From: Candidatus Bathyarchaeia archaeon
GTDB taxonomy: Archaea; Thermoproteota; Bathyarchaeia; 40CM-2-53-6
Length of the DNA: 57,589 nucleotides
Assembly (NCBI GenBank): GCA_050012535.1
Contig: JBEKGZ010000001.1
Coordinates: 1-57,589, forward strand
Direction of reading: 5' to 3'
Below, one piece after another: positions 1 through 57,589 of this stretch (positions are counted from its first letter, which is position 1; every line of letters starts with the position of its first letter). Below the pieces are notes generated by a model. It worked only from the letters and a program-made list of their open reading frames with translations, ran no database searches and had not been told where the DNA came from. The position numbers were made by a program, and so were the translations under genes.

Positions 1-202
1 TCCTTTTTGCCTTCTCCACTGCCTCTAGGCTCGCTAGGAACTTTCCTGCTGCAAGCGGCAGTGGAACGTAGGTCTCGGTGTCACGAGAACAGTAGGGGCG
101 TCGTAAGTTGAACCGTCGTTCTCGGATCGATTTGTGTGTATGTGCGCACCAAGGTACCCGACGACGACTGTTAGGGTTCAGGTGACCGCCGGCAGATTCC
201 TG

Positions 203-1240
203 TCAGTCATCACCTTCAAAATACGTCTTGGCAAAGTCTCCCACTATGTCTTGGTACTTCTCAATGGCAGGATGTGGTTTACGTAGCTTCATAGCGTAGG
301 TACCTGCTTCTCTTGCTAGATCTCTGAATACAGACGATTGCACCCTGTCCCCAGACTCCTTGGTCAGGTAACCGATCAAAGCGTTGACGACAATTCTTTC
401 CAACCAAAGCATTGCCGGAGCTCTTATCTCAATTCGTTTGTCGTCTCTTGGCGCCACGTATACGATGCTTCTTCTCCCAAGAAAGTCCGCCATGCTGACG
501 GGGCTAGGCAAGTCCTCTCCATCGTGAACGAAACTATTGCGTATGAAGTATGCGGAAAGTAATCTCTTTTTGAGTAGATCTATTTCTCCTTCAGCCGCCA
601 AGACACCAGTTGGCAGATACTTGCAGATGAACTCCACGAACTTCACGGAACTCGGGATTCTCCTCGATCTATTCCTCTTAAACTTGGAACCATAGAAACT
701 CTCATACAGGGTCCATGCCACGTCACTTTCCCGAATATCCATACTGTTGGACAGACACTCGATTGCCACAACTAGCAGAAAGAACGAGACAACAGGTTCC
801 CTGTCATATATTGAGACAGCTTGGCGGTATCTCTTACAAGCATTAACAAGTCGCTTTCGCTGCTCGTCACTCAGACTGCAGAATCGCGAGTAGTGTTCCT
901 TTGCGGCCTCAAAGTTGAATGGTTTTTTGCTCAAGACGTACTTCCTTTCTAATGTGACAATATTCTCTTTGTTCCACAGTCCTGCTTGAAACTCGCAGTT
1001 CGATAGTGAGATCAACGAGAGAAATGAGAGGAAGTAATTCGCTTCGAGTTTTACCAGGTTGAAGAACATGTCTTTTGGAAGCGGACCGGGTTCGGCTTCA
1101 AAGACCAGAATAGCCTCGGAATTGTCGGTCGAAGGTATTTGTTCGATAGCGTAGTCTCCAATGGGTACCCTACCCGTGTTGTCCGGAACGAAATTGTTTG
1201 ACCTGAACCTTATTCTCACTTCATTCTCAGTAGATTCCAC
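203..1240 (-). CDS. Hypothetical protein with HEPN-type Rx4H motif (Apea/Abi-like putative RNase or toxin)
   Basis: 345-aa ORF. RNSFVH (Rx4H, residues 234-239, nt 524..541) sits in the helical C-terminal half. No housekeeping family recognised. Lies in the ORF-poor stretch downstream of the tRNA-like gene. Confidence 0.5.
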   Translation of the reverse strand: MESTENEVRIRFRSNNFVPDNTGRVPIGDYAIEQIPSTDNSEAILVFEAEPGPLPKDMFFNLVKLEANYFLSFLSLISLSNCEFQAGLWNKENIVTLERKYVLSKKPFNFEAAKEHYSRFCSLSDEQRKRLVNACKRYRQAVSIYDREPVVSFFLLVVAIECLSNSMDIRESDVAWTLYESFYGSKFKRNRSRRIPSSVKFVEFICKYLPTGVLAAEGEIDLLKKRLLSAYFIRNSFVHDGEDLPSPVSMADFLGRRSIVYVAPRDDKRIEIRAPAMLWLERIVVNALIGYLTKESGDRVQSSVFRDLAREAGTYAMKLRKPHPAIEKYQDIVGDFAKTYFEGDD

Positions 1241-1540
1241 CAGGCTTCACCCCGAGAAACAACCGGTCTCACACCTTTCTATAGGTTCTCAGTAGCAGAC
1301 TGACGGCTAGGGAACTTGAATAGGAAGCGTGTCGAAGTGACGCACTATAAGGCGTTGCAGAGCGAAACAACAACTCAAGTTCGATGGTTTCTGCGCGTAC
1401 GCGAGCGCCTAGAAGGGGTGCTGTAAAGTCTCCGATTGACGGCTTTTGGGTTTGGGCTGTCAAAATTCGGTTGATTCATTCAAAATATGAGTTCTCCGTT
1501 AGAAGGTAACGCGTCATTGTTGTTTGGTATGGAGGGCTGT

Positions 1541-1777
1541 TTACTTTCGTTTGGTTGGATTCCGGCTTCTCCACATGTCAATACATATGCCAAGAACCAG
1601 TGTGATTAGTACTATAGCAATTACAAACTCAGGCACACTTACCGTAATTCTTCCACCTGCGAATTTTGAGTTCCAAGTCCATCCATGAACAGCGTATGCA
1701 ATAAGCGTCGAAAGGCAAGCAACAAAAGTCAATCCGACACAATACTTTACAATACGCTTTCCAAGTTTAGTACTCAA
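1541..1777 (-). CDS. Small hypothetical membrane protein
   Basis: 78-aa ORF with two hydrophobic helices (VGLTFVACLSTLIAYAV and FVIAIVLITLVLGICI) and a basic C-terminus. No homolog recognised. Confidence 0.35.
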   Translation of the reverse strand: MSTKLGKRIVKYCVGLTFVACLSTLIAYAVHGWTWNSKFAGGRITVSVPEFVIAIVLITLVLGICIDMWRSRNPTKRK

Positions 1778-2834
1778 ATTACTTCACACTCTTTTTCATT
1801 ACCGACAAATAAAGATCGGCGTTCTTCCGCATCTAGGCTCGCAAAGGGTTCCTTAGACAACCACCATTTGACGCCTTCATATACAAAAACATGGCCCATC
1901 CGACGAAAGGTAACAGTCAGTCAGAGGGGGTCCGTACGGAACCCGTCCGACGAGAACGTACCAAAGCACTAGAAGGGGCGCAATGACAGGCAAATACCCA
2001 AACCGGGCATGGCGAGAAAAAGGACTTGTTGATTGGCAAACAGAAAGAGCCATATGATAAATCTCCATACTAGATTGCTTATCCTGACAACACAGAAAGC
2101 CCGCTTCGTTATTGGTCCAAGTACACGGAGGTTCTCTCAGTGAAAGGGTGCTCGGGATGCACTCGTGACGGGAATTGCCCTCTTCAAGAAATGGGAACGA
2201 AAACAAACAGAGTCTGTAGATGGCGTGTCGAAAAGCTAGAGGAGGCACAATGCTAACCCAAGGGTATCGTGGTCGCCGTTACCGTATCTATTTCAGTGGT
2301 GACGGCGATTCTGCTGATACAGAAGTTCGGAGCGACGTGGAATGTTGTCCCCGTAATGGTTTTTGCAATCATTGTGTCCACGATACAGGGTGCTCTGAAT
2401 AGACATCCGCCGATGCCGAACAAGTGCAAAGAACAGCCATCAACCGAACGGAGCCGCTATCCGAGGCTAAGAAGAACATGTTTAGAGTGGATCTCATCCT
2501 GGTGGGCGTCCCATGATCCTGTTTATTTCCGAGCAACGCAACAGTCCAAGCCATGGATGTGTCACCCGCCATGAGCAAAGTAGGAGAAAAGGTACTGCCA
2601 CTCATGGAAGGTGGCGGGCCCGCGGGGTCTCGCGTCTCTGTTGTATCCAGCACGCCAGTATGCAATTGTTTGTAAGACTAGACGCTCCTACCAGAGGCTT
2701 CTCAGCAGTGGAATGCTCTTGGATCGTGTTTATGTCTCGGCAATGCAACACCTGATGGCAGCGAGGAAGTCGACGCTGGGAACCCCCAACCACCAAGGTC
2801 CAAACCGAAAATTCGACGCAGCAACCCATCAATT

Positions 2835-2857
2835 GTGGGTAAGCCCAATTTACCCAC
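2835..2857. repeat. Perfect 8-bp inverted repeat hairpin (gtgggtaa-gcccaat-ttacccac)
   Basis: Read directly from the sequence. Lies about 50 nt 3' of the tRNA-like gene in minus sense. The loop motif agcccaat recurs at 2882..2889. Confidence 0.6.
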
Positions 2858-2950
2858 GAATTACCCAGAACGTACCGAGACAAGCCCAATCAAGTATGGA
2901 AGGATGGTGCGGCCGCCGGGATTTGGACCCGGGTTAGAGGCTTGGGGGGC

Positions 2951-2973
2951 CTGCGGCGAGGCTCATTGCTCGT
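2951..2973 (-). other. Putative BHB intron 2 of the tRNA (in the anticodon stem, position 29/30)
   Basis: RNA sense: ACGG-AGA-CGAG-CAAUGAGC-CUCG-CCGC-AGG. The inner helix has 4 bp, the central helix has 3 WC pairs plus A-C, and the two bulges are 3 nt each. Excision creates a perfect 5-bp anticodon stem GAGGC/GCCUC. Confidence 0.5.
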
Positions 2974-2990
2974 CTCCGTCTTAGACCAGG

Positions 2991-3012
2991 TTGACCACCG
3001 CACATGGCGGTT
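2991..3012 (-). other. Putative BHB intron 1 of the tRNA (in the D-loop, about position 15/16)
   Basis: RNA sense: GUCU-AGA-ACCGC-CAUGU-GCGGU-GGUC-AAC. This is a central helix (3 pairs plus a U-U mismatch) followed 3' by a 3-nt bulge on each strand, with a 5-bp inner helix. Excision yields the canonical D-loop AGCCUGGUCUA. The junction register is ambiguous because UGGUC is repeated. Confidence 0.4.
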
Positions 3013-3178
3013 CTAGACCACGGCCTCGTGGAGGCACATGTCCTCACGCACCCCTGATCCGGCCCTTTCGGCCGCATTCCACAACTACCCAGTTCAGTCA
3101 TAAAACAATGTACCTGCTAGAGGGGTCCAAACGCGGGCGCCAAAAGCGTTTTCTCTCCCAAACTGTATGCCTTGAATC

Positions 3179-4612
3179 ATGAATCTTTCAAGCTGGTGCA
3201 CGGTCGACGAAGCACTGTACGTCGCGTACGCTAACGAGGAATGGCGTCAGTATGCCGGTTTCAGTTACAGCGAATCGTTCATGAAATCCATTTCTGAGAA
3301 ACGAATCAACCACGCAAAGGATTTCTTATCAGAGTTCAAGGAACCGAGACGCCTGTATCTTGGCAAGGTTTACGATGTCGCGGACGCGTCGAAGACACCG
3401 CTCAAGCTCGAGCTGTACCGAAAACGTGAGCACGACATCGTTTCCAAATCCTATGAAGTGAATGGCAGGGCGGTGACATGGAACAGCTGGAGACAATTCA
3501 GCGCTCAAACGGGATCCTCTGCGGATCGAAAGGCGGTCTTCGACGAGTTCGTCGGCAAAGTGGACCTAGTAACGCCAACGATCAAAGGGATGTTTGAGAA
3601 GTCGAAAGAGGTTGAGAGCCAGTACCGCACGTCGCCACTCCAAGTGTACCTGCAATTGGAGGGTCTTGAGCTCCAGCAACTGAAGGATCTCGTGAAGACA
3701 CTTGGTCATGCCGCCAAGAAACCGTTCGCCGGGCTGCTCGAACACTACTCTCAGGAACTGAACGGCAGATCTGCCGAATACTACGATGATCTCTACTATT
3801 TCCGGGGTAGAATCTTCGAAGCTCTAGACCCAGCCTTCAAGAGCTATAGCCCGGTCACTGAACCTGAGCGCGTGTTGGCGAAACTCGGTTTCCCTGTTAA
3901 GAGGCTGCAGACAGATGCGGAGGAACGGCCGGGAAAGCACACTTCTCCGATATGTTTCGGGGTTCAGATCCCGAATGATGTGCGACTGCTTGTGCGTCCG
4001 GTGAAACCGTTCACCGACATGGAGAGCTCCATGCATGAGCATGGACACGGTATGCACTTCATCTCAATCTCCGAGGACGCGCAGTACTGGGACAAGTACA
4101 CGATCCCAAACGGGGTCGCCGAGATATTCTCCACGCTCATCGAACGACTCATGAAGAAGCGAACTTTTCTGACGAAACAGTTCAAAGTGTCGAAAGAAGT
4201 TGCCGAGGAAGCCATACAACGCACGAGATTCATGGAGCTGTATTTCCTTACCTTCTATGCAGCCAACTCGCTAATGAAGATCGAATTCTGGGAAGAGAAC
4301 CTATCAATGGAGGAAGCGAACGACCGATACGAACGGTACACAGAGCAATTCATGGGCATGCGCCTACCCGGCAAATACTGGCAGCTGCATCACGTAATGC
4401 CAGACTTCGACCTATACTCTCCAAGCTACATGGTCGCCGCAGTCCGCGCAGCCGAACTTGATCGGAAGCTAGAGAACCTCTTCGGAGCAAACTGGTGGAC
4501 CGATAAACGCGCCGGCAACTACATACGCACCGTGGCGAAGGATGGAGCAAGCATCAAGCTGTCACGATTCTCCAAACTCGATACTCGACCGTTCCTGAAA
4601 GACCTGCTTTGA
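3179..4612 (+). CDS. Zinc metallopeptidase, HExxH type (M3 / oligoendopeptidase F-like)
   Basis: 477-aa ORF with the motif MHEHGHGMHF (HExxH), helical throughout. Confidence 0.55.
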   Translation: MNLSSWCTVDEALYVAYANEEWRQYAGFSYSESFMKSISEKRINHAKDFLSEFKEPRRLYLGKVYDVADASKTPLKLELYRKREHDIVSKSYEVNGRAVTWNSWRQFSAQTGSSADRKAVFDEFVGKVDLVTPTIKGMFEKSKEVESQYRTSPLQVYLQLEGLELQQLKDLVKTLGHAAKKPFAGLLEHYSQELNGRSAEYYDDLYYFRGRIFEALDPAFKSYSPVTEPERVLAKLGFPVKRLQTDAEERPGKHTSPICFGVQIPNDVRLLVRPVKPFTDMESSMHEHGHGMHFISISEDAQYWDKYTIPNGVAEIFSTLIERLMKKRTFLTKQFKVSKEVAEEAIQRTRFMELYFLTFYAANSLMKIEFWEENLSMEEANDRYERYTEQFMGMRLPGKYWQLHHVMPDFDLYSPSYMVAAVRAAELDRKLENLFGANWWTDKRAGNYIRTVAKDGASIKLSRFSKLDTRPFLKDLL

Positions 4613-4752
4613 GCGTTTCGAGTCTTCTGAGCCTGAACTGCGACAACCTGTTCCGTACTGGTGCCGACTTCGCCATTGGGGCGACCCAACCCCCCCAGGA
4701 GGGACCCCCCTCGTGGCTCAGGATTGGGCCTTGCCAGCTGACCTAGACGATT

Positions 4753-6970
4753 TTACGCTTCTAGGAAGTCTGCTGCCTTGTGAGGTTCAGGTGGTAGGCC
4801 CTTCCTCTTTCTGATATCTGCGATTACCTGGTTGATCATTGATCCCGGCACTGATGCCCAGTGGGAGAACTCTAAGCCCCAGAAGGCTCTTCCAGCTGAC
4901 GCGCCACGCATGACTTCTGACAAGTCAAACGTCTCTGATGTGGGAAGTTCGCCAACAACGTACACGAGGTGCCCTTTCTGTTCCACCGAGAGGACCTTTC
5001 CACGTTTCTGAGAGATAACGCTAGTAGCAGCTCCTAGCAGGTCGGGTGGTGCCTTCACTGTGATCTTCTGGACAGGCTCGAGGAGTGTTGGGTTTGCCGA
5101 CATGAAGCATGCGAAGATCGCTCTCTGAGTCATAGGCATGATCTGTGCTGGTCCTCGGTGGACTGGGTCTTCGTGGACTGATACGTCAGTTACCTTGACC
5201 TTGATCCCTCGAATAGTCTCGTATGCGAGCGGTCCCTCTCTGAGGGCCTGGCGGTAGCCATGGAGAATGTGGTCTTTGATTTCCTGGAGATACTGTGCTC
5301 CCTTCGTGACTTCGATCAACATGTTTCCGGAGTCTTCGACAGCCCACACGCCGCGTGCCTCATCGGGTGGCCATCCTTTGTCTCGGAGTACTTTCGCCAT
5401 GGCGTGTTTGTCCTGGTACTCGCTGATGTCGCCTTTCTTGATCATGTTGATTGTTTCCTCGTCGAGCGGTTCGACTTGGATGTAGATCTTGTTGTGCCTG
5501 TTCGGTGATCTACCTTCCAATGGGCCCGCCGAGCCACGCACGGTTTCTCGATAGATCACAATCGGGTTCGACGTGACAATTTCGAGTCCTGTTTTCGTTA
5601 TCAGCGTGTTTGCGATCTCCAGGTGGAGTGTGCCCATGCCGGCGATCAGATACTCCCCCGTCTCCTCATTGATCTTGGTAACAAGGTTCGGGTCTTCAAT
5701 CGACAGTCTTCTCAGAGTTTCAATCAGTCGCGGCAGGTCTCGGCTAAACTTCGGCTCCACAGCCATTGTGACGACCGGTTCAGTAACGTACTTGACCGCT
5801 TCGAAAGGCACAACATCCTTGTCCTGTGAAAGCGTCTCGCCCGCTCTGGCTGCGTCGAGTCCTAGAAGCGCGGGTATGTTGCCCGCAGTGATCGTGCCTA
5901 TGATCTCTCTGTAGGGTCCCATGAATATGCAGACCTGCTGGATCCTCTGATCCACTCGGGCGCCAACAAGGTGAATTGGCGTCCCTTCTTTGAGGGTGCC
6001 CGAAAAGAGACGCCCTACTGCGACAACCCCCGCCTGTGGGTCAACTACAATGTTCGTAACTGCTAAGACGGCAGGCCCATTTTCATCGCAGTTCATCATC
6101 GCCTTCCCAACATCGCTATTCAGATCGCCTTTCCATATCTTCGGGATTCGGTACTTCTGTGCGACGTGAGGCGGAGGCATCGCCTCAATGGCCATGTTCA
6201 GTATGGCTTCATGCAGCGGTGCCCTTTCGCGCAGCTCCGCCACCTTGTCGTTCAAGTAAGCGTCTACGACATCCGAGAATTTGATGCCCTTGTTCTTCGC
6301 CACCTCCGCGTTGAATCCCCATCGGTCCTTCGCAGATCCCATAGCGACAGTGTTTCCTGCGAAACTGACTGACCATTTCTCACGATATTCGGGCTCCGCG
6401 TAGAGAATGATAAGTCGGTTGAATTCAGCAATAATACGTGTAATCCTTTCTTGGATTTGGTCAGGTGAAAGTCTGAGCTCCTTGATCAGTCGGTCAATCT
6501 TGTTGATGTACAGAACTGGGCGAACTCTGTCCTCTAGGGCTTGCCTTGTCACAGTCTCAGTCTGTACCATGATCTCCTCGACTGAGTCGACAACTACGAC
6601 GGCACCGTCAATGGCGCGAATGGAACGTGTTACTCTACCAGAGAAGTCAACGTGTCCTGGGGTATCAATGAGGTTGATGACGAACGCGCTTCCCTCGCGT
6701 TCATGCATTAGGCTAACGTTAGCGGCCTTGATGGTCATCTGGCGCTTCTGTTCCTCTTCCATATAGTCTAGGGCTAGAGCTGTGCCTGCGACGTTGGGAG
6801 ACAAGAGACCAGCGGCCGCTAAGAGCGAGTCACTCATAGTGGTCTTGCCGTGGTCGACGTGCGCGATGATCCCGATATATTCCGGGCCAGGCTGATGCCT
6901 ACGCCTTTCGGATCTGGTCCCTGTTCTCGATGATCTTCATGATCTCCGTTGTTGTCTTGTAACGGGGCAT
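4753..6970 (-). CDS. fusA: Translation elongation factor 2 (aEF-2), interrupted by a 28-nt BHB-type intron (exon 1 6907..6970, exon 2 4753..6878)
   Basis: Motifs present: G1 [9 protein letters not shown], G3 DTPGHVDF, G4 NKIDR and the diphthamide site HEDPVHRG. The N-terminus MPRYKTTTEIMKIIENRDQIR is in another frame and ends at TAG 6899..6901. Splicing restores [17 protein letters not shown] and a 729-aa product. Confidence 0.85.
6879..6906 (-). other. Putative BHB (tRNA-endonuclease type) intron within the aEF-2 mRNA
   Basis: mRNA sense: UCCG-AAA-GGC-GU-[AGGC-AUCA-GCCU]-G-GCC-CGGA-AUA. The 4-bp central helix (6909..6912 with 6881..6884) is followed 3' by a 3-nt bulge on both strands. There is a 3-bp inner helix and a terminal 4-bp hairpin. 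Length is 28 nt (3n+1), matching the frame offset. Confidence 0.7.
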
Positions 6971-7021
6971 CTCATTCTCCTATCTTCACTTTGAAAGTGG
7001 GCTGCACAACCTTCAGATGGC

Positions 7022-7029
7022 TTTTATAC
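7022..7029 (-). promoter_or_regulatory. Candidate TATA box for the aEF-2 gene
   Basis: Minus sense aaGTATAAAAgcc lies about 55 nt upstream of ATG 6970. AGGAG sits 8 nt before the ATG. Confidence 0.35.
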
Positions 7030-7100
7030 TTTTTCCAGCTTCGAATCCGCTACGGACAAAAAAGACGTGATATTCGCGGGTTGTCCGGGGAGGTTGCGAA

Positions 7101-7673
7101 ATGAGCGGGTGGGTGATTTGGCTCACTGGCATGCCGGGCAGCGGCAAGTCCACACTCGCTCGCCTCGTCGTTAGACAGCTTCATCGTCGCGATGTTGCCG
7201 CTCAGGTGCTCTCAATAGAAATGGTAAGAGAAGTTCTCACACCGAGACCCAAATACACTGAGCAAGAGAGGCATGTTGTCTACAGCACCCTCGTCTTCGT
7301 CTCCACAATGCTTGCCCGGAACGGTGCCAATGTGATCATTGACGCAACAGCGAACAGACGTAGGTACCGTGATCAGGCAAGGCGGGGCATCAGACGATTC
7401 GCGGAGATCTACCTCAAATGCCCGCTTCAGATTTGTATGGAGCGTGAGAGAGGACGCAAGAGAAGATTTGGAGCGCCGTCCCATATCTATGCCAAAGCAA
7501 GAACGGGCGCGAGCAAGACCGTTCCAGGGATCGGCGTTCCATACGAAGTACCGCTCTCTCCTGAGCTCACAGTGGATACCTCGGAGCTCAAACCCAAAGA
7601 ATCGACTGAGCAAATAACACGGTTCGTCTTGACCAGATTCCATCGTCCCCGACGGATCACCGCAAAACGCTAG
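7101..7673 (+). CDS. P-loop kinase, adenylylsulfate kinase (CysC)-like
   Basis: 190 aa. N-terminal Walker A WLTGMPGSGKSTLA, with size and layout typical of APS-kinase-like NMP-kinase folds. Confidence 0.55.
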   Translation: MSGWVIWLTGMPGSGKSTLARLVVRQLHRRDVAAQVLSIEMVREVLTPRPKYTEQERHVVYSTLVFVSTMLARNGANVIIDATANRRRYRDQARRGIRRFAEIYLKCPLQICMERERGRKRRFGAPSHIYAKARTGASKTVPGIGVPYEVPLSPELTVDTSELKPKESTEQITRFVLTRFHRPRRITAKR

Positions 7674-7679
7674 TGTTTT

Positions 7680-8819
7680 GTGCAAATTCGTATCCTACCC
7701 GTACCGGAAGCATTTGGCATGGCAGAGCTGAGACTCAGCGCATTGAGGGACTACTTGAGTTCGCTTGAGAAACGAGACGTGGAGATCTTGCGCGTTGGCG
7801 GCCTTCAGAAACCGAAAAAGACGAGACTTGTAGGGAAATTGAAGGGCTTCGGATACGGCACGCCATACCTCATCGAGTACAAAGCTGGTGCAAAGACGAA
7901 AAGCGGCGTCTTCGAAACGATGCGTCCAGGCGGATTTGGGCACGACTTTCCATGGGACAGAGCGCAGTCGATCCTCTTCGGTCATCGCACCTACAATCGG
8001 CTGCCTAAGCACGTTCATTCGATCGATGTCGGGATACTCACGAAGAAGAGTGAACTCCGGTCTGTGGGCGACTTTTCGGAATTCTTCATTCTAACCGAGA
8101 AGGTAGAGGGCCAAGGCTACTACAAGGACCTCGAGAGAGTAAGAGACTCAGGCACCATGACAGACTTGGATCTAAGAAGGTGCGTCGCTCTCTCAGACTA
8201 CATCGCCCGTGTCCACAGGGTCAAGAAGAAAGCCCCTGACCTCTACGTGCGAACGGTACGGGATCTAGTTGGCCATGGAGAATGCATAATGGGCCTCATC
8301 GACAGCTATCCAAAGGAAGCCGATTTCCTAGAGAAGGATGAACTCAAGGAAATTGAGAAGAAGTGTATCGAGTGGAGGTGGACACTGAAGAACAAGTCTC
8401 GCGCTCTCTGTCGAGTCCACGGCGACTTTCATCCTTTCAACATCATGTTCCGAAAGGGGGTAGACTTCACGGCTCTAGATCGAAGCCGGGCAGAGTGGGG
8501 GGAAGCAGCGGATGATGTGGCTGCAATGTCGATCAACTATCTCTTGTTTTCCATCCAGAAGTATGGCAGGCTCGTGAGTCCATTCGATCAGCTCTACGAG
8601 TCATTCATGAGAACCTACTTGGACGCGACAGGGGACGACGAGTTGCTTGAGGTAATCCAGCCGTTCTACGTGTGGAGATGCTTGGTGGTGGCAAGTCCAA
8701 TCTGGTACCCTGACTTAAGCAGACACAATAGGAGGAGCTTCTTCAATTTCATACATGCTATGCTCGACAACGATCGATTCGACGTCAAAGCAATCAACAG
8801 CTACTTAGGCGACGCTTGA
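7680..8819 (+). CDS. Phosphotransferase (APH / choline kinase-like) family protein
   Basis: Catalytic-loop motif VHGDFHPFNIMF (HxDxxxxN). GTG start at 7680, with an alternative ATG at 7719. Confidence 0.6.
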   Translation: MQIRILPVPEAFGMAELRLSALRDYLSSLEKRDVEILRVGGLQKPKKTRLVGKLKGFGYGTPYLIEYKAGAKTKSGVFETMRPGGFGHDFPWDRAQSILFGHRTYNRLPKHVHSIDVGILTKKSELRSVGDFSEFFILTEKVEGQGYYKDLERVRDSGTMTDLDLRRCVALSDYIARVHRVKKKAPDLYVRTVRDLVGHGECIMGLIDSYPKEADFLEKDELKEIEKKCIEWRWTLKNKSRALCRVHGDFHPFNIMFRKGVDFTALDRSRAEWGEAADDVAAMSINYLLFSIQKYGRLVSPFDQLYESFMRTYLDATGDDELLEVIQPFYVWRCLVVASPIWYPDLSRHNRRSFFNFIHAMLDNDRFDVKAINSYLGDA

Positions 8820-8879
8820 ATCTGCGTAGGATTGCAGGGATGTCCCTGCGAATCTCTCAAGCCATATGAGGTCCGTGAG

Positions 8880-9908
8880 TTGGGCTGCAATCTTCGCCCG
8901 ATCATCGTCCGAAGAGAGATCAAACTCGAGGAATTGCGGCGAAAACTGTTAGCCGTTGACGGGAACAACATGCTCTACCAGTTCTTATCTCTCATCAGGA
9001 CACCGGACGGAGTTTCACTCAAGGACCCTGAGGGTCGCACAACCTCGCATTTGACGGGACTCCTGTTCCGATCGACAAAGCTGATGCTCGACTACGATCT
9101 GAGGTTCGTATTCGTCTTTGACGGCCCACCTCACCCATTGAAGGCAGGAGTGTTGGCTGAGCGAAGGACTGTCCGGGAGAAGGCTAGGACTGAATGGAGC
9201 GAAGCTCTGCAAAGACATGATTTTCAGACTGCTTGGTCCAAGGCAGTGATGATGAGCAAACTCGATCAGCCTATGATAGACGATGCGAAGCGCTTGCTGT
9301 CTCTGATGGGTGTACCGTATGTGCAGGCTCTGGGGGAAGGCGAAGCCCAAGCAGCGTTCATGGCTTCACATGGAGATGCCTGGGCCGCAAGCAGCAGAGA
9401 CTACGACTCAATCCTGTTCGGGAGCCCACGTGTCGTGCGATATCTCACGATCTCAGGACGTGAGTTTCTGCCGAGTAAGGGAATCTCTCGTCCGCTGAAA
9501 CCCGAACTGATAGAACTCTCTAGCTTTCTCAGAGACAACGGGATCACTCGCGAAGAGCTCGTGGACTTGGCGATAATGATTGGAACAGACTTCAACGAAG
9601 GTATCAAAGGGATAGGCCCGAAAACCGCACTCAAGCTAATGAAGCGTCACGGGTCGCTTGAGGCTCTTCCGGATGACTTGAGGGCCAAGATGCCGCGCAA
9701 CTTGGACACGCTCCGGAGCATATTCCTACGACCGGAGGTTACACCCCAGTACTCGATTCTACAACGACCCGCAGATGAGAAAGGGCTGTTGACGTTCTTG
9801 TGTAACGAAAGAGGTTTCTCACAGGAGCGAGTAGAGATTGCCTTGGAGCGTTTGAAAAGCATCTCCCGGCGCACTTCGGAATCTGACTTGGGACGTTGGA
9901 TTAGCTGA
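8880..9908 (+). CDS. fen: Flap endonuclease 1 (FEN-1)
   Basis: Conserved stretches LLAVDGNNMLYQFL and RFVFVFDGPPHPLK, an H3TH region and a C-terminal PIP-like tail. The likely start is TTG 8880 (MGCNLRPII); the longest ORF starts at 8832. Confidence 0.85.
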   Translation: MGCNLRPIIVRREIKLEELRRKLLAVDGNNMLYQFLSLIRTPDGVSLKDPEGRTTSHLTGLLFRSTKLMLDYDLRFVFVFDGPPHPLKAGVLAERRTVREKARTEWSEALQRHDFQTAWSKAVMMSKLDQPMIDDAKRLLSLMGVPYVQALGEGEAQAAFMASHGDAWAASSRDYDSILFGSPRVVRYLTISGREFLPSKGISRPLKPELIELSSFLRDNGITREELVDLAIMIGTDFNEGIKGIGPKTALKLMKRHGSLEALPDDLRAKMPRNLDTLRSIFLRPEVTPQYSILQRPADEKGLLTFLCNERGFSQERVEIALERLKSISRRTSESDLGRWIS

Positions 9909-9927
9909 TGACCAAGATCTCACGGGG

Positions 9928-11538
9928 GTGATGGCGTATATGGCTTCGACATCCTTCCTAGCCTTCGCAGAGCTCTGCGAGAAATTGGAAGCCACTAGAA
10001 GCCGAAACGAAAAAGTACAACAGATCTCAAGTTTCATCTCCACGCTTCAGCCCAATGAGGTTCCGATCGCCGTTCGGTTCTTGACCGGCCGCGTTTTGGG
10101 TGAGCAAGAGATTAGGAAACTGGGGGTAGGCGGAGCCACCATTTGGAAGCTCGCGAAAGCCGACAGTCTGCAAATTTCCCTACTCCCAACCGAGACCGGG
10201 CTGGGCCTGCCTGACGTGAACAGAGCCTTTGAGTCGCTGGCCTCTTTGAGCGGGCCAGATCGCCAACAGAGAGCGGAGAATATCCTGCAGGGACTATTCT
10301 CCAGATTCGGTGAAGTTGAGAAGAAGTACGGATTTCGAGTGCTCTCAGGTGAGATGGAAATCGGGGCAGTAGACGGCGTGCTCCTCGCAGCGATCGCAGC
10401 TGCTTCGAAACTTGACTTGAACAGACTCCGCAGAGCATACATGACGATGGGCGACATCGGACACATTGCGCAATTAGCACTCACGAATCCAAGTGCGGTG
10501 GAGTCAGCAAAGATCGTCATCTTCAATCCCGTCAGACCCATGCTCGCAGAGATGGCAACCAGTATCCGAGAAATTCTCGAATCTCACAAGGGTGGGACTG
10601 CATTCGAGTACAAGTATGACGGTGCCCGCATACAGATTCACAAGCAGAACGGCGAAGTCCGTATCTTTAGCAGAAGGCTGACCGATGTTACGGCGAGTAT
10701 CCCCGAGATCATCGCAATGGCCAAGGATCGAATGGCAATCAAGACAGCTCTCCTGGAAGGTGAGGTAATTGCCGTTGATGACACTGGGAAACCCCTCCCG
10801 TTCCAAGACCTGATGCGCCGGTTTCGACGAGTTCATGATGTGACGGGAGCAACGAGCAGAGTTCCACTGAAGCTGTATCTCTTCGACATTTTAGTGTCAG
10901 GTGATGATGAGTTGGTTGACAGGGCCTACGTGGCAAGGCGGAAGATACTGGAGCAAGAAGTCCCTCGAGACTTGCTTGCTCCGTATGTCGTGTCCAAAGA
11001 TGAGGATGAGATTCAACGCCTCTTCGAAAGGGTGCTTGCCGAAGGACACGAGGGACTGATGGCGAAGTCTTTGGACAGTAGATATGACGTCGGCAAGAGA
11101 GGCAAGAAATGGTTCAAGCTGAAGCGGGCGGAGACGCTCGACCTCGTCATCGTTGCGGCTGACTGGGGGTACGGACGTAGAACCGGGTGGCTATCTAACT
11201 ACCATCTTGCCGCCCGAGACGAGAGCACGGGAGAGTTTCTAGTAGTGGGAAAGACCTTCAAAGGGCTGACCGACGAAGAGTTCGCACAGATGACCAAGAG
11301 ACTCCAAGAACTGAAGTCGCACGAGGAGGAGTTCACAGTCACTGTGAAGCCTAGGATGGTCGTGGAGGTTGCCTATGATGAGATACAGCGAAGCCCTCAC
11401 TACAAGTCAGGCTTCGCATTAAGATTCGCCAGAATAGCAAGAATCAGGGATGACAAGACACCGGATGAGGCAGATTCCCTGCAGAGAATGCGCAACCTAT
11501 ACGATGGACAGTTCTCCAGAAAGGGTATGCTTAAGTGA
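9928..11538 (+). CDS. lig: ATP-dependent DNA ligase
   Basis: Adenylation motif I EYKYDGARIQIH and an OB-domain C-terminus. 536 aa. Confidence 0.9.
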   Translation: MMAYMASTSFLAFAELCEKLEATRSRNEKVQQISSFISTLQPNEVPIAVRFLTGRVLGEQEIRKLGVGGATIWKLAKADSLQISLLPTETGLGLPDVNRAFESLASLSGPDRQQRAENILQGLFSRFGEVEKKYGFRVLSGEMEIGAVDGVLLAAIAAASKLDLNRLRRAYMTMGDIGHIAQLALTNPSAVESAKIVIFNPVRPMLAEMATSIREILESHKGGTAFEYKYDGARIQIHKQNGEVRIFSRRLTDVTASIPEIIAMAKDRMAIKTALLEGEVIAVDDTGKPLPFQDLMRRFRRVHDVTGATSRVPLKLYLFDILVSGDDELVDRAYVARRKILEQEVPRDLLAPYVVSKDEDEIQRLFERVLAEGHEGLMAKSLDSRYDVGKRGKKWFKLKRAETLDLVIVAADWGYGRRTGWLSNYHLAARDESTGEFLVVGKTFKGLTDEEFAQMTKRLQELKSHEEEFTVTVKPRMVVEVAYDEIQRSPHYKSGFALRFARIARIRDDKTPDEADSLQRMRNLYDGQFSRKGMLK

Positions 11539-11633
11539 TCAAGACCTTACCGAGCATAGTGGCCCCCAGCGTATCCTTCGGGCCGTTCTAGGAGGATCTA
11601 AACGATCACAGCGAGACAGGCTGGTCTTGATGC

Positions 11634-11951
11634 TTGAAGTTCTGTGAGAAATGCGGATCATACATGGTCAAAGTTCCAGGCGGATTCTCCTGCCCAAGGT
11701 GTGGGAATGAGGCTCGTGACCACGCGATTGAGGTTCGACGTATTGAACATCGTGACTCCTCTTCCGTTGGCGTGGTTGACAAGCCAGAAGGTGAGTATGT
11801 GAAGGTCAATGAAACATGCCCCCGGTGTGGTAATCGTGAGGCTTTCCGGAATGTCTCTGTCGTTGCTGGAGAACACGCAGGGATCAGGCAAGAGAGATCA
11901 GTGGAGCGGTTGAAATGCACGAGGTGTCAGCACTCTTGGAGCAGAACGTGA
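11634..11951 (+). CDS. TFS / RpoM-family double zinc-ribbon protein (divergent C-terminal ribbon)
   Basis: TTG start. N-ribbon is CEKCG..CPRCG and C-ribbon is CPRCG..CTRCQHSW. The canonical QxRSADEP acidic loop is absent. Confidence 0.65.
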   Translation: MKFCEKCGSYMVKVPGGFSCPRCGNEARDHAIEVRRIEHRDSSSVGVVDKPEGEYVKVNETCPRCGNREAFRNVSVVAGEHAGIRQERSVERLKCTRCQHSWSRT

Positions 11952-12016
11952 ATCTAGCTTGCCGAGTCTTCTGACGATTGCATTCCAGATCGAAAAATGC
12001 TGAGTGAACGTCGCAG

Positions 12017-12715
12017 GTGCCCGGATTGCGAGCTTGTGTGCTGTTCAGTGGAGGAAAGGATAGCGCCTTTGCGCTGTGGTGCGCAATTCATCAAGGTTAC
12101 GAGATACCGTGCCTTCTGACGATCTTCCCCCAACGCAGCGATTCTTGGATGTTCCATTATCCCGATATCGAGTGGACTCGCCTTCAGGCTGAGGCCGTTG
12201 GGATTCCACAGGTGACTGCAAAGGCTTCTGGGGTGAAGGAGGAGGAACTCGGCGCGATGAAGGAGGCATTACTCGAGCTCAAGCGCACGCGTGGAATCGA
12301 CTGCGTGGTGACCGGTGCAATTGCCAGTGAGTATCAGAAGTGGCGCATTGAGACAATATGCTACGAGCTTGGACTCCGATCGGTCGCGCCGCTGTGGAGG
12401 AAAGATCCGGAGCAGCTGCTCACCGAACAGGTGGAGATGGGGTTCGAGTTCATCCTGACAGCATGCATGGCAATGGGACTTGGCCCAGACTGGCTTGGAC
12501 GCGTGATTGACAGCAAAGCCATAGACGAACTGAAGAGTATCAGGAGAAGATACGGGATTAGCCTGGTCTTCGAGGGAGGGGAGGCAGAGACCTACGTACT
12601 CAATGCACCTATGTTCACCAAGAGAATCCGTATTGCTGAGGCGCGTCCTGTCTGGAAGGGAGATTCAGGCTCCCTAGATATTGTTAGAGCGAGCTTGTAC
12701 GACAAGGATGCCTAG
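12017..12715 (+). CDS. Diphthine-ammonia ligase-like PP-loop ATPase (MJ0570/Dph6 family)
   Basis: N-terminal CVLFSGGKDS PP-loop. 232 aa. Confidence 0.7.
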   Translation: MPGLRACVLFSGGKDSAFALWCAIHQGYEIPCLLTIFPQRSDSWMFHYPDIEWTRLQAEAVGIPQVTAKASGVKEEELGAMKEALLELKRTRGIDCVVTGAIASEYQKWRIETICYELGLRSVAPLWRKDPEQLLTEQVEMGFEFILTACMAMGLGPDWLGRVIDSKAIDELKSIRRRYGISLVFEGGEAETYVLNAPMFTKRIRIAEARPVWKGDSGSLDIVRASLYDKDA

Positions 12716-14025
12716 ACCTGCTGTGAACGAGCTAGCAGATCTTGTGTTACTCGATCGACATTCTCTGCGATCGTTTTCGGGTCGAGTATTGTGAACCTGC
12801 GTTTCTCCATGAGGACCTTGCCGTTGACAATGGTAGTATCGACGTTGGCACCGTTCGCAGAATAGACGAGGTCGGAGATGACCGTGTCTTTTCCGTGAAT
12901 CGGCATCATGTTAGGAGCGCTAGTGTCCACGAGAATCATGTCGGCAGATTTGCCGACCTCTATGCTTCCTATCGTCCCTTCCATGCCCAGCACTCTCGCC
13001 CCCTCTCTAGTGGCTAGGTCGAGTGTCATCTGAGCAGGAAGTAGAGTAGGATCCCAACGTGTATGTTTGTGCAAGAGTGCACAGAACTTCATCGTCTCAA
13101 ACATATCTAACGTATTGTTACTTGCTGCACCATCAGTGCCAAGCCCCACGCACACATGGCTCTCGAACATTTCGGGAAGTGGTGCCGCGCCGCCAACCGC
13201 GAGCTTCATGTTGGACACGGGGCAGTGCGCAACCTTAGTGCCAGATTCGCCGAGAAGCTTGACCTCTTTTATGCTGACCCATCCACAATGGGCGCCTACA
13301 ACATTTGCCCCAAGGAACTGAATCCGATCTAGATACTCGACAACCTTCAGTCCTAGTCTGTTCTCGATATCCCCCTGTTCCTTTCTTGTCTCGGCTATGT
13401 GTGTGTGGACCAGCACGTGCTCCTTATCAGCTCGTGCTTTCGCCCATTGAAGTGTCTCTTCTGAGCAGGAATAGACTGAATGCGGAGCAATGGCCGGCGT
13501 GACAAGAGGATTACTGATTTCCTTGAGAAAGTCTAGCACCTTGCTGGCGTTCTCCCTGTGGAGTTTCGGGTCAGGCGTGAGGTCTATGATCACGGAGGAC
13601 AGAACTGCTCGAATGCCCGTGTCACGTATGGCCTTCGCCTCGCTCTCAACGAAAAAGTACATGTCGTTGAAGGTTGTGGTTCCCGAGGCGATCATCTCGA
13701 GGCAGCCAAGCATCGTTCCCCAGTAGCATGTATCTTCCGTCATGTTTGGTTCGAGTTTCCAGATCTTGTTGCTAAGCCACTCTTGGAGCAGCATGTCGTC
13801 TGCGTATCCTCTGAAGATCACCATCGGGACATGCGTGTGCGCGTTTACCAAGCCAGGCAGCAAGATCATTCCATGGCCATCAAGGACCCGATCAGCATCA
13901 TGTGGAGTTCTGCTGCCTATCTCGGCGATCTTCCCGTTCTCGACATAGACCGAAGCATTCCTGAGAACACTCCTCGCGCTGTCTTGAGTCACGATCCACG
14001 AGCAATCTCGAACCAGAAGAGACAT
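12712..14025 (-). CDS. mtaD: Amidohydrolase, 5-methylthioadenosine/S-adenosylhomocysteine deaminase-like
   Basis: Motifs LLPGLVNAHTHVPM, GTDGAASNN and an HxH metal site. 437 aa. Confidence 0.75.
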   Translation of the reverse strand: MSLLVRDCSWIVTQDSARSVLRNASVYVENGKIAEIGSRTPHDADRVLDGHGMILLPGLVNAHTHVPMVIFRGYADDMLLQEWLSNKIWKLEPNMTEDTCYWGTMLGCLEMIASGTTTFNDMYFFVESEAKAIRDTGIRAVLSSVIIDLTPDPKLHRENASKVLDFLKEISNPLVTPAIAPHSVYSCSEETLQWAKARADKEHVLVHTHIAETRKEQGDIENRLGLKVVEYLDRIQFLGANVVGAHCGWVSIKEVKLLGESGTKVAHCPVSNMKLAVGGAAPLPEMFESHVCVGLGTDGAASNNTLDMFETMKFCALLHKHTRWDPTLLPAQMTLDLATREGARVLGMEGTIGSIEVGKSADMILVDTSAPNMMPIHGKDTVISDLVYSANGANVDTTIVNGKVLMEKRRFTILDPKTIAENVDRVTQDLLARSQQV

Positions 14026-14153
14026 GACTGATCGGTGCGCAAGACCTCTGCTTGGTCTGCATAAAGCCTTTCACAATACGATCGTTGCGATCGAACGGGG
14101 CATCATGTCCCCAAAGAGTCCGGCTGAGGGCTCACGGTCTTATGCACTATGAG

Positions 14154-14768
14154 TTATTCGATGGTTGCGTGTCTTTTCTTCAGCTCGGTTTCTGTTAGGC
14201 CGAGGCGGCGCATCAATTCGACAACAACACCATCCAAGAATGTCATGAGGCTGATCTCAAACACTGTGCCAAGTGGAGCCATAAGTTCGTGTTCTCCCAT
14301 GAGCTGACGCAGGAAGTAGTCCTTCTCATCTGCCACTCTTGTGCGGCCTTTGACGAGCACAACATCATCCGCCAGCTTCCCAAGGTCAGAATCGACGTAG
14401 GAGGTTATTGCGATGATCTTCGCACCGACAGTCTTGCCGATTTCTACGGCTGTCACGACTATCTTAGTTGTGCCTGATCCTGACAGAGCTATGATCAGAT
14501 CTCCTCTTCCAATCGACGGTGTGATCGTCTCTCCCATTACGTACACTTGGAAGCCTAGATGCATAAGTCGCATCGCGAAGGCTCGGCCAATGAGGCCCGA
14601 TCTTCCGGCTCCTACAACAAGGATTCGTCGATCGGTGGAGACGAGCATCTCCGCCACCATCTTCTCGACTTGGTCCAGATCGACTCGCGCTAGGGATTCT
14701 CGAACGCTATCTATGAGATCGCGCGTGGCACGTTCATACCCAGCCAGCCGCAAATTGACACCGATCAT
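14154..14768 (-). CDS. SIS-domain protein, 6-phospho-3-hexuloisomerase-like
   Basis: VVGAGRSGLIGRAFAMRLMHLGF followed by ALSGSGTT, a typical SIS/PHI pattern. Confidence 0.65.
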   Translation of the reverse strand: MIGVNLRLAGYERATRDLIDSVRESLARVDLDQVEKMVAEMLVSTDRRILVVGAGRSGLIGRAFAMRLMHLGFQVYVMGETITPSIGRGDLIIALSGSGTTKIVVTAVEIGKTVGAKIIAITSYVDSDLGKLADDVVLVKGRTRVADEKDYFLRQLMGEHELMAPLGTVFEISLMTFLDGVVVELMRRLGLTETELKKRHATIE

Positions 14769-14868
14769 ACCTTTGAAGGCGCTGAACCCTCTTTACTCTT
14801 GCCATCACGCGCCTCCCGGATGTGGTCCTGTGGCGCACCTATGGCACTCAGTTGAGCTAACTGCGAAG

Positions 14869-15654
14869 CTAGAACCACGGGAATATCTTAGGCATCTTGA
14901 TGGGAATGTCCAGTATCGGAAGCGGGACGTAGAAGTACACGTATACCGCGAGCGCAAGCATCAGTATTGTTGATACGATGACAACGTAGTCGGTGGCTTT
15001 CATTCGAAGCACAATGAGTGGCTGACGGTTCGGGCTCGCGCCGAATCCCCTCGACTCAAGGGCTTCTGCCAACTCGATGCTTCTCCTGATGGCCGAGACG
15101 ATCAGGGGAATCAGAATTGGTATGTAATTACGTATCCGTTTCATGAAGTTGCCTCTGTCGAGCTCAAGGCCTCTAGATCGTTGCGCATCGATCACAGTCT
15201 GGGCGTCAAGCGCCATCGTGGGAACCAGTCGCACCGATGTCGTGAACGTGAACGATAGGGTGTACGGAACGTGGGTCTGTTCCAGAGCCAGACCTAGATC
15301 ATCAGGTGAAGTGGTCATGAAGAATAGAGAGAAAGTGGACATTAATGTGACGAAACGCAGGGTCATCGCGGCTGAAAACACAAATGTTGATCCAAAGACG
15401 AAGTTCATGGTGAATATCAGAACGGCGAGGAGAATACCAGCCCTCATCGATCCAGCCCATTTTCTCCACGATTTCGAGACGTAGACAATCGGTAGTTGTA
15501 CGAGAAATATGCTGATGAGCGCATAGATGTTTGAGAACATGAGCGCAGCCGCAAATATGCCCATGGTCATGATGAACTTTGCACGGGGATCCATTCTGTG
15601 AATTGGCGTCGGAAGCTTAGCGAACTTGAAGCCGTCGAAGACTTTCAGGGACAA
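14869..15654 (-). CDS. ecfT: ECF transporter transmembrane (T) component
   Basis: Polytopic membrane protein with an EcfT/CbiQ-like ARG-type motif (DAQRSRG). Directly downstream of two ECF ATPase genes. Confidence 0.75.
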   Translation of the reverse strand: MSLKVFDGFKFAKLPTPIHRMDPRAKFIMTMGIFAAALMFSNIYALISIFLVQLPIVYVSKSWRKWAGSMRAGILLAVLIFTMNFVFGSTFVFSAAMTLRFVTLMSTFSLFFMTTSPDDLGLALEQTHVPYTLSFTFTTSVRLVPTMALDAQTVIDAQRSRGLELDRGNFMKRIRNYIPILIPLIVSAIRRSIELAEALESRGFGASPNRQPLIVLRMKATDYVVIVSTILMLALAVYVYFYVPLPILDIPIKMPKIFPWF

Positions 15655-16476
15655 CTACTCTTTCCTCCCGAGTGCGTGTAGAATCGCTTGCTCGGCAGCG
15701 TAGACGTCGATTGTGCGTTCAGGCAATCCGCAGTCCTTGAGTTGATGCATGAGCGCTCCAATCTGCGGCCTTGTCAGCGATGCTCTGTCAAGCAGTGCCC
15801 CATCGGTCAGAATATCTTCCGCAGGACGATCTCCTATAACCAATCCTCTGGATAGTAAGATGATTCGAGGCTTACACTCTGCGACAAACTCAACGTCGTG
15901 AGTGATGACTATGACTGTCTTTCCTTGAGCGTTTAGCTGGATTATGAAGTTCCTCAAGCGGTCTTTCTGTTGATAGTCTTGGCCTATGGTCGGTTCGTCG
16001 AGGATTATGTGTTTTGGATTCCACACCAGCACAGCCGCAAGAGCCACCCTCTTCCTTTCTCCCCCGCTCAGAACAAAAGGCGAGGACTGCGTATAGCGGG
16101 TTAGATCTAGCGTCTCGAGAATTGAGGCGACTCGTCTGTCGATCGTATCTTCCTTGTAGCCAAAGTTTCTGAGGGAGAACGCGAGCTCCTCCCAAACGGT
16201 CTCAGAGAAGAGCTGGTGGTCTGGGTTCTGGAAAACAAGTCCTACATCCTTCGAGAGTCTCGCAACACTGGAATCATGCGTGTCAACGCCATCCACTTTC
16301 ACTCTTCCCGCAGTCGGCCTGAGGAGGCCGTTGAAAGTCTTCACCAGGGTAGTCTTGCCTGCGCCGTTTTCCCCCATGATTGCGACGAATTCGCCATCGT
16401 TGATCTTGATGTCGATACCACGGAGGACCGCTTGGGATCCGGGGTAAGCGAACTTGAGACCCTCGGTTTCAATCAT
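15655..16476 (-). CDS. ecfA: ECF transporter ATPase component
   Basis: Walker A GENGAGKTT, signature LSGGERKR and Walker B ILDEPT. Confidence 0.85.
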   Translation of the reverse strand: MIETEGLKFAYPGSQAVLRGIDIKINDGEFVAIMGENGAGKTTLVKTFNGLLRPTAGRVKVDGVDTHDSSVARLSKDVGLVFQNPDHQLFSETVWEELAFSLRNFGYKEDTIDRRVASILETLDLTRYTQSSPFVLSGGERKRVALAAVLVWNPKHIILDEPTIGQDYQQKDRLRNFIIQLNAQGKTVIVITHDVEFVAECKPRIILLSRGLVIGDRPAEDILTDGALLDRASLTRPQIGALMHQLKDCGLPERTIDVYAAEQAILHALGRKE

Positions 16477-17315
16477 CGGCTCAGCATCTTCCTAAGCACG
16501 TCGACTGCTTCGTCGACCGTTGTAGGGGTTTGAGTGAATTGGACGCCGTCTTTCTGCAGGAGATTGAACAGTGCCGTAACCCGTGGGAGTCCTATCCCAA
16601 TCAGCCGAGCGTGCTCGCCGTAGACATCTTTGGGCGTTCCGTCGAGGACAATCCGTCCGTTGTCCATCACAATGACTCGGTTCGCATGCTTCGATACGAT
16701 GTCGAGCCTGTGTTCAACTAGGATGATTGTGATCCCGAGCTTCTTGTTTAGGTTAGAGATGACTTCTAGGATTTCTAATGCTGACTTCGGGTCGAGGAAG
16801 GACGTAGGCTCGTCTAGAACTATCACTTTAGGTTGCATGGCCAAAACGCCTGCTATCGCTGCTCGTTGCTGTTGGCCGCCAGAGAGCTCGTACGGGGGCT
16901 TGTCCTTGAGATGGCTGATCCCCGTAACATCCAGAGCCCAATCCACCCGTTTCCTAGTTTCTTCCCTACTTAGTCCTAGATTCTCCGGTCCGAAAGCAAC
17001 ATCTCTCTCGACGCTCAGCGAGAAGAGCTGGTTTTCGGGATTCTGAAAAACCATGCCGACATGAGGTGCCAATTCCGCGGTTGTGTGATCTTTCACACTC
17101 AAGCCATCAACGATCAGGTCACCAGTAAAATCACCCGAGTAGAAGTTGGGGATAAGTCCGTTGAGGCATCTGCAGATTGTTGTCTTCCCACATCCGCTCG
17201 GCCCTGTCAGGACAACGAACTCGCCAGGCGAGACTCCGATTGAGAGATCTTCGATCGACGGTTTGGAGGCGCCTGTGTATGTGAAGCTCAGATGATTCGC
17301 CTGAACAATTGACAA
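16473..17315 (-). CDS. ecfA: ECF transporter ATPase component
   Basis: Walker A GPSGCGKTT, signature LSGGQQQR and Walker B VLDEPT. Overlaps the next ATPase gene by 4 nt. Confidence 0.85.
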   Translation of the reverse strand: MSIVQANHLSFTYTGASKPSIEDLSIGVSPGEFVVLTGPSGCGKTTICRCLNGLIPNFYSGDFTGDLIVDGLSVKDHTTAELAPHVGMVFQNPENQLFSLSVERDVAFGPENLGLSREETRKRVDWALDVTGISHLKDKPPYELSGGQQQRAAIAGVLAMQPKVIVLDEPTSFLDPKSALEILEVISNLNKKLGITIILVEHRLDIVSKHANRVIVMDNGRIVLDGTPKDVYGEHARLIGIGLPRVTALFNLLQKDGVQFTQTPTTVDEAVDVLRKMLSR

Positions 17316-17413
17316 ATCCTTCCAGCCTCACGTCATCCCAAGTCGACCTAGGAGCTCTGAGCAGCTATCACTTTCGAGCCGCGCGCCATATCTTGGCTGA
17401 TCCATATAGCCTT

Positions 17414-18418
17414 TCATTGAGGCATTGACTTGCGTTTCTCAAGATATTCTTTGAAAAGCTCAAGAGATCTCGTGATTGTTTCATCTAGGTTTCCTTGAAC
17501 TGTTGCTCCCGCAGCCGTGGAGTGGCCTCCGCCCGCCCCGTTCATCTTTTCACCTAGAATTGTGGCTAGGTCGCGGCCTAAGTGGAAATTTGTACCAGCA
17601 AAGAACTCCCCAGTGGAACGGAAACTGAGTGTTAATCTATCTTTTTTTTCTCCGCCAACAATTGCTAAGTGTGCTCCTAGACTGATCAGTGACCTTGCGA
17701 CTGATGCGTGATATGAGCCTACTACAGTTGACGCAACGAGCCATCCGTCGATACTGTCCCAATTCATGCGGCGAGCAGATTTCAGTCGAGCAATCCGCTC
17801 TGAATTGTCCATAGGAACTCGTATCATCTTGAGCGCTTCTGTGCCGTCGACGCCTAGGTCAAGAAGCTTGGAGGCCAGCTTCAGTGAGCGCGTTGTGGCA
17901 ATCGTAAAGTGGCCTGTTTCGTATGCAAGACCAAGAAAGGCGGCGAGGGCGTCCTTTTTTGCCATTCGCAGTTTCGTCGCGTCGTAGAGTTTCAGCACTA
18001 CCTCGCATGCGGAAGTCGCCTTGTCATCCGATATGAGAAGGTCAGCGCGAGCACGTGTCTCTGGATGAATTGCGTGATGATCAATCATGATCAGAGTCTT
18101 GCCAGAGCTCTCAACAGGGTGCTGAAGGCTGCCTAGCTGTTGGAGTGTGTTTGTGTCAACCGTGAATATGGCGTCAAACTCGCTTGGCTCCGCCTTTTCC
18201 ACGACTTCAAAGTGCATATGTTCCAGCACGCGGGCAGACACTTTGCTGACGCCATCTGGAGAAACGACAGTGACCCTGAGTCGTCTATTCAGGTGCTTGA
18301 GGAGTCGCGACAAGAGGAATGCTGAGCACACGGCGTCTGGGTCGGCGTTCTGGTGGCCAATGATCAGGGCTTTTCTTGAGAGCCTAGCCGTCCTTGCTAT
18401 TCGTTCGATGTGTCGCAC
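17414..18418 (-). CDS. DHH/DHHA1 phosphoesterase (NrnA-like)
   Basis: Motifs HQNADPDAVCS, IDHH and GGGHSTAAGA. Confidence 0.7.
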   Translation of the reverse strand: MRHIERIARTARLSRKALIIGHQNADPDAVCSAFLLSRLLKHLNRRLRVTVVSPDGVSKVSARVLEHMHFEVVEKAEPSEFDAIFTVDTNTLQQLGSLQHPVESSGKTLIMIDHHAIHPETRARADLLISDDKATSACEVVLKLYDATKLRMAKKDALAAFLGLAYETGHFTIATTRSLKLASKLLDLGVDGTEALKMIRVPMDNSERIARLKSARRMNWDSIDGWLVASTVVGSYHASVARSLISLGAHLAIVGGEKKDRLTLSFRSTGEFFAGTNFHLGRDLATILGEKMNGAGGGHSTAAGATVQGNLDETITRSLELFKEYLEKRKSMPQ

Positions 18419-18699
18419 AGTTTCAGCTCCCGAACCTTTGCCTCTGCGGCGGCGAATGCTGCGTTTGTAGCCTCGTCGATGATAGTGTCGAGTTCTGGGT
18501 TCTCGAGCTCGCTCTGTACGGCAATCTGAACAGTGACCGATAGCGGCTTGTCGCCGACGCCCTCGACTGAGAGATCCAAATCATCGAGTTTCTTGAGGGA
18601 TATCTTCGATAGTATGAGTTCCCGAGCAGCCTCCTCCGCTGCGGTGCAGATCAGTTCTACCTCTTCGTCAGTGGGGACCCGGCGAAGTTCAATCTCCAC
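18397..18699 (-). CDS. Small acidic conserved hypothetical protein
   Basis: 100-aa ORF downstream of prefoldin beta in the same orientation. Overlaps the DHH gene start by 22 nt. Family not recognised with certainty. Confidence 0.45.
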   Translation of the reverse strand: MEIELRRVPTDEEVELICTAAEEAARELILSKISLKKLDDLDLSVEGVGDKPLSVTVQIAVQSELENPELDTIIDEATNAAFAAAEAKVRELKLCDTSNE

Positions 18700-18742
18700 T
18701 CTTGATCCGCTCGAAAATAGGTACCAACGTTTACTCGTGAGG

Positions 18743-19120
18743 TTATTCTGGTGTTCTGGGGGTTCGCAACTTCTCTTGTAATTTCTGCTGAATGTCTTTG
18801 ATCCTCTCGCGTGTCCGTTCTTCCTGCCTTCCGAGTACGGTGACCCGGGTGTTGAGGAGTTCCTTTCTCTCGTTCAGTTCTGACAGGAGTGTCTGCCTGT
18901 CTGCTTTGACTAGGATGCTCCCGACACTCTTGTATACAGGGGTCTCGCCCACGATTTTCTCGAGCTCAGACACGGCTCTATCTGCTTCCGTCATATCCAT
19001 CTCCAGTTGCTGCTTCTGGGACACGACAGCCTGAAGCGTCTGTTGCAACTGCTGTAGCCTAACTAGTTCTTCCTGAACTTGAGGCGGAAGCTCTGTTCCT
19101 TCACTCATCGATTCCACCAT
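18743..19120 (-). CDS. pfdB: Prefoldin beta subunit
   Basis: 125-aa coiled-coil protein with the LQQLQQTLQAVVSQKQQLE pattern and the beta-hairpin core VYKSVGSILVK. Confidence 0.8.
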   Translation of the reverse strand: MVESMSEGTELPPQVQEELVRLQQLQQTLQAVVSQKQQLEMDMTEADRAVSELEKIVGETPVYKSVGSILVKADRQTLLSELNERKELLNTRVTVLGRQEERTRERIKDIQQKLQEKLRTPRTPE

Positions 19121-19469
19121 TTGAAGCGCCGAGAGGTTTTGCCCGTAGCTCTGCAGGGCACATAGATAAGGGTTTCAAAGCCTTTCTATCGCTCAGAGAC
19201 TTCTAGAAAGACCATTAGATAAGATGCTGGAGTGGTTGCAGAGAGTCAAGTGACTGTCTTTATCTGAACTATCGCGATCAGAAGCTGAACAGATCTCGCA
19301 CTTTCTTGTGGCAGAATCGATCCGTGTCGGAAAACGCGGTGATAGTTCTGGAGAGTCAGTCATTATCAGGTACAACACTACCGATCAGTCGTGGGTGGAT
19401 TTGGCCCTGAGGAGTCGACTTAAATCCCATGCTCGCAAACACACGGTGGAAGTCGCGTGGTGAATATCG

Positions 19470-20585
19470 ATGGTCGAAGTGTTCATTCAGGATCGAGCCA
19501 GCGACGAAGCTACTTCAGCGAATGCCGGGATTCTGCGTATAGGCAAGGTCTCAGCGGCACTGCCAAACAAGTTTGCGACGACCGCTGAGCTGAACGCGAC
19601 GCGAATGGTCGGATCGAAGGATTCTCTTCCAGGAGAGGTGGTTGTCTCTGCCAAACTCATGTATCCAGACTCGCTCAAGAAGGTCCTCAAGGAGGATGCG
19701 TCTCTTCGAGATTTTGCGCGCAGACTGTCGCGGGAGGCAGGGGGATTCGAGGATGTCGCTAGACTGGTGTTTCTGATCTTCAAAGGTGAAGCGTCCTACG
19801 CCGAGGCGGAGGATCTGAGGACCTTGCTTGATCTGCAATACTTCGCGGACATGGATGTCGTGACGGTCCAGCAGGCGTCTGGGATGAGCCCTGAAGACTT
19901 CGCTTCACTACTGAAGTTCGCGGAGAGATGGATGGATCAGAAAGGCGTCGACAAGCCAATAATGCCAGTGATACAGGCATCGGAAACCCAGCGAGAGTTC
20001 GAGCTTTTCTCCGCACCAGCTGTGAAAGACAAGTCTCATCTCCTAGGGGTTGACATGAGGGGGGGCTTCCACTACTACACGCTCAGAGCTGTTGAGAAGA
20101 TCAAGAAGAAGAATCCGGGCATGTGGATTCATGCTTTTCAGGTTCCTCCGAAGATCAGGTTTGCGCGACATATGTTGCCGAGCTCTCAGGGCATGCTCAT
20201 GCCGTACTTTGGGGTGGACAGTTATTCAAGGTGGGTCGTGCCTCCACCGCCAGTTCCTCTCATAAAGGACAAAATCAATGTCTTCGACAAGTCAGGTTGG
20301 GGAGTCTTCAAGCGAAAGGAATGGATGGGACTACACGGCAAGAAGCTCACTTGCAAGTGCCCTATGTGCAAGGGTCAGAACCTCGACGGCTTCTACGTGG
20401 GAAAAGTTCTGACGGTACTGAGTCGTAGCAAAGTTCATGACCACTACGCGCAGCAGGACGAGCTGAAGAAGACCTCCGAAAGCATACGCAAGCACGAGTA
20501 CGGTCGACTGATAAAGACCAAGAAGTATGCCAATATGTTTGTAGGCGAGCTCAAGAAATCGCTTGAGGCCGAAACGAAACCTTAG
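19470..20585 (+). CDS. Orphan TGT-superfamily (tRNA/DNA-guanine transglycosylase-like, DpdA-like) protein
   Basis: FGVDSYS, then 44 aa, then CKCPMC, then 22 aa, then H. This reproduces the TGT catalytic-Asp strand plus the CxCxxCx22H zinc site. The N-terminal part is too divergent to assign. Confidence 0.5.
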   Translation: MVEVFIQDRASDEATSANAGILRIGKVSAALPNKFATTAELNATRMVGSKDSLPGEVVVSAKLMYPDSLKKVLKEDASLRDFARRLSREAGGFEDVARLVFLIFKGEASYAEAEDLRTLLDLQYFADMDVVTVQQASGMSPEDFASLLKFAERWMDQKGVDKPIMPVIQASETQREFELFSAPAVKDKSHLLGVDMRGGFHYYTLRAVEKIKKKNPGMWIHAFQVPPKIRFARHMLPSSQGMLMPYFGVDSYSRWVVPPPPVPLIKDKINVFDKSGWGVFKRKEWMGLHGKKLTCKCPMCKGQNLDGFYVGKVLTVLSRSKVHDHYAQQDELKKTSESIRKHEYGRLIKTKKYANMFVGELKKSLEAETKP

Positions 20586-21163
20586 CTCCCAGTCTCTGCG
20601 AGGAGGGTCATTAGGTCCCTAAGGTTCACTTCAGACTTTGTACGCCACCCGAGCGACAAGGATCCTGTCTCATCTTCTTTCAGGTACCCGTTTCGAACGA
20701 AAGCATCCATGAGCGTGAGCGTCTTCCATCTGCCGATCTTGTCGGCAATGAGTTTCTCCACCTCCTCACGTGGAGCTTTACCCTGTTTGGTCACTACATA
20801 CGCTATTGCGACCGTCAGGGCTGCCAGATTGTCGATTCGCCACCCGGATAGCCGTGCCTCCTTGGGTGTAAGCGTTCCTCGTAGCGTGACCAAGTATCGC
20901 GCGTCCTCGGTGTTGTCACCGAGCTGGCCTTCCCCGAGTTGTCTTGCTTGCGATTGGTCAGGTTCTACTCGTTTGACTTCAAGGTCAAGTTCGGATAGAA
21001 GCGCATCAACTTGTTTGAGGACTTCCTTGTAGTTTTTCCCGAGGCTGGCCTTCAGTTCCCACTCCTTCGCGCCTGGCATCTTACCTCGTTTGAAAAGCAG
21101 AAGGTGAATCGCATGCTTCAGCTTCTCACTGTAGAAGCGCTTCTCATCGGCAGCTTCTTGCAT
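20582..21163 (-). CDS. ScpB-like tandem winged-helix (kite) protein
   Basis: Two WH repeats match the ScpB pattern: IHLLLFKRG...ARYLVTLRG and NLAALTVAIAYVVTKQGKAPREEVEKLI. Last gene of the operon. Confidence 0.6.
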   Translation of the reverse strand: MQEAADEKRFYSEKLKHAIHLLLFKRGKMPGAKEWELKASLGKNYKEVLKQVDALLSELDLEVKRVEPDQSQARQLGEGQLGDNTEDARYLVTLRGTLTPKEARLSGWRIDNLAALTVAIAYVVTKQGKAPREEVEKLIADKIGRWKTLTLMDAFVRNGYLKEDETGSLSLGWRTKSEVNLRDLMTLLAETGS

Positions 21164-21181
21164 GAATCGCCATCTCCACTT

Positions 21182-22006
21182 TCAGAACGGGTTCGCCGTA
21201 ATAGTTGAGTGGTCGTCTTTGGTTATCGCAATCGGGAAGCTAACTAGCCCGGCAGCAGTCTTCTCGGTCGGTGTCGCCAGTGACATTAGTTTCAATTCGC
21301 TGGCGTCCCGCAGCATCTTCGCGTATCCGTAGGTGAGCAGGAAGCTTACGTAGTATGCTCGCTGAACGGTTTCTTGGTATGAACCCCGTCGAACGAACGA
21401 CCAATACTCGATGGAGCGCTCATCGCCGGTCTTTTCACGGAGTTCCTCCCATAGTCCGCGGAGGTTCCTCGCGAACTCTTCACGGGTCATGATGCCCGAC
21501 TTGACAAGCGAGTCCAAGTCAGTTGCCATGGGCTGGGCTGGCCTTCGTAGCGCTAGCCTCTTTCTTCTTTCCTCATACGAGAGTAGCTCATCCCAGTAAG
21601 CGAGCCCTTCTCGGACTGCATCCACTGTCAATTGCTCCCTCTCTACTATCGGATGCCAAGACTTGACGAAGATCTCACCGAGTCGCTTGATGGATAGCGA
21701 GCGGAACTTCCTCTCCAACATCTCAGGATTCGTGTAGAGTGCGCTCGACTGATATCGGAGCTGACTCTTCTGGAGGCCCAAGACTTCCGCTAGGTCCCGG
21801 ATAATCTCGGCGTCAAGACAGTGGTCATCAAGCAAGTCCCAATGGGGGAAATACTTGCGTAGCGTTTCGACTGCTAGACCTACATCCAAGAAGAAGGGGT
21901 TGAACTTGTGTTCTCTGATGGATCCGCATGTTTGGATGAGTTCGCGAAGCTCCTTTCTTCCAGACGTCAATCTGACGCGTTCTGGCTTCTTGTCGGGAGT
22001 CGTCAA
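21182..22006 (-). CDS. Kleisin-like (ScpA/Nse4-like) protein
   Basis: 274 aa. The start abuts the SMC-like stop with no gap. The N-terminal helix region is KFNPFFLDVGLAVETL and the C-terminal WH-like segment is ETVQRAYYVSFLLTYGYAKM. Assignment rests on position and pattern only. Confidence 0.45.
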   Translation of the reverse strand: MTTPDKKPERVRLTSGRKELRELIQTCGSIREHKFNPFFLDVGLAVETLRKYFPHWDLLDDHCLDAEIIRDLAEVLGLQKSQLRYQSSALYTNPEMLERKFRSLSIKRLGEIFVKSWHPIVEREQLTVDAVREGLAYWDELLSYEERRKRLALRRPAQPMATDLDSLVKSGIMTREEFARNLRGLWEELREKTGDERSIEYWSFVRRGSYQETVQRAYYVSFLLTYGYAKMLRDASELKLMSLATPTEKTAAGLVSFPIAITKDDHSTITANPF

Positions 22007-23983
22007 CTACTTCACCTGTGATATGACAGAGCTTCCCTCTATGTTCTGAACTACGACAACATGCACGTCGGTATCCGGCACTGTGACTTGTCCTGGCGTA
22101 ATTGCTATGTATTGCGTTTCTCCGAGTTCTCTCGCGCTCGCAACGATGAGTTTGGAGATGACTTCTCTATTCTTGGGGTCCAAGTGCACGTCGAACTCAT
22201 CGATCGCCCTGAACGGGGAGGCGATGTGTTGCTGCAACGCAAGCAGGAAGGCCATTAGCGCGATGCTTCTTTCGCCTCCGCTCTGGGTGAGTGAGTCAAG
22301 GCGCGTAGGCGGTGCGCCTTTGAATCCTACTAGGATGTCAAGTCCAGCCTGTTCTACGTTCTTCCCGACATTGAGCTTGAGCTCACCGGTCGCTCCCACT
22401 TCCAGGAGAATTTCGTTGTAGTGAGTCTCAAGGGACTGAAGGAAGGTGGAGACCACGTCTCTCCACCGTTCAAGCCGCTTCTCTACCTCCGCGATGACCT
22501 CATCTCTGTTTCGAGCCAGCTGCTCGGCCTTCCCGCGCAGGTCCTCGTACATGCTGGCATACGAGCTGTACATCTTCTCCACGTCCTCGGAGAGATGAGC
22601 AAGAGGCCGCAGTTGTTCCTCGACTGCACCGATGTCCAGTATGATGTCCGAAAGCTTTCTGGGATTCGCGAATCGTGGCCCCATCTGCTCGGCATTCGTG
22701 CGAAGCGGCGCAATCTCCTCCTCAAGCATTCTTCGCTGGGCTTCCAAGTCCGCCAGCTGCTCACTCAGCAACTTCCTCTTGAAACCAAGAACTTGAGTGT
22801 CAACTCTCGCATCGATGAGGCGCGAAAGTTCACTTTCTGTCCGTGTGTCCATGTCGTGGAGCGCGGTCTCTTTCGCTTGGAGTCTCTCTCGAGTGCGCCC
22901 GAGCTTCTCTTCTGTCTCTTCCCGAATTTGACCGAGAGCATCGAGCCATTCTCTCATCGCAACCGGAATGCCTTCGCCTTGATTAGACACTTCTGCCTGT
23001 GCGTTTGATTGTTCAGGGTTCTCCTTGGTCGCGGGTCGGAAAAGGCGTTTCTGTGACTCATCTCTGAACCTCTGAATCCATTCGACTGAGGAGGTTCCTG
23101 CTGCTTCCTGGCGTACCAGCTCAATGTATGCCTCGTGGACTTCGAATCGTTCTTTCAGATGCCTGTCATATCTCTCTTGACGGTGCTTGAGAGACTCATC
23201 CGCCTCAAGCAGCTTCTGATCAGCGCTCTCGATCATTCTCGCGCGCGATTCCGCCCTCTCTTGAATGCGGAGCAGTGCTTCCTCTCGTTTCAGGATCCTT
23301 GCCCAGGCCATCTCTCTCTTCAGTTCAGCAAGCTTACTGTCCAGTGCCTTCTTTTGGAGAAATCGTTCGTGTTCTCTCCGCCAGTATTCGTGGGTCTCCT
23401 TTGTGGACTCTAGGACTTGAGCGAGAGATTCCTCCTCTCCAGCTGCTTTTGTCAGCCGCTCATGCGCCTCTAGCACGTTGGATCGGTATGATTGAAATCC
23501 AACTGCCTCCTCTAACATCTTCAGCTTGTCGTTCGCGGAGATCGAAGCGAATCTGCCAACCATCAACTGGTGCATGATAACGAGGATGTTGTCGGGGTTC
23601 AGGCCGTATCTCACAAGCGCGCTCGTCACTTCGTTCTTCGTCACAGGATGGTCTTGAACGAGGTACTGGTAACTGCCGTTTCGCTTCAGAATACGGGTCA
23701 CGGTTACCGTGTCGACGTGGTACTGCGGGAACGGTTTGCCGTGCTCTCTAGGACGATTGTCAAGCTGAAGTGTGATGCGTGCCTCGTCAGCTCGCCATCT
23801 TATCAAGTCGCTTAGACGGCGAGCTCGTTCTGTGTATGTCTGACCCAGGACGACGGATATCGCGAGAAGGATGGATGACTTTCCAGCTCCATTGGGTCCA
23901 CAGATCAGATTTAGCCCTGACTCTAGGGGGACGTACGCGTTTTCGTACGACATGAAATTCGTCAGAGCTATGCCTTTGATCAT
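22007..23983 (-). CDS. Short-armed, hinge-less SMC-like ABC ATPase (Smc5/6-like head)
   Basis: Walker A GPNGAGKSS, signature SGGERS and Walker B FRAIDEFDVHLDPKNRE. The long heptad-rich middle has no hinge glycine motif and no CxxC hook. The likely start is ATG 23983 (MIKGIALTNF); the longest ORF starts at 24067. Confidence 0.75.
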   Translation of the reverse strand: MIKGIALTNFMSYENAYVPLESGLNLICGPNGAGKSSILLAISVVLGQTYTERARRLSDLIRWRADEARITLQLDNRPREHGKPFPQYHVDTVTVTRILKRNGSYQYLVQDHPVTKNEVTSALVRYGLNPDNILVIMHQLMVGRFASISANDKLKMLEEAVGFQSYRSNVLEAHERLTKAAGEEESLAQVLESTKETHEYWRREHERFLQKKALDSKLAELKREMAWARILKREEALLRIQERAESRARMIESADQKLLEADESLKHRQERYDRHLKERFEVHEAYIELVRQEAAGTSSVEWIQRFRDESQKRLFRPATKENPEQSNAQAEVSNQGEGIPVAMREWLDALGQIREETEEKLGRTRERLQAKETALHDMDTRTESELSRLIDARVDTQVLGFKRKLLSEQLADLEAQRRMLEEEIAPLRTNAEQMGPRFANPRKLSDIILDIGAVEEQLRPLAHLSEDVEKMYSSYASMYEDLRGKAEQLARNRDEVIAEVEKRLERWRDVVSTFLQSLETHYNEILLEVGATGELKLNVGKNVEQAGLDILVGFKGAPPTRLDSLTQSGGERSIALMAFLLALQQHIASPFRAIDEFDVHLDPKNREVISKLIVASARELGETQYIAITPGQVTVPDTDVHVVVVQNIEGSSVISQVK

Positions 23984-24085
23984 CCATCGGATCTTCCGGG
24001 TCGGGTAGCGAACCTTCCAGCTCGGTAAAAAGTTTCGGGGTCCCAATACCCCATGTGCCATGCTCAAGGGAGGGGTGATTAGAGC

Positions 24086-26941
24086 TTAGTCCCAGAAAGG
24101 GCGGGTCTGAATGTATCTCAGTTTGGCCTCAAGGAGATCTGCATAGAAATCCTCGTCTCGCACATGCATTTTGGCGAGGATACCAGCGGCGGTTTGAGGA
24201 CCGACGCCCCAGGTGAGCAATGCTATGGCTGCCTGTCTACCGTATGAAAGGACTAGGTCTGCCGCTCGCCTAGCCCTACTTAGAACTGCCTGCTCTTCTT
24301 CCGTCAGCTCTTCTCTTGATTTCCGTTTCTGAAGGATCTGAGGAACATCTGATCTGACTTTGCTCCTTAAGGCAAGCAGGCCTGATCCACAAGACTGGCA
24401 CTTTGGGAACTCAGGAAGACTCTCAACGCGCTCTTCCTCTAGGGTAGAACCGCATTGTAAGCACAGGAACCCCACCTTTTGTGCAAGAAGAGAAGCCCTC
24501 ATGCGCGAGAGGTTGTCCTTCTTTGTGCTTTCAGGTGCAACCATCTCCGCGACTTCGACGAGCTTATTCAACATGTAGAACCCCTGTGGGGTGGGAGAGT
24601 CGTCAGATAGCAAGGGGATGACCGCTATTGCGCCGTTGGCAATCGAGCTCATCACCTTCTTTGCCGTGATTAGGTCAACTTTGGTCAGTTTCGCCTCCCG
24701 CATTGTTTCCTCATGAATTGGCGTTGACTCGAAGCGAGCAGACAACTCGAGGAGCGTGCGGTCGCTCAGGAATATGCCACGAGGAATGGCACCGAATCTC
24801 TGAGCGATGAACTTCATGTTGTATGCAAAAGGAAAGCGTCTTTGAGCGTATTCGGAGAACTTCCTCTCTATCATCTGCTCCGACATTGAGAAGAGTTCCT
24901 TTGAGATCCTGTTGAGATTCTCACGAGAAACCGTTTCGGGCAGTCCGATCAAGATACGGTAGCCGTCGGCCCAGACGTTGTTCACTCCGTTACGTTCCGT
25001 CAGAAACTCATCAAACGCGTAAGCGAGAGCTCGGTTGACTGCATCCCCGAATGAGCTGTGTATTATCAGGTACCGATCAAACGCTTCAACCAGAACCGCA
25101 TGGTCAGTCGGAACCGGGCAGCCTCTCTTGGCGTAGTCCTCGATCTCCTCAGTAATCCTTGTAGCGGCGAGTCTCTCAATTGGATAGCTGCACAGGTTTG
25201 CGATTGTGCGTTCCTTTCCCATCACCCTCAGGCTTACCTCGACTTCGCCTCTTATTCTACCAACTTCCTGCGCAACCTCGAATGGAACCGGCAAGATCTC
25301 GCCGTCCCAACCTGGTATTGCGGCGGTTGGGTCTTCGATGGGAACAACGTAGATATTACCGTCCTCTCCGACTCTCGTGATCTCCCAGACGCGCCCGCGA
25401 CAAATGAAGTGAACACCCTTTCGAGCGTGCAATACGACGAATTCCTCACCGAGGATTCCTATTCTCCGTTGAGTCGTGATATCAAGTATCGAGTACCTGC
25501 GCTCATCAGGTATCATGGAGAGATTCTGATAGTAGTAATGTCTCGTCCTAGGAGTTCGCTTTAACATCTTAGCTGTTTTTCGGAGCATACCTCGCGCTTC
25601 CATGAATGTTACGACTGATCGAAATTCCTCAGTTGTGACGGTTGCGAAGGCGCTGGATCGTCTGACAACCGAGAGTATGTCTCTCAAAGTCGCACGTTCG
25701 CTATCCATCAGAATGCCGGCAACTTGGTGAGCCAGGACATCTAGAGCATTCGAGTGGATCCGCGTTGGCTCCAGCTGTTGCTCCCTCGCCCTTCTTGTGA
25801 TGGCGATCGACTCGAGCACGTCTTCAGGATAGGCGCATATCAGGACCCCTTCAGAAATGCGGCCGAGACGATGACCCGACCTGCCGACGCGCTGGATTAG
25901 GGCTGAGACCTGCCTAGGCGACATGTACTGAACAGTAAGGTCTACGCTACCAATATCGATCCCAAGCTGCAAAGTTGATGTGCAAATGATCCCTCTTAGG
26001 ATGCCTGCCTTGAATTCGCCTTCGATACGCGAACGCTCTTCCCGCGAGAGGGATCCGTGGTGCACTGCAATGCGCTTGTCTAGTTTTCCCAATCTTAGGC
26101 CGAGCATCTCCGCATGCTGCCGGCTATTGACAAAGATCAGTGTGGAAGTATGAGTGTCGACAAGTTCTTTGATCCTCGAAATTCGAGCAGCAGCATCTGG
26201 ACTCGTGTAGAGTGACTGAGCAAGATCATGATCCTCAGGAGTCGGATAAGGATACTCAACATGATACTTGGCTTCTTTCTCCAAGTTGACCCTTACTATC
26301 TCACACTGCTCACCTGACCCAACGAGAAAGTCCGCCACCTTCTCGGGATCGCCGACCGTGGCCGAGAGACCAATTCTCTGAAAACGCCTTCGCGTGATCA
26401 ATCTCAACCGTTCTAAGGCAACGGTGAGTTGCGCTCCCCGCTTGTCCTGGGCAAGTTCATGAATCTCATCGACGATCACTGCTCGGAGAGATCTCAGGTG
26501 TCTTCGCATTGCCTTGCTGGGCAATATCGCTTGAAGCGTCTCAGGAGTTGTTATAAGAATCTCCGGAGGATCCCTGGATTGCTTTCGCCTCTGAGATGCG
26601 GGAGTATCTCCGTGGCGAATCTCACATCGAACCCCGATCTTCGCCGTGAGTTGAGTTGCCCTACCGAAGAGGTCTCTGTTTAGAGCACGAAGAGGCGTCA
26701 CGTATAGAATCGCAATTCCCTTGCGTCTCTCCTCTGTAACGAGTCGGCTCAAGAGGGGAAGAAGCGCCGCCTCTGTCTTTCCGCTTGCTGTCGGCGACAC
26801 CAGCAGCACATTCTCGCCACGGAGAATGTGGGGTATCGCCATAGCTTGAGGTTGAGTGGGCGATTGAATCCCAAGATCCAGCAGCGCTGCACGAACTGGA
26901 TTCGCTAGAGCATCGAAGACCGACGCGTGTGTTTTCGACAA
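24086..26941 (-). CDS. lhr: Lhr-type superfamily 2 DNA helicase
   Basis: Motifs SPTASGKT, VIVDEIHEL, LSATVG, HHGSLSREER and QRVGRSGH, plus a C-terminal Cys4 ribbon (CLQCG..CQSCG). 951 aa. Confidence 0.8.
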   Translation of the reverse strand: MSKTHASVFDALANPVRAALLDLGIQSPTQPQAMAIPHILRGENVLLVSPTASGKTEAALLPLLSRLVTEERRKGIAILYVTPLRALNRDLFGRATQLTAKIGVRCEIRHGDTPASQRRKQSRDPPEILITTPETLQAILPSKAMRRHLRSLRAVIVDEIHELAQDKRGAQLTVALERLRLITRRRFQRIGLSATVGDPEKVADFLVGSGEQCEIVRVNLEKEAKYHVEYPYPTPEDHDLAQSLYTSPDAAARISRIKELVDTHTSTLIFVNSRQHAEMLGLRLGKLDKRIAVHHGSLSREERSRIEGEFKAGILRGIICTSTLQLGIDIGSVDLTVQYMSPRQVSALIQRVGRSGHRLGRISEGVLICAYPEDVLESIAITRRAREQQLEPTRIHSNALDVLAHQVAGILMDSERATLRDILSVVRRSSAFATVTTEEFRSVVTFMEARGMLRKTAKMLKRTPRTRHYYYQNLSMIPDERRYSILDITTQRRIGILGEEFVVLHARKGVHFICRGRVWEITRVGEDGNIYVVPIEDPTAAIPGWDGEILPVPFEVAQEVGRIRGEVEVSLRVMGKERTIANLCSYPIERLAATRITEEIEDYAKRGCPVPTDHAVLVEAFDRYLIIHSSFGDAVNRALAYAFDEFLTERNGVNNVWADGYRILIGLPETVSRENLNRISKELFSMSEQMIERKFSEYAQRRFPFAYNMKFIAQRFGAIPRGIFLSDRTLLELSARFESTPIHEETMREAKLTKVDLITAKKVMSSIANGAIAVIPLLSDDSPTPQGFYMLNKLVEVAEMVAPESTKKDNLSRMRASLLAQKVGFLCLQCGSTLEEERVESLPEFPKCQSCGSGLLALRSKVRSDVPQILQKRKSREELTEEEQAVLSRARRAADLVLSYGRQAAIALLTWGVGPQTAAGILAKMHVRDEDFYADLLEAKLRYIQTRPFWD

Positions 26942-27121
26942 TTGGGTTTCTCAACGCCTTTTCGAGGGACCGATTCTCATACCGGCTTTGCGTGAAGAAT
27001 AATCATGAGGGTTCGCTATTGGCCTTAGCCTTTGAGTGGGTACGACTGCGTTCTCCCCTTCGGGGCCGTACAAAGTCGCAGGTCAATTCTGAGCGTTGTT
27101 GATTTTGAGCGAGACGAGACG

Positions 27122-27130
27122 TTTATATAA
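27122..27130 (+). promoter_or_regulatory. Candidate TATA box for gar1-tfb
   Basis: tttatataa lies about 50 nt upstream of the Gar1 TTG start. It is followed by a 7-bp hairpin (27131..27155). Confidence 0.35.
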
Positions 27131-27177
27131 GGTGCGGCTGCGTTGGACCCGCACCTTCCCGGAGTGACGACGAAGAT

Positions 27178-27411
27178 TTGAGGAAGTTGGGCAAGGTCCT
27201 TCATGTGTCGAAAAGCCATGCCCTCATCGTGAAACTTGATCCTCCGAGATTTGTACGACCTGGCACGAAGGCCTGTGATAGTAAACTGAAGAGTGTCGGT
27301 GTCGTGATGGACATCCTCGGCCCAGTTTCTGGACCGTACGCCTCCGTGAAGCCAACGATTGCTAAGCCAGAATCGGTCGTCGGACGAACAGTATACGCCC
27401 TTGAAGACTGA
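27178..27411 (+). CDS. gar1: H/ACA RNP protein Gar1
   Basis: MRKLGKVLHVSKS.ALIVK...GVVMDILGPVSGPYASVKP matches archaeal Gar1. TTG start. 77 aa. Confidence 0.75.
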   Translation: MRKLGKVLHVSKSHALIVKLDPPRFVRPGTKACDSKLKSVGVVMDILGPVSGPYASVKPTIAKPESVVGRTVYALED

Positions 27412-27424
27412 TAATGGTGGAAAG

Positions 27425-28378
27425 ATGGAAGACGCACAAGTAGATCCAGTAGAAGCCGTGCAACCCCAACCGAGAATCAGAGTCTGCCCGGAGTGTGGCG
27501 GCTCCAAGTTAATGCGAGACTACGACGCTGCCGAGATTGTATGTGTCAATTGCGGGTGCGTGATTGCTGAGAAGTTGGCTGACAGTCGACCGGAATGGCG
27601 CGCATTCGATGACGAACAGAAAGCAAAGAGGTCTCGCGCAGGCGCGCCCCTGACTTTCACAATTCATGACAAAGGTCTCTCGACAGTCATCGACTGGCGG
27701 GATAGAAGAGGAAGCGGTCGACAGATGAGTGCGACCGAACGCCTCGACATGTACAAGCTTCGCAAATGGCAAAGACGAGTGCGCGTTTCAGACGCAACGG
27801 AACGCAACTTGGCAGTTGCTCTATCTGAATTGAGCAAGCTAGCGTCAACGCTGAACCTTCCGAAGAACCTTCTCGAAACAGCTTCCGTCATTTACAGGCG
27901 CGCCATAAAGAAAAGACTCATACGTGGAAGATCGATTCACAACGTGACTGCGGCCGCGATCTACATGAGCTGCAGGCAATGCGGTGTTCCAAGGACACTC
28001 GACGAGATTGCGAGCGCCAGTAGCCTGAGCAAGAAAGACATCGGCAGGAGCTACCGCTTCATGGTTCGAGAGCTAGAAACCTTCGTGCCTCCATCTACAA
28101 GTCGCCACTATGCAGCCCGCTTCAGCAACAAACTGGTAATCTCCGGAAAGGCTGAGGCGATGGCGATTCGCATACTTGAAACGGCGACACGAATGAAATT
28201 GACAAGCGGCAGGGGGCCGACCGGAATCGCTGCTGCCGCAACATACATTGCCGCTGTGCTGACGAATGAGCGGAAGACGCAACGCGAGATCGCTGAGATC
28301 GCGAACGTCACAGAAGTGACGATTCGCAATCGCTACAAGGAGCTACTTGAGCGACTATTCATCGAAGTTCCAATGTAA
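27425..28378 (+). CDS. tfb: Transcription initiation factor IIB (TFB)
   Basis: Zn ribbon CPECGG..CVNCG, a B-reader (RPEWRAF) and two cyclin repeats. The likely start is ATG 27425; the longest ORF starts at 27359 and overlaps gar1. Confidence 0.9.
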   Translation: MEDAQVDPVEAVQPQPRIRVCPECGGSKLMRDYDAAEIVCVNCGCVIAEKLADSRPEWRAFDDEQKAKRSRAGAPLTFTIHDKGLSTVIDWRDRRGSGRQMSATERLDMYKLRKWQRRVRVSDATERNLAVALSELSKLASTLNLPKNLLETASVIYRRAIKKRLIRGRSIHNVTAAAIYMSCRQCGVPRTLDEIASASSLSKKDIGRSYRFMVRELETFVPPSTSRHYAARFSNKLVISGKAEAMAIRILETATRMKLTSGRGPTGIAAAATYIAAVLTNERKTQREIAEIANVTEVTIRNRYKELLERLFIEVPM

Positions 28379-28527
28379 TGCATCTACGGTTTGCACTTCT
28401 GGGAACAAACTGCGGTGACTGCGATCCCGAGTGTTAGTAATGCTTGGCTATTTTCAAGCAACAAAGAGTCCGATCTGTATGCATTGATTGTCTAGCTTTG
28501 AGTCTGGCCTGGCCTATTCAGGACGTC

Positions 28528-29472
28528 TCAGGCAGAGTCTGTGGACCTACGTCTTCTGCGAAGGTATATTGCAACGATCACAAGAACGATTACGACTCCA
28601 ATACCCAACGCAAGGAAAGGAACTGAGAGTAACTGGCCTACGAAAGGAACCGAGAGTAACTGGCCTACGATGTCTGTCCTAGTTGTCGTAGTAGTGGGTA
28701 GCTCTAACACAACTGTGAACGTGATGGGAATCCTGATGACATGGTTGAACTGAAGATCGTCTGTGTAATACACCGAGACTGTCGCCACGTGGGTTCCTTC
28801 ACGCGCACCTGAGTCGACCATTGCTGTTACGCTAAACGGCGCTGGTGCATTCGGATCGACTTCTCCAACATACGTCGGCTGGACAGATCCTTTCACGAAC
28901 GTTTCATTAGAATCGACGGTTACATTCGTATACATCGCAGAGACAACCCCCCGATTTAGGATATTCCCTGAAATCGTTACCTCCTGACCAGGAAGAACTA
29001 ACTCTGGGTCTACAGTGATCTCATACACCGCAATGTCGATCCACCCTCGGACTAGGAAGGAGATTGCGTGATTCTCAGTCGTCAAGGTTGCCTCACCAAC
29101 GGCCTTGTACAGAGCGACGACACTGCCTTGTTGTGTAGTATCCGCAGCTGAGGTAGGCGCAAAGACTGTGAGGTTGGCATTAATTGACTCTCCCGGTGAG
29201 AAAGAGGGTCGAATCCAGTGGTTGTCGCCAAACAGCACGAGTGGCGGCGGAATGGTCAGAGCGACATCGAGGTCTTTCAGATATTTGCCGACATTTGTGA
29301 TCTCGATCGCCAGCGTGTTGTTTCGTGCCGCGACAAGCACGGTGCCTGAGGAGGTAACGGAAAGGTTGGATGATGAGGCATGTCCAACTTGTACTCCCGA
29401 CGCCGCCATGGCAACGATTAGCACAGCCAGAACAATCATACTTGATCGTGCGGTTCTTCCTCGACCAGCCAT
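28528..29472 (-). CDS. Secreted / C-terminally anchored cell-surface protein (CARDB / S-layer-domain-like)
   Basis: Signal peptide, beta-rich body, a Thr-rich linker (PTTTTTRT), a C-terminal TM helix and an RRRRR stop-transfer. Confidence 0.6.
   Translation of the reverse strand: MAGRGRTARSSMIVLAVLIVAMAASGVQVGHASSSNLSVTSSGTVLVAARNNTLAIEITNVGKYLKDLDVALTIPPPLVLFGDNHWIRPSFSPGESINANLTVFAPTSAADTTQQGSVVALYKAVGEATLTTENHAISFLVRGWIDIAVYEITVDPELVLPGQEVTISGNILNRGVVSAMYTNVTVDSNETFVKGSVQPTYVGEVDPNAPAPFSVTAMVDSGAREGTHVATVSVYYTDDLQFNHVIRIPITFTVVLELPTTTTTRTDIVGQLLSVPFVGQLLSVPFLALGIGVVIVLVIVAIYLRRRRRSTDSA
28615..28668. repeat. Tandem 27-nt direct repeat (2 copies, 1 mismatch) inside the surface-protein CDS
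   Basis: gaaaggaactgagagtaactggcctac is followed by gaaaggaaccgagagtaactggcctac. This encodes VGQLLSVPF twice, just before the TM anchor. Confidence 0.9.
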
Positions 29473-29578
29473 CTCGCATCAGCCACAGATTTGACCGAGC
29501 AAGTATGATATCGAGATAAAAAGGTAGGCTTGGTCCCCGACGCCTGCACGACAGAATGGTCAGATCGAGCGTTGCAGT

Positions 29579-32500
29579 CTAATGCGACTTCCGCAGCTTT
29601 CGTATGCCAGAATGACGCTGCCGACGATGAGATGTGGTGCGTTTCCGGTGCCTGCGTAGGCCAATTGAGAAGACATCATCTCCGATTGACCATTCTTTAA
29701 CAAGCTCGCCGTGCGCCTTCGCTGGGTCGGACTTTTGGACCACTAGCGTCCGTGCTCGCACTTCACCCAAGATGTAGTCATGTCTACTCTTCACAGATGA
29801 TGCTGTCTCATCTGTTGATGCGACCACATCAACGTTGACGAAATCGTCCACCCTAAGGTCCATCTCCTTGCGCATCTGTTGAATTCTTCTGACCAAGTCG
29901 CGCGCCAGACCGTCTGCGACCTCATCGGGAGAAAGTGTTGTGTCGATGGATACCCTGCCTCCGTCAAAGTCCGCGGCAGGCTCGGCATCCTTCGCTTCTT
30001 CGATGAAATTCACGTATTTGTCGTATATCGTTACCTTCTCGGAGTCGATTTCAATCTCTACTTTTCCCTGGGACAGCTGCTTCCTAAGATCCTCGGGATT
30101 CATAGCTGTCAGCTTTTGAGCCACTTTTGCCGCTCGCGACTTGAGCTCGGGGCCAAGCGTGGCCATGATCGGCACAGTTCGAAGGGTGACGCTCTCTTTC
30201 GATTCGGATGGCAGAGACACATTCAGAGATCGAGTGTTCATCTGGTCGAGAAGAAGAGCCTTCATCCGTAGCACGGCATCGCGCACTTCATCCTTTCCGG
30301 TGACAATGTTCACGCTCCTCACTGGTTGTCTAAGCTTGAGGCCTGCCTTCATTCTCGCCATCGCGGCCGCAGAGATAACTCGCTGACAGATGTCAAGTCG
30401 TCTCTCTAGGTCGTCATCCCGCCATACGCTGTTCGCTTTAGGCCAATCAAGTGCATGAACTGTGACGTGCGGTTTCGCCGTCGCGGATTTGAACATGCCT
30501 TGGTAGAGCGCCTCGGCGATGAACGGAGTAAAGGGAGCTATCATTACTGCAGCTTGGCGCAGTGCGTGAGAGAGGACCGCGTAACTGGCTAGTTTGTCAG
30601 GGTTCTCTTTTTCAACCCATGTTCGTTTTCTAACCAGCCGAATGTAGTTGTGACTGAGATCTTCAACGAGGAAGGTCCGCAAAGTCCGCACGGCTTCATG
30701 GATGCGGTAACCTTCCATTGCTGAACTCACAGACTCGATCGTGTGTTCAGTGCGGCTCATTAGCCAGAGATCCTCTTCCCTCATATGCTGCCTCATCTTC
30801 TCAGGCGGGTGCTCGGTTGGGTCAAATCTGTCTAGGTTCATGTAGGTACTGGCAAACACGTACACGTTCCAGATTGTTTGAAGGTCTCCGGCGATCTGTG
30901 CAAGAACCTTCCATGAGAATCTCAGATCTTCCCAAGGCGTATTCTGCAGCACGTACAATCGAAGCGCGTCGCGTCCATGTCGATCGATCGCCTCTTGCGG
31001 CACTACGAAATTGCCAAGAGACTTGTGCATCTCACGTCCTTGCTCATCGAGCATGAAACCGTGCATGAGCACTGTCTTGTATGGAGTCTCCCCAAACGCC
31101 ACGAGGCCAGCCTTGAGTAGAGAGAAGAACCATCCGGAGATCTGGTCGCGTCCTTCCACGATGAAGTCCGCTGGCCACCATTTCTTCGCTTCAGCTTGGC
31201 TCTTCGGATATCCTAGGCATGCATAGGATGAGACCCCGGAATCGAACCATCCTACCATCACGTCAGGGAGTCTTCTCATCTGGCCTCCGCAGGCGCATTT
31301 GAGCCTGACTTCGTTAACCCAAGGGACATGCATCTCTTTGGGTATCTTGTTGTCAATGCTCTTTTCCTTTAGCTCCTTCAATGAACCGATAACTTCTCTG
31401 CGCTTGCAGGACTCGCATACCCAGATTGGGAGCGGCGTACCCCAGAATCGCTGTCTCGAGATGACCCAGTCTCTCAGTCCTTGGAGCCAGTTGCGGAACT
31501 GATTTGCACCAGCCCAGTCTGGGATCCATCGGGTTGCCTCGATGTCGGCGATCATCTTGTCGCGCATCTGGGTGACTTTGATGAACCATTGGTCGGTCGC
31601 GCGTATGATAAGCTGAGTGTGGCAACGCCAGCAGACGGGACTTCTGTGAACTATCTCACCTGCGAAGAGAAGTGCCCCCCTCGCTTTGAGGTCCTCGATC
31701 ACCTCTGGGTTTGCCTGTCTGACATCCTTGCCAGCATACTTACCTGCTTCAGCAACCATCTTGCCTTGGCTGTCGACTAACATGACCACCGGAAGTCCGG
31801 TGCGGCGACCCACTTCATAGTCCTCTTCTCCATGCCCAGGGGCTGAATGCACGCATCCAGTTCCATCTTCGAGAGTCACGTACTCTGCACTGAGCACAAC
31901 GCGATGACCGCCCGTCATGTGAGCTTGTGCAGGAACTATGTCCGCCAAGGGGGATTTGTATCGAAGGCCCTCGATCGTTTGCCCCTTGAACGTCTCCAAC
32001 AGTTCAAGCTTTGTACCGGTCTCTGCGGCAACATACGGTATTCTTTCCTTCGCCATGATGTAGACTTCGTTTTCGCATCTCACACGCGCGTACTCGTATT
32101 CTGGGTGAACCATCACGGCGGTGTTCGATGGCAGCGTCCAAGGTGTAGTAGTCCAGATGAGAATGTACTCGTTCTCGCGTCCCTCAACTGGAAACTTCAC
32201 ATAGATTGACGGATCTCTCAGCTCGCGATACTCCAAGACAACCTCATAATCGGACAGTACAGTCTCGCAACGAGGGCACCAGTGGACAACCTTCAAACCA
32301 TGTTCCAGAAGCCCGTCCTCGTGCGACTTCTTCACAGTCCACCATGCGGACTCAACGTACGCATTATCGTCGGTGAGATAGGGTCGTTTCCAATCCATCC
32401 ACACTCCGAGGTCGGCGAATATCCGGCTCATTGCCTTTGAGTTGGTGTTGGCGAAATCCTTGCACTCGGAGACGAACTTGTCGAGACCGTATACTTCCAC

Positions 32501-32833
32501 ATCGCGCTTCTGTTTGAAATCGTGTTGCCGCTCAATGGCGAGCTCGATTGGCAGGCCATGGCAATCATATCCAGGCTGGTCTCTGCAATTGAAGCCCATT
32601 GACCTTTCGTACCTAAGGACCACGTCCTTGACGACCTTGTTCCAGCATGTGCCAATGTGAGGCGTGTCTGATGAGGGGAAGGGAGGACCGTCAAGGAAGT
32701 AGAATTTCGGGCCGTCAGATCTCTGTGCCTTCACCACCTCGTACGCGCTGGCCTTCTTCCAGAGGCTTTGTACGGTCTGTTCGACTTCCTTCCAGTTGTA
32801 TGTCTTAGCTAATGCTCCGATCTCATGCTTCAA
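29579..32833 (-). CDS. ileS: Isoleucyl-tRNA synthetase
   Basis: HIGH-type TPHIGT, KMSKS-type EMHKSLGN and a CP1 editing domain. 1084 aa. Confidence 0.9.
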   Translation of the reverse strand: MKHEIGALAKTYNWKEVEQTVQSLWKKASAYEVVKAQRSDGPKFYFLDGPPFPSSDTPHIGTCWNKVVKDVVLRYERSMGFNCRDQPGYDCHGLPIELAIERQHDFKQKRDVEVYGLDKFVSECKDFANTNSKAMSRIFADLGVWMDWKRPYLTDDNAYVESAWWTVKKSHEDGLLEHGLKVVHWCPRCETVLSDYEVVLEYRELRDPSIYVKFPVEGRENEYILIWTTTPWTLPSNTAVMVHPEYEYARVRCENEVYIMAKERIPYVAAETGTKLELLETFKGQTIEGLRYKSPLADIVPAQAHMTGGHRVVLSAEYVTLEDGTGCVHSAPGHGEEDYEVGRRTGLPVVMLVDSQGKMVAEAGKYAGKDVRQANPEVIEDLKARGALLFAGEIVHRSPVCWRCHTQLIIRATDQWFIKVTQMRDKMIADIEATRWIPDWAGANQFRNWLQGLRDWVISRQRFWGTPLPIWVCESCKRREVIGSLKELKEKSIDNKIPKEMHVPWVNEVRLKCACGGQMRRLPDVMVGWFDSGVSSYACLGYPKSQAEAKKWWPADFIVEGRDQISGWFFSLLKAGLVAFGETPYKTVLMHGFMLDEQGREMHKSLGNFVVPQEAIDRHGRDALRLYVLQNTPWEDLRFSWKVLAQIAGDLQTIWNVYVFASTYMNLDRFDPTEHPPEKMRQHMREEDLWLMSRTEHTIESVSSAMEGYRIHEAVRTLRTFLVEDLSHNYIRLVRKRTWVEKENPDKLASYAVLSHALRQAAVMIAPFTPFIAEALYQGMFKSATAKPHVTVHALDWPKANSVWRDDDLERRLDICQRVISAAAMARMKAGLKLRQPVRSVNIVTGKDEVRDAVLRMKALLLDQMNTRSLNVSLPSESKESVTLRTVPIMATLGPELKSRAAKVAQKLTAMNPEDLRKQLSQGKVEIEIDSEKVTIYDKYVNFIEEAKDAEPAADFDGGRVSIDTTLSPDEVADGLARDLVRRIQQMRKEMDLRVDDFVNVDVVASTDETASSVKSRHDYILGEVRARTLVVQKSDPAKAHGELVKEWSIGDDVFSIGLRRHRKRTTSHRRQRHSGIRKLRKSH

Positions 32834-33037
32834 GCAACATCACCTTAGACTTTCCTCACCGCACATAGTCAATCCAAGGCAGGGCTTTCGCCACATCCAA
32901 TGCCGTTGGATATCTGTTTGGGGGCAGCCAAGGCTACGCAATAACTTCGATTTCCCGGTCACCTGTCACAATAGCCACCCGCGGCCAGCTTATACCGCGG
33001 ACAGGTTCTATTTAGCCTTCTTCACGAAACTCGCGTC

Positions 33038-34039
33038 ATGGAGATACAGATGCCCTCGCTGATCCTCGGCATTGAGTCTACGGCGCACACTTTCGGTGCG
33101 AGTGTCGCCAGTTCCGAGGGACGCATCCTTTCTGACGTTAAGCGGGTTTACGTCCCAATGGCAGGACGGGGGATACATCCAAGGGAAGCAGCACAGCATC
33201 ACTCATCAATAGCCGATTCCGTGATTCGAGGTGCGCTCAGAGACGCAGAAGTCGAAGCCAGAGAGATTGATGGTGTAGCGATCGCGCTGGGCCCAGGCCT
33301 CGGACCAACGCTACGAATCGGCGCGACCATTGCGAGGGCAATTGCCTCTAGACTCCGAATTCCCCTGATACCGGTCCACCACGCAATCGGCCACATAGAG
33401 ATCGGCTCCCTTACGACAGGTTCTCGTGACCCGCTGGTAGTTCTGCTCTCTGGGGGACATACAACCATAGCAGCGTTTGCCAGCCGTCGGTGGAGAATCT
33501 ACGGTGAGACAGAAGACATAACCCTCGGCAACCTGCTGGACATGTTCGCTCGCTCTGCAGGTCTCGCTTCGCCAGGGGGACCTGTGATTGAGCGGCTCGC
33601 AGCCAAGAGCAGCAATTTCGTCGAGCTTCCATACACCGTGAAAGGAAACGATGTCTCCTATTCTGGCCTCCTTACCGCGGCGACGAAGCTGTTAGACGCA
33701 GGAACGTCGGTTGAGGATCTCTGCTACTCAGTCCAAGAAGTGTCATTCTCGATGCTGGCGGAGGCGGTGGAGCGAAGCCTAGCACACACAGAGAAGGAAG
33801 AAGTTCTGCTCGTTGGAGGCGTTGCCTCGAACTCCTTTCTCCGAAAGAAGCTTGAGATGGTTGCAGAGGAACATAATGCAACATTCTGCGCCGTGGATCA
33901 CAAGTTTGCAGGCGACTGCGGTGCCCAAATCTCGTGGACTGGAACATTGGCTTTCGAGTGTCACTCGTTCGTCGAGATCGAACAGAGTCAAGTCAGGCCC
34001 CGCTGGCGACTAGATGAGGTCGAAATCCCTTGGAGATGA
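33038..34039 (+). CDS. kae1: tRNA N6-adenosine threonylcarbamoyltransferase Kae1 (KEOPS)
   Basis: ILGIESTAHTFG and HH metal-site motifs. 333 aa. Not fused to Bud32. Confidence 0.85.
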   Translation: MEIQMPSLILGIESTAHTFGASVASSEGRILSDVKRVYVPMAGRGIHPREAAQHHSSIADSVIRGALRDAEVEAREIDGVAIALGPGLGPTLRIGATIARAIASRLRIPLIPVHHAIGHIEIGSLTTGSRDPLVVLLSGGHTTIAAFASRRWRIYGETEDITLGNLLDMFARSAGLASPGGPVIERLAAKSSNFVELPYTVKGNDVSYSGLLTAATKLLDAGTSVEDLCYSVQEVSFSMLAEAVERSLAHTEKEEVLLVGGVASNSFLRKKLEMVAEEHNATFCAVDHKFAGDCGAQISWTGTLAFECHSFVEIEQSQVRPRWRLDEVEIPWR

Positions 34040-34703
34040 TCCTGCCATGCTAATCCGCAAGGGGGCGGAGGCTAGCATATTCCTAGAGGAGTGGCATGGC
34101 AGACAAGTCGTCATGAAGACTCGCCTCCCGAAGGCGTACAGGGTCGAGCGCCTGGACTGTTCTATCAGAATTGCGCGAACGTCACGCGAAGCACATCTCC
34201 TCCACGATTCCAAACGCGCGGGGGTTCCCACGCCGACAGTGTATGAGGTGGACACAGCAACCTGTACGATCATCATGGATTATGTCAACGGCCCCCGCCT
34301 GAAGGAGGCTTTCTTCGGAATGGACGATTCGGATCTTAGGCGAACTTGTTGCCTTGTAGGATCACTTGTAGGTCGACTTCACTCGGGCGGTATTGTTCAC
34401 GGCGATCTTACTACTTCCAACATGATTCTCAGAGATGCAGACAAACTGTTCTTCATCGACTTTGGCTTGAGCGGCTACTCAGATGAACCGGAGGCAAGAG
34501 GCGTAGACCTATTGCTCATGAACAGGGCATTCAAGAGCACGCATTTCGCATTACACTCAAGAGGCTTCGAAGCCGTCCTCGATGGCTACCGACGAGTCAT
34601 AGGACGAAAAGGCACAGAGTGCGTCCTAACGAAGATGCATGAGATTGAAAAACGAGGGAGGTATAGTGAAAGAACACAGACGAATCTGGTTCCTAACATC
34701 TAA
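34014..34703 (+). CDS. bud32: KEOPS kinase/ATPase Bud32
   Basis: Small RIO-like kinase with KGAEA, VMKTR and HGDLTTSNMIL. Overlaps the kae1 end; an alternative start is ATG 34044. Confidence 0.8.
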   Translation: MRSKSLGDDPAMLIRKGAEASIFLEEWHGRQVVMKTRLPKAYRVERLDCSIRIARTSREAHLLHDSKRAGVPTPTVYEVDTATCTIIMDYVNGPRLKEAFFGMDDSDLRRTCCLVGSLVGRLHSGGIVHGDLTTSNMILRDADKLFFIDFGLSGYSDEPEARGVDLLLMNRAFKSTHFALHSRGFEAVLDGYRRVIGRKGTECVLTKMHEIEKRGRYSERTQTNLVPNI

Positions 34704-35247
34704 CAAAGGGAAATTCAGGGAAGCACAAGCCGTGGCGAAAGCTTCCGGACTGCAACTGCAAATGCTTCTTGCTCCAAAGATCGAGATCCAATCTGACAAC
34801 CTCTCAGAAATCGCCTCGTATGGGGCTCAGGAAGCGGCCAACCGTCTTGGGATCCCTGTCGTAGCCGAAGATGCAGGTCTGTTCATTCGCAAGCTCAACG
34901 GATTTCCCGGCCCTTACTCGTCAGACGTCTTCAAACGACTCGGCAACAAAGGCATCCTGAAGCTAATGGAAGGTGTCTCCAATAGGAGCGCCAAGTTCTC
35001 ATCCGTCGCAGCCTTCTGTACACCAAGTAGAAAGCCGAGGTGTTTCGTGGGGAGTGTATTCGGATACATGGGACTGCGGCCTCGGGGGGCGAGCGGTTTT
35101 GGATTTGATCCCATCTTCATCCCGACGAAGGGAGATGGCCGAACGTTTGCGCAGATGACTGTGAGGGAAAAGAACAGGTTTTCTCACAGGGCAACCTCAT
35201 TCAAGAAACTTTCGAAATGGCTACTCACAACGCGAGCCTATTGGTAA
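34666..35247 (+). CDS. Non-canonical purine NTP pyrophosphatase (HAM1/RdgB family)
   Basis: Motifs FLTSNKGKFREA, EDAGLF, FGFDPIF and SHRA. The likely start is GTG 34666. Confidence 0.8.
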   Translation: MKEHRRIWFLTSNKGKFREAQAVAKASGLQLQMLLAPKIEIQSDNLSEIASYGAQEAANRLGIPVVAEDAGLFIRKLNGFPGPYSSDVFKRLGNKGILKLMEGVSNRSAKFSSVAAFCTPSRKPRCFVGSVFGYMGLRPRGASGFGFDPIFIPTKGDGRTFAQMTVREKNRFSHRATSFKKLSKWLLTTRAYW

Positions 35248-35305
35248 GAGTCGTCAATAGCGAGTGACACCTCGCAGAACCAACCCAGCTGTCTGCGGGA
35301 ACGAC

Positions 35306-35313
35306 TTAAATAG
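35306..35313 (+). promoter_or_regulatory. Candidate TATA box for rps15
   Basis: ttaaatag lies about 40 nt upstream of the first in-frame GTG. Confidence 0.3.
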
Positions 35314-35349
35314 AGCAGGGATGGTCGAATACCAAAATCTGGAATCAGG

Positions 35350-35823
35350 GTGCACCCTAGGAGTGTGTCTGACTTAGCAAGACTGTACACGAGCAAACGA
35401 GGCCGGTCGGGCTCGACGCGACCCGTCAGCAAGAAGCCCCCGGCTTGGTTCAAGTATACACCGGAGGAAATCGAGGCTCTAATAGCCAAGCTGGCAAAGG
35501 AAGGAAACTCACCGAGTTTGATCGGAACCATTCTCCGAGATAAGTACGGGGTGCCCCTTGTCAAACCTGTGACGGGAAAGAGTGTCACGCAGCTGGCTCG
35601 CGCTTCAGGTCAGGTTCCGAAAGTCCCTGAAGACCTTGACTACCTATTTCGCAGAGCCCAAGGCCTTCGAAAGCACCTGGAGAAGAACAGGAAAGACTAC
35701 CAGAACAAGAGAGCGCTCGCATGCGCCGAGTCCAAAATACACCGCCTTGTGAAGTACTACAAAGCACAGGGCAAGCTGCAGCCGGAGTGGGAATACAAAC
35801 CGATGGCTGCTTCCGTGGCCTAG
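35350..35823 (+). CDS. rps15: Ribosomal protein uS15 (S15P/S13e)
   Basis: ARLYTSKRGRSGSTRP...PEEIEALIAKLAKEG. The start is GTG 35350 or GTG 35365. Confidence 0.85.
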   Translation: MHPRSVSDLARLYTSKRGRSGSTRPVSKKPPAWFKYTPEEIEALIAKLAKEGNSPSLIGTILRDKYGVPLVKPVTGKSVTQLARASGQVPKVPEDLDYLFRRAQGLRKHLEKNRKDYQNKRALACAESKIHRLVKYYKAQGKLQPEWEYKPMAASVA

Positions 35824-35825
35824 AG

Positions 35826-37265
35826 ATGTCGTCTGAACCAGATCTAGAAGGTCTTCTCGCGAGAGCAGTGGAAGCTTCCGAAGTTCTGAGGGATAAAGCA
35901 TCTCACGATTCAAGGATTCTACTACTTTCTCATTACGACGCCGACGGACTAGCGGCAATCGGTATCATGGGATCTAGTCTCGCACGGATCGAAGCGAACT
36001 TCCAACTCAGAGTCATAAAGGAGCTGGCCCCCGAGACTCTGGAGGAAGCTCTGCGCTCTGAACCTGACTTGCTCGTGCTCACAGACATAGGCAGCGGTTA
36101 TCTCGACAGCCTCACGAAAACAGCTGAAGAGCACGAAATCCTGGTAATAGATCATCATCCACCCACCGGAAAAACCCCGATGAGAGTATTCCAGGTCAAC
36201 CCGCATGACTTCGGGCTCGACGGCGCCACAGAGATAAGCGCCGCGGGGCTTGCCTATCTGGTCGCCCGAAAAATGTCTCCGTCAAACATCGATCTCTCTG
36301 TGCTTGCTGTAGTTGGTGCGCTTGGTGACATGCAGGACAAGAACAATGAACGACGCCTACGCGGGCCTAACGAACTCGCAGTCCAAGACGGCATAAAGTG
36401 CGGGTCTCTGAAAACTGACAAGGACTTGCTATTCTTTGGTAGAGAAACTCGACCCATACATCGTGCACTTGCGCTGACCACAACGCCTTACCTGCCACAC
36501 TTGACCGGGGAAGAGGACAATTGCACAGCGTTGCTTGCATCCCACAAGATCCCACTGAAAGTCGGGGAACGATGGAGAACAACCAGCGACCTGAGCCGCG
36601 AGGAGAAGCAGACCCTGCTAAGTGCGATAGTAGAGCTACTCGTCTCGAAGGGCTTCAAGGGAAGCAAGGCGCTGGAACTCATAGGGACCGTCTACACGAT
36701 CACGGGCGAGCCCGCGGGGAGCCTGACGCGAGATGCACGCGAATTCTCGTCAATGCTCAACGCATGCGGGAGAATGGATCGCGAAGGCCTAGCGGTATCA
36801 ATCTGTCTTGGCGAGAGGGGCGGTGTCTTAGAGGAGGTGCAGGAAGTGGTTGCAAGATATCGCAAAACGCTCGCAGAGTACATGGAATGGCTCACTGAAA
36901 CCCCTTCTGCTATCATGGAGCTCAAGGCCGTCTGCGTGGTGAGAGGTGAAGACAAAATCGCAGAGAACATGACAGGTGCATTCTCCTCGATCCTGTCCTC
37001 GGCAGGACACCTCAGGCCGAACAAGGCAACAATTGTGGGCGCGAGATCCAGAGACGGGGGAGTGAAGATATCCGCGAGGGCGCCTAAGGCCCTGTTAGAG
37101 AAGGGAGTGGATCTCGGCCTTGCTCTGCAGAAAGCCTCCACCGCTTTCGGCGGCTTCGGCGGAGGACATAACGTGGCCGCAGGAGCGCACATCCGCTCTA
37201 GTAATGCAGAAGAGTTCTATCGAATGATAGACAGCCTGATCATCGAGCAGATGAAGGAAGAGTGA
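35826..37265 (+). CDS. RecJ/Cdc45-like DHH nuclease (GAN-like)
   Basis: Motifs SHYDADGLAA, IDHH and GGGHNVAAGA. Follows rps15, a common archaeal synteny. Confidence 0.75.
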   Translation: MSSEPDLEGLLARAVEASEVLRDKASHDSRILLLSHYDADGLAAIGIMGSSLARIEANFQLRVIKELAPETLEEALRSEPDLLVLTDIGSGYLDSLTKTAEEHEILVIDHHPPTGKTPMRVFQVNPHDFGLDGATEISAAGLAYLVARKMSPSNIDLSVLAVVGALGDMQDKNNERRLRGPNELAVQDGIKCGSLKTDKDLLFFGRETRPIHRALALTTTPYLPHLTGEEDNCTALLASHKIPLKVGERWRTTSDLSREEKQTLLSAIVELLVSKGFKGSKALELIGTVYTITGEPAGSLTRDAREFSSMLNACGRMDREGLAVSICLGERGGVLEEVQEVVARYRKTLAEYMEWLTETPSAIMELKAVCVVRGEDKIAENMTGAFSSILSSAGHLRPNKATIVGARSRDGGVKISARAPKALLEKGVDLGLALQKASTAFGGFGGGHNVAAGAHIRSSNAEEFYRMIDSLIIEQMKEE

Positions 37266-37531
37266 AGGCAACAGTCACGACCCACTACGCTAACGCCTCG
37301 ACCGCTAGATCAATAGAAGCCGCCCTGAAGGCGGATAACCGGGCGGCACCTAGGCCGCTTCACATCACATCGCGAGTCAAAGGAAAACAAGTCGTCTCAA
37401 CCATTACCGGTGCGCAAGATATCGATTCACTCCTAGGCACCATCGATGACCTGTTGCTCTGCCTAATCGCGGTTAACGGACTCGCATCTACACCCAAATA
37501 CGGAAGGACCAGAGCGCGGACGAAGCACTGA
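37262..37531 (+). CDS. Pcc1-family small protein (possible Pcc2-type KEOPS subunit)
   Basis: 89 aa. The pattern A..I..AL..DN....I....G..V..I......L..T.DDLL..L resembles Pcc1/CTAG. Overlaps the RecJ-like stop by 4 nt. Confidence 0.45.
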   Translation: MKATVTTHYANASTARSIEAALKADNRAAPRPLHITSRVKGKQVVSTITGAQDIDSLLGTIDDLLLCLIAVNGLASTPKYGRTRARTKH

Positions 37532-37556
37532 TCAGACTGCTATGACGCGCCAAAGG

Positions 37557-37563
37557 TTTAATA
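37557..37563 (+). promoter_or_regulatory. Candidate TATA box for rps3ae
   Basis: tttaata lies about 45 nt upstream of TTG 37604. Confidence 0.3.
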
Positions 37564-37603
37564 GCCCTCGGAGGATGCTGCGTTTTCGCTCAGTGATAGA
37601 AGA

Positions 37604-38251
37604 TTGTCAAAGAAGGCAAAGGCAACCAAGAAGGTCAGGGACAAGTGGCGTGCCAAGGAATGGTACGATGTCTACGCACCCGCGTACTTCGGCGAGAAGA
37701 GAGTTGCCTCGATTCCCTGTAACGATCCAACCAAAGTAATTGGCAGAGTGGTAGAGACAACACTCTACGATATCACAAACGATTTCTCCCACCAGTCGCA
37801 GAAACTCTATTTCCTCGCCGCGAATGTGAAGGGCACTCGCGCAGACACCATCCTAAAGGGGCACGAGTACTCGGCAGACTACCTCCGTAGCTTGGTGAGG
37901 CGGGGAAGCACACGCATAGATGCGATCTTCAACGTGACTTCAAAGGATCAGTATGTGACTCGTGCATCGGTAGTCGCTTTCACGAGAGACCGAGTCAATG
38001 CCAATCAGCAGCATCTGATCAGGAGCATGATGAGGAAGACAATAGAGGAGAAAGCAGATACTCTAGGGTACGATCAGCTCTGCCATGAGATGGTTCTCGG
38101 CATATTCGGCTCTGAGATCTATAATCTTGCCAAGAAGGTCTCTCCACTGAGACACGTGGGAGTTAGGAAGTCTAGGCTCCTAATAATTCCTGAAGGCGTG
38201 ATGGCGAAACCCGGCGAGACATCGGTGCAACCCAAGGCTGTAGAAGCCTAG
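37604..38251 (+). CDS. rps3ae: Ribosomal protein eS1 (S3Ae)
   Basis: KKVRDKWRAKEWYDVYAP. 215 aa. TTG start. Confidence 0.85.
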   Translation: MSKKAKATKKVRDKWRAKEWYDVYAPAYFGEKRVASIPCNDPTKVIGRVVETTLYDITNDFSHQSQKLYFLAANVKGTRADTILKGHEYSADYLRSLVRRGSTRIDAIFNVTSKDQYVTRASVVAFTRDRVNANQQHLIRSMMRKTIEEKADTLGYDQLCHEMVLGIFGSEIYNLAKKVSPLRHVGVRKSRLLIIPEGVMAKPGETSVQPKAVEA

Positions 38252-38505
38252 CTGCCAGGTCTACGGTAGAGTTTCTTGATTTCGTCCTGCAGCTCCTGAA
38301 GTTGATGCTGCAGATCGGACCCGGCAGGTTCCTTGCTGGTTCTGTTCCGGATCGTGGAGGTGGTCTTCTCCAATTGAACCATGGCCATCCGAACTTTCTC
38401 CTGGAGTTCTCCGATCGTTTCGGTTTCGTGAAGGTAGCCTGCGAGCACTCCGACTAGTCCCCCCGCCACTATGCCGGTGGCAAATGAAATCACGTCGAAT
38501 GGCAA
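38248..38505 (-). CDS. Small membrane-anchored coiled-coil protein, hypothetical
   Basis: N-terminal TM helix (ISFATGIVAGGLVGVLAGYL) followed by a heptad-like helix. 85 aa. Confidence 0.4.
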   Translation of the reverse strand: MPFDVISFATGIVAGGLVGVLAGYLHETETIGELQEKVRMAMVQLEKTTSTIRNRTSKEPAGSDLQHQLQELQDEIKKLYRRPGS

Positions 38506-38647
38506 TAGCCATCTTTCCCCGGAGGGACTGGTTTTCGACTTGCGACGCTTTTAAGAGCCACGGTCAAACGACCCACACAAATGACATCTATCAGGAACTA
38601 GCTTGGTACTGCCGGGGAAGCCGACCTTGACACATGCAGACAAACGG

Positions 38648-39886
38648 TTGAAGGCGGTGGTCCTTGCAGCAGGGAAAGGGGTGCGTCTATGGCCATTGAC
38701 CGAGAACCGGTCTAAGCACATGATCCCCGTCGCCGGCAAGCCGATAATAGAACACGTGATATCCGCCGTCAGGTCGGCAGGAATACGGTCAATCGTACTG
38801 GTAACTCAATACAGAAGCGAACTCATCAAGAAACACATTGGTGACGGCTCCAAATTCGGTGTCACTGTCGACTACGTGGATCAGCCAGATGTCTCGGGAA
38901 CTGCGAACGCCATCGCTGTGGCGCAAGATCGGGTTGGCAGCAATGACTTCTTGGTGGCGTACGGCGACTTGGTGGTTACTCCACGCGCAATCATACGCGT
39001 TGTTGACACGTATATGAGGAAAGGACGAAAGCCCACGATCGGACTCGTTCCCGTTTCGCACTCCGAGTCTTATGGAATGGCCCGGGTGTCAGGCGATCTG
39101 CTCACCGAGATCGTGGAGAAACCGAGTCAATCACAAAGCCCCAGCAATCTCGCCAACACAGGAATCTACGTTCTAAACCCAACAATGTTCGATCACCTGC
39201 AACCGACACTTCGGTCAGGAAGAGGCGAATTTGAGATCACTGATACCATATCCTCCTTAGCCAAGACTGGAACACCGGTGGCATGGACAAAGATTGACCC
39301 ATCTGACTGGCAAGACATCGGAAAGCCGTGGGATGTTCTTGCTGCAAACGCACGTCTCCTCGCCAGATCAAGGCGAAAGATCGCCGGGAGAATTGAGAAA
39401 TGGACGAGCGTGACAGGTCAAGTTACAATTGAGAAAGGCGCTCTTATCAGAACAGGAACAGTCATCGAAGGACCGGCTTGGATTGGGGAGGGCGCTGTGA
39501 TAGGGCCTCTTGCTCACATTCGTGCTGGCACGTCTGTCGGGAGAAGATCGGCAATTGGCGCCTTCTGTGAGATCAAGAATAGCATCATCATGGGACACAC
39601 GAAGATACCTCATCTTGCCTATGTCGGCGATAGCATCATTGGAGAGAACTGCAACTTGGCAGCGGGCACCATAGTCGCGAACCTCAAGCTGAACGACAGT
39701 GCGGTACGCATGAGGATAAAGGATAGCCTCGTGGACACGGGTCTGCGAAAGCTTGGCATCGTAACGGGTGACAACGTCAAGACCGGCATAAATGCATCAT
39801 TCATGCCGGGTATCCGGATTGCTTCCGGAGCGGTAGTACCCGCCTGTTCCGTCATTTCGAAAGACGTGATGTCGCCACAAGGATAG
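38648..39886 (+). CDS. Bifunctional sugar-1-phosphate nucleotidylyltransferase / acyltransferase (GlmU-like)
   Basis: MKAVVLAAGKGVRLWPLT and a C-terminal left-handed beta-helix hexapeptide repeat. The likely start is TTG 38648; the longest ORF starts at 38603. Confidence 0.75.
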   Translation: MKAVVLAAGKGVRLWPLTENRSKHMIPVAGKPIIEHVISAVRSAGIRSIVLVTQYRSELIKKHIGDGSKFGVTVDYVDQPDVSGTANAIAVAQDRVGSNDFLVAYGDLVVTPRAIIRVVDTYMRKGRKPTIGLVPVSHSESYGMARVSGDLLTEIVEKPSQSQSPSNLANTGIYVLNPTMFDHLQPTLRSGRGEFEITDTISSLAKTGTPVAWTKIDPSDWQDIGKPWDVLAANARLLARSRRKIAGRIEKWTSVTGQVTIEKGALIRTGTVIEGPAWIGEGAVIGPLAHIRAGTSVGRRSAIGAFCEIKNSIIMGHTKIPHLAYVGDSIIGENCNLAAGTIVANLKLNDSAVRMRIKDSLVDTGLRKLGIVTGDNVKTGINASFMPGIRIASGAVVPACSVISKDVMSPQG

Positions 39887-39902
39887 CACACTACGGTTAG
39901 GC

Positions 39903-41111
39903 CTATCCTCGCTTCTTCGCGCTCACAATCGATATTACATCGCGATCTTTTAAGACGTGTTCCTCTCCGATCCTCATTTTCGATCTCACCTCTACACCGT
40001 ATAGGAATCCCTCTCCAAGATCCGAATGGATTGTTCCTGCAAATTGCTTCGCGGTAGTGCCAAAGGGGACAAGGTATGCGTCGGGGAGCACTCGGCCCTT
40101 GTGATCTGTGAGTCTTTCAGGGTCCTCAACTGGGTAGACCGTGATCATTTTCAGCATTTTGAAGAAGGCGTAGTCGATGGCGGCTTGAACCCCGGTAGAT
40201 CCCCATGGTATCAGGATCTTCTCCTTTATCCTATCTAACGCGGCTTGTTGCTCAGCTGAGAGTGCTTGCCCAATCACTTTGAAGTTGCTGTCGCCAGGCT
40301 TGTAGTCTGTCAATCCCTTTTCAGCGGTTCTCCTCAGCGCCAACTCCGCTTCTGCGCAGCACGGGATTACTTGGTAACCCAGCTTTCCCAGGACCTCGGT
40401 GTTCTTTTCTGCGATCGGAATGTCGATCTTGTTGGCAGCGATAAGCATTGGCTTCGTAACTCGTCTTACTTCATGGAGAAACTTCAGCAGTTGGTCGTCG
40501 CTCCATCGACTTGGATGCGCCCCATCCAAACCGAGATCGGTCTGCGCTTTCAGGACATGGGCCCGTCTGACTCCGAGTCCGCTCAGTCTATCTTCTAGGA
40601 CGGAGCCAAAGTCATCCTTGGTCCCTTCGACTCGCTTGACTGTTCTGTCCCAGTCCTTTTTGACGATCTGGAGGAGCCACATATCAAGTTCTTTCTCGAG
40701 GAACTCGACGTCTTCTCGCGGGTCATGGGACCCGATATTGCACGGCTTTCCTTCGATGTCAGTTGCCCCCGCTGCGTCGACGATATGTATGAGCGCGTCA
40801 GCCTGTCTGATTTCGTCTAGGAACTGGTTTCCTAGGCCTCTTCCCTGCCACGCACCTGGGACTAGTCCTGCGCAATCCACAAGCTCGACGGGGATCAGTC
40901 GTGTGCCATCAATACACGCAGAGTTGGTTGGGTTGTCCTGAACGCCAAGCTCTTTGCACACGCAAGGAGTCCTGACGTACGCCATTCCCCTATTCGGCTT
41001 GATGGTGGTGAACGGATAGTTTGCAATTGCTACGTTCACGAGTGTCGCTGCGCTGAAGAACGTGCTCTTGCCAACATTGGGTTTTCCTACCACTCCCACA
41101 GAGAAGCCCAC
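39903..41111 (-). CDS. Obg-family GTPase/ATPase (YchF/DRG-like) with C-terminal TGS domain
   Basis: G1 GKPNVGKST, G3 DCAGLV and G4 NKID. 402 aa. Confidence 0.75.
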   Translation of the reverse strand: MGFSVGVVGKPNVGKSTFFSAATLVNVAIANYPFTTIKPNRGMAYVRTPCVCKELGVQDNPTNSACIDGTRLIPVELVDCAGLVPGAWQGRGLGNQFLDEIRQADALIHIVDAAGATDIEGKPCNIGSHDPREDVEFLEKELDMWLLQIVKKDWDRTVKRVEGTKDDFGSVLEDRLSGLGVRRAHVLKAQTDLGLDGAHPSRWSDDQLLKFLHEVRRVTKPMLIAANKIDIPIAEKNTEVLGKLGYQVIPCCAEAELALRRTAEKGLTDYKPGDSNFKVIGQALSAEQQAALDRIKEKILIPWGSTGVQAAIDYAFFKMLKMITVYPVEDPERLTDHKGRVLPDAYLVPFGTTAKQFAGTIHSDLGEGFLYGVEVRSKMRIGEEHVLKDRDVISIVSAKKRG

Positions 41112-41420
41112 TGTGCATCACATACTCCCCTACAAATGCACTGAATTGCTTATTGATGTCTTTGCTGCAGACCGAGCGGACGCACGCGATACTGAGTAGC
41201 CAGAACTGCGTACTGTATGAAACGGTTCTTCGTAATCGAAGCCGCTTCACCTGATTCTTCCAAGCGAAATCATTGTCTGCCATCACGAGCCTACGACAAG
41301 GCACGATCAACACGATGATACGCGATGAAATTGCAAACGGGACAACCTTTATCGAGCAGTTACCTGTGTGGTGAGAATCCATAACCACAGAAAAGGAAGG
41401 CGAAAAGCCGGCGAGAACGT

Positions 41421-41885
41421 ATGGGAGCGTACAAGTATGTGTCCAAGGCATGGAGGCAGCCAGGCAAGAGCGCGGTTGATCAGTACCTCCGCCAATCAGC
41501 CATCTCTTGGAGAAGGGATAGCGTCATCAAGCGTCTGGAATTCCCGACTCGTCCGGATCGTGCGAGAAGTCTGGGATACCGAAAGAAGCAGGGTTTCGTT
41601 GTGGCACGGGTGCGCATTAGAAAAGGTGGTGCTAGAAAGAAGCGCCCATCATCTGGACGAAGACCAAAAGCACTTGGCGTAACCAAATTCACTAGAGCGA
41701 AGAGCCTCAAACAGATAGCAGAGGAGCGCGTGGCTAAGAAGTTCCCCAATCTATCCGTTCTGAATTCTTACTATGTGTGGGAAGACGGGACCAGCAAATG
41801 GTTCGAGGTTGTTCTCGTGGATCCAAATCATCCTGCTATCAAGAAAGACGACACAATTGTGCACGCCTTAGCGCTGCATGCATGA
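41421..41885 (+). CDS. rpl15e: Ribosomal protein eL15 (L15e)
   Basis: MGAYKYVSKAWRQP...GYRKKQGFVVARVRIRKGG...DPNHPAI. Only 154 aa, a short C-terminus. Confidence 0.85.
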   Translation: MGAYKYVSKAWRQPGKSAVDQYLRQSAISWRRDSVIKRLEFPTRPDRARSLGYRKKQGFVVARVRIRKGGARKKRPSSGRRPKALGVTKFTRAKSLKQIAEERVAKKFPNLSVLNSYYVWEDGTSKWFEVVLVDPNHPAIKKDDTIVHALALHA

Positions 41886-41909
41886 GGCGAGTGAACAAGA
41901 TTGCCGCAA

Positions 41910-42245
41910 ATGCCGCCACCGGTTCCCTTAGTTCCAAGGTTCGTGCATGGAGCACATAAGCTGCGAAAGGCTCGAGGCTTCTCGTTAGGCGAACTCAAGC
42001 AGGCTGGGGTTCTGAAATCGCAAGCTCGCTCAATGGGAATAAGAGTGGATGAGCGCAGGTCTACCGTTCACCCACAGAACGTGACCACGTTGACCACATT
42101 CCTAGCTCCTCCAGCTCAAGTGACTGTCGCGCCTGAGACTGCTGTGGAGGCTCCCGCCGTCGTGCCCGAGGCCAAGAAAAGTCCCGAGCGTACCAAAAGG
42201 AAGGCCGGACGTAGTAAGAAGCCAGTGAAGAAGCGAAGGCATTAG
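41910..42245 (+). CDS. rpl13e: Ribosomal protein eL13 (L13e)
   Basis: KARGFSLGELKQAGV...GIRVDERR matches the eL13 core. Basic C-terminal tail. Confidence 0.6.
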   Translation: MPPPVPLVPRFVHGAHKLRKARGFSLGELKQAGVLKSQARSMGIRVDERRSTVHPQNVTTLTTFLAPPAQVTVAPETAVEAPAVVPEAKKSPERTKRKAGRSKKPVKKRRH

Positions 42246-42300
42246 CGACCCGGAGCCCTTATTTTCCGCTAAGCTGTGAACCTAGCTACTGGTAGCAAGG

Positions 42301-43113
42301 TTGGCTCGCAAGAGCAGGATCGTAATTGTCAAGCTCGGCGGATCTGTAATAACAGACAAGAGGCGGGCATTCAAGGCAGACCTACGTTCAATGCACAGAA
42401 TAGGGAAAGAACTCGCTAGGGTCCCAGACAAACTGATTCTCCTCAATGGAGCGGGCTCGTTTGGCCACATACCAGTCAAGCGGTTTAGACTCGACGAGGG
42501 ATCCAGCAAGAGGAAGGCAAGGAGTTTCGCTAGGACAAAGCTGCAATTGCTCAGACTGCAAGAGATGTTGGTTTCGGTCCTTTGTGGGCATGGAATTCCT
42601 GTCGTGCCCTTCACTCCCTCCAGCTTCATGATAGCACGATCAGGGAGACTGTGCAGAGCCGAGCTTGCCCCGATCCGTAAGTTCTCAGAGCTAGGCCTTG
42701 TTCCGCTGTTTGGTGGAGACTTAGTCCCAGACCTTGAGCAGGGTTGGAGAGTGGTATCGGCGGACCAGATGGCGGCTTGGATCGCCCCTCGGATAGGGGC
42801 GTCAATGATCATTTACGGAACCGATGTGGACGGGCTATACTCTTCGGACCCAAAGATCTGCCAAGACGCTGAGCTGCTACAGACAATTTCTTGCAGGGAA
42901 ATTCGTGAGATCGCAGGGTCGGCTCGGGGGTCAAGAATGCCTGACGTTACTGCAGGCATGCAGGGTAAGCTATTCGAAGCTCAACGCGCGGCCAGAAAGG
43001 GCGTGGAGGTCGTGATGATGAACCTCAGAAAACCTGAGAACCTGCATCCCATCCTGAAAGGCAGACGCGGAAGATGGACCAGAATATCTCCCGAAAGACA
43101 AAGGTCAAAGTAG
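42301..43113 (+). CDS. Isopentenyl phosphate kinase (amino-acid kinase fold)
   Basis: Motifs VKLGGSVITDK and NGAGSFGH. 270 aa. TTG start. Confidence 0.7.
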   Translation: MARKSRIVIVKLGGSVITDKRRAFKADLRSMHRIGKELARVPDKLILLNGAGSFGHIPVKRFRLDEGSSKRKARSFARTKLQLLRLQEMLVSVLCGHGIPVVPFTPSSFMIARSGRLCRAELAPIRKFSELGLVPLFGGDLVPDLEQGWRVVSADQMAAWIAPRIGASMIIYGTDVDGLYSSDPKICQDAELLQTISCREIREIAGSARGSRMPDVTAGMQGKLFEAQRAARKGVEVVMMNLRKPENLHPILKGRRGRWTRISPERQRSK

Positions 43114-43467
43114 GCTAAGGTTCCCCGTCAGTGAGTCAATAATCGCAGATGGAGCCGGACCTATACCCAGGCAAGTCGTTGTTCCGGGCTCAATTTGCGT
43201 CAGACCTCTGTCCGTAATTAGGGCAAAGGGGAGTCGGAGTTCCTTTGATTTCCTTTCCAGTTGGAGTATTTCCTCGAGAGAGTCCACCCTTACTGCAACC
43301 TTGCATTGGCCTTCTTTCAGCCATGCATCCCACCATTCTGCAAACCTTTTGCGAGCGATCTCAGCTGCCGATACAGCCGCATGAGCGACTTGGACAGCAA
43401 CCTTTCCTTTTCCCATGTCCAAGTCTTTTCTGACAGCAATTACCTGCTTGAACTGAAAGTCCTCCAT
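43105..43467 (-). CDS. pth: Peptidyl-tRNA hydrolase, archaeal type (Pth2)
   Basis: KQVIAVRKDLDMGKGKVAVQVAHAAV...TCLGIGP. The likely start is ATG 43467. Confidence 0.85.
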   Translation of the reverse strand: MEDFQFKQVIAVRKDLDMGKGKVAVQVAHAAVSAAEIARKRFAEWWDAWLKEGQCKVAVRVDSLEEILQLERKSKELRLPFALITDRGLTQIEPGTTTCLGIGPAPSAIIDSLTGNLSLL

Positions 43468-43559
43468 ACAAATGACACCCACGAGAGCCTGAAGCCTTGA
43501 ATCCAGCAACTAGTAAAAGGCACCTAGACAAGAGCGTTCCCCATCAGTCGTGTCCCAGT

Positions 43560-44015
43560 ATGCCACCTATGAGCACACCGTTCCTCTCGGCGCACTTGAG
43601 CGTGATTGCCCACGCCACTGAAGACATCCAGAAAGTGGAGCAAGCGACAAGATTCCTTGTTGAATTGATTTCACGGACCCAAGTTAACCTCACCCGTCAG
43701 TACATGAAAGGCCATCATGGAAACATGATCGCCACAATATCAGCGAAGCTGGCGGCAAAAACGCTTCTCCCAAACGTGCTCCAAGTTCTCTCACAGAGGC
43801 TGTCAGAATCGGACAAGCAGTTCCTAGGCAGCGATATCGAGAGGTGCGTCGACAAGGAAGGCAACCTGTATCTGCGGTTCGACAAGCAAGAAGCCTTTCT
43901 GGGAACAGTCAAATCCTACGAAGGGGACCCTATTCGGATGAAACTTAAGTTTGTTTCTGGGTATGATTCTGATAGGATAGTTGATCTGTGTAGGAAGAGC
44001 GGGCTCGTATCATGA
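43560..44015 (+). CDS. Conserved archaeal RNA-binding-like protein (COG1931-type), linked to RNase P genes
   Basis: LSVIAHATEDIQKVEQA with an alternating beta/alpha pattern. Overlaps the Rpp30 start by 4 nt. The start is ATG 43560 or ATG 43569. Confidence 0.5.
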   Translation: MPPMSTPFLSAHLSVIAHATEDIQKVEQATRFLVELISRTQVNLTRQYMKGHHGNMIATISAKLAAKTLLPNVLQVLSQRLSESDKQFLGSDIERCVDKEGNLYLRFDKQEAFLGTVKSYEGDPIRMKLKFVSGYDSDRIVDLCRKSGLVS

Positions 44016-44725
44016 GATTGTACGCCGACCTGCACTTGTGCCCGCAGCTGGATGACACTGCGAACGCTCGTTCGATGGGTGAGGTTCTCAGTCAACTTGG
44101 GACAGCGGTAGTTGGACTCGTAGTCCCTCCTGACCAGCTGGCACCGAAACCACCGGCGATGAATTCGCTCAGGGATGCGGGCATTGACGTTGCCAAACGA
44201 CTGAACTTGAGACCCAGATCTCGCGAGGAACTATTGAGGAGCCTGCGCAGATTCAGAGCCGAATACGAGATAGTTGCTGTAGACTGTGGTAGACAGTCTG
44301 TCTCTCAGGTTGCGGTGCGGGATAGACGAGTCGATATCGTACATTTCCCTAGACAAGGACCGGGCACCTCGTTCCGGAGAAACCTAGCTAGCACTTGCCG
44401 GGCTGCTCTGGAGTTCAACATGTCGGAATTGATTCGAGGACCAGAGTTTAAGGCGAAGCTTGGCAGGCAGAGACGAGAACTTGAGGTTGCGACTGAGGCA
44501 TCTACGCGAGTGATTGGTTGCACGGGCGCCTCCAACCCTCTTGAGCTGAGAGCCCCGAAAGATGTTGCCGCAGTTCTTCACATGCTCGGCCTTTCGTCTC
44601 AAGCCGCACTGGCAGGGGTCTCCGAGATCCCGATAGCGATCGTCAGACAGAACCGCTTGAGAACGGAGCAGCCCCAATTGGAGGAAGGCGTCAGAATCGT
44701 GAGGAGGTCGACATACGAAGAGTAG
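44012..44725 (+). CDS. rnp3: RNase P protein component 3 (Rpp30)
   Basis: MRLYADLHL with a PHP/TIM-like pattern. 237 aa. Followed by Pop5. Confidence 0.75.
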   Translation: MRLYADLHLCPQLDDTANARSMGEVLSQLGTAVVGLVVPPDQLAPKPPAMNSLRDAGIDVAKRLNLRPRSREELLRSLRRFRAEYEIVAVDCGRQSVSQVAVRDRRVDIVHFPRQGPGTSFRRNLASTCRAALEFNMSELIRGPEFKAKLGRQRRELEVATEASTRVIGCTGASNPLELRAPKDVAAVLHMLGLSSQAALAGVSEIPIAIVRQNRLRTEQPQLEEGVRIVRRSTYEE

Positions 44726-45044
44726 GAGAGGGCACCGTTACCTTCTCGTTAGGTTCCTGACGAAGGATCCGGTCTCGGCACTGGCCATCGAGGAAGCGGT
44801 GTTTGGTTCGGTTGAGCAGATGTTCGGCAGGTTTGGAGTCGCGGAGATGAACTTGAGGGTGATTGGATTTGGATCGGTGAGCGACAAGGTAGTGTTACGT
44901 TGCTCGCTCGAGAGTGTGGAGAAACTACGAGCTGCGCTTGCGATGATCTCGTATGCGAATCAACAGCCTGCGACGGCGATGGTGATTAGGTCCTCAGGGA
45001 CGATAAAGGGACTAGGAGTCCAAATGCACCAACGGAAGAGATGA
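44703..45044 (+). CDS. rnp2: RNase P protein component 2 (Pop5); start codon unresolved
   Basis: The open frame reads RRGHRYLLVRFLTKDPVSALAIEEAVFGSVEQMFG...SSGTIKG, which is Pop5-like. The first canonical start (GTG 44799) lies downstream of the conserved RYLLV block. The frame opens at 44703, in +1 relative to Rpp30. Confidence 0.65.
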   Translation, partial: GGRHTKSRRGHRYLLVRFLTKDPVSALAIEEAVFGSVEQMFGRFGVAEMNLRVIGFGSVSDKVVLRCSLESVEKLRAALAMISYANQQPATAMVIRSSGTIKGLGVQMHQRKR

Positions 45045-45179
45045 CCCACCAGCCAGTTGGATGACGATTCAGAGTATGAGATAGGTTATCGCTCGCAGAG
45101 CGAAAGACGCTTCCAGTCATCAGTCCTAGATCAAGGGTATTTGGATTTTGAGCGGAAGACTGGACAGAATGGTTTCAGT

Positions 45180-46376
45180 TCAGGCGATGTCAGTTTCCCA
45201 ATCGCACACTAGGTTCACGAGAGTCTTCTTCACCAATTCGATATCTTTGAGATAGACGAACTCGTCTACACCGTGGAACCGGCAGTCGTCACGAATCGGG
45301 CCAAAACTGATGACTGGAATACCAACTTTGGAGAAGAAGTGGCCGTCGTTGCCGCCCAGCTCCCCTGCGACGGGGATTCTCCGTCCGAAGGCCTGACTTG
45401 CTGCACGAGCGAACCTAGCGACAATAGGATGCTTGGGATCCGTGAAGTAGTTGGATGGTGTCTGTTGCGTGAACTCCAATGTAGCTTTGACTTTTTGTGC
45501 AGACCGGAGCTTCTTGAAGTATCTTTCGAGATCCTTCTTTGCCCTTTCGTAGTTCTCGTCAGGGCACACGCGCATGTCGAATCTCGCTTCACATTCTCCT
45601 GGAATAATGTTCTCCTTTTCGCCTGCCTTGAGCATGGTGAGGGTGAACCTTCCCCAGATCTGCTTGTGGGGAGACCCGGGTGGCGCTAGGATCTTTGATC
45701 TGATTCGCTCTCGGATCTTTGCGTACTTGGAGAGTCTTTCGAGAAACGGGATCGCCTCGTCTATTGCGTTCTTCGCGAGCTGCGGGTAACCCGCGTGGCC
45801 TTGTTTGCCTTTTACGACAATCTTGCCCCATAGTATGCCGCTGGCGCCGATCGAAACAACAGCTGGTGAGGCATCAATCACAATCGCAGCATCACCACGC
45901 ACGTTCGCGTGATTGACTGCATATCCAAGACCCAATTCGCCTCCGACCTCCTCATCAGGACATGCCAGGAGGACAGTATTCGCCCTTGGTGTCCTCTCCT
46001 TCAACTCGCGCAACGCACTCATCGCACAGACAATAGCGCCCTTGTCATCAGCGGCACCTCGTCCGAAGGCTTTGTCTCCTTCGACAACGAGTTTGAACGG
46101 GTCATGTCGCCATCCGGTCCCGGCGGCAACGACATCGTAATGGGTTGCGAGAAGAACCGTTTCCCGTGCGCCGACATCGAGTCGCGCGATCACATTTGGC
46201 CTAGGTTTCTTGTCCTGGGCGACCTCGACTGAGTCATAAACCTCAGTCCTCAGTCCGATCAATTCAGCCTCTTTCCTGATAACGTCCGCACAGGCCACGT
46301 ATCCCGTCTTCAAGTTGGAATCCGTGTCGATTTCAACAAGCCGTGAAAGGAAGTCGATTTCCCTCGAGAGGTCCAA
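45180..46376 (-). CDS. M20-family metallopeptidase (ArgE/DapE-like deacylase)
   Basis: Motifs ATHYDVV, GRGAADDKG and PDEEVGG. 398 aa. Confidence 0.75.
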   Translation of the reverse strand: MDLSREIDFLSRLVEIDTDSNLKTGYVACADVIRKEAELIGLRTEVYDSVEVAQDKKPRPNVIARLDVGARETVLLATHYDVVAAGTGWRHDPFKLVVEGDKAFGRGAADDKGAIVCAMSALRELKERTPRANTVLLACPDEEVGGELGLGYAVNHANVRGDAAIVIDASPAVVSIGASGILWGKIVVKGKQGHAGYPQLAKNAIDEAIPFLERLSKYAKIRERIRSKILAPPGSPHKQIWGRFTLTMLKAGEKENIIPGECEARFDMRVCPDENYERAKKDLERYFKKLRSAQKVKATLEFTQQTPSNYFTDPKHPIVARFARAASQAFGRRIPVAGELGGNDGHFFSKVGIPVISFGPIRDDCRFHGVDEFVYLKDIELVKKTLVNLVCDWETDIA

Positions 46377-46692
46377 GTTACACCACTACTCTATGCTGTA
46401 ACGACCTGCTGAGATGCTTCAATAGACTTAGGCCTTTCCATCAACCATCCCCATATTGCCAGACACTCGCCCGAGCTCTCAGCGGCCTCAACTTGGCACA
46501 GCAGCCAAGGTTGCAGAAAGCAGTAATAGCGACTATTCACCAATAGCGATCGGGGATGACGAGGCCAGTCCCAGACAGATCTTTTTTGCTGAAAGAAATG
46601 ACGAGCTCTGCGACGGGCGGACCCACATAAGCACAGAATCAACTCGGATTCGACAGGGCAGCGATCCTTGGTCACATTGCAGTATCGAGTCT

Positions 46693-47019
46693 TCAACCGG
46701 GGAAGAAATAGGGCACGGTCTGCCGAACTGAAGGGGCAGACCCCTTCTTTTTCGCATAGTGTTCGCGAGTCTTTCGCTGCCTGATGCTGAGAACACCCTC
46801 CTGAGTGACGACGTGGTATTCGTCCGCCCCTATGTGGTGGAGCGCCCGTTTGACTAGGTCTTTGACTTCCTGTGTGCTCGGCCCAGCATCGGGTTTGTCG
46901 CCAGAACCAATCCGGAACCCCTTTCGTTCCGTTTGGACTTCAACTTTCAGTCGATCTCGTAGATAGTCGGCTAGGGCTTGTCGGTCCCCATGGAACTCCT
47001 TGCATTCAATCTCTATCAT
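46693..47019 (-). CDS. Small basic conserved hypothetical protein
   Basis: About 108 aa counted from MIEIECKEF (the longest ORF runs to 47067). Lys/Arg-rich C-terminus ending PYFFPG. Family not recognised. Confidence 0.45.
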   Translation of the reverse strand: MIEIECKEFHGDRQALADYLRDRLKVEVQTERKGFRIGSGDKPDAGPSTQEVKDLVKRALHHIGADEYHVVTQEGVLSIRQRKTREHYAKKKGSAPSVRQTVPYFFPG

Positions 47020-47359
47020 AGCTTCCGCGCTCAGACACCTGTGACTTTTAGAACACAATGCCCGCATGTGTCACTCCTAGGATAGTAGTTCCTCCTTTTC
47101 GAGTTTTTGCTCGGTCGTGGCTAGCAGACACCTGAGGATGACGCCAGCCACGTCCGGGCTGTCGGATTCCGATATCAGTCCGAACCAGAATAGCTGCTTT
47201 CTCTTTGCGTGTGGGCGTCTTTCATTCCAAGCGCTGGATTTAGATAGTGGGCCAATGGACTAAGGGAGGAAAGCAACCGAGCACTATCCCCGCACGAATA
47301 CTGTGCTAGGGGACTTGAGGTTGCCAATCACAAATAGCAGTCTACAAGGGTGAAAAAGA

Positions 47360-48106
47360 GTGTCAATGTTCTCTGTGCCTGGAGCATACGACCGTGCAAT
47401 CACAGTGTTCTCTCCGGACGGTCGGCTCTTCCAAGTTGAGTATGCCTCAGAGACCGTCAAGAGAGGCGCGACTGTGCTGGGAATTGCGTCGCCTGAGGGC
47501 GTTGTTTTGGCCGCGGAGGAACGGGCGACGTCGAAACTTCAGGATCCTACCTTCATGTGGAAGATCTTTCAGATCGACGAACACGTAGGTGCAGCCGTTG
47601 CGGGCCTTAGCTGTGATGCTCACGTTCTGATTGATCAAGCGCGGATCTATGCACAGAGCAATCGGCTCCTATACGATGAGCCTATCGATGTTGAGATTCT
47701 GACTCGACGAATTGGGGAGATCAAGCAACTCTATACGCAGCATGCTGGTGTTAGGCCCTTTGGAATCTCGATTATCTTCGGGGGAATGGATCGAAAGGGT
47801 AGTCACATCTTCTGGACGGATCCTAGCGGTGCCTACCTGGCTTACAAGGCTTGGGCTATCGGAGCTGGCGGAGATGCCGCTAACGAGATCCTCGAAGCCG
47901 AATACAAGGACCCCATAACTCTCGACGACAGCTTCGTGCTAGCCCTGAAGTGCATGAGCAAAGTGCTCGAGGACAAGATCGACGCCCAGAAGATAAGAAT
48001 CGCCTTTATCCCATCGGCGACGAAGAAGTTCACCAGGCTCGCGCCTGCCGATGTTGACAAATACCTCAAGAAGCTCGAGTCAGCCAAAAAGGCTGGCACC
48101 AAATGA
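47360..48106 (+). CDS. psmA: Proteasome alpha subunit
   Basis: YDRAITVFSPDGRLFQVEYA. Confidence 0.9.
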   Translation: MSMFSVPGAYDRAITVFSPDGRLFQVEYASETVKRGATVLGIASPEGVVLAAEERATSKLQDPTFMWKIFQIDEHVGAAVAGLSCDAHVLIDQARIYAQSNRLLYDEPIDVEILTRRIGEIKQLYTQHAGVRPFGISIIFGGMDRKGSHIFWTDPSGAYLAYKAWAIGAGGDAANEILEAEYKDPITLDDSFVLALKCMSKVLEDKIDAQKIRIAFIPSATKKFTRLAPADVDKYLKKLESAKKAGTK

Positions 48107-48792
48107 GCGACAAGTATACAACGGCAAGGATCACTAAGAGCGGCGAGAAGTTCGAGATTTTAGTTAAACCTGAGCCTGCCCTTGACTACAAGATGGGCAA
48201 GGCCACGCCGATTTCACAGATGCTCGTAATCGACGAGATCTACGCTGACGCCAGCAAGGGAACACATGCATCGGACGAGAAGCTTCAGAAGGCATTCGGA
48301 ACGACGGATCCTCTTCTCGTCGCCGAAAATATCATGAAACATGGTGAACTTCAGCTTACTACCGAGCAAAGGCGACAACTCGTAGACGACAAGAGGAAAC
48401 AGATCGTAGCCTTCGTATCACGCAACTGCATTGACCCGAGAACCGGCACACCTCATCCCCCACTTAGGATCGAACAGGCGTTCAACCAGATCCGCCTAGT
48501 TGTCGATCCGTTCAAACCGGCTGAGGAGCAGGCGAAGGCTGTAATCGAGGAGCTTCGAACACTTCTGCCCATAAAGATCGATAAGATGAAAGTCGCTGTA
48601 AAGGTGTTCCCAGAGCACGCGGCAAAGGCGTATGGTTCGATCAAAGGGTTCGGTACAATCACGAAGGAAGAGTGGCAAAAAGACGGGTCCTTGGTCGCTC
48701 TCGTGGAGATGCCGGCCGGACTCTACGGGTCATTCATCGATCGGCTCGGGAAACTCACACAAGGTACCGTGCAGACGAAAGTGTTAAAGTAG
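48103..48792 (+). CDS. SBDS-family ribosome maturation protein
   Basis: ARITKSGEKFEILVKPEPALDYKMGK. Position between psmA and rrp4 is typical of the exosome superoperon. Confidence 0.85.
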   Translation: MSDKYTTARITKSGEKFEILVKPEPALDYKMGKATPISQMLVIDEIYADASKGTHASDEKLQKAFGTTDPLLVAENIMKHGELQLTTEQRRQLVDDKRKQIVAFVSRNCIDPRTGTPHPPLRIEQAFNQIRLVVDPFKPAEEQAKAVIEELRTLLPIKIDKMKVAVKVFPEHAAKAYGSIKGFGTITKEEWQKDGSLVALVEMPAGLYGSFIDRLGKLTQGTVQTKVLK

Positions 48793-48842
48793 GCCGCCTC
48801 CGTGGTTGACCTCCTTGCTACGCGAGTGCCGAGATGGAATAG

Positions 48843-49529
48843 TTGACCATATTCGCTGAGAAGAAACAGCTTGTTGCACCCGGGGAAGTGCTGGGTGAAG
48901 GATCCTACTTCCCGGGAGAGAACACGTACAGAGAGGAAAACAAGGTATACGCATCAAGAATCGGCCTTGCCGAGCTGGTCGCAAACAAGTTCATAGTTGT
49001 TCCTCTGAAAGGATGCTACATCCCCCGCGTGGATGACTTTGTAATCGGGCGCGTAGTGGATATCGCGATGTCGGGGTGGAATGTGGACATATCTTCACCA
49101 TATCCCGCATTGCTACCACTTTCTGAGACACCGTCCGCGAGAGCGATGGCCGCAAGAAAGGATCTCACCAAGATTTTCAACGTTGGGGACTTGGTGATGG
49201 CTGAAGTGATCGCTTTTGATAGGACACGTGACCCGTTGCTGACTATAAGGGGTCGCGGACTTGGGAAGGTCTCTTCAGGACGAGTTGTCCATGTCTCTCC
49301 CGCGAAGATCCCGCGACTGATCGGCCGAAAGGGATCCATGATAGGTCTACTAAAGAAGGCTACGAGCTGCGAGATAATCGTAGGCCAAAACGGAACGGTC
49401 TTAGTATCAGGTCGGCAACCCAAGAATGAGCAAGTGGCAGCCGCTGCAATGTATATGATCGAACGAGAGGCTCACACCCGAGGACTCACGGATCGCGTAA
49501 ACGAGATGATGAACAGGGAATTGAGGTAA
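48843..49529 (+). CDS. rrp4: Exosome RNA-binding subunit Rrp4 (S1 + KH)
   Basis: PGEVLG...YIPRVDDFVIGRVVDI (S1 domain) and GRKGSMIGLLK (KH domain). TTG start. Confidence 0.85.
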   Translation: MTIFAEKKQLVAPGEVLGEGSYFPGENTYREENKVYASRIGLAELVANKFIVVPLKGCYIPRVDDFVIGRVVDIAMSGWNVDISSPYPALLPLSETPSARAMAARKDLTKIFNVGDLVMAEVIAFDRTRDPLLTIRGRGLGKVSSGRVVHVSPAKIPRLIGRKGSMIGLLKKATSCEIIVGQNGTVLVSGRQPKNEQVAAAAMYMIEREAHTRGLTDRVNEMMNRELR

Positions 49530-49536
49530 GGAAGAG

Positions 49537-50301
49537 TTGAACAAACCCGAAGTCAAGCTTGTTGATGAGAACGGTGTACGTCTCGACGGCAGAAAGCTCG
49601 ATGAGCTTAGGCCCATCAAGATGGATGTCGGAGTATTGGACAAGGCTGACGGATCTGCTTACATTGAACATGGAAAGAACCGCATCATGGCCGCAGTCTA
49701 CGGCCCTCGAGAGGCTCACCCGAAGCATATCGCACTCGCAGATCGTGCGGTAATCAAGTGTCGCTACCATATGGCGCCGTTCTCCGTTGAGGAGAGGAAG
49801 TCTCCTGCGCCATCGCGAAGAGAACTTGAACTATCCAAGGTCATCAGAGAAGCCTTGGAAAACTCAGTAATGTCCGAGGCGTACCCACGGACATCAATAG
49901 ACATCTTCATTGAGATCCTGCAATCAGACGGGGGCAGTAGATGCGCGGGGATAGCCGCCGCGTCTCTTGCATTGGCAGATGCAGGCGTGCCACTGAAAGA
50001 GATCGTTGCTGCGTGTGCGGTTTGCAAGATTGACGGGAAGATCGCACTGGACCCGTCCGATATCGAAGACAAACAGGGCGACGCTGACCTTCCTATCGCG
50101 TTCATGCCGAAGTCGGGCGTTATCACGCTCCTTCAGATGGATGGCTCCTTGACTGAACAGGAATTCAACCAAGCACTAGACATGGGCATTACAGCGTGCA
50201 AGAAGATCAGCGAGATACAAGTTGAGGCACTCAAGCGGAAATACATCTCAGTTAAGGAACAAGCTGAGGAAAGACATGAGGCTCAGGAGGCAAAAGCCTG
50301 A
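49537..50301 (+). CDS. rrp41: Exosome subunit Rrp41 (RNase PH-like, catalytic)
   Basis: RLDGRKLDELRPIKMDVGVL..GSAYIEHGKN. 254 aa. Confidence 0.85.
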   Translation: MNKPEVKLVDENGVRLDGRKLDELRPIKMDVGVLDKADGSAYIEHGKNRIMAAVYGPREAHPKHIALADRAVIKCRYHMAPFSVEERKSPAPSRRELELSKVIREALENSVMSEAYPRTSIDIFIEILQSDGGSRCAGIAAASLALADAGVPLKEIVAACAVCKIDGKIALDPSDIEDKQGDADLPIAFMPKSGVITLLQMDGSLTEQEFNQALDMGITACKKISEIQVEALKRKYISVKEQAEERHEAQEAKA

Positions 50302-51122
50302 TGTCGACAACCCCACAGCAGCCACCGATCGGCAAGATCGAACAGAAAGGCATCATAGATCTCCTAGCAAAGGGACTAAGGATCGATGAACGAAAGCTAA
50401 CGGACTATAGAGACCTGAAGATTGAGACAGGACTGATCCAGAAGGCAAACGGGTCAGCCATGGTAAACCTAGGCAAGACCAAAGTCATGACTGGCATCAA
50501 AATCGAACTGGGAACACCGTTCCCTGACACACCGAACCAAGGAGTCCTCACCGTCAATGCCGAACTCGTTCCATTCGCTTCGCCTGCTTTTGAGCCAGGT
50601 CCCCCAAGCGAGGGTGCAATTGAGCTTGCTAGAGTAGTGGATAGGGGGATCCGCGAGTCGAAAGCAATCGGGCTTGAGGCGCTATGCGTCAAACCGAAGA
50701 AGCACGTGGTCATCATCTTCGTTGACGTGTACGTTCTTGACCATGATGGGAACCTCATAGACGCCGCATCAATATCTGCGCTAGCAGCTCTGCTTACGTC
50801 CAAGATGAAACGCTACGAGATGGATGGAGAAGAAGTTCACACAGGCGACGAACTCGTGCCTTTGCCCGTCCTGAACGAGCCTGTGGCCATCACGACCGCA
50901 AAGATAGAGGGCAGCATGATCTTAGACCCTTGCCTAGAAGAGGAGCTTGTCATGAGCTCCAGACTCACAGTCACCACAGACCGAGACAGCAACATCTGCG
51001 CCATGCAGAAGGGAGGCCTAGGAACCTTCACCGACCAAGAAGTTAGGCAAGCGGTGAAGACTGCAATCGAGAAAGGTAAGGAGATTCGTGAAACAATCAG
51101 GGGAGCGGCAGCTGGAAGATGA
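50301..51122 (+). CDS. rrp42: Exosome subunit Rrp42 (RNase PH-like)
   Basis: GLRIDERKLTDYRDLKIETG..ANGSAMV. The start overlaps the rrp41 stop. Confidence 0.85.
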   Translation: MSTTPQQPPIGKIEQKGIIDLLAKGLRIDERKLTDYRDLKIETGLIQKANGSAMVNLGKTKVMTGIKIELGTPFPDTPNQGVLTVNAELVPFASPAFEPGPPSEGAIELARVVDRGIRESKAIGLEALCVKPKKHVVIIFVDVYVLDHDGNLIDAASISALAALLTSKMKRYEMDGEEVHTGDELVPLPVLNEPVAITTAKIEGSMILDPCLEEELVMSSRLTVTTDRDSNICAMQKGGLGTFTDQEVRQAVKTAIEKGKEIRETIRGAAAGR

Positions 51123-51514
51123 AAGTTAAGAAAGTAGGACCAGCAGGAAGCTTCGGTCCCCGATACGGTACCGTCGTAAGAAGAAGGTATGCCCAAGTAG
51201 TTGCCGGTATGCGCGTCCCCCATGAATGCCCCAGGTGTCACGTTCGAGCCGTGAAGCGGCTCACTGTTGGCGTCTGGAGCTGCCGCAAATGCAGCGTAAA
51301 ATTCGCTGGTGGAGCGTATCTTCCCGCAACAAAGTTGGGCGAAATCTCCAAACGCGCCGCCCGACAAGGGCTGGCTGCAGGATTGCTGGCTGCGGAACTC
51401 AAGCAGAAGGCAGAGGCACGTGCTACTGAGGAGAAAGCTGCAGCCGAAGCTCGGGAAAAGCGGAGAAGGAGAAGAAAGAAAACCGAAAAGGCCGTCGAAG
51501 AACAAACTGAATGA
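51119..51514 (+). CDS. rpl37ae: Ribosomal protein eL43 (L37Ae) with a charged C-terminal extension
   Basis: KKVGPAGSFGPRYG and the zinc ribbon CPRC..CRKC. An extra tail of about 45 aa is rich in K, E, R and A. Confidence 0.8.
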   Translation: MKVKKVGPAGSFGPRYGTVVRRRYAQVVAGMRVPHECPRCHVRAVKRLTVGVWSCRKCSVKFAGGAYLPATKLGEISKRAARQGLAAGLLAAELKQKAEARATEEKAAAEAREKRRRRRKKTEKAVEEQTE

Positions 51515-51559
51515 CGGTGAGCAAACCTCATTCTTGCCGGTCGGCAAAACTTCACCCAG

Positions 51560-51895
51560 TTGACTTTAGATTATCGCGCAGGTCGACAAGGGTTGAAAAA
51601 CGCCAAAGCAGAAGCTGAGGTTTCAATTGATTTCCCCAACGAGTCAGACGCCGAAGCGATCGCACGCGCACTTATCCCGGAGATAATCGCGCCACGTACG
51701 AGCAGAGCCCATATCCGAGTCACCAGGCGGGGAAAGGTTGCAAAGATCAGATTCTACGCAAAAGATCTTGTTGCGCTGCGAGCAATGGTGAACTCGTTCC
51801 TGCGTTTCGCTGCTCCCTGGAGAAAGCTCTCTGAAGCGCTGAGTATTAGTCACAGGCGTGCAAGGCAGGTTCGACGATCCATCACCCAGAAGTAG
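51560..51895 (+). CDS. pcc1: KEOPS subunit Pcc1
   Basis: DAEAIARALIPE...AKDLVALRAMVNSFLRF matches the Pcc1/CTAG pattern. Canonical position after rpl37ae. Confidence 0.6.
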   Translation: MTLDYRAGRQGLKNAKAEAEVSIDFPNESDAEAIARALIPEIIAPRTSRAHIRVTRRGKVAKIRFYAKDLVALRAMVNSFLRFAAPWRKLSEALSISHRRARQVRRSITQK

Positions 51896-53117
51896 GGCGA
51901 ATCTGTTGTTTGACGCGTTCGACGACGAAATGAGAAGACGCGGGCTGGACACGGTTCTTGTTATCGGTGAGAGTACTCTAGGCAATCCGGAGCTTGCATA
52001 TGTCACGGGAACACTGATCCCACGCGGAGGAATCTTTCTAAAGCGGATAGGGCAGCGTCCTCTCTTGGTCGTCAGCAACATTGATGTTGGCAGTGCCAAA
52101 CGAGGCCGCATTAAGAACGTCCGAACCTACACCGACTATGACTACGAGAAGCTCGTCAAACTGCACGGCCGAGAACGAGGCTACATCAAGTTCCTCGATC
52201 TAATCTTGCGGTCACTTCGCACTCGTGGAAACATTGGCATCTACAGTCGAAACGAGTTCTCGCATCTCCTTTCCGTTACAGACTCGCTCCGCAGGCTTGG
52301 GTACGAAGTAGCTGGAGAGACTGATGCTTCGCTGATCGAATCTTTGAGAGAGACAAAGGACCCCGAAGAAATCGACAGAATTCGAGACGTAGGTACACGG
52401 GCAGCACGCGTGGTTGAAAGGACGCTCGAAATGCTCCGCAAGTGCACAGTGAGCTCAGGAAAGCTCAGACTGGAGCATAGAGTACTAACAGTTGGCATAG
52501 TCAAGTCCAGGATCAACGTTCTGCTGGCAGAGCAGGATCTCATGGCGCCGGAAGGCACCGTCTTTGCAGTCGGACCAAGTTCGGCCGACCCGCACCAGAT
52601 GGGAATCGCCTCGGAGCCGATAAGGACCGGCGTACCAATCGTTTTCGACCTGTTCCCTGTCGGAACGGACGGGTACTGGTTCGATCTGACGAGAACCTAC
52701 GTGGTCGGCAAGCCTCTTCCCAAAGTGAAGAAGATGTTTGATGCTGTACGGGAGGTCCAGACTAGAATGCTGGACTCGATGGGCGAGGGGACCCAAGCCA
52801 GCAAGATGATGAGCTTGGCCTGTGATCTCTTCGAGCGGCGCCGATTCAAGACGATCAGGGCAATACTCAGAGGCGACAAAGACGCCACGAGGGTAGGATT
52901 CATTCATTCTCTGGGGCATGGTGTCGGCCTAACGATTGGCGAAAGACCTCAATTGAGCTTGTTCAGCGATGAAACGCTCCGGAGAGGGCATGTTGTTACA
53001 GTCGAACCAGGCCTATACGAGCCCGGGCTGGGTGGCGTCAGAATAGAAGACACGATCGTCATCACGAAGAGTGGCATTGACAACCTCACTCCACTCGAAA
53101 AGGAGCTCAGGATCTAG
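51858..53117 (+). CDS. M24-family Xaa-Pro peptidase
   Basis: Motifs [13 protein letters not shown] and VEPGLY...GGVRIEDT. The start is uncertain: GTG 51858 overlaps pcc1, and the alternative is ATG 51930. Confidence 0.75.
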
Positions 53118-53180
53118 TCGGGCCACCTCACGTGCAAGTCTAATACTTGCATCTCTCATCTCCATCTGAGGGTTTGCACG

Positions 53181-53663
53181 TTGGACACGAAGGTTATTCG
53201 AATAGACGTTCCTGAGGGTGTCAACATAGTGCTCGGACAGAGCCACTTCATAAAGACGGTTGAAGACCTCCACGAAGCAATTGTATGCACGGTCCCCCAC
53301 GCAAAGTTCGGGATCGCATTCAACGAATCGAGTGGCCCTTGTCTTGTACGGGTCTCCGGAAACGAACAGGAACTGACCACGCTTGCAGGAAAAGCGGCGT
53401 TGCAATTGGGTGCCGGCCACTCGTTCATCGTGTTCCTCAAGGATGCGTACCCAATCAATGTTCTCGACAAGATCAAGGCCGTTCCAGAAGTATGCTCAAT
53501 CTATGCCGCGACCGCCAACCCTATCCAAGTTGTTGTCGCGGAAACCGACCAGGGGAGAGGCATACTCGGGGTCATCGACGGCTTGAAGCCTAAAGATATT
53601 GAAGGCCCCAAAGATGTCGAGGATCGTAAGAGCTTACTCAGAAAGATGGGCTACAAACTGTGA
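53181..53663 (+). CDS. Conserved archaeal protein, COG1839 / adenosine-specific-kinase-like family
   Basis: Motifs NIVLGQSHFIKTVEDLHEA, ATANP and GRGILGVIDG. Confidence 0.5.
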   Translation: MDTKVIRIDVPEGVNIVLGQSHFIKTVEDLHEAIVCTVPHAKFGIAFNESSGPCLVRVSGNEQELTTLAGKAALQLGAGHSFIVFLKDAYPINVLDKIKAVPEVCSIYAATANPIQVVVAETDQGRGILGVIDGLKPKDIEGPKDVEDRKSLLRKMGYKL

Positions 53664-53867
53664 GCTGCCCTGCAGTTCCAGTGCACGCCGGCGACATACT
53701 ACAAACGTTTAATACACCAACGTTCGGCTGTTGCCCGGAGCGAGGCAAGCAAAATGGGTGACTGCGTTTGCAGGGATTCCTACCCTAAGAATGTCTCACA
53801 TCGATCCACCTAGAACAACCCAGGATCGCTTATTGTTACGTAGCGTAAGTCGCGAAGAGGTCTCGAT

Positions 53868-55280
53868 ATGACACTCAGGCTGCTGAACACCTATACTAGG
53901 AAGTTGCAGAAGTTTGCCCCACTGAAGAAGAATACTGTAAGAATGTACACATGCGGTCCCACGGTGTGGGACTATGCGCATATCGGTAACTTCAGGACGT
54001 ACATATTCCAGGATGTGCTGAGAAGGTATCTGGAATTCAAGGGATACAAGGTCACCCAAGTAACGAATATCACCGATGTGGATGATAGGACGATTCGCCA
54101 GTCCAAGGAAACGGGCCTGACTCTTCACGAGTACACCAAAAAGTACGAGGAAGCATATCTCGCAGACCTCGGGGCGCTGAACATAGAGCGTGCCGAGCAC
54201 TACCCTCGGGCAACTGAGCACATCGACGAGATGGTTGCATTAGTGAAGAAGCTTGTTCGCAGAGGTTTCGCCTACGAGGCAGAGGGATCCATCTACTTTG
54301 ATATTTCCAAATTCAGGGCGTATGGCAGACTCTCTGGCGTCCACATGGATGAATTGAAAGATGGAGCACGCATCGACTCAGACAAGTACAATAAGGATGA
54401 GGCAAGGGATTTCGCTCTTTGGAAAGGGTGGCATCCGGACGATGGCGACGTCTTCTGGGAGACTGCGATTGGTAAGGGCCGACCTGGATGGCATCTAGAG
54501 TGCTCGGCGATGTCCATGAAGTACCTAGGAACAACGTTCGACATACATTCAGGCGGAGAGGACTTGATCTTCCCCCACCACGAGAACGAAATTGCTCAAT
54601 CCGAAGCGGCAACGGGCAAACGATTCGTAAGGTTCTGGCTCCACTCCGGGATGCTGCTTGTTGGAGGCAGGAAGATGGCTAAGTCATCTGGCAACTTCTT
54701 CACGCTCAGAGATTTGCTGTCCAAAGGGCACGATCCGCTCGCGGTAAGGTACTTGCTCATGTCGGCGCAGTACCGAGCCCAACTTAACTTCACTGAGGGG
54801 GTCCTTGCAGATGCTGAGAAAGCTGTGCAAGCAATTCGGGGAACGTATCGTCGCATCAATAACATCGGAAGGACAAGACGGCACAGCAATGCCCAGCTTC
54901 TAGAGATACTTAGCAGAGAAAGAAGGGAATTCGAGAAGGCAATGGATGATGACCTGAACACGCCTGGAGCTCTAGCTGCAATCCATCGGGCGGCCCGAGT
55001 GGTCAATCGAGCGATCGACCAAGACGAAGTGTCCACAAAAGATACGGTCGCAATCCATCAGTTCTTCTCAGATCTTGACAGGGTGGTCGGGATACTCGGA
55101 GGACAGATCAAGGCCGATGAACTTCCAGAAGAGGCTGGGCGTTTGATAAGGGAGCGAGATCAGGCGCGTGCGAATAGAGATTGGGCAACAGCAGACAGTC
55201 TCAGAAAACAACTCCTCGCGATGGGCATAGTTGTCGAGGACACCCCTGCGGGCACGGTGTGGAAGCGTAAGTCGCCGTAG
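53868..55280 (+). CDS. cysS: Cysteinyl-tRNA synthetase
   Basis: Motifs YTCGPTVWDYAHIGN and KMAKSSGN. 470 aa. Confidence 0.9.
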   Translation: MTLRLLNTYTRKLQKFAPLKKNTVRMYTCGPTVWDYAHIGNFRTYIFQDVLRRYLEFKGYKVTQVTNITDVDDRTIRQSKETGLTLHEYTKKYEEAYLADLGALNIERAEHYPRATEHIDEMVALVKKLVRRGFAYEAEGSIYFDISKFRAYGRLSGVHMDELKDGARIDSDKYNKDEARDFALWKGWHPDDGDVFWETAIGKGRPGWHLECSAMSMKYLGTTFDIHSGGEDLIFPHHENEIAQSEAATGKRFVRFWLHSGMLLVGGRKMAKSSGNFFTLRDLLSKGHDPLAVRYLLMSAQYRAQLNFTEGVLADAEKAVQAIRGTYRRINNIGRTRRHSNAQLLEILSRERREFEKAMDDDLNTPGALAAIHRAARVVNRAIDQDEVSTKDTVAIHQFFSDLDRVVGILGGQIKADELPEEAGRLIRERDQARANRDWATADSLRKQLLAMGIVVEDTPAGTVWKRKSP

Positions 55281-55340
55281 GAGCTCAACAAGGCAAGGTA
55301 TCGTTATTTTCTAGTTCATAGTGGTCGCGGAAAAGACTTT

Positions 55341-55826
55341 TTGAGCGTACTGATGCTATGCTCACGACTAGTTGGAGTACCGATCGACTTGGACGCAAGG
55401 ATTCTGGGCATCATTTTCTGGGCCGCCCTAGTGAATAGCGTGTTCCTAGTCTTCAGTATGGTGAGGATATTCGCTGTGAAGGAAGTGAAGTACGGGCTTC
55501 TCGACCTTTTCAGGCCGCAATTCTACCTTGCCAATCCAATCTTCATCGTCCTGATGATTATAGGACCTGTCACATTCGTCTCTGATCTAATGGTCTTCTC
55601 TGCGGCCGGAGAGGTATCGACCAGGACACTAGGACTACTCGGGCTGAGTGCGCTGAATTTGGTAGGAGTCATTTTCGGATTCGTGCAGTTCGTTCTGGTG
55701 AACATCCTTTTCAGGACTGAGCAGGTGCCGGGCCGTGTCTGGATCCTGCTTGCGCTCTGGTTCGCTTTCGTCGTCTCTGGAACCCTTATGGGTACACTAG
55801 TCATGGGTGAGCTCGCCAAGCCCTGA
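55341..55826 (+). CDS. Hypothetical integral membrane protein
   Basis: 161 aa with 4-5 hydrophobic helices. No family recognised. Confidence 0.45.
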   Translation: MSVLMLCSRLVGVPIDLDARILGIIFWAALVNSVFLVFSMVRIFAVKEVKYGLLDLFRPQFYLANPIFIVLMIIGPVTFVSDLMVFSAAGEVSTRTLGLLGLSALNLVGVIFGFVQFVLVNILFRTEQVPGRVWILLALWFAFVVSGTLMGTLVMGELAKP

Positions 55827-55913
55827 CGAGCTGTCATACAGTCTCGTTGAATGCAGACATCATTATATGTCCGACGCCAATTTGGAAGCAAAAGCGCGGA
55901 ACGACGAGAGAAC

Positions 55914-57107
55914 ATGAGTGCTGAAGACATCGAACCTCAAGAAAAGGATGGCGAGGCAATTAGCTGGCAACCGGAGGTCAACATCGGAACCCTAGGCCAC
56001 GTTGATAACGGGAAGAGCACCCTCGTCCAGTCACTGACCGGCGTCTGGACTTCAAGGCACTCGGAGGAACTGAGACGCGGGATCACCATCAGAATCGGAT
56101 ATGCGGACGTCTTCATCTATAGATGCCCCAAGTGCAAGCCACCCCACAACTACACAACGAGCCCGAAATGCCCTCACTGCGGCTCGGAAACGAAGTTCAA
56201 GCGCGGCGTGAGTTTCGTTGATTGCCCAGGTCATCACAGTCTTATGGTGACCATGCTTGCAGGCGCAGCTCTCATGGATGGGGCACTGTTTGTAGCCGCA
56301 AGTAATGTCAAATTCCCTCAGGCCCAGGACCGTGAACACCTCCTTGCGGCACAGATGGTTGGCATACAACGGATCATACTGATTCAGAACAAGATCGACA
56401 TAGTCGACCGAGACAAGGCAATGGAGAACTACGAGGAGATCAAAGCATTTGTCAAGAACACGATTGCCGCCGATTCCCCAGTCATACCTGTGTCGGCTCA
56501 ACATGGTGTGAACACGGACGTAGTCCTGTACGAAATGGAGAAACGGATCCCGACACCGAAAAGGGATCCGAATGCGACACCGCAGATGTACGTTCTACGG
56601 TCGTTCGACATCAACAAGCCGGGAACGGAAATCGACGACCTGCACGGCGGAGTCCTTGGAGGCTCGATTATTCAGGGCACGTTCAGGCTAGGTGACGAGA
56701 TAGAGATCAGACCGGGATTGCCGGTCGAGACTGGAGGAAAGGTCCGATACGAGCCACTCATCTCGAAAGTGACAAGCATGAGCGTCTCCAAGGGACCCGT
56801 TACCGAAGCTCGGAGTGGGGGCCTTGTTGGCATTGGAACCTCTCTGGATCCATCTTTAACAAAGTCTGACGGGCTAGTGGGAAGTGTGGCGGGGAAGGTT
56901 GGAGAGCTCCCGCCGGTCCTTGAGAAGATAACGGCCGAAGTGACACTCTTCGAAAGAGCCGTTGGGACAGAGCAGCTTGTCCAAGTCGACAAGATCAAAA
57001 CCAATGAACCGCTGGTCCTGAACGTGGGGACAGCAGTGACCTCTGGCACCGTCACATCTGCTCGAGGGGACATAGTCGACATCGGTCTGAGAAAGCCCGT
57101 GTGCTAA
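55914..57107 (+). CDS. eif2g: Translation initiation factor 2 gamma subunit (aIF2-gamma)
   Basis: Motifs GHVDNGKST, Zn knuckle CPKC..CPHCG, DCPGH and NKID. The likely start is ATG 55914. Confidence 0.9.
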   Translation: MSAEDIEPQEKDGEAISWQPEVNIGTLGHVDNGKSTLVQSLTGVWTSRHSEELRRGITIRIGYADVFIYRCPKCKPPHNYTTSPKCPHCGSETKFKRGVSFVDCPGHHSLMVTMLAGAALMDGALFVAASNVKFPQAQDREHLLAAQMVGIQRIILIQNKIDIVDRDKAMENYEEIKAFVKNTIAADSPVIPVSAQHGVNTDVVLYEMEKRIPTPKRDPNATPQMYVLRSFDINKPGTEIDDLHGGVLGGSIIQGTFRLGDEIEIRPGLPVETGGKVRYEPLISKVTSMSVSKGPVTEARSGGLVGIGTSLDPSLTKSDGLVGSVAGKVGELPPVLEKITAEVTLFERAVGTEQLVQVDKIKTNEPLVLNVGTAVTSGTVTSARGDIVDIGLRKPVC

Positions 57108-57118
57108 AGGGATAGCAT

Positions 57119-57526
57119 GTGCCTGTCACAGTGTGCTTTGATGCCAGTTTCCTAATGTTAGCCGCAAAGTTTCACATAGACGTCGTATCAGAAACAGAAA
57201 GGCTTCTCCAAAGGCAGATCCAGCTCAGTGTTCCGGATATTGTCGTCGGCGAACTGGAGGGTCTGGCCAGAAGACCTGGCGCGGCGGGGCGAGATGCGAG
57301 GGTGGCGCTAGAACTGATCTTGACACGAAAGATCCATCGGGTTTCGTCAAAAGAGCAGTCGAATGCTGACAAGGCCCTGTTAGAGGCTTCAGGACGCGCG
57401 AGCGTCATTGTTGCCACTGCAGACCTAGACCTTCGCAGAATGATCAGAGATCGTGGAAAGCCTGTGATCATTTTCAGAGAAAAGGCTAAGTTGGAGCTTG
57501 ATGGCATTGAGCCAAGCTACTGGTAG
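57119..57526 (+). CDS. PIN-domain nuclease (Fcf1/Utp24-like, COG1412)
   Basis: Acidic PIN residues (CFDASF, VATADLDL). Conserved position immediately after aIF2-gamma. GTG start. Confidence 0.65.
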   Translation: MPVTVCFDASFLMLAAKFHIDVVSETERLLQRQIQLSVPDIVVGELEGLARRPGAAGRDARVALELILTRKIHRVSSKEQSNADKALLEASGRASVIVATADLDLRRMIRDRGKPVIIFREKAKLELDGIEPSYW

Positions 57527-57589
57527 AAAAGGGAAATAGCATCACAATCTGAAGCGGAGATAGTTTTGTTCAGAATCTTGACGGTTGAG

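Follow-up and report, generated by a model that had tools for sequence, protein, structure and literature searches.

The gene for elongation factor aEF-2 of a soil archaeon of the Bathyarchaeia is split by a 28-nt insert at 6906..6879 on the minus strand, and we conclude that this insert is very probably an archaeal BHB intron lying within the coding region (all coordinates refer to the window, which is the whole stretch of 57,589 nucleotides that we analysed). Sequence anatomy, conservation, covariation and recovery of the reading frame were established directly. The intron reading as such is supported by genome comparison, with the splicing being predicted. The novelty would be that a universally essential translation factor carries an intron whose removal is obligatory, and that this intron spans two archaeal classes.

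Anatomy of the interrupted gene and fold of the junction

As encoded on the minus strand, the aEF-2 gene is broken, and the pieces given in a preliminary description of this DNA were confirmed base for base. The large ORF (4753..6837) begins with MSDSLL, just past the P-loop; the 13 P-loop codons (6876..6838) share its frame, and no start codon is present 5' of them. A 23-aa ORF, MPRYKTTTEIMKIIENRDQIRKA (6970..6899), runs in a different frame and ends at a TAG stop (6901..6899). Reading the sequence in the direction of the gene, we identified a TATA-box-like TATAAAA as the putative archaeal promoter of aEF-2 (7022..7028, minus strand, approximately 55 nt 5' of the exon 1 ATG), as well as a Shine-Dalgarno-like GGAG (6977..6980, minus strand) 7-10 nt 5' of the same ATG. 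Exon 1 (6907..6970) is 64 nt long and comprises the ATG, 20 codons (MPRYKTTTEIMKIIENRDQIR) and the first base of an Asn codon. It is followed by the 28-nt intron AGGCGUAGGCAUCAGCCUGGCCCGGAAU (6879..6906), delimited by the fold, the relatives and the restoration of the frame, and by exon 2 (4753..6878), which contributes bases 2-3 of the Asn codon, the P-loop and the remainder of the gene through the stop codon. The UAG in the exon 1 frame (6899..6901) would end translation of the unspliced mRNA after 23 codons.

Deletion of 6906..6879 (AGGCGTAGGCATCAGCCTGGCCCGGAAT, 28 nt) gives an aEF-2 of 729 aa and recovers both the frame and the Asn codon, exactly as had been proposed. Among 28-nt deletions, RNIG was obtained solely from start offset 64 or 65, which a repeated A makes equivalent; the expected spliced junction reads, in mRNA sense, ..AUCCGAA|AUAUCGGG... 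The spliced protein carries the diphthamide-loop motif HEDPVHRGPAQ and aligns with the solved structure 8HL1 (query 9-726 to 3-729 of the 729-aa chain), unbroken over the junction. The gene carrying the intron is the sole recognisable aEF-2 gene in this Bathyarchaeia genome, with a distant EF-2 paralogue elsewhere being possible.

When folded as a 40-nt segment, the junction adopted the same structure in the MFE and centroid predictions, namely the UCCG/CGGA helix, the AAA bulge, the GGC/GCC helix and a hairpin (-15.9 kcal/mol, z = -2.97; 0 of 200 shuffles folded as well). The following positions are all on the minus strand. In the central helix, the exonic 5' strand UCCG (6909..6912), which belongs to the Ile and Arg codons, pairs with the intronic 3' strand CGGA (6881..6884), as indicated by both the fold and the relatives. 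The 5' bulge AAA (6906..6908) is 3 nt long in all sequences and has its predicted cut between 6907 and 6906, while the 3' bulge AUA (6878..6880), placed by comparison of relatives, would be cut between 6879 and 6878. On the intron side (within 6885..6905), the fold contains the 3-bp inner helix h' (GGC 6905..6903 / GCC 6887..6885) and a terminal hairpin (UAGGC 6901..6897 / GCCUG 6892..6888) with the loop AUCA.

The junction had been called a textbook BHB motif, and the 4-bp helix, the 3-nt bulges and the inner helix bear this out in part; the outer helix on the exon side, however, is a weak one, and the 3' bulge grows to 5 nt when 71 nt of context are folded. This bulge is 3 nt long if closed by the pair A6913-U6877, which covaries to G-C in two relatives (L015 and L039). 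The exon-side helix h consists of A-U, G.A and A-U in the Bathyarchaeia and of 3-5 bp in the Nitrososphaeria. For the motif of the window, the relaxed HBh' class is thus a better match than the strict hBHBh' class, which has flanking helices of at least 2 Watson-Crick pairs. In addition, one substitution in the window intron weakens the inner helix relative to its nearest relatives.

Conservation and covariation across archaeal genomes

An alignment of orthologous loci, which the preliminary description had suggested as a check, covered 80 species-representative genomes, and 36 of these have an insert at the identical aEF-2 codon, with compensatory changes in the helices. The 36 genomes belong to the Bathyarchaeia and to deep-branching Nitrososphaeria, including Nitrosocaldus, and together with the window they provided the 37 introns that we compared. 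One example of a complete genome with the intron is the 2.36-Mb contig CAVSBL010000002.1. The inserts are 27, 28, 29, 30, 31, 32, 36, 37, 42, 44, 45 or 63 nt long and fall into all three frame classes (15/11/11 by length modulo 3). The in-frame stop noted earlier inside the excised segment of the window has a counterpart in every intron (37/37), at intron nt 6-8 in 32 of them. Splicing according to the bulge rule yields [IV]RN[IMFL]G in 37/37, as in uninterrupted homologues, and restores the invariant Asn. Within exon 1, column entropies of 10.4, 8.0 and 23.2 for codon positions 1, 2 and 3, respectively, reflect third-position variation on a conserved peptide.

For the pairing test, the splice sites were set from the coding sequence alone and the 4-nt segments ending 2 nt upstream of each cut were used. 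The central helix was paired at 4/4 positions in 37/37 introns, in the forms UCCG/CGGA, UUCG/CGAA or wobble variants thereof; among the 29 distinct relatives it was 100% paired, and 7 rows had UA in place of CG. Counted over the alignment, 90% of the cells were paired versus 24-57% when the partners were slid, 37 cells had changed on both sides, and the observed pairing score was reached by 0 of 500 shuffles. The inner helix covaries freely among relatives, in which its first four pairs are 94% paired, with 28 cells altered on both sides. RNAalifold independently returned a helix, a 3-nt 5' bulge and a further helix, with compensatory changes at 4 of 8 pairs. Because Ile-Arg is encoded within one strand of the central helix, the choice of codons is linked to the structure. 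Of 37 genes with the intron, 35 use CGA for this Arg, as opposed to 1 of 40 genes without it, and by these counts the codon usage of the exon is bent to fit the RNA structure.

Two further loci carry BHB-fold introns at other positions, one of 42 nt at AH|VDHGK (L013) and one of 29 nt at GK|TT (L057), and removal of either restores the frame exactly. Together with the main site, this makes three distinct BHB sites within the same ~45-nt P-loop-coding stretch. Some relatives contain a true intein (...GNGIVVHN|TT), 15 codons downstream of the intron site.

The interruption has left its mark on gene annotation. N-truncated gene calls make up 111 of the best 120 protein clusters, one such sequence occurring on 23 contigs from four sources, and gene callers systematically drop the aEF-2 N-terminus, often along with the P-loop, in hundreds of Bathyarchaeia and Nitrososphaeria genomes. 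Such truncated calls affect marker-gene phylogenies, completeness estimates and comparisons of EF-2 and diphthamide. In the protein collection searched, the N-terminal 102 aa of the spliced protein had no full-coverage match above 81% identity, and we found no spliced-form protein from an intron-bearing clade: cluster members were 693-707 aa long or contained an intein and were never 728-730 aa. When metagenome contigs were scanned for the spliced-junction pattern AAYARRGANCARATCCGAAATATNGGNATHATHGCNCAYGT, a single match (L081) and no spliced transcript came up; L081 was rejected as a transcript, as the contig includes a promoter region upstream and comes from a lineage without the intron (MPRFKSSADILK..).

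The remainder of the window was also inspected. EndA and RtcB are not encoded among the ~55 genes of this 57-kb stretch. A window scan for further BHB motifs able to join broken ORFs was non-specific, giving ~2000 matches, mostly fusions of neighbouring genes. The gene for ribosomal protein L15e (41421..41885) is short, with a Pfam coverage of 147/191, and was considered as a second split gene; it showed no sign of an intron, and the sequence downstream of it resembles, judging from its translation, a separate gene for ribosomal protein L13e. Two putative tRNA introns had been assigned to a region about 4 kb from the aEF-2 intron. At that distance there is indeed a conserved tRNA-Gly(CCC)-like candidate with three apparent inserts (~3075..2905, minus strand), but neither default ARAGORN nor Rfam (gathering threshold; E <= 1 over 1..13000) detected a tRNA in the window. 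Relaxed ARAGORN made five calls, of which four were false (inside EF-2, DNA ligase and other ORFs); the call at 10709..10822 is a false positive within the DNA ligase gene.

Alternative explanations and proposed mechanism

Taken by itself, a lone window with a frame-breaking 28-nt insert resembles an error, as it would if the assembly or the sequencing were at fault or the gene were decaying into a pseudogene. Comparison with other sequences has effectively refuted this reading, to which we attach next to no probability. The interruption is shared by 36 other species-level genomes, which come from different studies and were assembled from long reads (contigs of 0.17-2.4 Mb) or with SPAdes or MEGAHIT, and it is present on hundreds of metagenome contigs as well; the remainder of the gene is strongly conserved (75-95% amino-acid identity), and a second close aEF-2 copy is present in none of the genomes among the 80 loci compared. 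The gene might instead be expressed in pieces, with exon 1 acting as an upstream ORF or leader peptide and an N-truncated EF-2 being made from an internal start. Gene callers produce just such models, and in one clade exon 2 opens with an ATG, which leaves the P-loop intact. In the window and in many relatives, however, the first in-frame start lies past the P-loop, so that the truncated product would be without the G1 motif, although the P-loop codons 5' of that Met are perfectly conserved. Exon 1, moreover, is conserved as a protein, is homologous to the aEF-2 N-terminus and has the exact spacing once the insert is removed, all of which makes expression in pieces very improbable.

Full-length EF-2 could also arise from the unspliced mRNA by translational recoding, either through a ribosome hop, as in phage T4 gene 60 or mitochondrial 'byp', or through a frameshift, and the short, hairpin-forming insert with a stop soon after the putative take-off region is reminiscent of gene 60. 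Yet no matched pair of take-off and landing codons reproduces ..RN[IMF]G.., and the codon ahead of Ile/Met/Phe in the exon 2 frame may specify Tyr, Asn, His or Asp. In uninterrupted homologues this position is always Asn, and only the junction cut in both bulges restores it (37/37). It is the base pairing that is conserved (UCCG/CGGA to UUCG/CGAA) and not the identity of the codons, and +1 or -1 shifts cannot handle inserts whose length is a multiple of 3 and that contain in-frame stops; we therefore consider recoding most unlikely. A last alternative keeps removal at the RNA level but assigns it to a route other than EndA and RtcB, be it another structure-specific nuclease with a ligase or self-cleavage. 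The role of EndA is predicted in this case, and the exon-side helix of the Bathyarchaeia is non-canonical; against such a route, the geometry is exactly that of EndA (a 4-bp helix, 3-nt bulges and cuts behind the second bulge nucleotide), and no Rfam family, ribozymes included, matches the intron region at the gathering threshold or at E <= 1 (1..13000). Group I and group II introns have a ribozyme core of hundreds of nt, for which inserts of 27-63 nt are too small. The probability that we leave to a route of this kind is very small. Intein identity was likewise rejected for the 28-nt insert, which has a stop codon within and shifts the frame, as was membership in the cbf5-type family, given that the intron sits in aEF-2 of Bathyarchaeia and Nitrososphaeria and not in cbf5 of Desulfurococcales or Sulfolobales.

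For the preferred reading as a BHB intron, the established tRNA and cbf5 pathways suggest how EndA cleavage, RtcB ligation and a protective stop codon might act together. In the primary transcript, the end of exon 1 (AUC CGA AA, encoding Ile-Arg-Asn) would pair with the CGGA at the 3' end of the intron, which would set the 4-bp central helix between two 3-nt bulges, with a short hairpin closing the intron side. EndA, the tRNA-splicing endonuclease, would cleave behind nucleotide 2 of each bulge, and an RtcB-type ligase would join the exons (CGA A|AU AUC), resulting in the 729-aa aEF-2 with an intact G1 motif. On unspliced RNA, ribosomes would translate 23 codons and halt at the conserved in-frame UAG, and consequently no EF-2 with a damaged P-loop region would be produced. 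As the intron breaks the frame of an essential gene, its splicing would be obligatory. The intron is presumably old and would have been lost precisely several times. Overall, the comparison suggests that protein-coding BHB introns can last over long evolutionary times, constrain codons and recur at several sites in one gene. The ammonia oxidiser Nitrosocaldus is grown in enrichment culture, and the prediction would therefore be directly testable.

A regulatory coupling of aEF-2 to tRNA processing is speculation. We regard as rather unlikely the joint reading whereby the intron would serve as an EndA/RtcB checkpoint on translocase synthesis and the P-loop stretch would be a preferred landing site of BHB mini-introns. 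If the checkpoint part were true, the conserved UAG would keep the unspliced mRNA silent, making this an archaeal counterpart of splicing control of the HAC1/XBP1 type; if the landing-site part were true, the three independent sites and the intein would imply an active mechanism that moves BHB introns into mRNAs.

Comparison with known splicing systems

BHB introns had been described as rare in archaeal protein-coding genes, and the literature that we searched agrees: splicing of archaeal mRNA by the tRNA endonuclease is documented therein for only cbf5 and HVO_1309, which is also the view of a paper from 2020 (PMC7714728). Within this literature, aEF-2 would be the third archaeal mRNA to need tRNA-splicing enzymes. 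The openly searchable full-text literature yielded no account of an archaeal EF-2 intron, and a paper on EF-2 evolution in Bathyarchaeota mentions none (PMC6143161).

The closest parallel is the intron in the cbf5 pre-mRNA of Crenarchaeota (Watanabe 2002; Yoshinari 2006; Yokobori 2009, PMC2738675). In both cases, a short BHB-type intron with a relaxed motif sits in a protein gene of the RNA or translation apparatus of TACK (Thaumarchaeota-Aigarchaeota-Crenarchaeota-Korarchaeota) hosts, its patchy distribution is read as gain followed by losses, and its removal is attributed to EndA and a ligase. The two differ in the gene and in the host classes, which are Bathyarchaeia and Nitrososphaeria for aEF-2, and, unlike the cbf5 intron, that of aEF-2 follows the first 64 nt of the ORF, closely ahead of the P-loop, occurs at three sites and has a positionally conserved stop. 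Furthermore, splicing of cbf5 was shown experimentally, whereas that of aEF-2 is predicted from sequence. HVO_1309 of Haloferax volcanii, which has a BHB intron in its 5' UTR (Schwarz 2020, PMC7714728), likewise provides the archaeal splicing endonuclease with an mRNA substrate that is neither tRNA nor rRNA; there, however, the intron is located in an untranslated leader of a euryarchaeon with a homodimeric enzyme, while the aEF-2 intron interrupts an essential reading frame.

With the non-canonical tRNA introns of Thermoproteota, of the hBHBh' and HBh' types (Marck and Grosjean 2003, summarised in PMC6379350), the aEF-2 intron shares the motif, the size range and the predicted cut positions, but its host RNA is an mRNA and one strand of its helix also codes for Ile-Arg. 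Outside the archaea, eukaryotic HAC1/XBP1 splicing by IRE1 and RtcB resembles the proposed aEF-2 case as a non-spliceosomal, protein-catalysed removal of a short, frame-changing mRNA intron, with ligation by RtcB in metazoans. It differs in that the nuclease IRE1 cuts stem-loops rather than a BHB and that its splicing is a regulated stress switch.

The aEF-2 gene as encoded and after predicted splicing

As encoded, the aEF-2 gene is broken exactly as the preliminary description had stated. Reading the reverse strand, we found a 23-codon ORF (MPRYKTTTEIMKIIENRDQIRKA) extending from an ATG at 6970..6968 to a TAG at 6901..6899, preceded by a TATAAAA box (7028..7022) and a GGAG (6980..6977), and a large ORF starting with MSDSLL (6837..4753); the 13 P-loop codons (6876..6838) are in the frame of the latter and have no start codon. 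Deleting the 28 nt at 6906..6879 in silico yielded, as had been claimed, a 729-aa protein, which aligned continuously through the junction with solved archaeal EF-2 structures (top match 8HL1, a 729-aa chain, E = 5e-262) and retained the diphthamide-loop motif HEDPVHRGPAQ. The bulge-helix-bulge (BHB) fold proposed for the junction was also reproduced: for the 40 nt around the insert, the minimum-energy and centroid folds both comprised a 4-bp helix UCCG (6912..6909)/CGGA (6884..6881), a 3-nt bulge AAA, a 3-bp helix GGC/GCC and a 5-bp hairpin (-15.9 kcal/mol, z = -2.97, with 0/200 shuffles as good), the exon-side helix being weak when a longer context was folded.

Recurrence and covariation of the insert

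In a search of a collection of 5.8 billion proteins, the nearest EF-2 proteins were from Bathyarchaeia, and 111 of the 120 best clusters (72–94% identity) were N-terminally truncated gene calls, which started at MSDSLL or at a 13-residue peptide with the P-loop intact, or ran through the insert. Only 9 among these best 120 were full-length (728–730 aa). Cluster members originated from JGI, ENA, NCBI and Logan, and a single truncated sequence was present on 23 contigs. We also scanned one genome per species of the Genome Taxonomy Database (GTDB), which gave 80 loci, and determined how far the start codon of exon 1 lies from the codons for AHVDHGKTT. This spacing is 78 nt in uninterrupted genes and was 105–141 nt in 36 genomes besides the window, and no genome in the scan provided a second close aEF-2 copy. 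Some aEF-2 contigs or proteins (L004, L005, P0025, P0035 and P0296) are filed under bacteria (Acidiferrales/Acidoferrales, Methylomirabilota, Saccharimonadales) and are most likely mis-binned archaeal contigs. Upstream of aEF-2 in L001, a close relative, the C/D-box sRNA family sR28 matches weakly (661..724, reverse strand; 23.6 bits against a gathering score of 39, E = 0.039).

Splice positions were set by the coding sequence alone (exon 1 ending after ..CGN A, exon 2 starting 14 nt before the Ala codon of the 9-residue P-loop motif), before pairing was examined at the positions given by the BHB rule, i.e., cuts after the second nucleotide of each 3-nt bulge. In 37/37 introns, the 4-nt segment that ends 2 nt short of the 5' cut paired at 4/4 positions with its counterpart ending 2 nt short of the 3' cut, so that the homologous inserts keep the pairing on which the earlier reading depended. 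This central helix is UCCG/CGGA in most Bathyarchaeia, and in Nitrososphaeria and one Bathyarchaeia genome (L039) UUCG pairs with CGAA or CGAG; UUCG/CGAA versus UCCG/CGGA is a double compensatory change, and three genomes carry a G.U wobble. The intron-side helix varies freely in sequence with pairing kept (GGCG/CGCC, GACG/CGUC, GAUC/GAUC, GGUAUGAAG/CUUCAUACC, GGGGU/ACCCC and others), and in two genomes G-C replaces A-U, by covariation, as the closing pair of the 3' bulge. In a gap-free alignment of the junction segments, standard pairs filled 90% of cells (central helix 100%, first four inner pairs 94%), compared with 24–57% when the 3' partners were slid by 1–3 columns; 37 cells had changed on both sides, and 0/500 shuffles matched the observed pairing or covariation score. 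RNAalifold, run on the unmodified, variable-length sequences, independently found the 4-bp helix, 3-nt bulge and inner helix, with compensatory changes in 4/8 pairs.

The introns are 27, 28, 29, 30, 31, 32, 36, 37, 42, 44, 45 or 63 nt long, and their lengths modulo 3 are spread 15/11/11, which indicates no selection for frame retention. All 37 contain a stop in the frame of exon 1, at intron nucleotides 6–8 in 32/37 (CGA AAG NNN UAG or UGA); it is mostly UAG, in the window at 6899..6901. One metagenome protein, P0125, is an apparent exception that reads through the insert (..IRRRRLVHSPEYMGII..), apparently with no in-frame stop as deduced from its protein sequence. Joining according to the bulge rule gave [IV]RN[IMFL]G in 37/37, identical to the uninterrupted homologues, which bears out for the window and its 36 relatives the proposal that excision restores the consensus protein. 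Exon 1 is evolving in the manner of coding sequence, with a summed column entropy of 10.4, 8.0 and 23.2 at codon positions 1, 2 and 3. Its codon usage serves the central helix: Arg is encoded by CGA in 35/37 intron-bearing versus 1/40 intron-less genes, and in the intron-bearing ones the Ile before it is never encoded by AUA. In one clade (L004-L009 and L016), the first residue past the junction is Met (AUG) rather than Ile, so that gene callers report a 706–707-aa protein with an intact P-loop.

Alternative readings and evolutionary history

An assembly artefact, against which the preliminary description had advised a check, or a pseudogene is excluded by the same insert in 36 other species-level genomes, whose contigs include products of different assemblers, to judge by SPAdes-style NODE_ and MEGAHIT-style k141_ names, and large single contigs of 0.17–2.4 Mb, and by the many truncated gene calls. 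The size of the insert, together with the absence of any Rfam match in the region, likewise excludes a group I or II intron or a known ribozyme. For the window and many relatives, internal initiation would produce an EF-2 that lacks the P-loop. Ribosomal hopping or frameshifting across the insert would bypass the stop at the level of translation, but this explanation fails: the invariant Asn is not reproduced by any pair of take-off and landing sites, the residue read in frame ahead of exon 2 is variable (Y, N, H, D), and it is base pairing, not codon identity, that is conserved. With same-site inserts present in 36 relatives, compensatory changes in the helices and the frame restored in 37/37, the identification of the insert as a BHB intron is strongly supported by comparative sequence evidence.

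In a neighbour-joining tree built with the EF-2 proteins of these loci, the intron at the main position (within the Asn codon of Ile-Arg-Asn, just before the P-loop) occurs in almost all of the large Bathyarchaeia clade holding the window, with a nested loss in L012 (Arg codon AGG), in a second Bathyarchaeia clade (L034, L039-L041) and in several Nitrososphaeria lineages (the group around Nitrosocaldus schleperae and archaeon HR04; L047/L050; L054; L067). It is absent from all Nitrososphaeraceae, from L031/L043 and from the Bathyarchaeia clade L025-L033 and L056. N-terminal fragments that carry the labels Nitrosopumilus, Nitrosotalea, Caldarchaeum, Verstraetearchaeota and Thermoprotei span 98–100% of a 102-aa N-terminal query, and this coverage, with the sequence itself read for Thermoprotei alone, suggests that their aEF-2 is uninterrupted. 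An old intron that was lost precisely and repeatedly is the simplest history; separate gains at one favoured site are also conceivable.

Other elements interrupt the same stretch of aEF-2. The hot-spring Bathyarchaeia genome L013 (DRTY-6_201803_bins_58), in which the main intron is absent, carries an insert of 42 nt between the codons for AH and those for VDHGK (~245..290; GCCC AUA ...hairpin... GGGC AGG), and the Nitrososphaeria genome L057 (JZ1_bin.63) has a 29-nt insert within the Lys codon of GKTT (~3095..3125; ACGG AAA CUGAUCAG..CUGAUCAG CCGU AUA), for which bulge-rule splicing gives HGKTTMS. Each of these inserts forms a 4-bp helix and, on the 5' side, a 3-nt bulge (GCCC/GGGC, z = -4.7, and ACGG/CCGU, z = -8.0); each contains in-frame stops, and removing it by the bulge rule brings back the exact frame. 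L011 (1143..3010), P0271 and P0286 combine the main intron with a ~600-aa intein in the P-loop (GK/C...GNGIVVHN/TT), which contains a homing-endonuclease-sized insert and lies 15 codons downstream of the BHB intron. These additional BHB-type inserts and the intein make the 5' end of aEF-2 a hotspot for intervening elements. At the opposite end, casposons of Thaumarchaeota most commonly target the 3' end of ef-2 (PMC6563490).

Genomic surroundings and known archaeal mRNA introns

The neighbours of aEF-2 encode an M3-like peptidase, an APS-kinase-like protein, an APH-family kinase, FEN-1, an ATP-dependent DNA ligase, a zinc-ribbon protein and, 5 kb away, the diphthamide synthase Dph6 (12017..12715, forward strand), whose proximity fits the view that the interrupted gene encodes the canonical, diphthamide-bearing EF-2. 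Beyond these, the window carries ordinary archaeal housekeeping genes (IleRS, CysRS, TFB, Kae1/Bud32, exosome subunits, a proteasome subunit, ribosomal proteins and aIF2-gamma), its 57 kb contain no EndA or RtcB gene, and no further split gene was recognised there; a short L15e gene, considered as a second split gene, was rejected on examination. A tRNA-Gly(CCC)-like gene some 3.9 kb away from the intron (~3075..2905, reverse strand) escapes ARAGORN at default settings and Rfam, and is accepted by ARAGORN as tRNA-Gly(CCC) once three segments with approximate borders (~3068..3021, 3012..2991 and 2973..2951) are removed by hand. In L001, L003 and L029 it is 83–90% conserved, and in L004 a tRNA-Gly(CCC) that contains an intron lies at the syntenic position. 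This is probably what had been described as two putative tRNA introns 4 kb away. Such a candidate gene is consistent with a genome reliant on a broad-specificity splicing endonuclease.

No spliced form of aEF-2 appeared in a junction scan of metagenome contigs or in two protein searches. We infer which enzymes would act on the intron, presumably the tRNA-splicing endonuclease EndA and an RtcB-type ligase, and what the fate of the intron would be. The conserved stop may silence unspliced aEF-2 mRNA and thereby play a protective role, and tRNA processing could be coupled in a regulatory manner to EF-2 supply.

The full-text literature that we searched describes BHB introns in archaeal mRNAs only for cbf5 (Desulfurococcales, Sulfolobales) and the 5' UTR of Haloferax HVO_1309 (PMC7714728, PMC10485636, PMC2738675): a 2020 paper named cbf5 as the only additional example so far (PMC7714728), and a 2023 review mentions "at least two archaeal genes" (PMC10485636). 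A detailed EF-2 study of Bathyarchaeota and other archaea mentions no intron (PMC6143161), and within the searchable full-text literature the aEF-2 intron is unreported. Compared with the known archaeal mRNA BHB introns, the aEF-2 intron would be mechanistically of the same kind, but in a new host gene.

Follow-up and report, generated by a model that had tools for sequence, protein, structure and literature searches.

Operons coding for an SMC ATPase, an Nse4-related kleisin and an Nse1/3-related kite protein have been described in archaea, Bathyarchaeia included, as encoding an SMC5/6-related complex (Yoshinaga and Inagaki 2021, PMC8665677; van Hooff et al. 2024/25, preprint, 10.1101/2024.01.07.573240). 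For the eukaryotic complex, clamping of DNA by the Smc5/6 head together with Nse4, Nse1 and Nse3 has been reported (PMC9191643). Here we analyze a locus from a Candidatus Bathyarchaeia archaeon, contained in a 57,589-nt stretch of DNA (hereafter, the window), in which three adjacent genes share with the archaeal SMC5/6-related complex its subunit types, its gene order and its taxa (TACK, including Bathyarchaeota, and Asgard). As in that complex, the closest counterparts are Smc5/6 for the SMC head, Nse4 for the kleisin and Nse1/3 for the kite. Nothing essential differs, and sequence comparison identifies the trio as the Bathyarchaeia copy of this already described complex; an earlier note on this DNA had set the module apart from canonical SMC-ScpAB, Rad50-Mre11, Wadjet and Lamassu, but the system is not an unclassified one. 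As far as a word search shows, neither the main texts of PMC8665677 and 10.1101/2024.01.07.573240 nor the preprint supplements mention a short architecture without a hinge, Lhr or a divergent 230-aa neighbor. We consider it probable that the genes at 20582-23983 encode an archaeal SMC5/6-related complex from one translationally coupled operon with its own promoter, that this complex is more likely to act as a local ATP-gated clamp or sensor than as a loop extruder, and that the adjacent aLhr1 helicase is separate from it.

The open-reading frame layout reproduces the four co-directional genes that had been read at this locus, all on the minus strand: an Lhr helicase (24086..26941), an SMC-like ATPase of 658 aa (22007..23983), a kleisin-like protein of 274 aa (21182..22006) and a kite-like protein of 193 aa (20582..21163). 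The spacers along the locus measure 102 nt between Lhr and SMC, 0 nt between SMC and kleisin, where the stop and start codons abut, and 18 nt between kleisin and kite. The SMC reading frame is open as far as 24067, yet its homologues all begin at MIKGI. The SMC gene at 22007-23983 is the only one at the locus, the window containing no other SMC-like reading frame, and no further conserved partner was found in the window's operon.

SMC, kleisin and kite are tightly packed into one operon, which all relatives examined have in common, and their shared order exceeds by far what chance would produce. The three genes are adjacent and identically ordered in 85 of 85 loci as far as contigs extend, abutting or overlapping one another in relatives. 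Of 53 species-level genome loci, 46 have a detectable kleisin gene immediately behind the SMC gene and 42 a kite gene behind the kleisin, without exception in identical order; in the others, for the most part, the contig ends or the partner escaped detection. The same order is common to about 130 loci in Bathyarchaeia, Hadarchaeota, Methanomethylicia, Culexmicrobium, Nitrososphaerota and Hodarchaeaceae, so that co-localization of the trio is conserved over TACK and Asgard archaea. Conservation of the gene order beyond this genome, on which the earlier note had made its proposal depend, thus extends to the trio and not to Lhr.

The ATPase carries the complete set of SMC head motifs, as had been read from the sequence, and these are invariant across 19 homologues: Walker A GPNGAGKS (residues 29-36), Q139, the signature SGGE (568-571), the Walker B pair D595-E596 and H641. 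Pfam SMC_N matches the protein at 8e-36. Its proposed likeness to Smc5/6 was borne out by a phmmer search of the PDB, headed by yeast Smc5 (8e-35) and followed by P. yayanosii Smc (1.5e-25), Smc6 (1e-22) and Rad50 (about 1e-6), and by Foldseek, in which Smc6 and Smc5 are the best structural matches to the predicted model. Named eukaryotic SMC5 proteins are among the closest full-length matches beyond the family in a library of 1.84 billion proteins, and a canonical hinge-bearing SMC (P0468) scores about as well as they do. A neighbor-joining tree is consistent with a Smc5/6 affinity, but its deep nodes are unsupported.

The ATPase differs from canonical SMC proteins in its arms. The AlphaFold2 model, moderately confident in the head regions, predicts a helix at 164-314, a low-confidence loop of 26 residues at 315-340 and helices at 341-529, with neither a hinge domain nor room for one, and no match to Pfam SMC_hinge was obtained. 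The middle of the protein contains no cysteine, and the apex, disordered in the window ATPase, is the most gapped and least conserved region across 50 diverse family representatives; among these short representatives none has a CxxC motif or an apical cysteine. The reading of the ATPase as lacking both hinge and zinc hook is therefore upheld, and models and alignments indicate that this architecture is family-wide, over about 50 diverse representatives. Family members are mostly 540-690 aa in size. A few long ones (P0378, P0381 and P0385) have an apical CxxC resembling a zinc hook. Canonical SMC arms span roughly 330-350 residues each. At about 150 residues, the arms of the window ATPase reach some 40-45% of that length.

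These features bear on whether the complex could be the main chromosome-organizing, condensin-like loop extruder of its host, in replacement of Smc-ScpAB. The two systems share an SMC, kleisin and kite composition, an operon organization and an ABC-type head; source annotations read 'chromosome segregation ATPase', and the family is near-universal in its clade. Against this stand the shortened arms without hinge or hook and the scores for the canonical SMC models of NCBIfam, which fall far below their cut-offs (TIGR02168, 201.7 bits versus 729.4; TIGR02169, 154.3 versus 567). Unlike Smc-ScpAB, the window trio lacks SMC_hinge, and its kleisin and kite match Nse4 and Nse1/3 instead of ScpA and ScpB. 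Published tables, moreover, give Bathyarchaeia an ScpB-like kite beside Nse-type proteins, which suggests a separate canonical complex. We regard a replacement of Smc-ScpAB as unlikely; the short arms, together with an apex devoid of hinge, hook and conserved residues, make a local clamp or sensor more likely than a long-range loop extruder.

The lack of a globular hinge, with a head on an antiparallel coiled coil, is a trait that the window ATPase has in common with Rad50/SbcC, with ASRP (ClsN, Sph) and with the marine 'hinge-less SMC' clade, a bacterial group assigned to Actinomycetes for which no partners are reported (PMC12153180). The likeness does not extend to overall scores, the ATPase reaching about 50 bits with Rad50 models whose cut-offs are 700-1000 and 54 bits with the ASRP model, whose cut-off is 300. 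Rad50 has an apical CxxC and an Mre11 nuclease partner, whereas the window ATPase has no CxxC and no nuclease gene adjacent to it; Rad50 and ASRP lack the kleisin and kite partners that the window ATPase possesses.

The suspicion that the 274-aa protein is a kleisin proved correct, and the protein can be assigned to the Nse4 type. When its family profile was compared with the whole PDB, only human NSE4/EID3 (7e-6) and yeast Nse4 (1.5e-3) matched, both on the C-terminal winged helix, and Pfam Nse4_C is matched by 21 of 24 family members. No Nse4_N similarity is detectable in the N-terminal domain, and no ScpA model of Pfam or NCBIfam matches at E ≤0.1. The 193-aa protein had been described as having two ScpB-like winged helices; the tandem winged-helix kite stands, but the ScpB label is imprecise. 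Its five top Foldseek matches are MAGE-G1/NSE1, Nse1-Nse3-Nse4 and MAGEA4 structures (E between 1e-5 and 1e-3), no ScpB appears among the top 50, and no ScpB model of Pfam or NCBIfam matches at E ≤0.1. Pfam SMC_Nse1 gives weak, sub-threshold matches in 16 of 21 members, the best at 8e-4. Because the kite model is itself of low confidence (pLDDT 60, TM 0.3-0.4), its identity as an Nse1/Nse3/MAGE-like tandem winged helix has moderate support.

Compared with eukaryotic Smc5/6, then, the trio is alike in head sequence and fold, in the Nse4_C winged helix and in the MAGE/Nse1-type tandem winged-helix kite, and the head module of both probably clamps DNA. The eukaryotic complex is a Smc5-Smc6 heterodimer joined by hinges, whereas the window provides one SMC gene, presumably for a homodimer, and no hinge; the eukaryotic arms are more than twice as long. 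Eukaryotic Smc5/6 also has the Nse1 RING, Nse2, Nse5 and Nse6; the window kite is without a RING and the locus without Nse2, Nse5 or Nse6 genes.

The 951-aa helicase upstream of the trio has Pfam DEAD, Helicase_C, WH_Lhr and DEAD_assoc domains, and its C terminus contains CLQC...CQSC. The aLhr1 type is defined by a RecA1, RecA2, WH and Domain 4 core followed by a C-terminal cysteine-rich motif (PMC8301817), and the window protein fits this definition. All full-length Lhr proteins found close to the trio in other lineages carry that motif as well. The earlier note saw Lhr as transcriptionally fused to the SMC module, and a four-gene machine with Lhr as an integral helicase subunit would accommodate the intact, co-directional gene 102 nt upstream of SMC, an arrangement that the window shares with about 10 close relatives. 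The spacer, however, holds an upstream element (23984..24040, minus strand) with a BRE/TATA-like box, GAAACTTTTTAC, at 24025-24036, 48-53 nt ahead of the SMC ATG. Relatives retain this element whether their Lhr gene is present, reduced to a remnant or undetectable, and in a clade of about 55% identity that lacks Lhr the identical motif lies at the identical distance. Its conservation makes it the likely promoter of the trio itself. Close relatives with an intact trio also show at least seven different internal Lhr deletions, the helicase gene having decayed independently several times, and Lhr is missing from about 50 loci of that sister clade.

Among the 53 species-level loci, 9 have an aLhr1 no more than 10 kb from the trio (6 of the 21 loci whose flanks both reach 5 kb or more), spread over four lineages (Bathyarchaeia, Hadarchaeota, Methanomethylicia and Hodarchaeaceae), where chance would yield about 0.3-0.6 over the 618 kb of flanking sequence covered. 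When the flank genes were clustered without bias, Lhr likewise ranked as the second most widespread neighbor family across phyla. Outside close relatives, nevertheless, Lhr is mostly convergent and 10-4500 nt from the trio, and thus not co-transcribed with it, and the majority of trio loci have no Lhr nearby. We therefore think it quite unlikely that Lhr is a subunit of the SMC-kleisin-kite complex. The linkage that the note had drawn holds in a looser form: dispensable at this locus, aLhr1 turns up again close to the trio in other phyla, though differently arranged. As judged from these genomic patterns, Lhr is a frequent, dispensable, separately transcribed neighbor, and not an operon member; a loose functional link between aLhr1 and the trio in fork or repair biology is plausible given the excess of observed over expected co-occurrences.

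On its other side the trio faces a convergent gene for a 371-aa protein (19470..20585, plus strand), whose function is unassigned and which has an invariant CxCxxC...H motif and possibly a TGT/DpdA-like fold. It had been called TGT-like. Two of its 19 homologues weakly match Pfam DpdA (E 0.008 or worse), and neither the window protein nor its profile has a Pfam or PDB match, so that the label has weak support. The gene adjoins the trio only in relatives whose SMC proteins are 47% or more identical, and is syntenic only within this order. In other lineages a divergent, uncharacterized 230-aa protein neighbors the trio.

The wider surroundings are pertinent to a role in surveillance against plasmids or viruses, comparable to that of Wadjet or to restriction by Smc5/6. 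In eukaryotes, DNA of episomes and viruses is subject to restriction by Smc5/6, and a short-armed SMC could sense small DNA circles. Wadjet (JetABCD) and Lamassu (LmuACB) also combine an SMC-family ATPase with accessory subunits, and PADLOC reports weak matches of the kite to JetB (E = 0.0034) and of the ATPase head to mad3, LmuB and AriA. The ATPase matches, though, are limited to the generic P-loop head, those to LmuB being confined to the N-terminal P-loop, and JetC scores 26 bits. No JetD Toprim, LmuA effector or nuclease was found in the operon, the window flanks or related loci. The locus lies among housekeeping genes (TFB, IleRS, prefoldin) rather than in a defense island, in deeply conserved synteny without GC anomaly; the family is inherited vertically across the whole class and was not found in the plasmid and phage collections searched. 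A surveillance function is accordingly very unlikely.

For the local clamp or sensor that we favor, homology with Smc5/6 suggests a mechanism. The ATPase would homodimerize and its two heads engage on ATP, a stoichiometry drawn from homology; the kleisin, by way of its Nse4_C-type winged helix, would join one head at the neck to the other at the cap, and a kite dimer would be seated on the kleisin. The resulting head module may clamp double-stranded DNA in the manner of yeast Smc5/6, acting in repair or replication-fork maintenance as a local ATP-gated device. Upstream, aLhr1 may cooperate functionally with the complex and would not be a subunit of it.

By itself the operon adds little, given that archaeal SMC5/6-related operons, including those of Bathyarchaeia, are already published; two family-wide features possibly merit attention, namely the absence of hinge and hook and the recurring aLhr1 neighbor. 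A closed tripartite ring is commonly viewed as needed for SMC-kleisin function. That the closest prokaryotic relatives of Smc5/6 mostly lack hinge and hook puts this need in question. At 658 + 274 + 193 aa, the family is also compact enough to be attractive for structural studies of the Smc5/6 head module. The recurrence of aLhr1 as a non-obligate neighbor in four archaeal lineages provides a lead on the roles of both poorly understood factors, for example at stalled forks or recombination intermediates. A broader proposal, which we hold to be unlikely, is that the Smc5/6 relative predominating in archaea is a natural 'mini' SMC-kleisin-kite machine, an ATP-gated DNA clamp without an arm-tip dimerization domain or a closed ring, partnered with the fork-remodelling aLhr1 and elsewhere with the 230-aa protein. 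If true, the partnership of such a mini-clamp with aLhr1 would foreshadow the eukaryotic Smc5/6-Mph1/FANCM axis.

The ATPase, kleisin and kite encoded in the window constitute a trio of an SMC5/6-like ATPase (658 aa), an Nse4-like kleisin (274 aa) and an Nse1/3-like kite (193 aa), an assignment that follows from the sequence and structure matches of the three proteins. The ATPase has all of its motifs intact and matches Pfam SMC_N (8e-36), and it fails every cut-off of the curated NCBIfam models, scoring 202 bits against 729 for SMC, approximately 50 against 700-1000 for Rad50, 54 against 300 for ASRP and 36 against 408 for RecN. Among all PDB sequences its top match is yeast Smc5 (8e-35), followed by archaeal Smc heads (1.5e-25) and then Smc6 (1e-22), with cohesin and condensin SMCs and Rad50 scoring far lower than these three, and the best matches of its AlphaFold2 model are the Smc6 and Smc5 cryo-EM chains. 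In an exhaustive search for relatives covering 1.84 billion representatives, the nearest full-length matches outside the family were proteins of 1000-1250 aa, several of them named SMC5 and originating from amoebozoans and a chytrid; a canonical hinge-bearing SMC (database homologue P0468) scores about equal to these SMC5-named proteins.

Searching the whole PDB with a profile of the kleisin family returned only human NSE4/EID3 (7e-6) and yeast Nse4 (1.5e-3), both matches running through the C-terminal winged helix, and 21 of the 24 family members match Pfam Nse4_C. For the kite family, sub-threshold SMC_Nse1 matches were obtained in 16 of 21 members, and a profile search of the PDB yielded nothing significant. 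The structural model of the kite, built from database homologues, is of low confidence (pLDDT 60); its five best Foldseek matches are to MAGE-G1/NSE1, Nse1-Nse3-Nse4 and MAGEA4 structures, with MukE placed lower and no ScpB structure among the top 50. These PDB, Foldseek and Pfam matches to Smc5/6, Nse4 and Nse1/3 bear out the Smc5/6-like SMC-kleisin-kite module proposed in the earlier note, and they refine its description of the 193-aa protein as ScpB-like: the kite class stands, and the likeness to ScpB gives way to a best resemblance to Nse1/3 and MAGE proteins.

The trio is a member of a published family of SMC5/6-related archaeal systems. Homologues termed 'SMC5/6-related aSMC' were defined mainly in TACK archaea, including Bathyarchaeota (Yoshinaga and Inagaki 2021, PMC8665677), and TACK and Asgard operons combining an SMC5/6-related SMC with an Nse4-related kleisin and an Nse1/3-related kite have been described (van Hooff et al., preprint 10.1101/2024.01.07.573240, 2025 version), with Table S3 of that study recording Bathyarchaeia that have Nse4-related and Nse1/3-related proteins as well as an ScpB-like kite. 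The earlier suggestion of a novel, unclassified system was wrong, since this operon type already appears in both studies. A word search of the main text of the first, and of the main text and supplements of the second, found no mention of a hinge-less architecture; a separate bacterial 'hinge-less SMC' clade is known from ocean metagenomes (PMC12153180).

The window is archaeal chromosome with uniform GC content (0.52-0.54), and tRNA and Rfam scans of it were both empty. The genes for Lhr (24086-26941) and the SMC-like ATPase (22007-23983) lie on the minus strand, as do the kleisin gene, whose TTG start directly abuts the SMC stop, and the kite gene, located 18 nt beyond it, confirming the four genes first reported together with their coordinates. 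The true start of the ATPase is MIKGI, matching all 658-aa homologues. The window also contains TFB (27359-28378), IleRS (29579-32833), prefoldin beta (18743-19120) and a 371-aa gene on the plus strand (19470-20585), convergent with the kite gene and overlapping it by 4 nt. In a set of 85 loci (L001-L085; SMC identity 54-95%), SMC, kleisin and kite are kept wherever the contig reaches far enough, and in loci with enough flank the trio is preceded by TFB and IleRS and followed by the convergent 371-aa gene, prefoldin, DUF3194 and DHH. The family is present at 53 species-level genome loci from Bathyarchaeia, Hadarchaeota, Methanomethylicia, Culexmicrobium, Nitrososphaerota and Hodarchaeaceae, where the SMC spans 580-690 aa, the kleisin is detected in 46 loci and the kite in 42, and gene order is constant. 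Housekeeping synteny and vertical inheritance, together with the lack of any nuclease or effector and of plasmid or phage copies, make it unlikely that the trio is a defence system resembling Wadjet or Lamassu. A mobile element or defence island was ruled out by GC content and the same synteny, and the fact that the trio family was not found in plasmid and phage collections further argues against it.

In the AlphaFold2 model of the ATPase (mean pLDDT 75, arms approximately 90), the arm helices comprise residues 164-314, followed by 341-434, 444-461 and 467-529, with a 26-residue loop of pLDDT < 50 separating the first two; the predicted arm is antiparallel, approximately 150 residues long, jointed and without a globular apex. 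Alignment of 50 representatives (541-685 aa) taken from 50%-identity clusters places the lowest conservation (0.06-0.24) and the most gaps (up to 80%) at residues 281-370 of the ATPase in the window, and none of the 50 contains a CxxC motif. Such a short, hinge-less architecture, together with the ScpB-like kites listed for Bathyarchaeia (10.1101/2024.01.07.573240), makes the trio an unlikely candidate for the main condensin of the cell.

Rare long relatives from Bathyarchaeota (P0378, P0381 and P0385, approximately 1016-1047 aa) carry a conserved, zinc hook-like apical motif, 'C(D/E)(K/R)CGS' (P0378 542-545, P0381 531-534, P0385 522-525; also P0431 541-544), which at the sequence level resembles a Rad50-type zinc hook. 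Among the other rare long relatives, P0394, P0448 and P0484 keep hinge-like middles, and P0448, from Freyarchaeum, matches Pfam SMC_hinge (4.6e-11). In a rough neighbour-joining tree, indicative at most because its deep nodes are unsupported, hinge-bearing forms are basal and CxxC forms are nested in the short clade (88% bootstrap), which suggests that the hinge was lost and a hook gained secondarily. At the Nitrososphaerota locus L125, a 1343-aa canonical-type SMC gene (8391-12422, minus strand) lies approximately 2 kb from the trio, so that two SMC systems stand side by side there. Two Bathyarchaeia genomes carry a second SMC-superfamily ORF of approximately 700 aa, distant to the trio ATPase (E 1e-5 to 1e-6), 2-3 kb upstream of the trio (L099:6034-8124 and L104:4670-6778, both minus strand).

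The Lhr of the window combines an Lhr core with a C-terminal CxxC...CxxC motif, features that place it on sequence grounds among the aLhr1 helicases as defined by Hajj et al. (2021, PMC8301817), according to whom aLhr1 has no neighbourhood conserved across archaea. Within the 102-nt spacer between Lhr and SMC, a BRE/TATA-like box, GAAACTTTTTAC (24025-24036), forms part of a conserved element and lies 48-53 nt upstream of the SMC ATG. Relatives keep this box whether their Lhr gene is present, reduced to remnants or undetectable, and it lies at identical distance in a sister clade with SMCs approximately 55% identical to that of the window, in approximately 50 loci of which the TFB-SMC gap measures just 450-600 nt. 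Among close relatives (SMC identity 77-92%), Lhr has undergone at least seven different internal deletions, and the trio is intact in all relatives with a deleted or degraded Lhr. The remnants retain residues 1-180 and 815-951 in L007 (8945-9896), 7-351 and 725-951 in L011 (8219-9897) and only 152-204 in L014 (9658-9816); further damaged copies are found at L008:9767-9922, L023:9155-9897, L026:9083-9897, L031:201-557 and L060:1577-2298, and 'Lhr-less' relatives still hold a degraded Lhr 3' end. Independent decay of Lhr at one locus in closely related populations is unusually frequent. The promoter-like box, the recurrent deletions beside an intact trio and the Lhr-free loci of the sister clade contradict the transcriptional fusion of Lhr to SMC put forward in the earlier note, and render it unlikely that Lhr is an integral subunit of the trio complex.

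Of the 53 species-level loci, 9 have an aLhr1-type gene no more than 10 kb from the trio, as do 6 of the 21 loci whose two flanks each reach at least 5 kb; by our own estimate, which ignores phylogeny, considers 618 kb of flank and assumes that a 2-Mb genome holds one or two Lhr genes, roughly 0.3-0.6 cases would be expected. The gene is mostly convergent and just downstream of the kite, the distance being 10 nt in L135 (Hodarchaeaceae), 364 nt in L114 (Hadarchaeota) and 758 nt in L107 (Bathyarchaeota), and in an unbiased clustering of all flank ORFs only one neighbour family is spread more widely across phyla than Lhr. We read this proximity as not random, reflecting a loose, non-obligate functional association.

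In the product of the convergent 371-aa gene the motif CxCxxC...H(D)H is invariant; the protein has no Pfam or PDB match, a PDB profile search also giving nothing significant. A gene does occupy the flank initially designated TGT-like; its TGT identity draws on weak matches to Pfam DpdA (TGT-like) in 2 of 19 homologues, and nothing was found to strengthen it. Since its synteny with the trio is confined to one order of Bathyarchaeia, the gene is not counted as part of the system. A Dpd-like DNA-modification cluster, pairing a TGT-like gene with an Lhr/DpdJ-like helicase, was likewise rejected: Lhr fits generic Lhr models far better than DpdJ, and DpdB and DpdC are absent. Outside the clade of the window, the commonest neighbour of the trio is a family of approximately 230 aa (18 of 53 species-level loci) with no Pfam, NCBIfam or PDB match, profile search of the PDB included, and absent from the window and from L001-L085. 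Its gene is divergent from the SMC gene and 47-215 nt upstream of it in at least 12 loci, which belong to Hadarchaeota, Culexmicrobium, Methanomethylicia, Nitrososphaerota, Hodarchaeaceae and some Bathyarchaeia. Copies of the family include L114:285-989, L115:3486-4214, L118:7234-7944, L120:9211-9915, L122:9223-9909, L123:9233-9907, L131:7072-7776, L132:9201-9872, L133:9209-9895 and L135:9171-9869, all minus relative to SMC. The encoded protein may serve as a fourth partner, or else as a regulator.

By homology with Smc5/6, Smc-ScpAB and MukBEF, the ATPase heads would dimerise on ATP, the kleisin would span their neck and cap and be bound by a kite dimer, and the heads, once engaged, would be the site at which the module clamps DNA. 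Because there is no hinge, hook or conserved apex, it is doubtful that the complex forms a closed SMC-kleisin ring, and for this reason we consider a local clamp or sensor, gated by ATP and with a role in repair or in maintaining replication forks, more likely than a loop extruder. Archaeal Lhr has a preference for fork structures (PMC7437997), and in yeast the fork-remodelling helicase Mph1 is restrained by Smc5/6 (PMC11335289); cooperation of the trio with Lhr at forks would therefore, by analogy, be a reasonable lead. Within this archaeal family, the hinge-less architecture is under-described, and the aLhr1 neighbourhood is suggestive.
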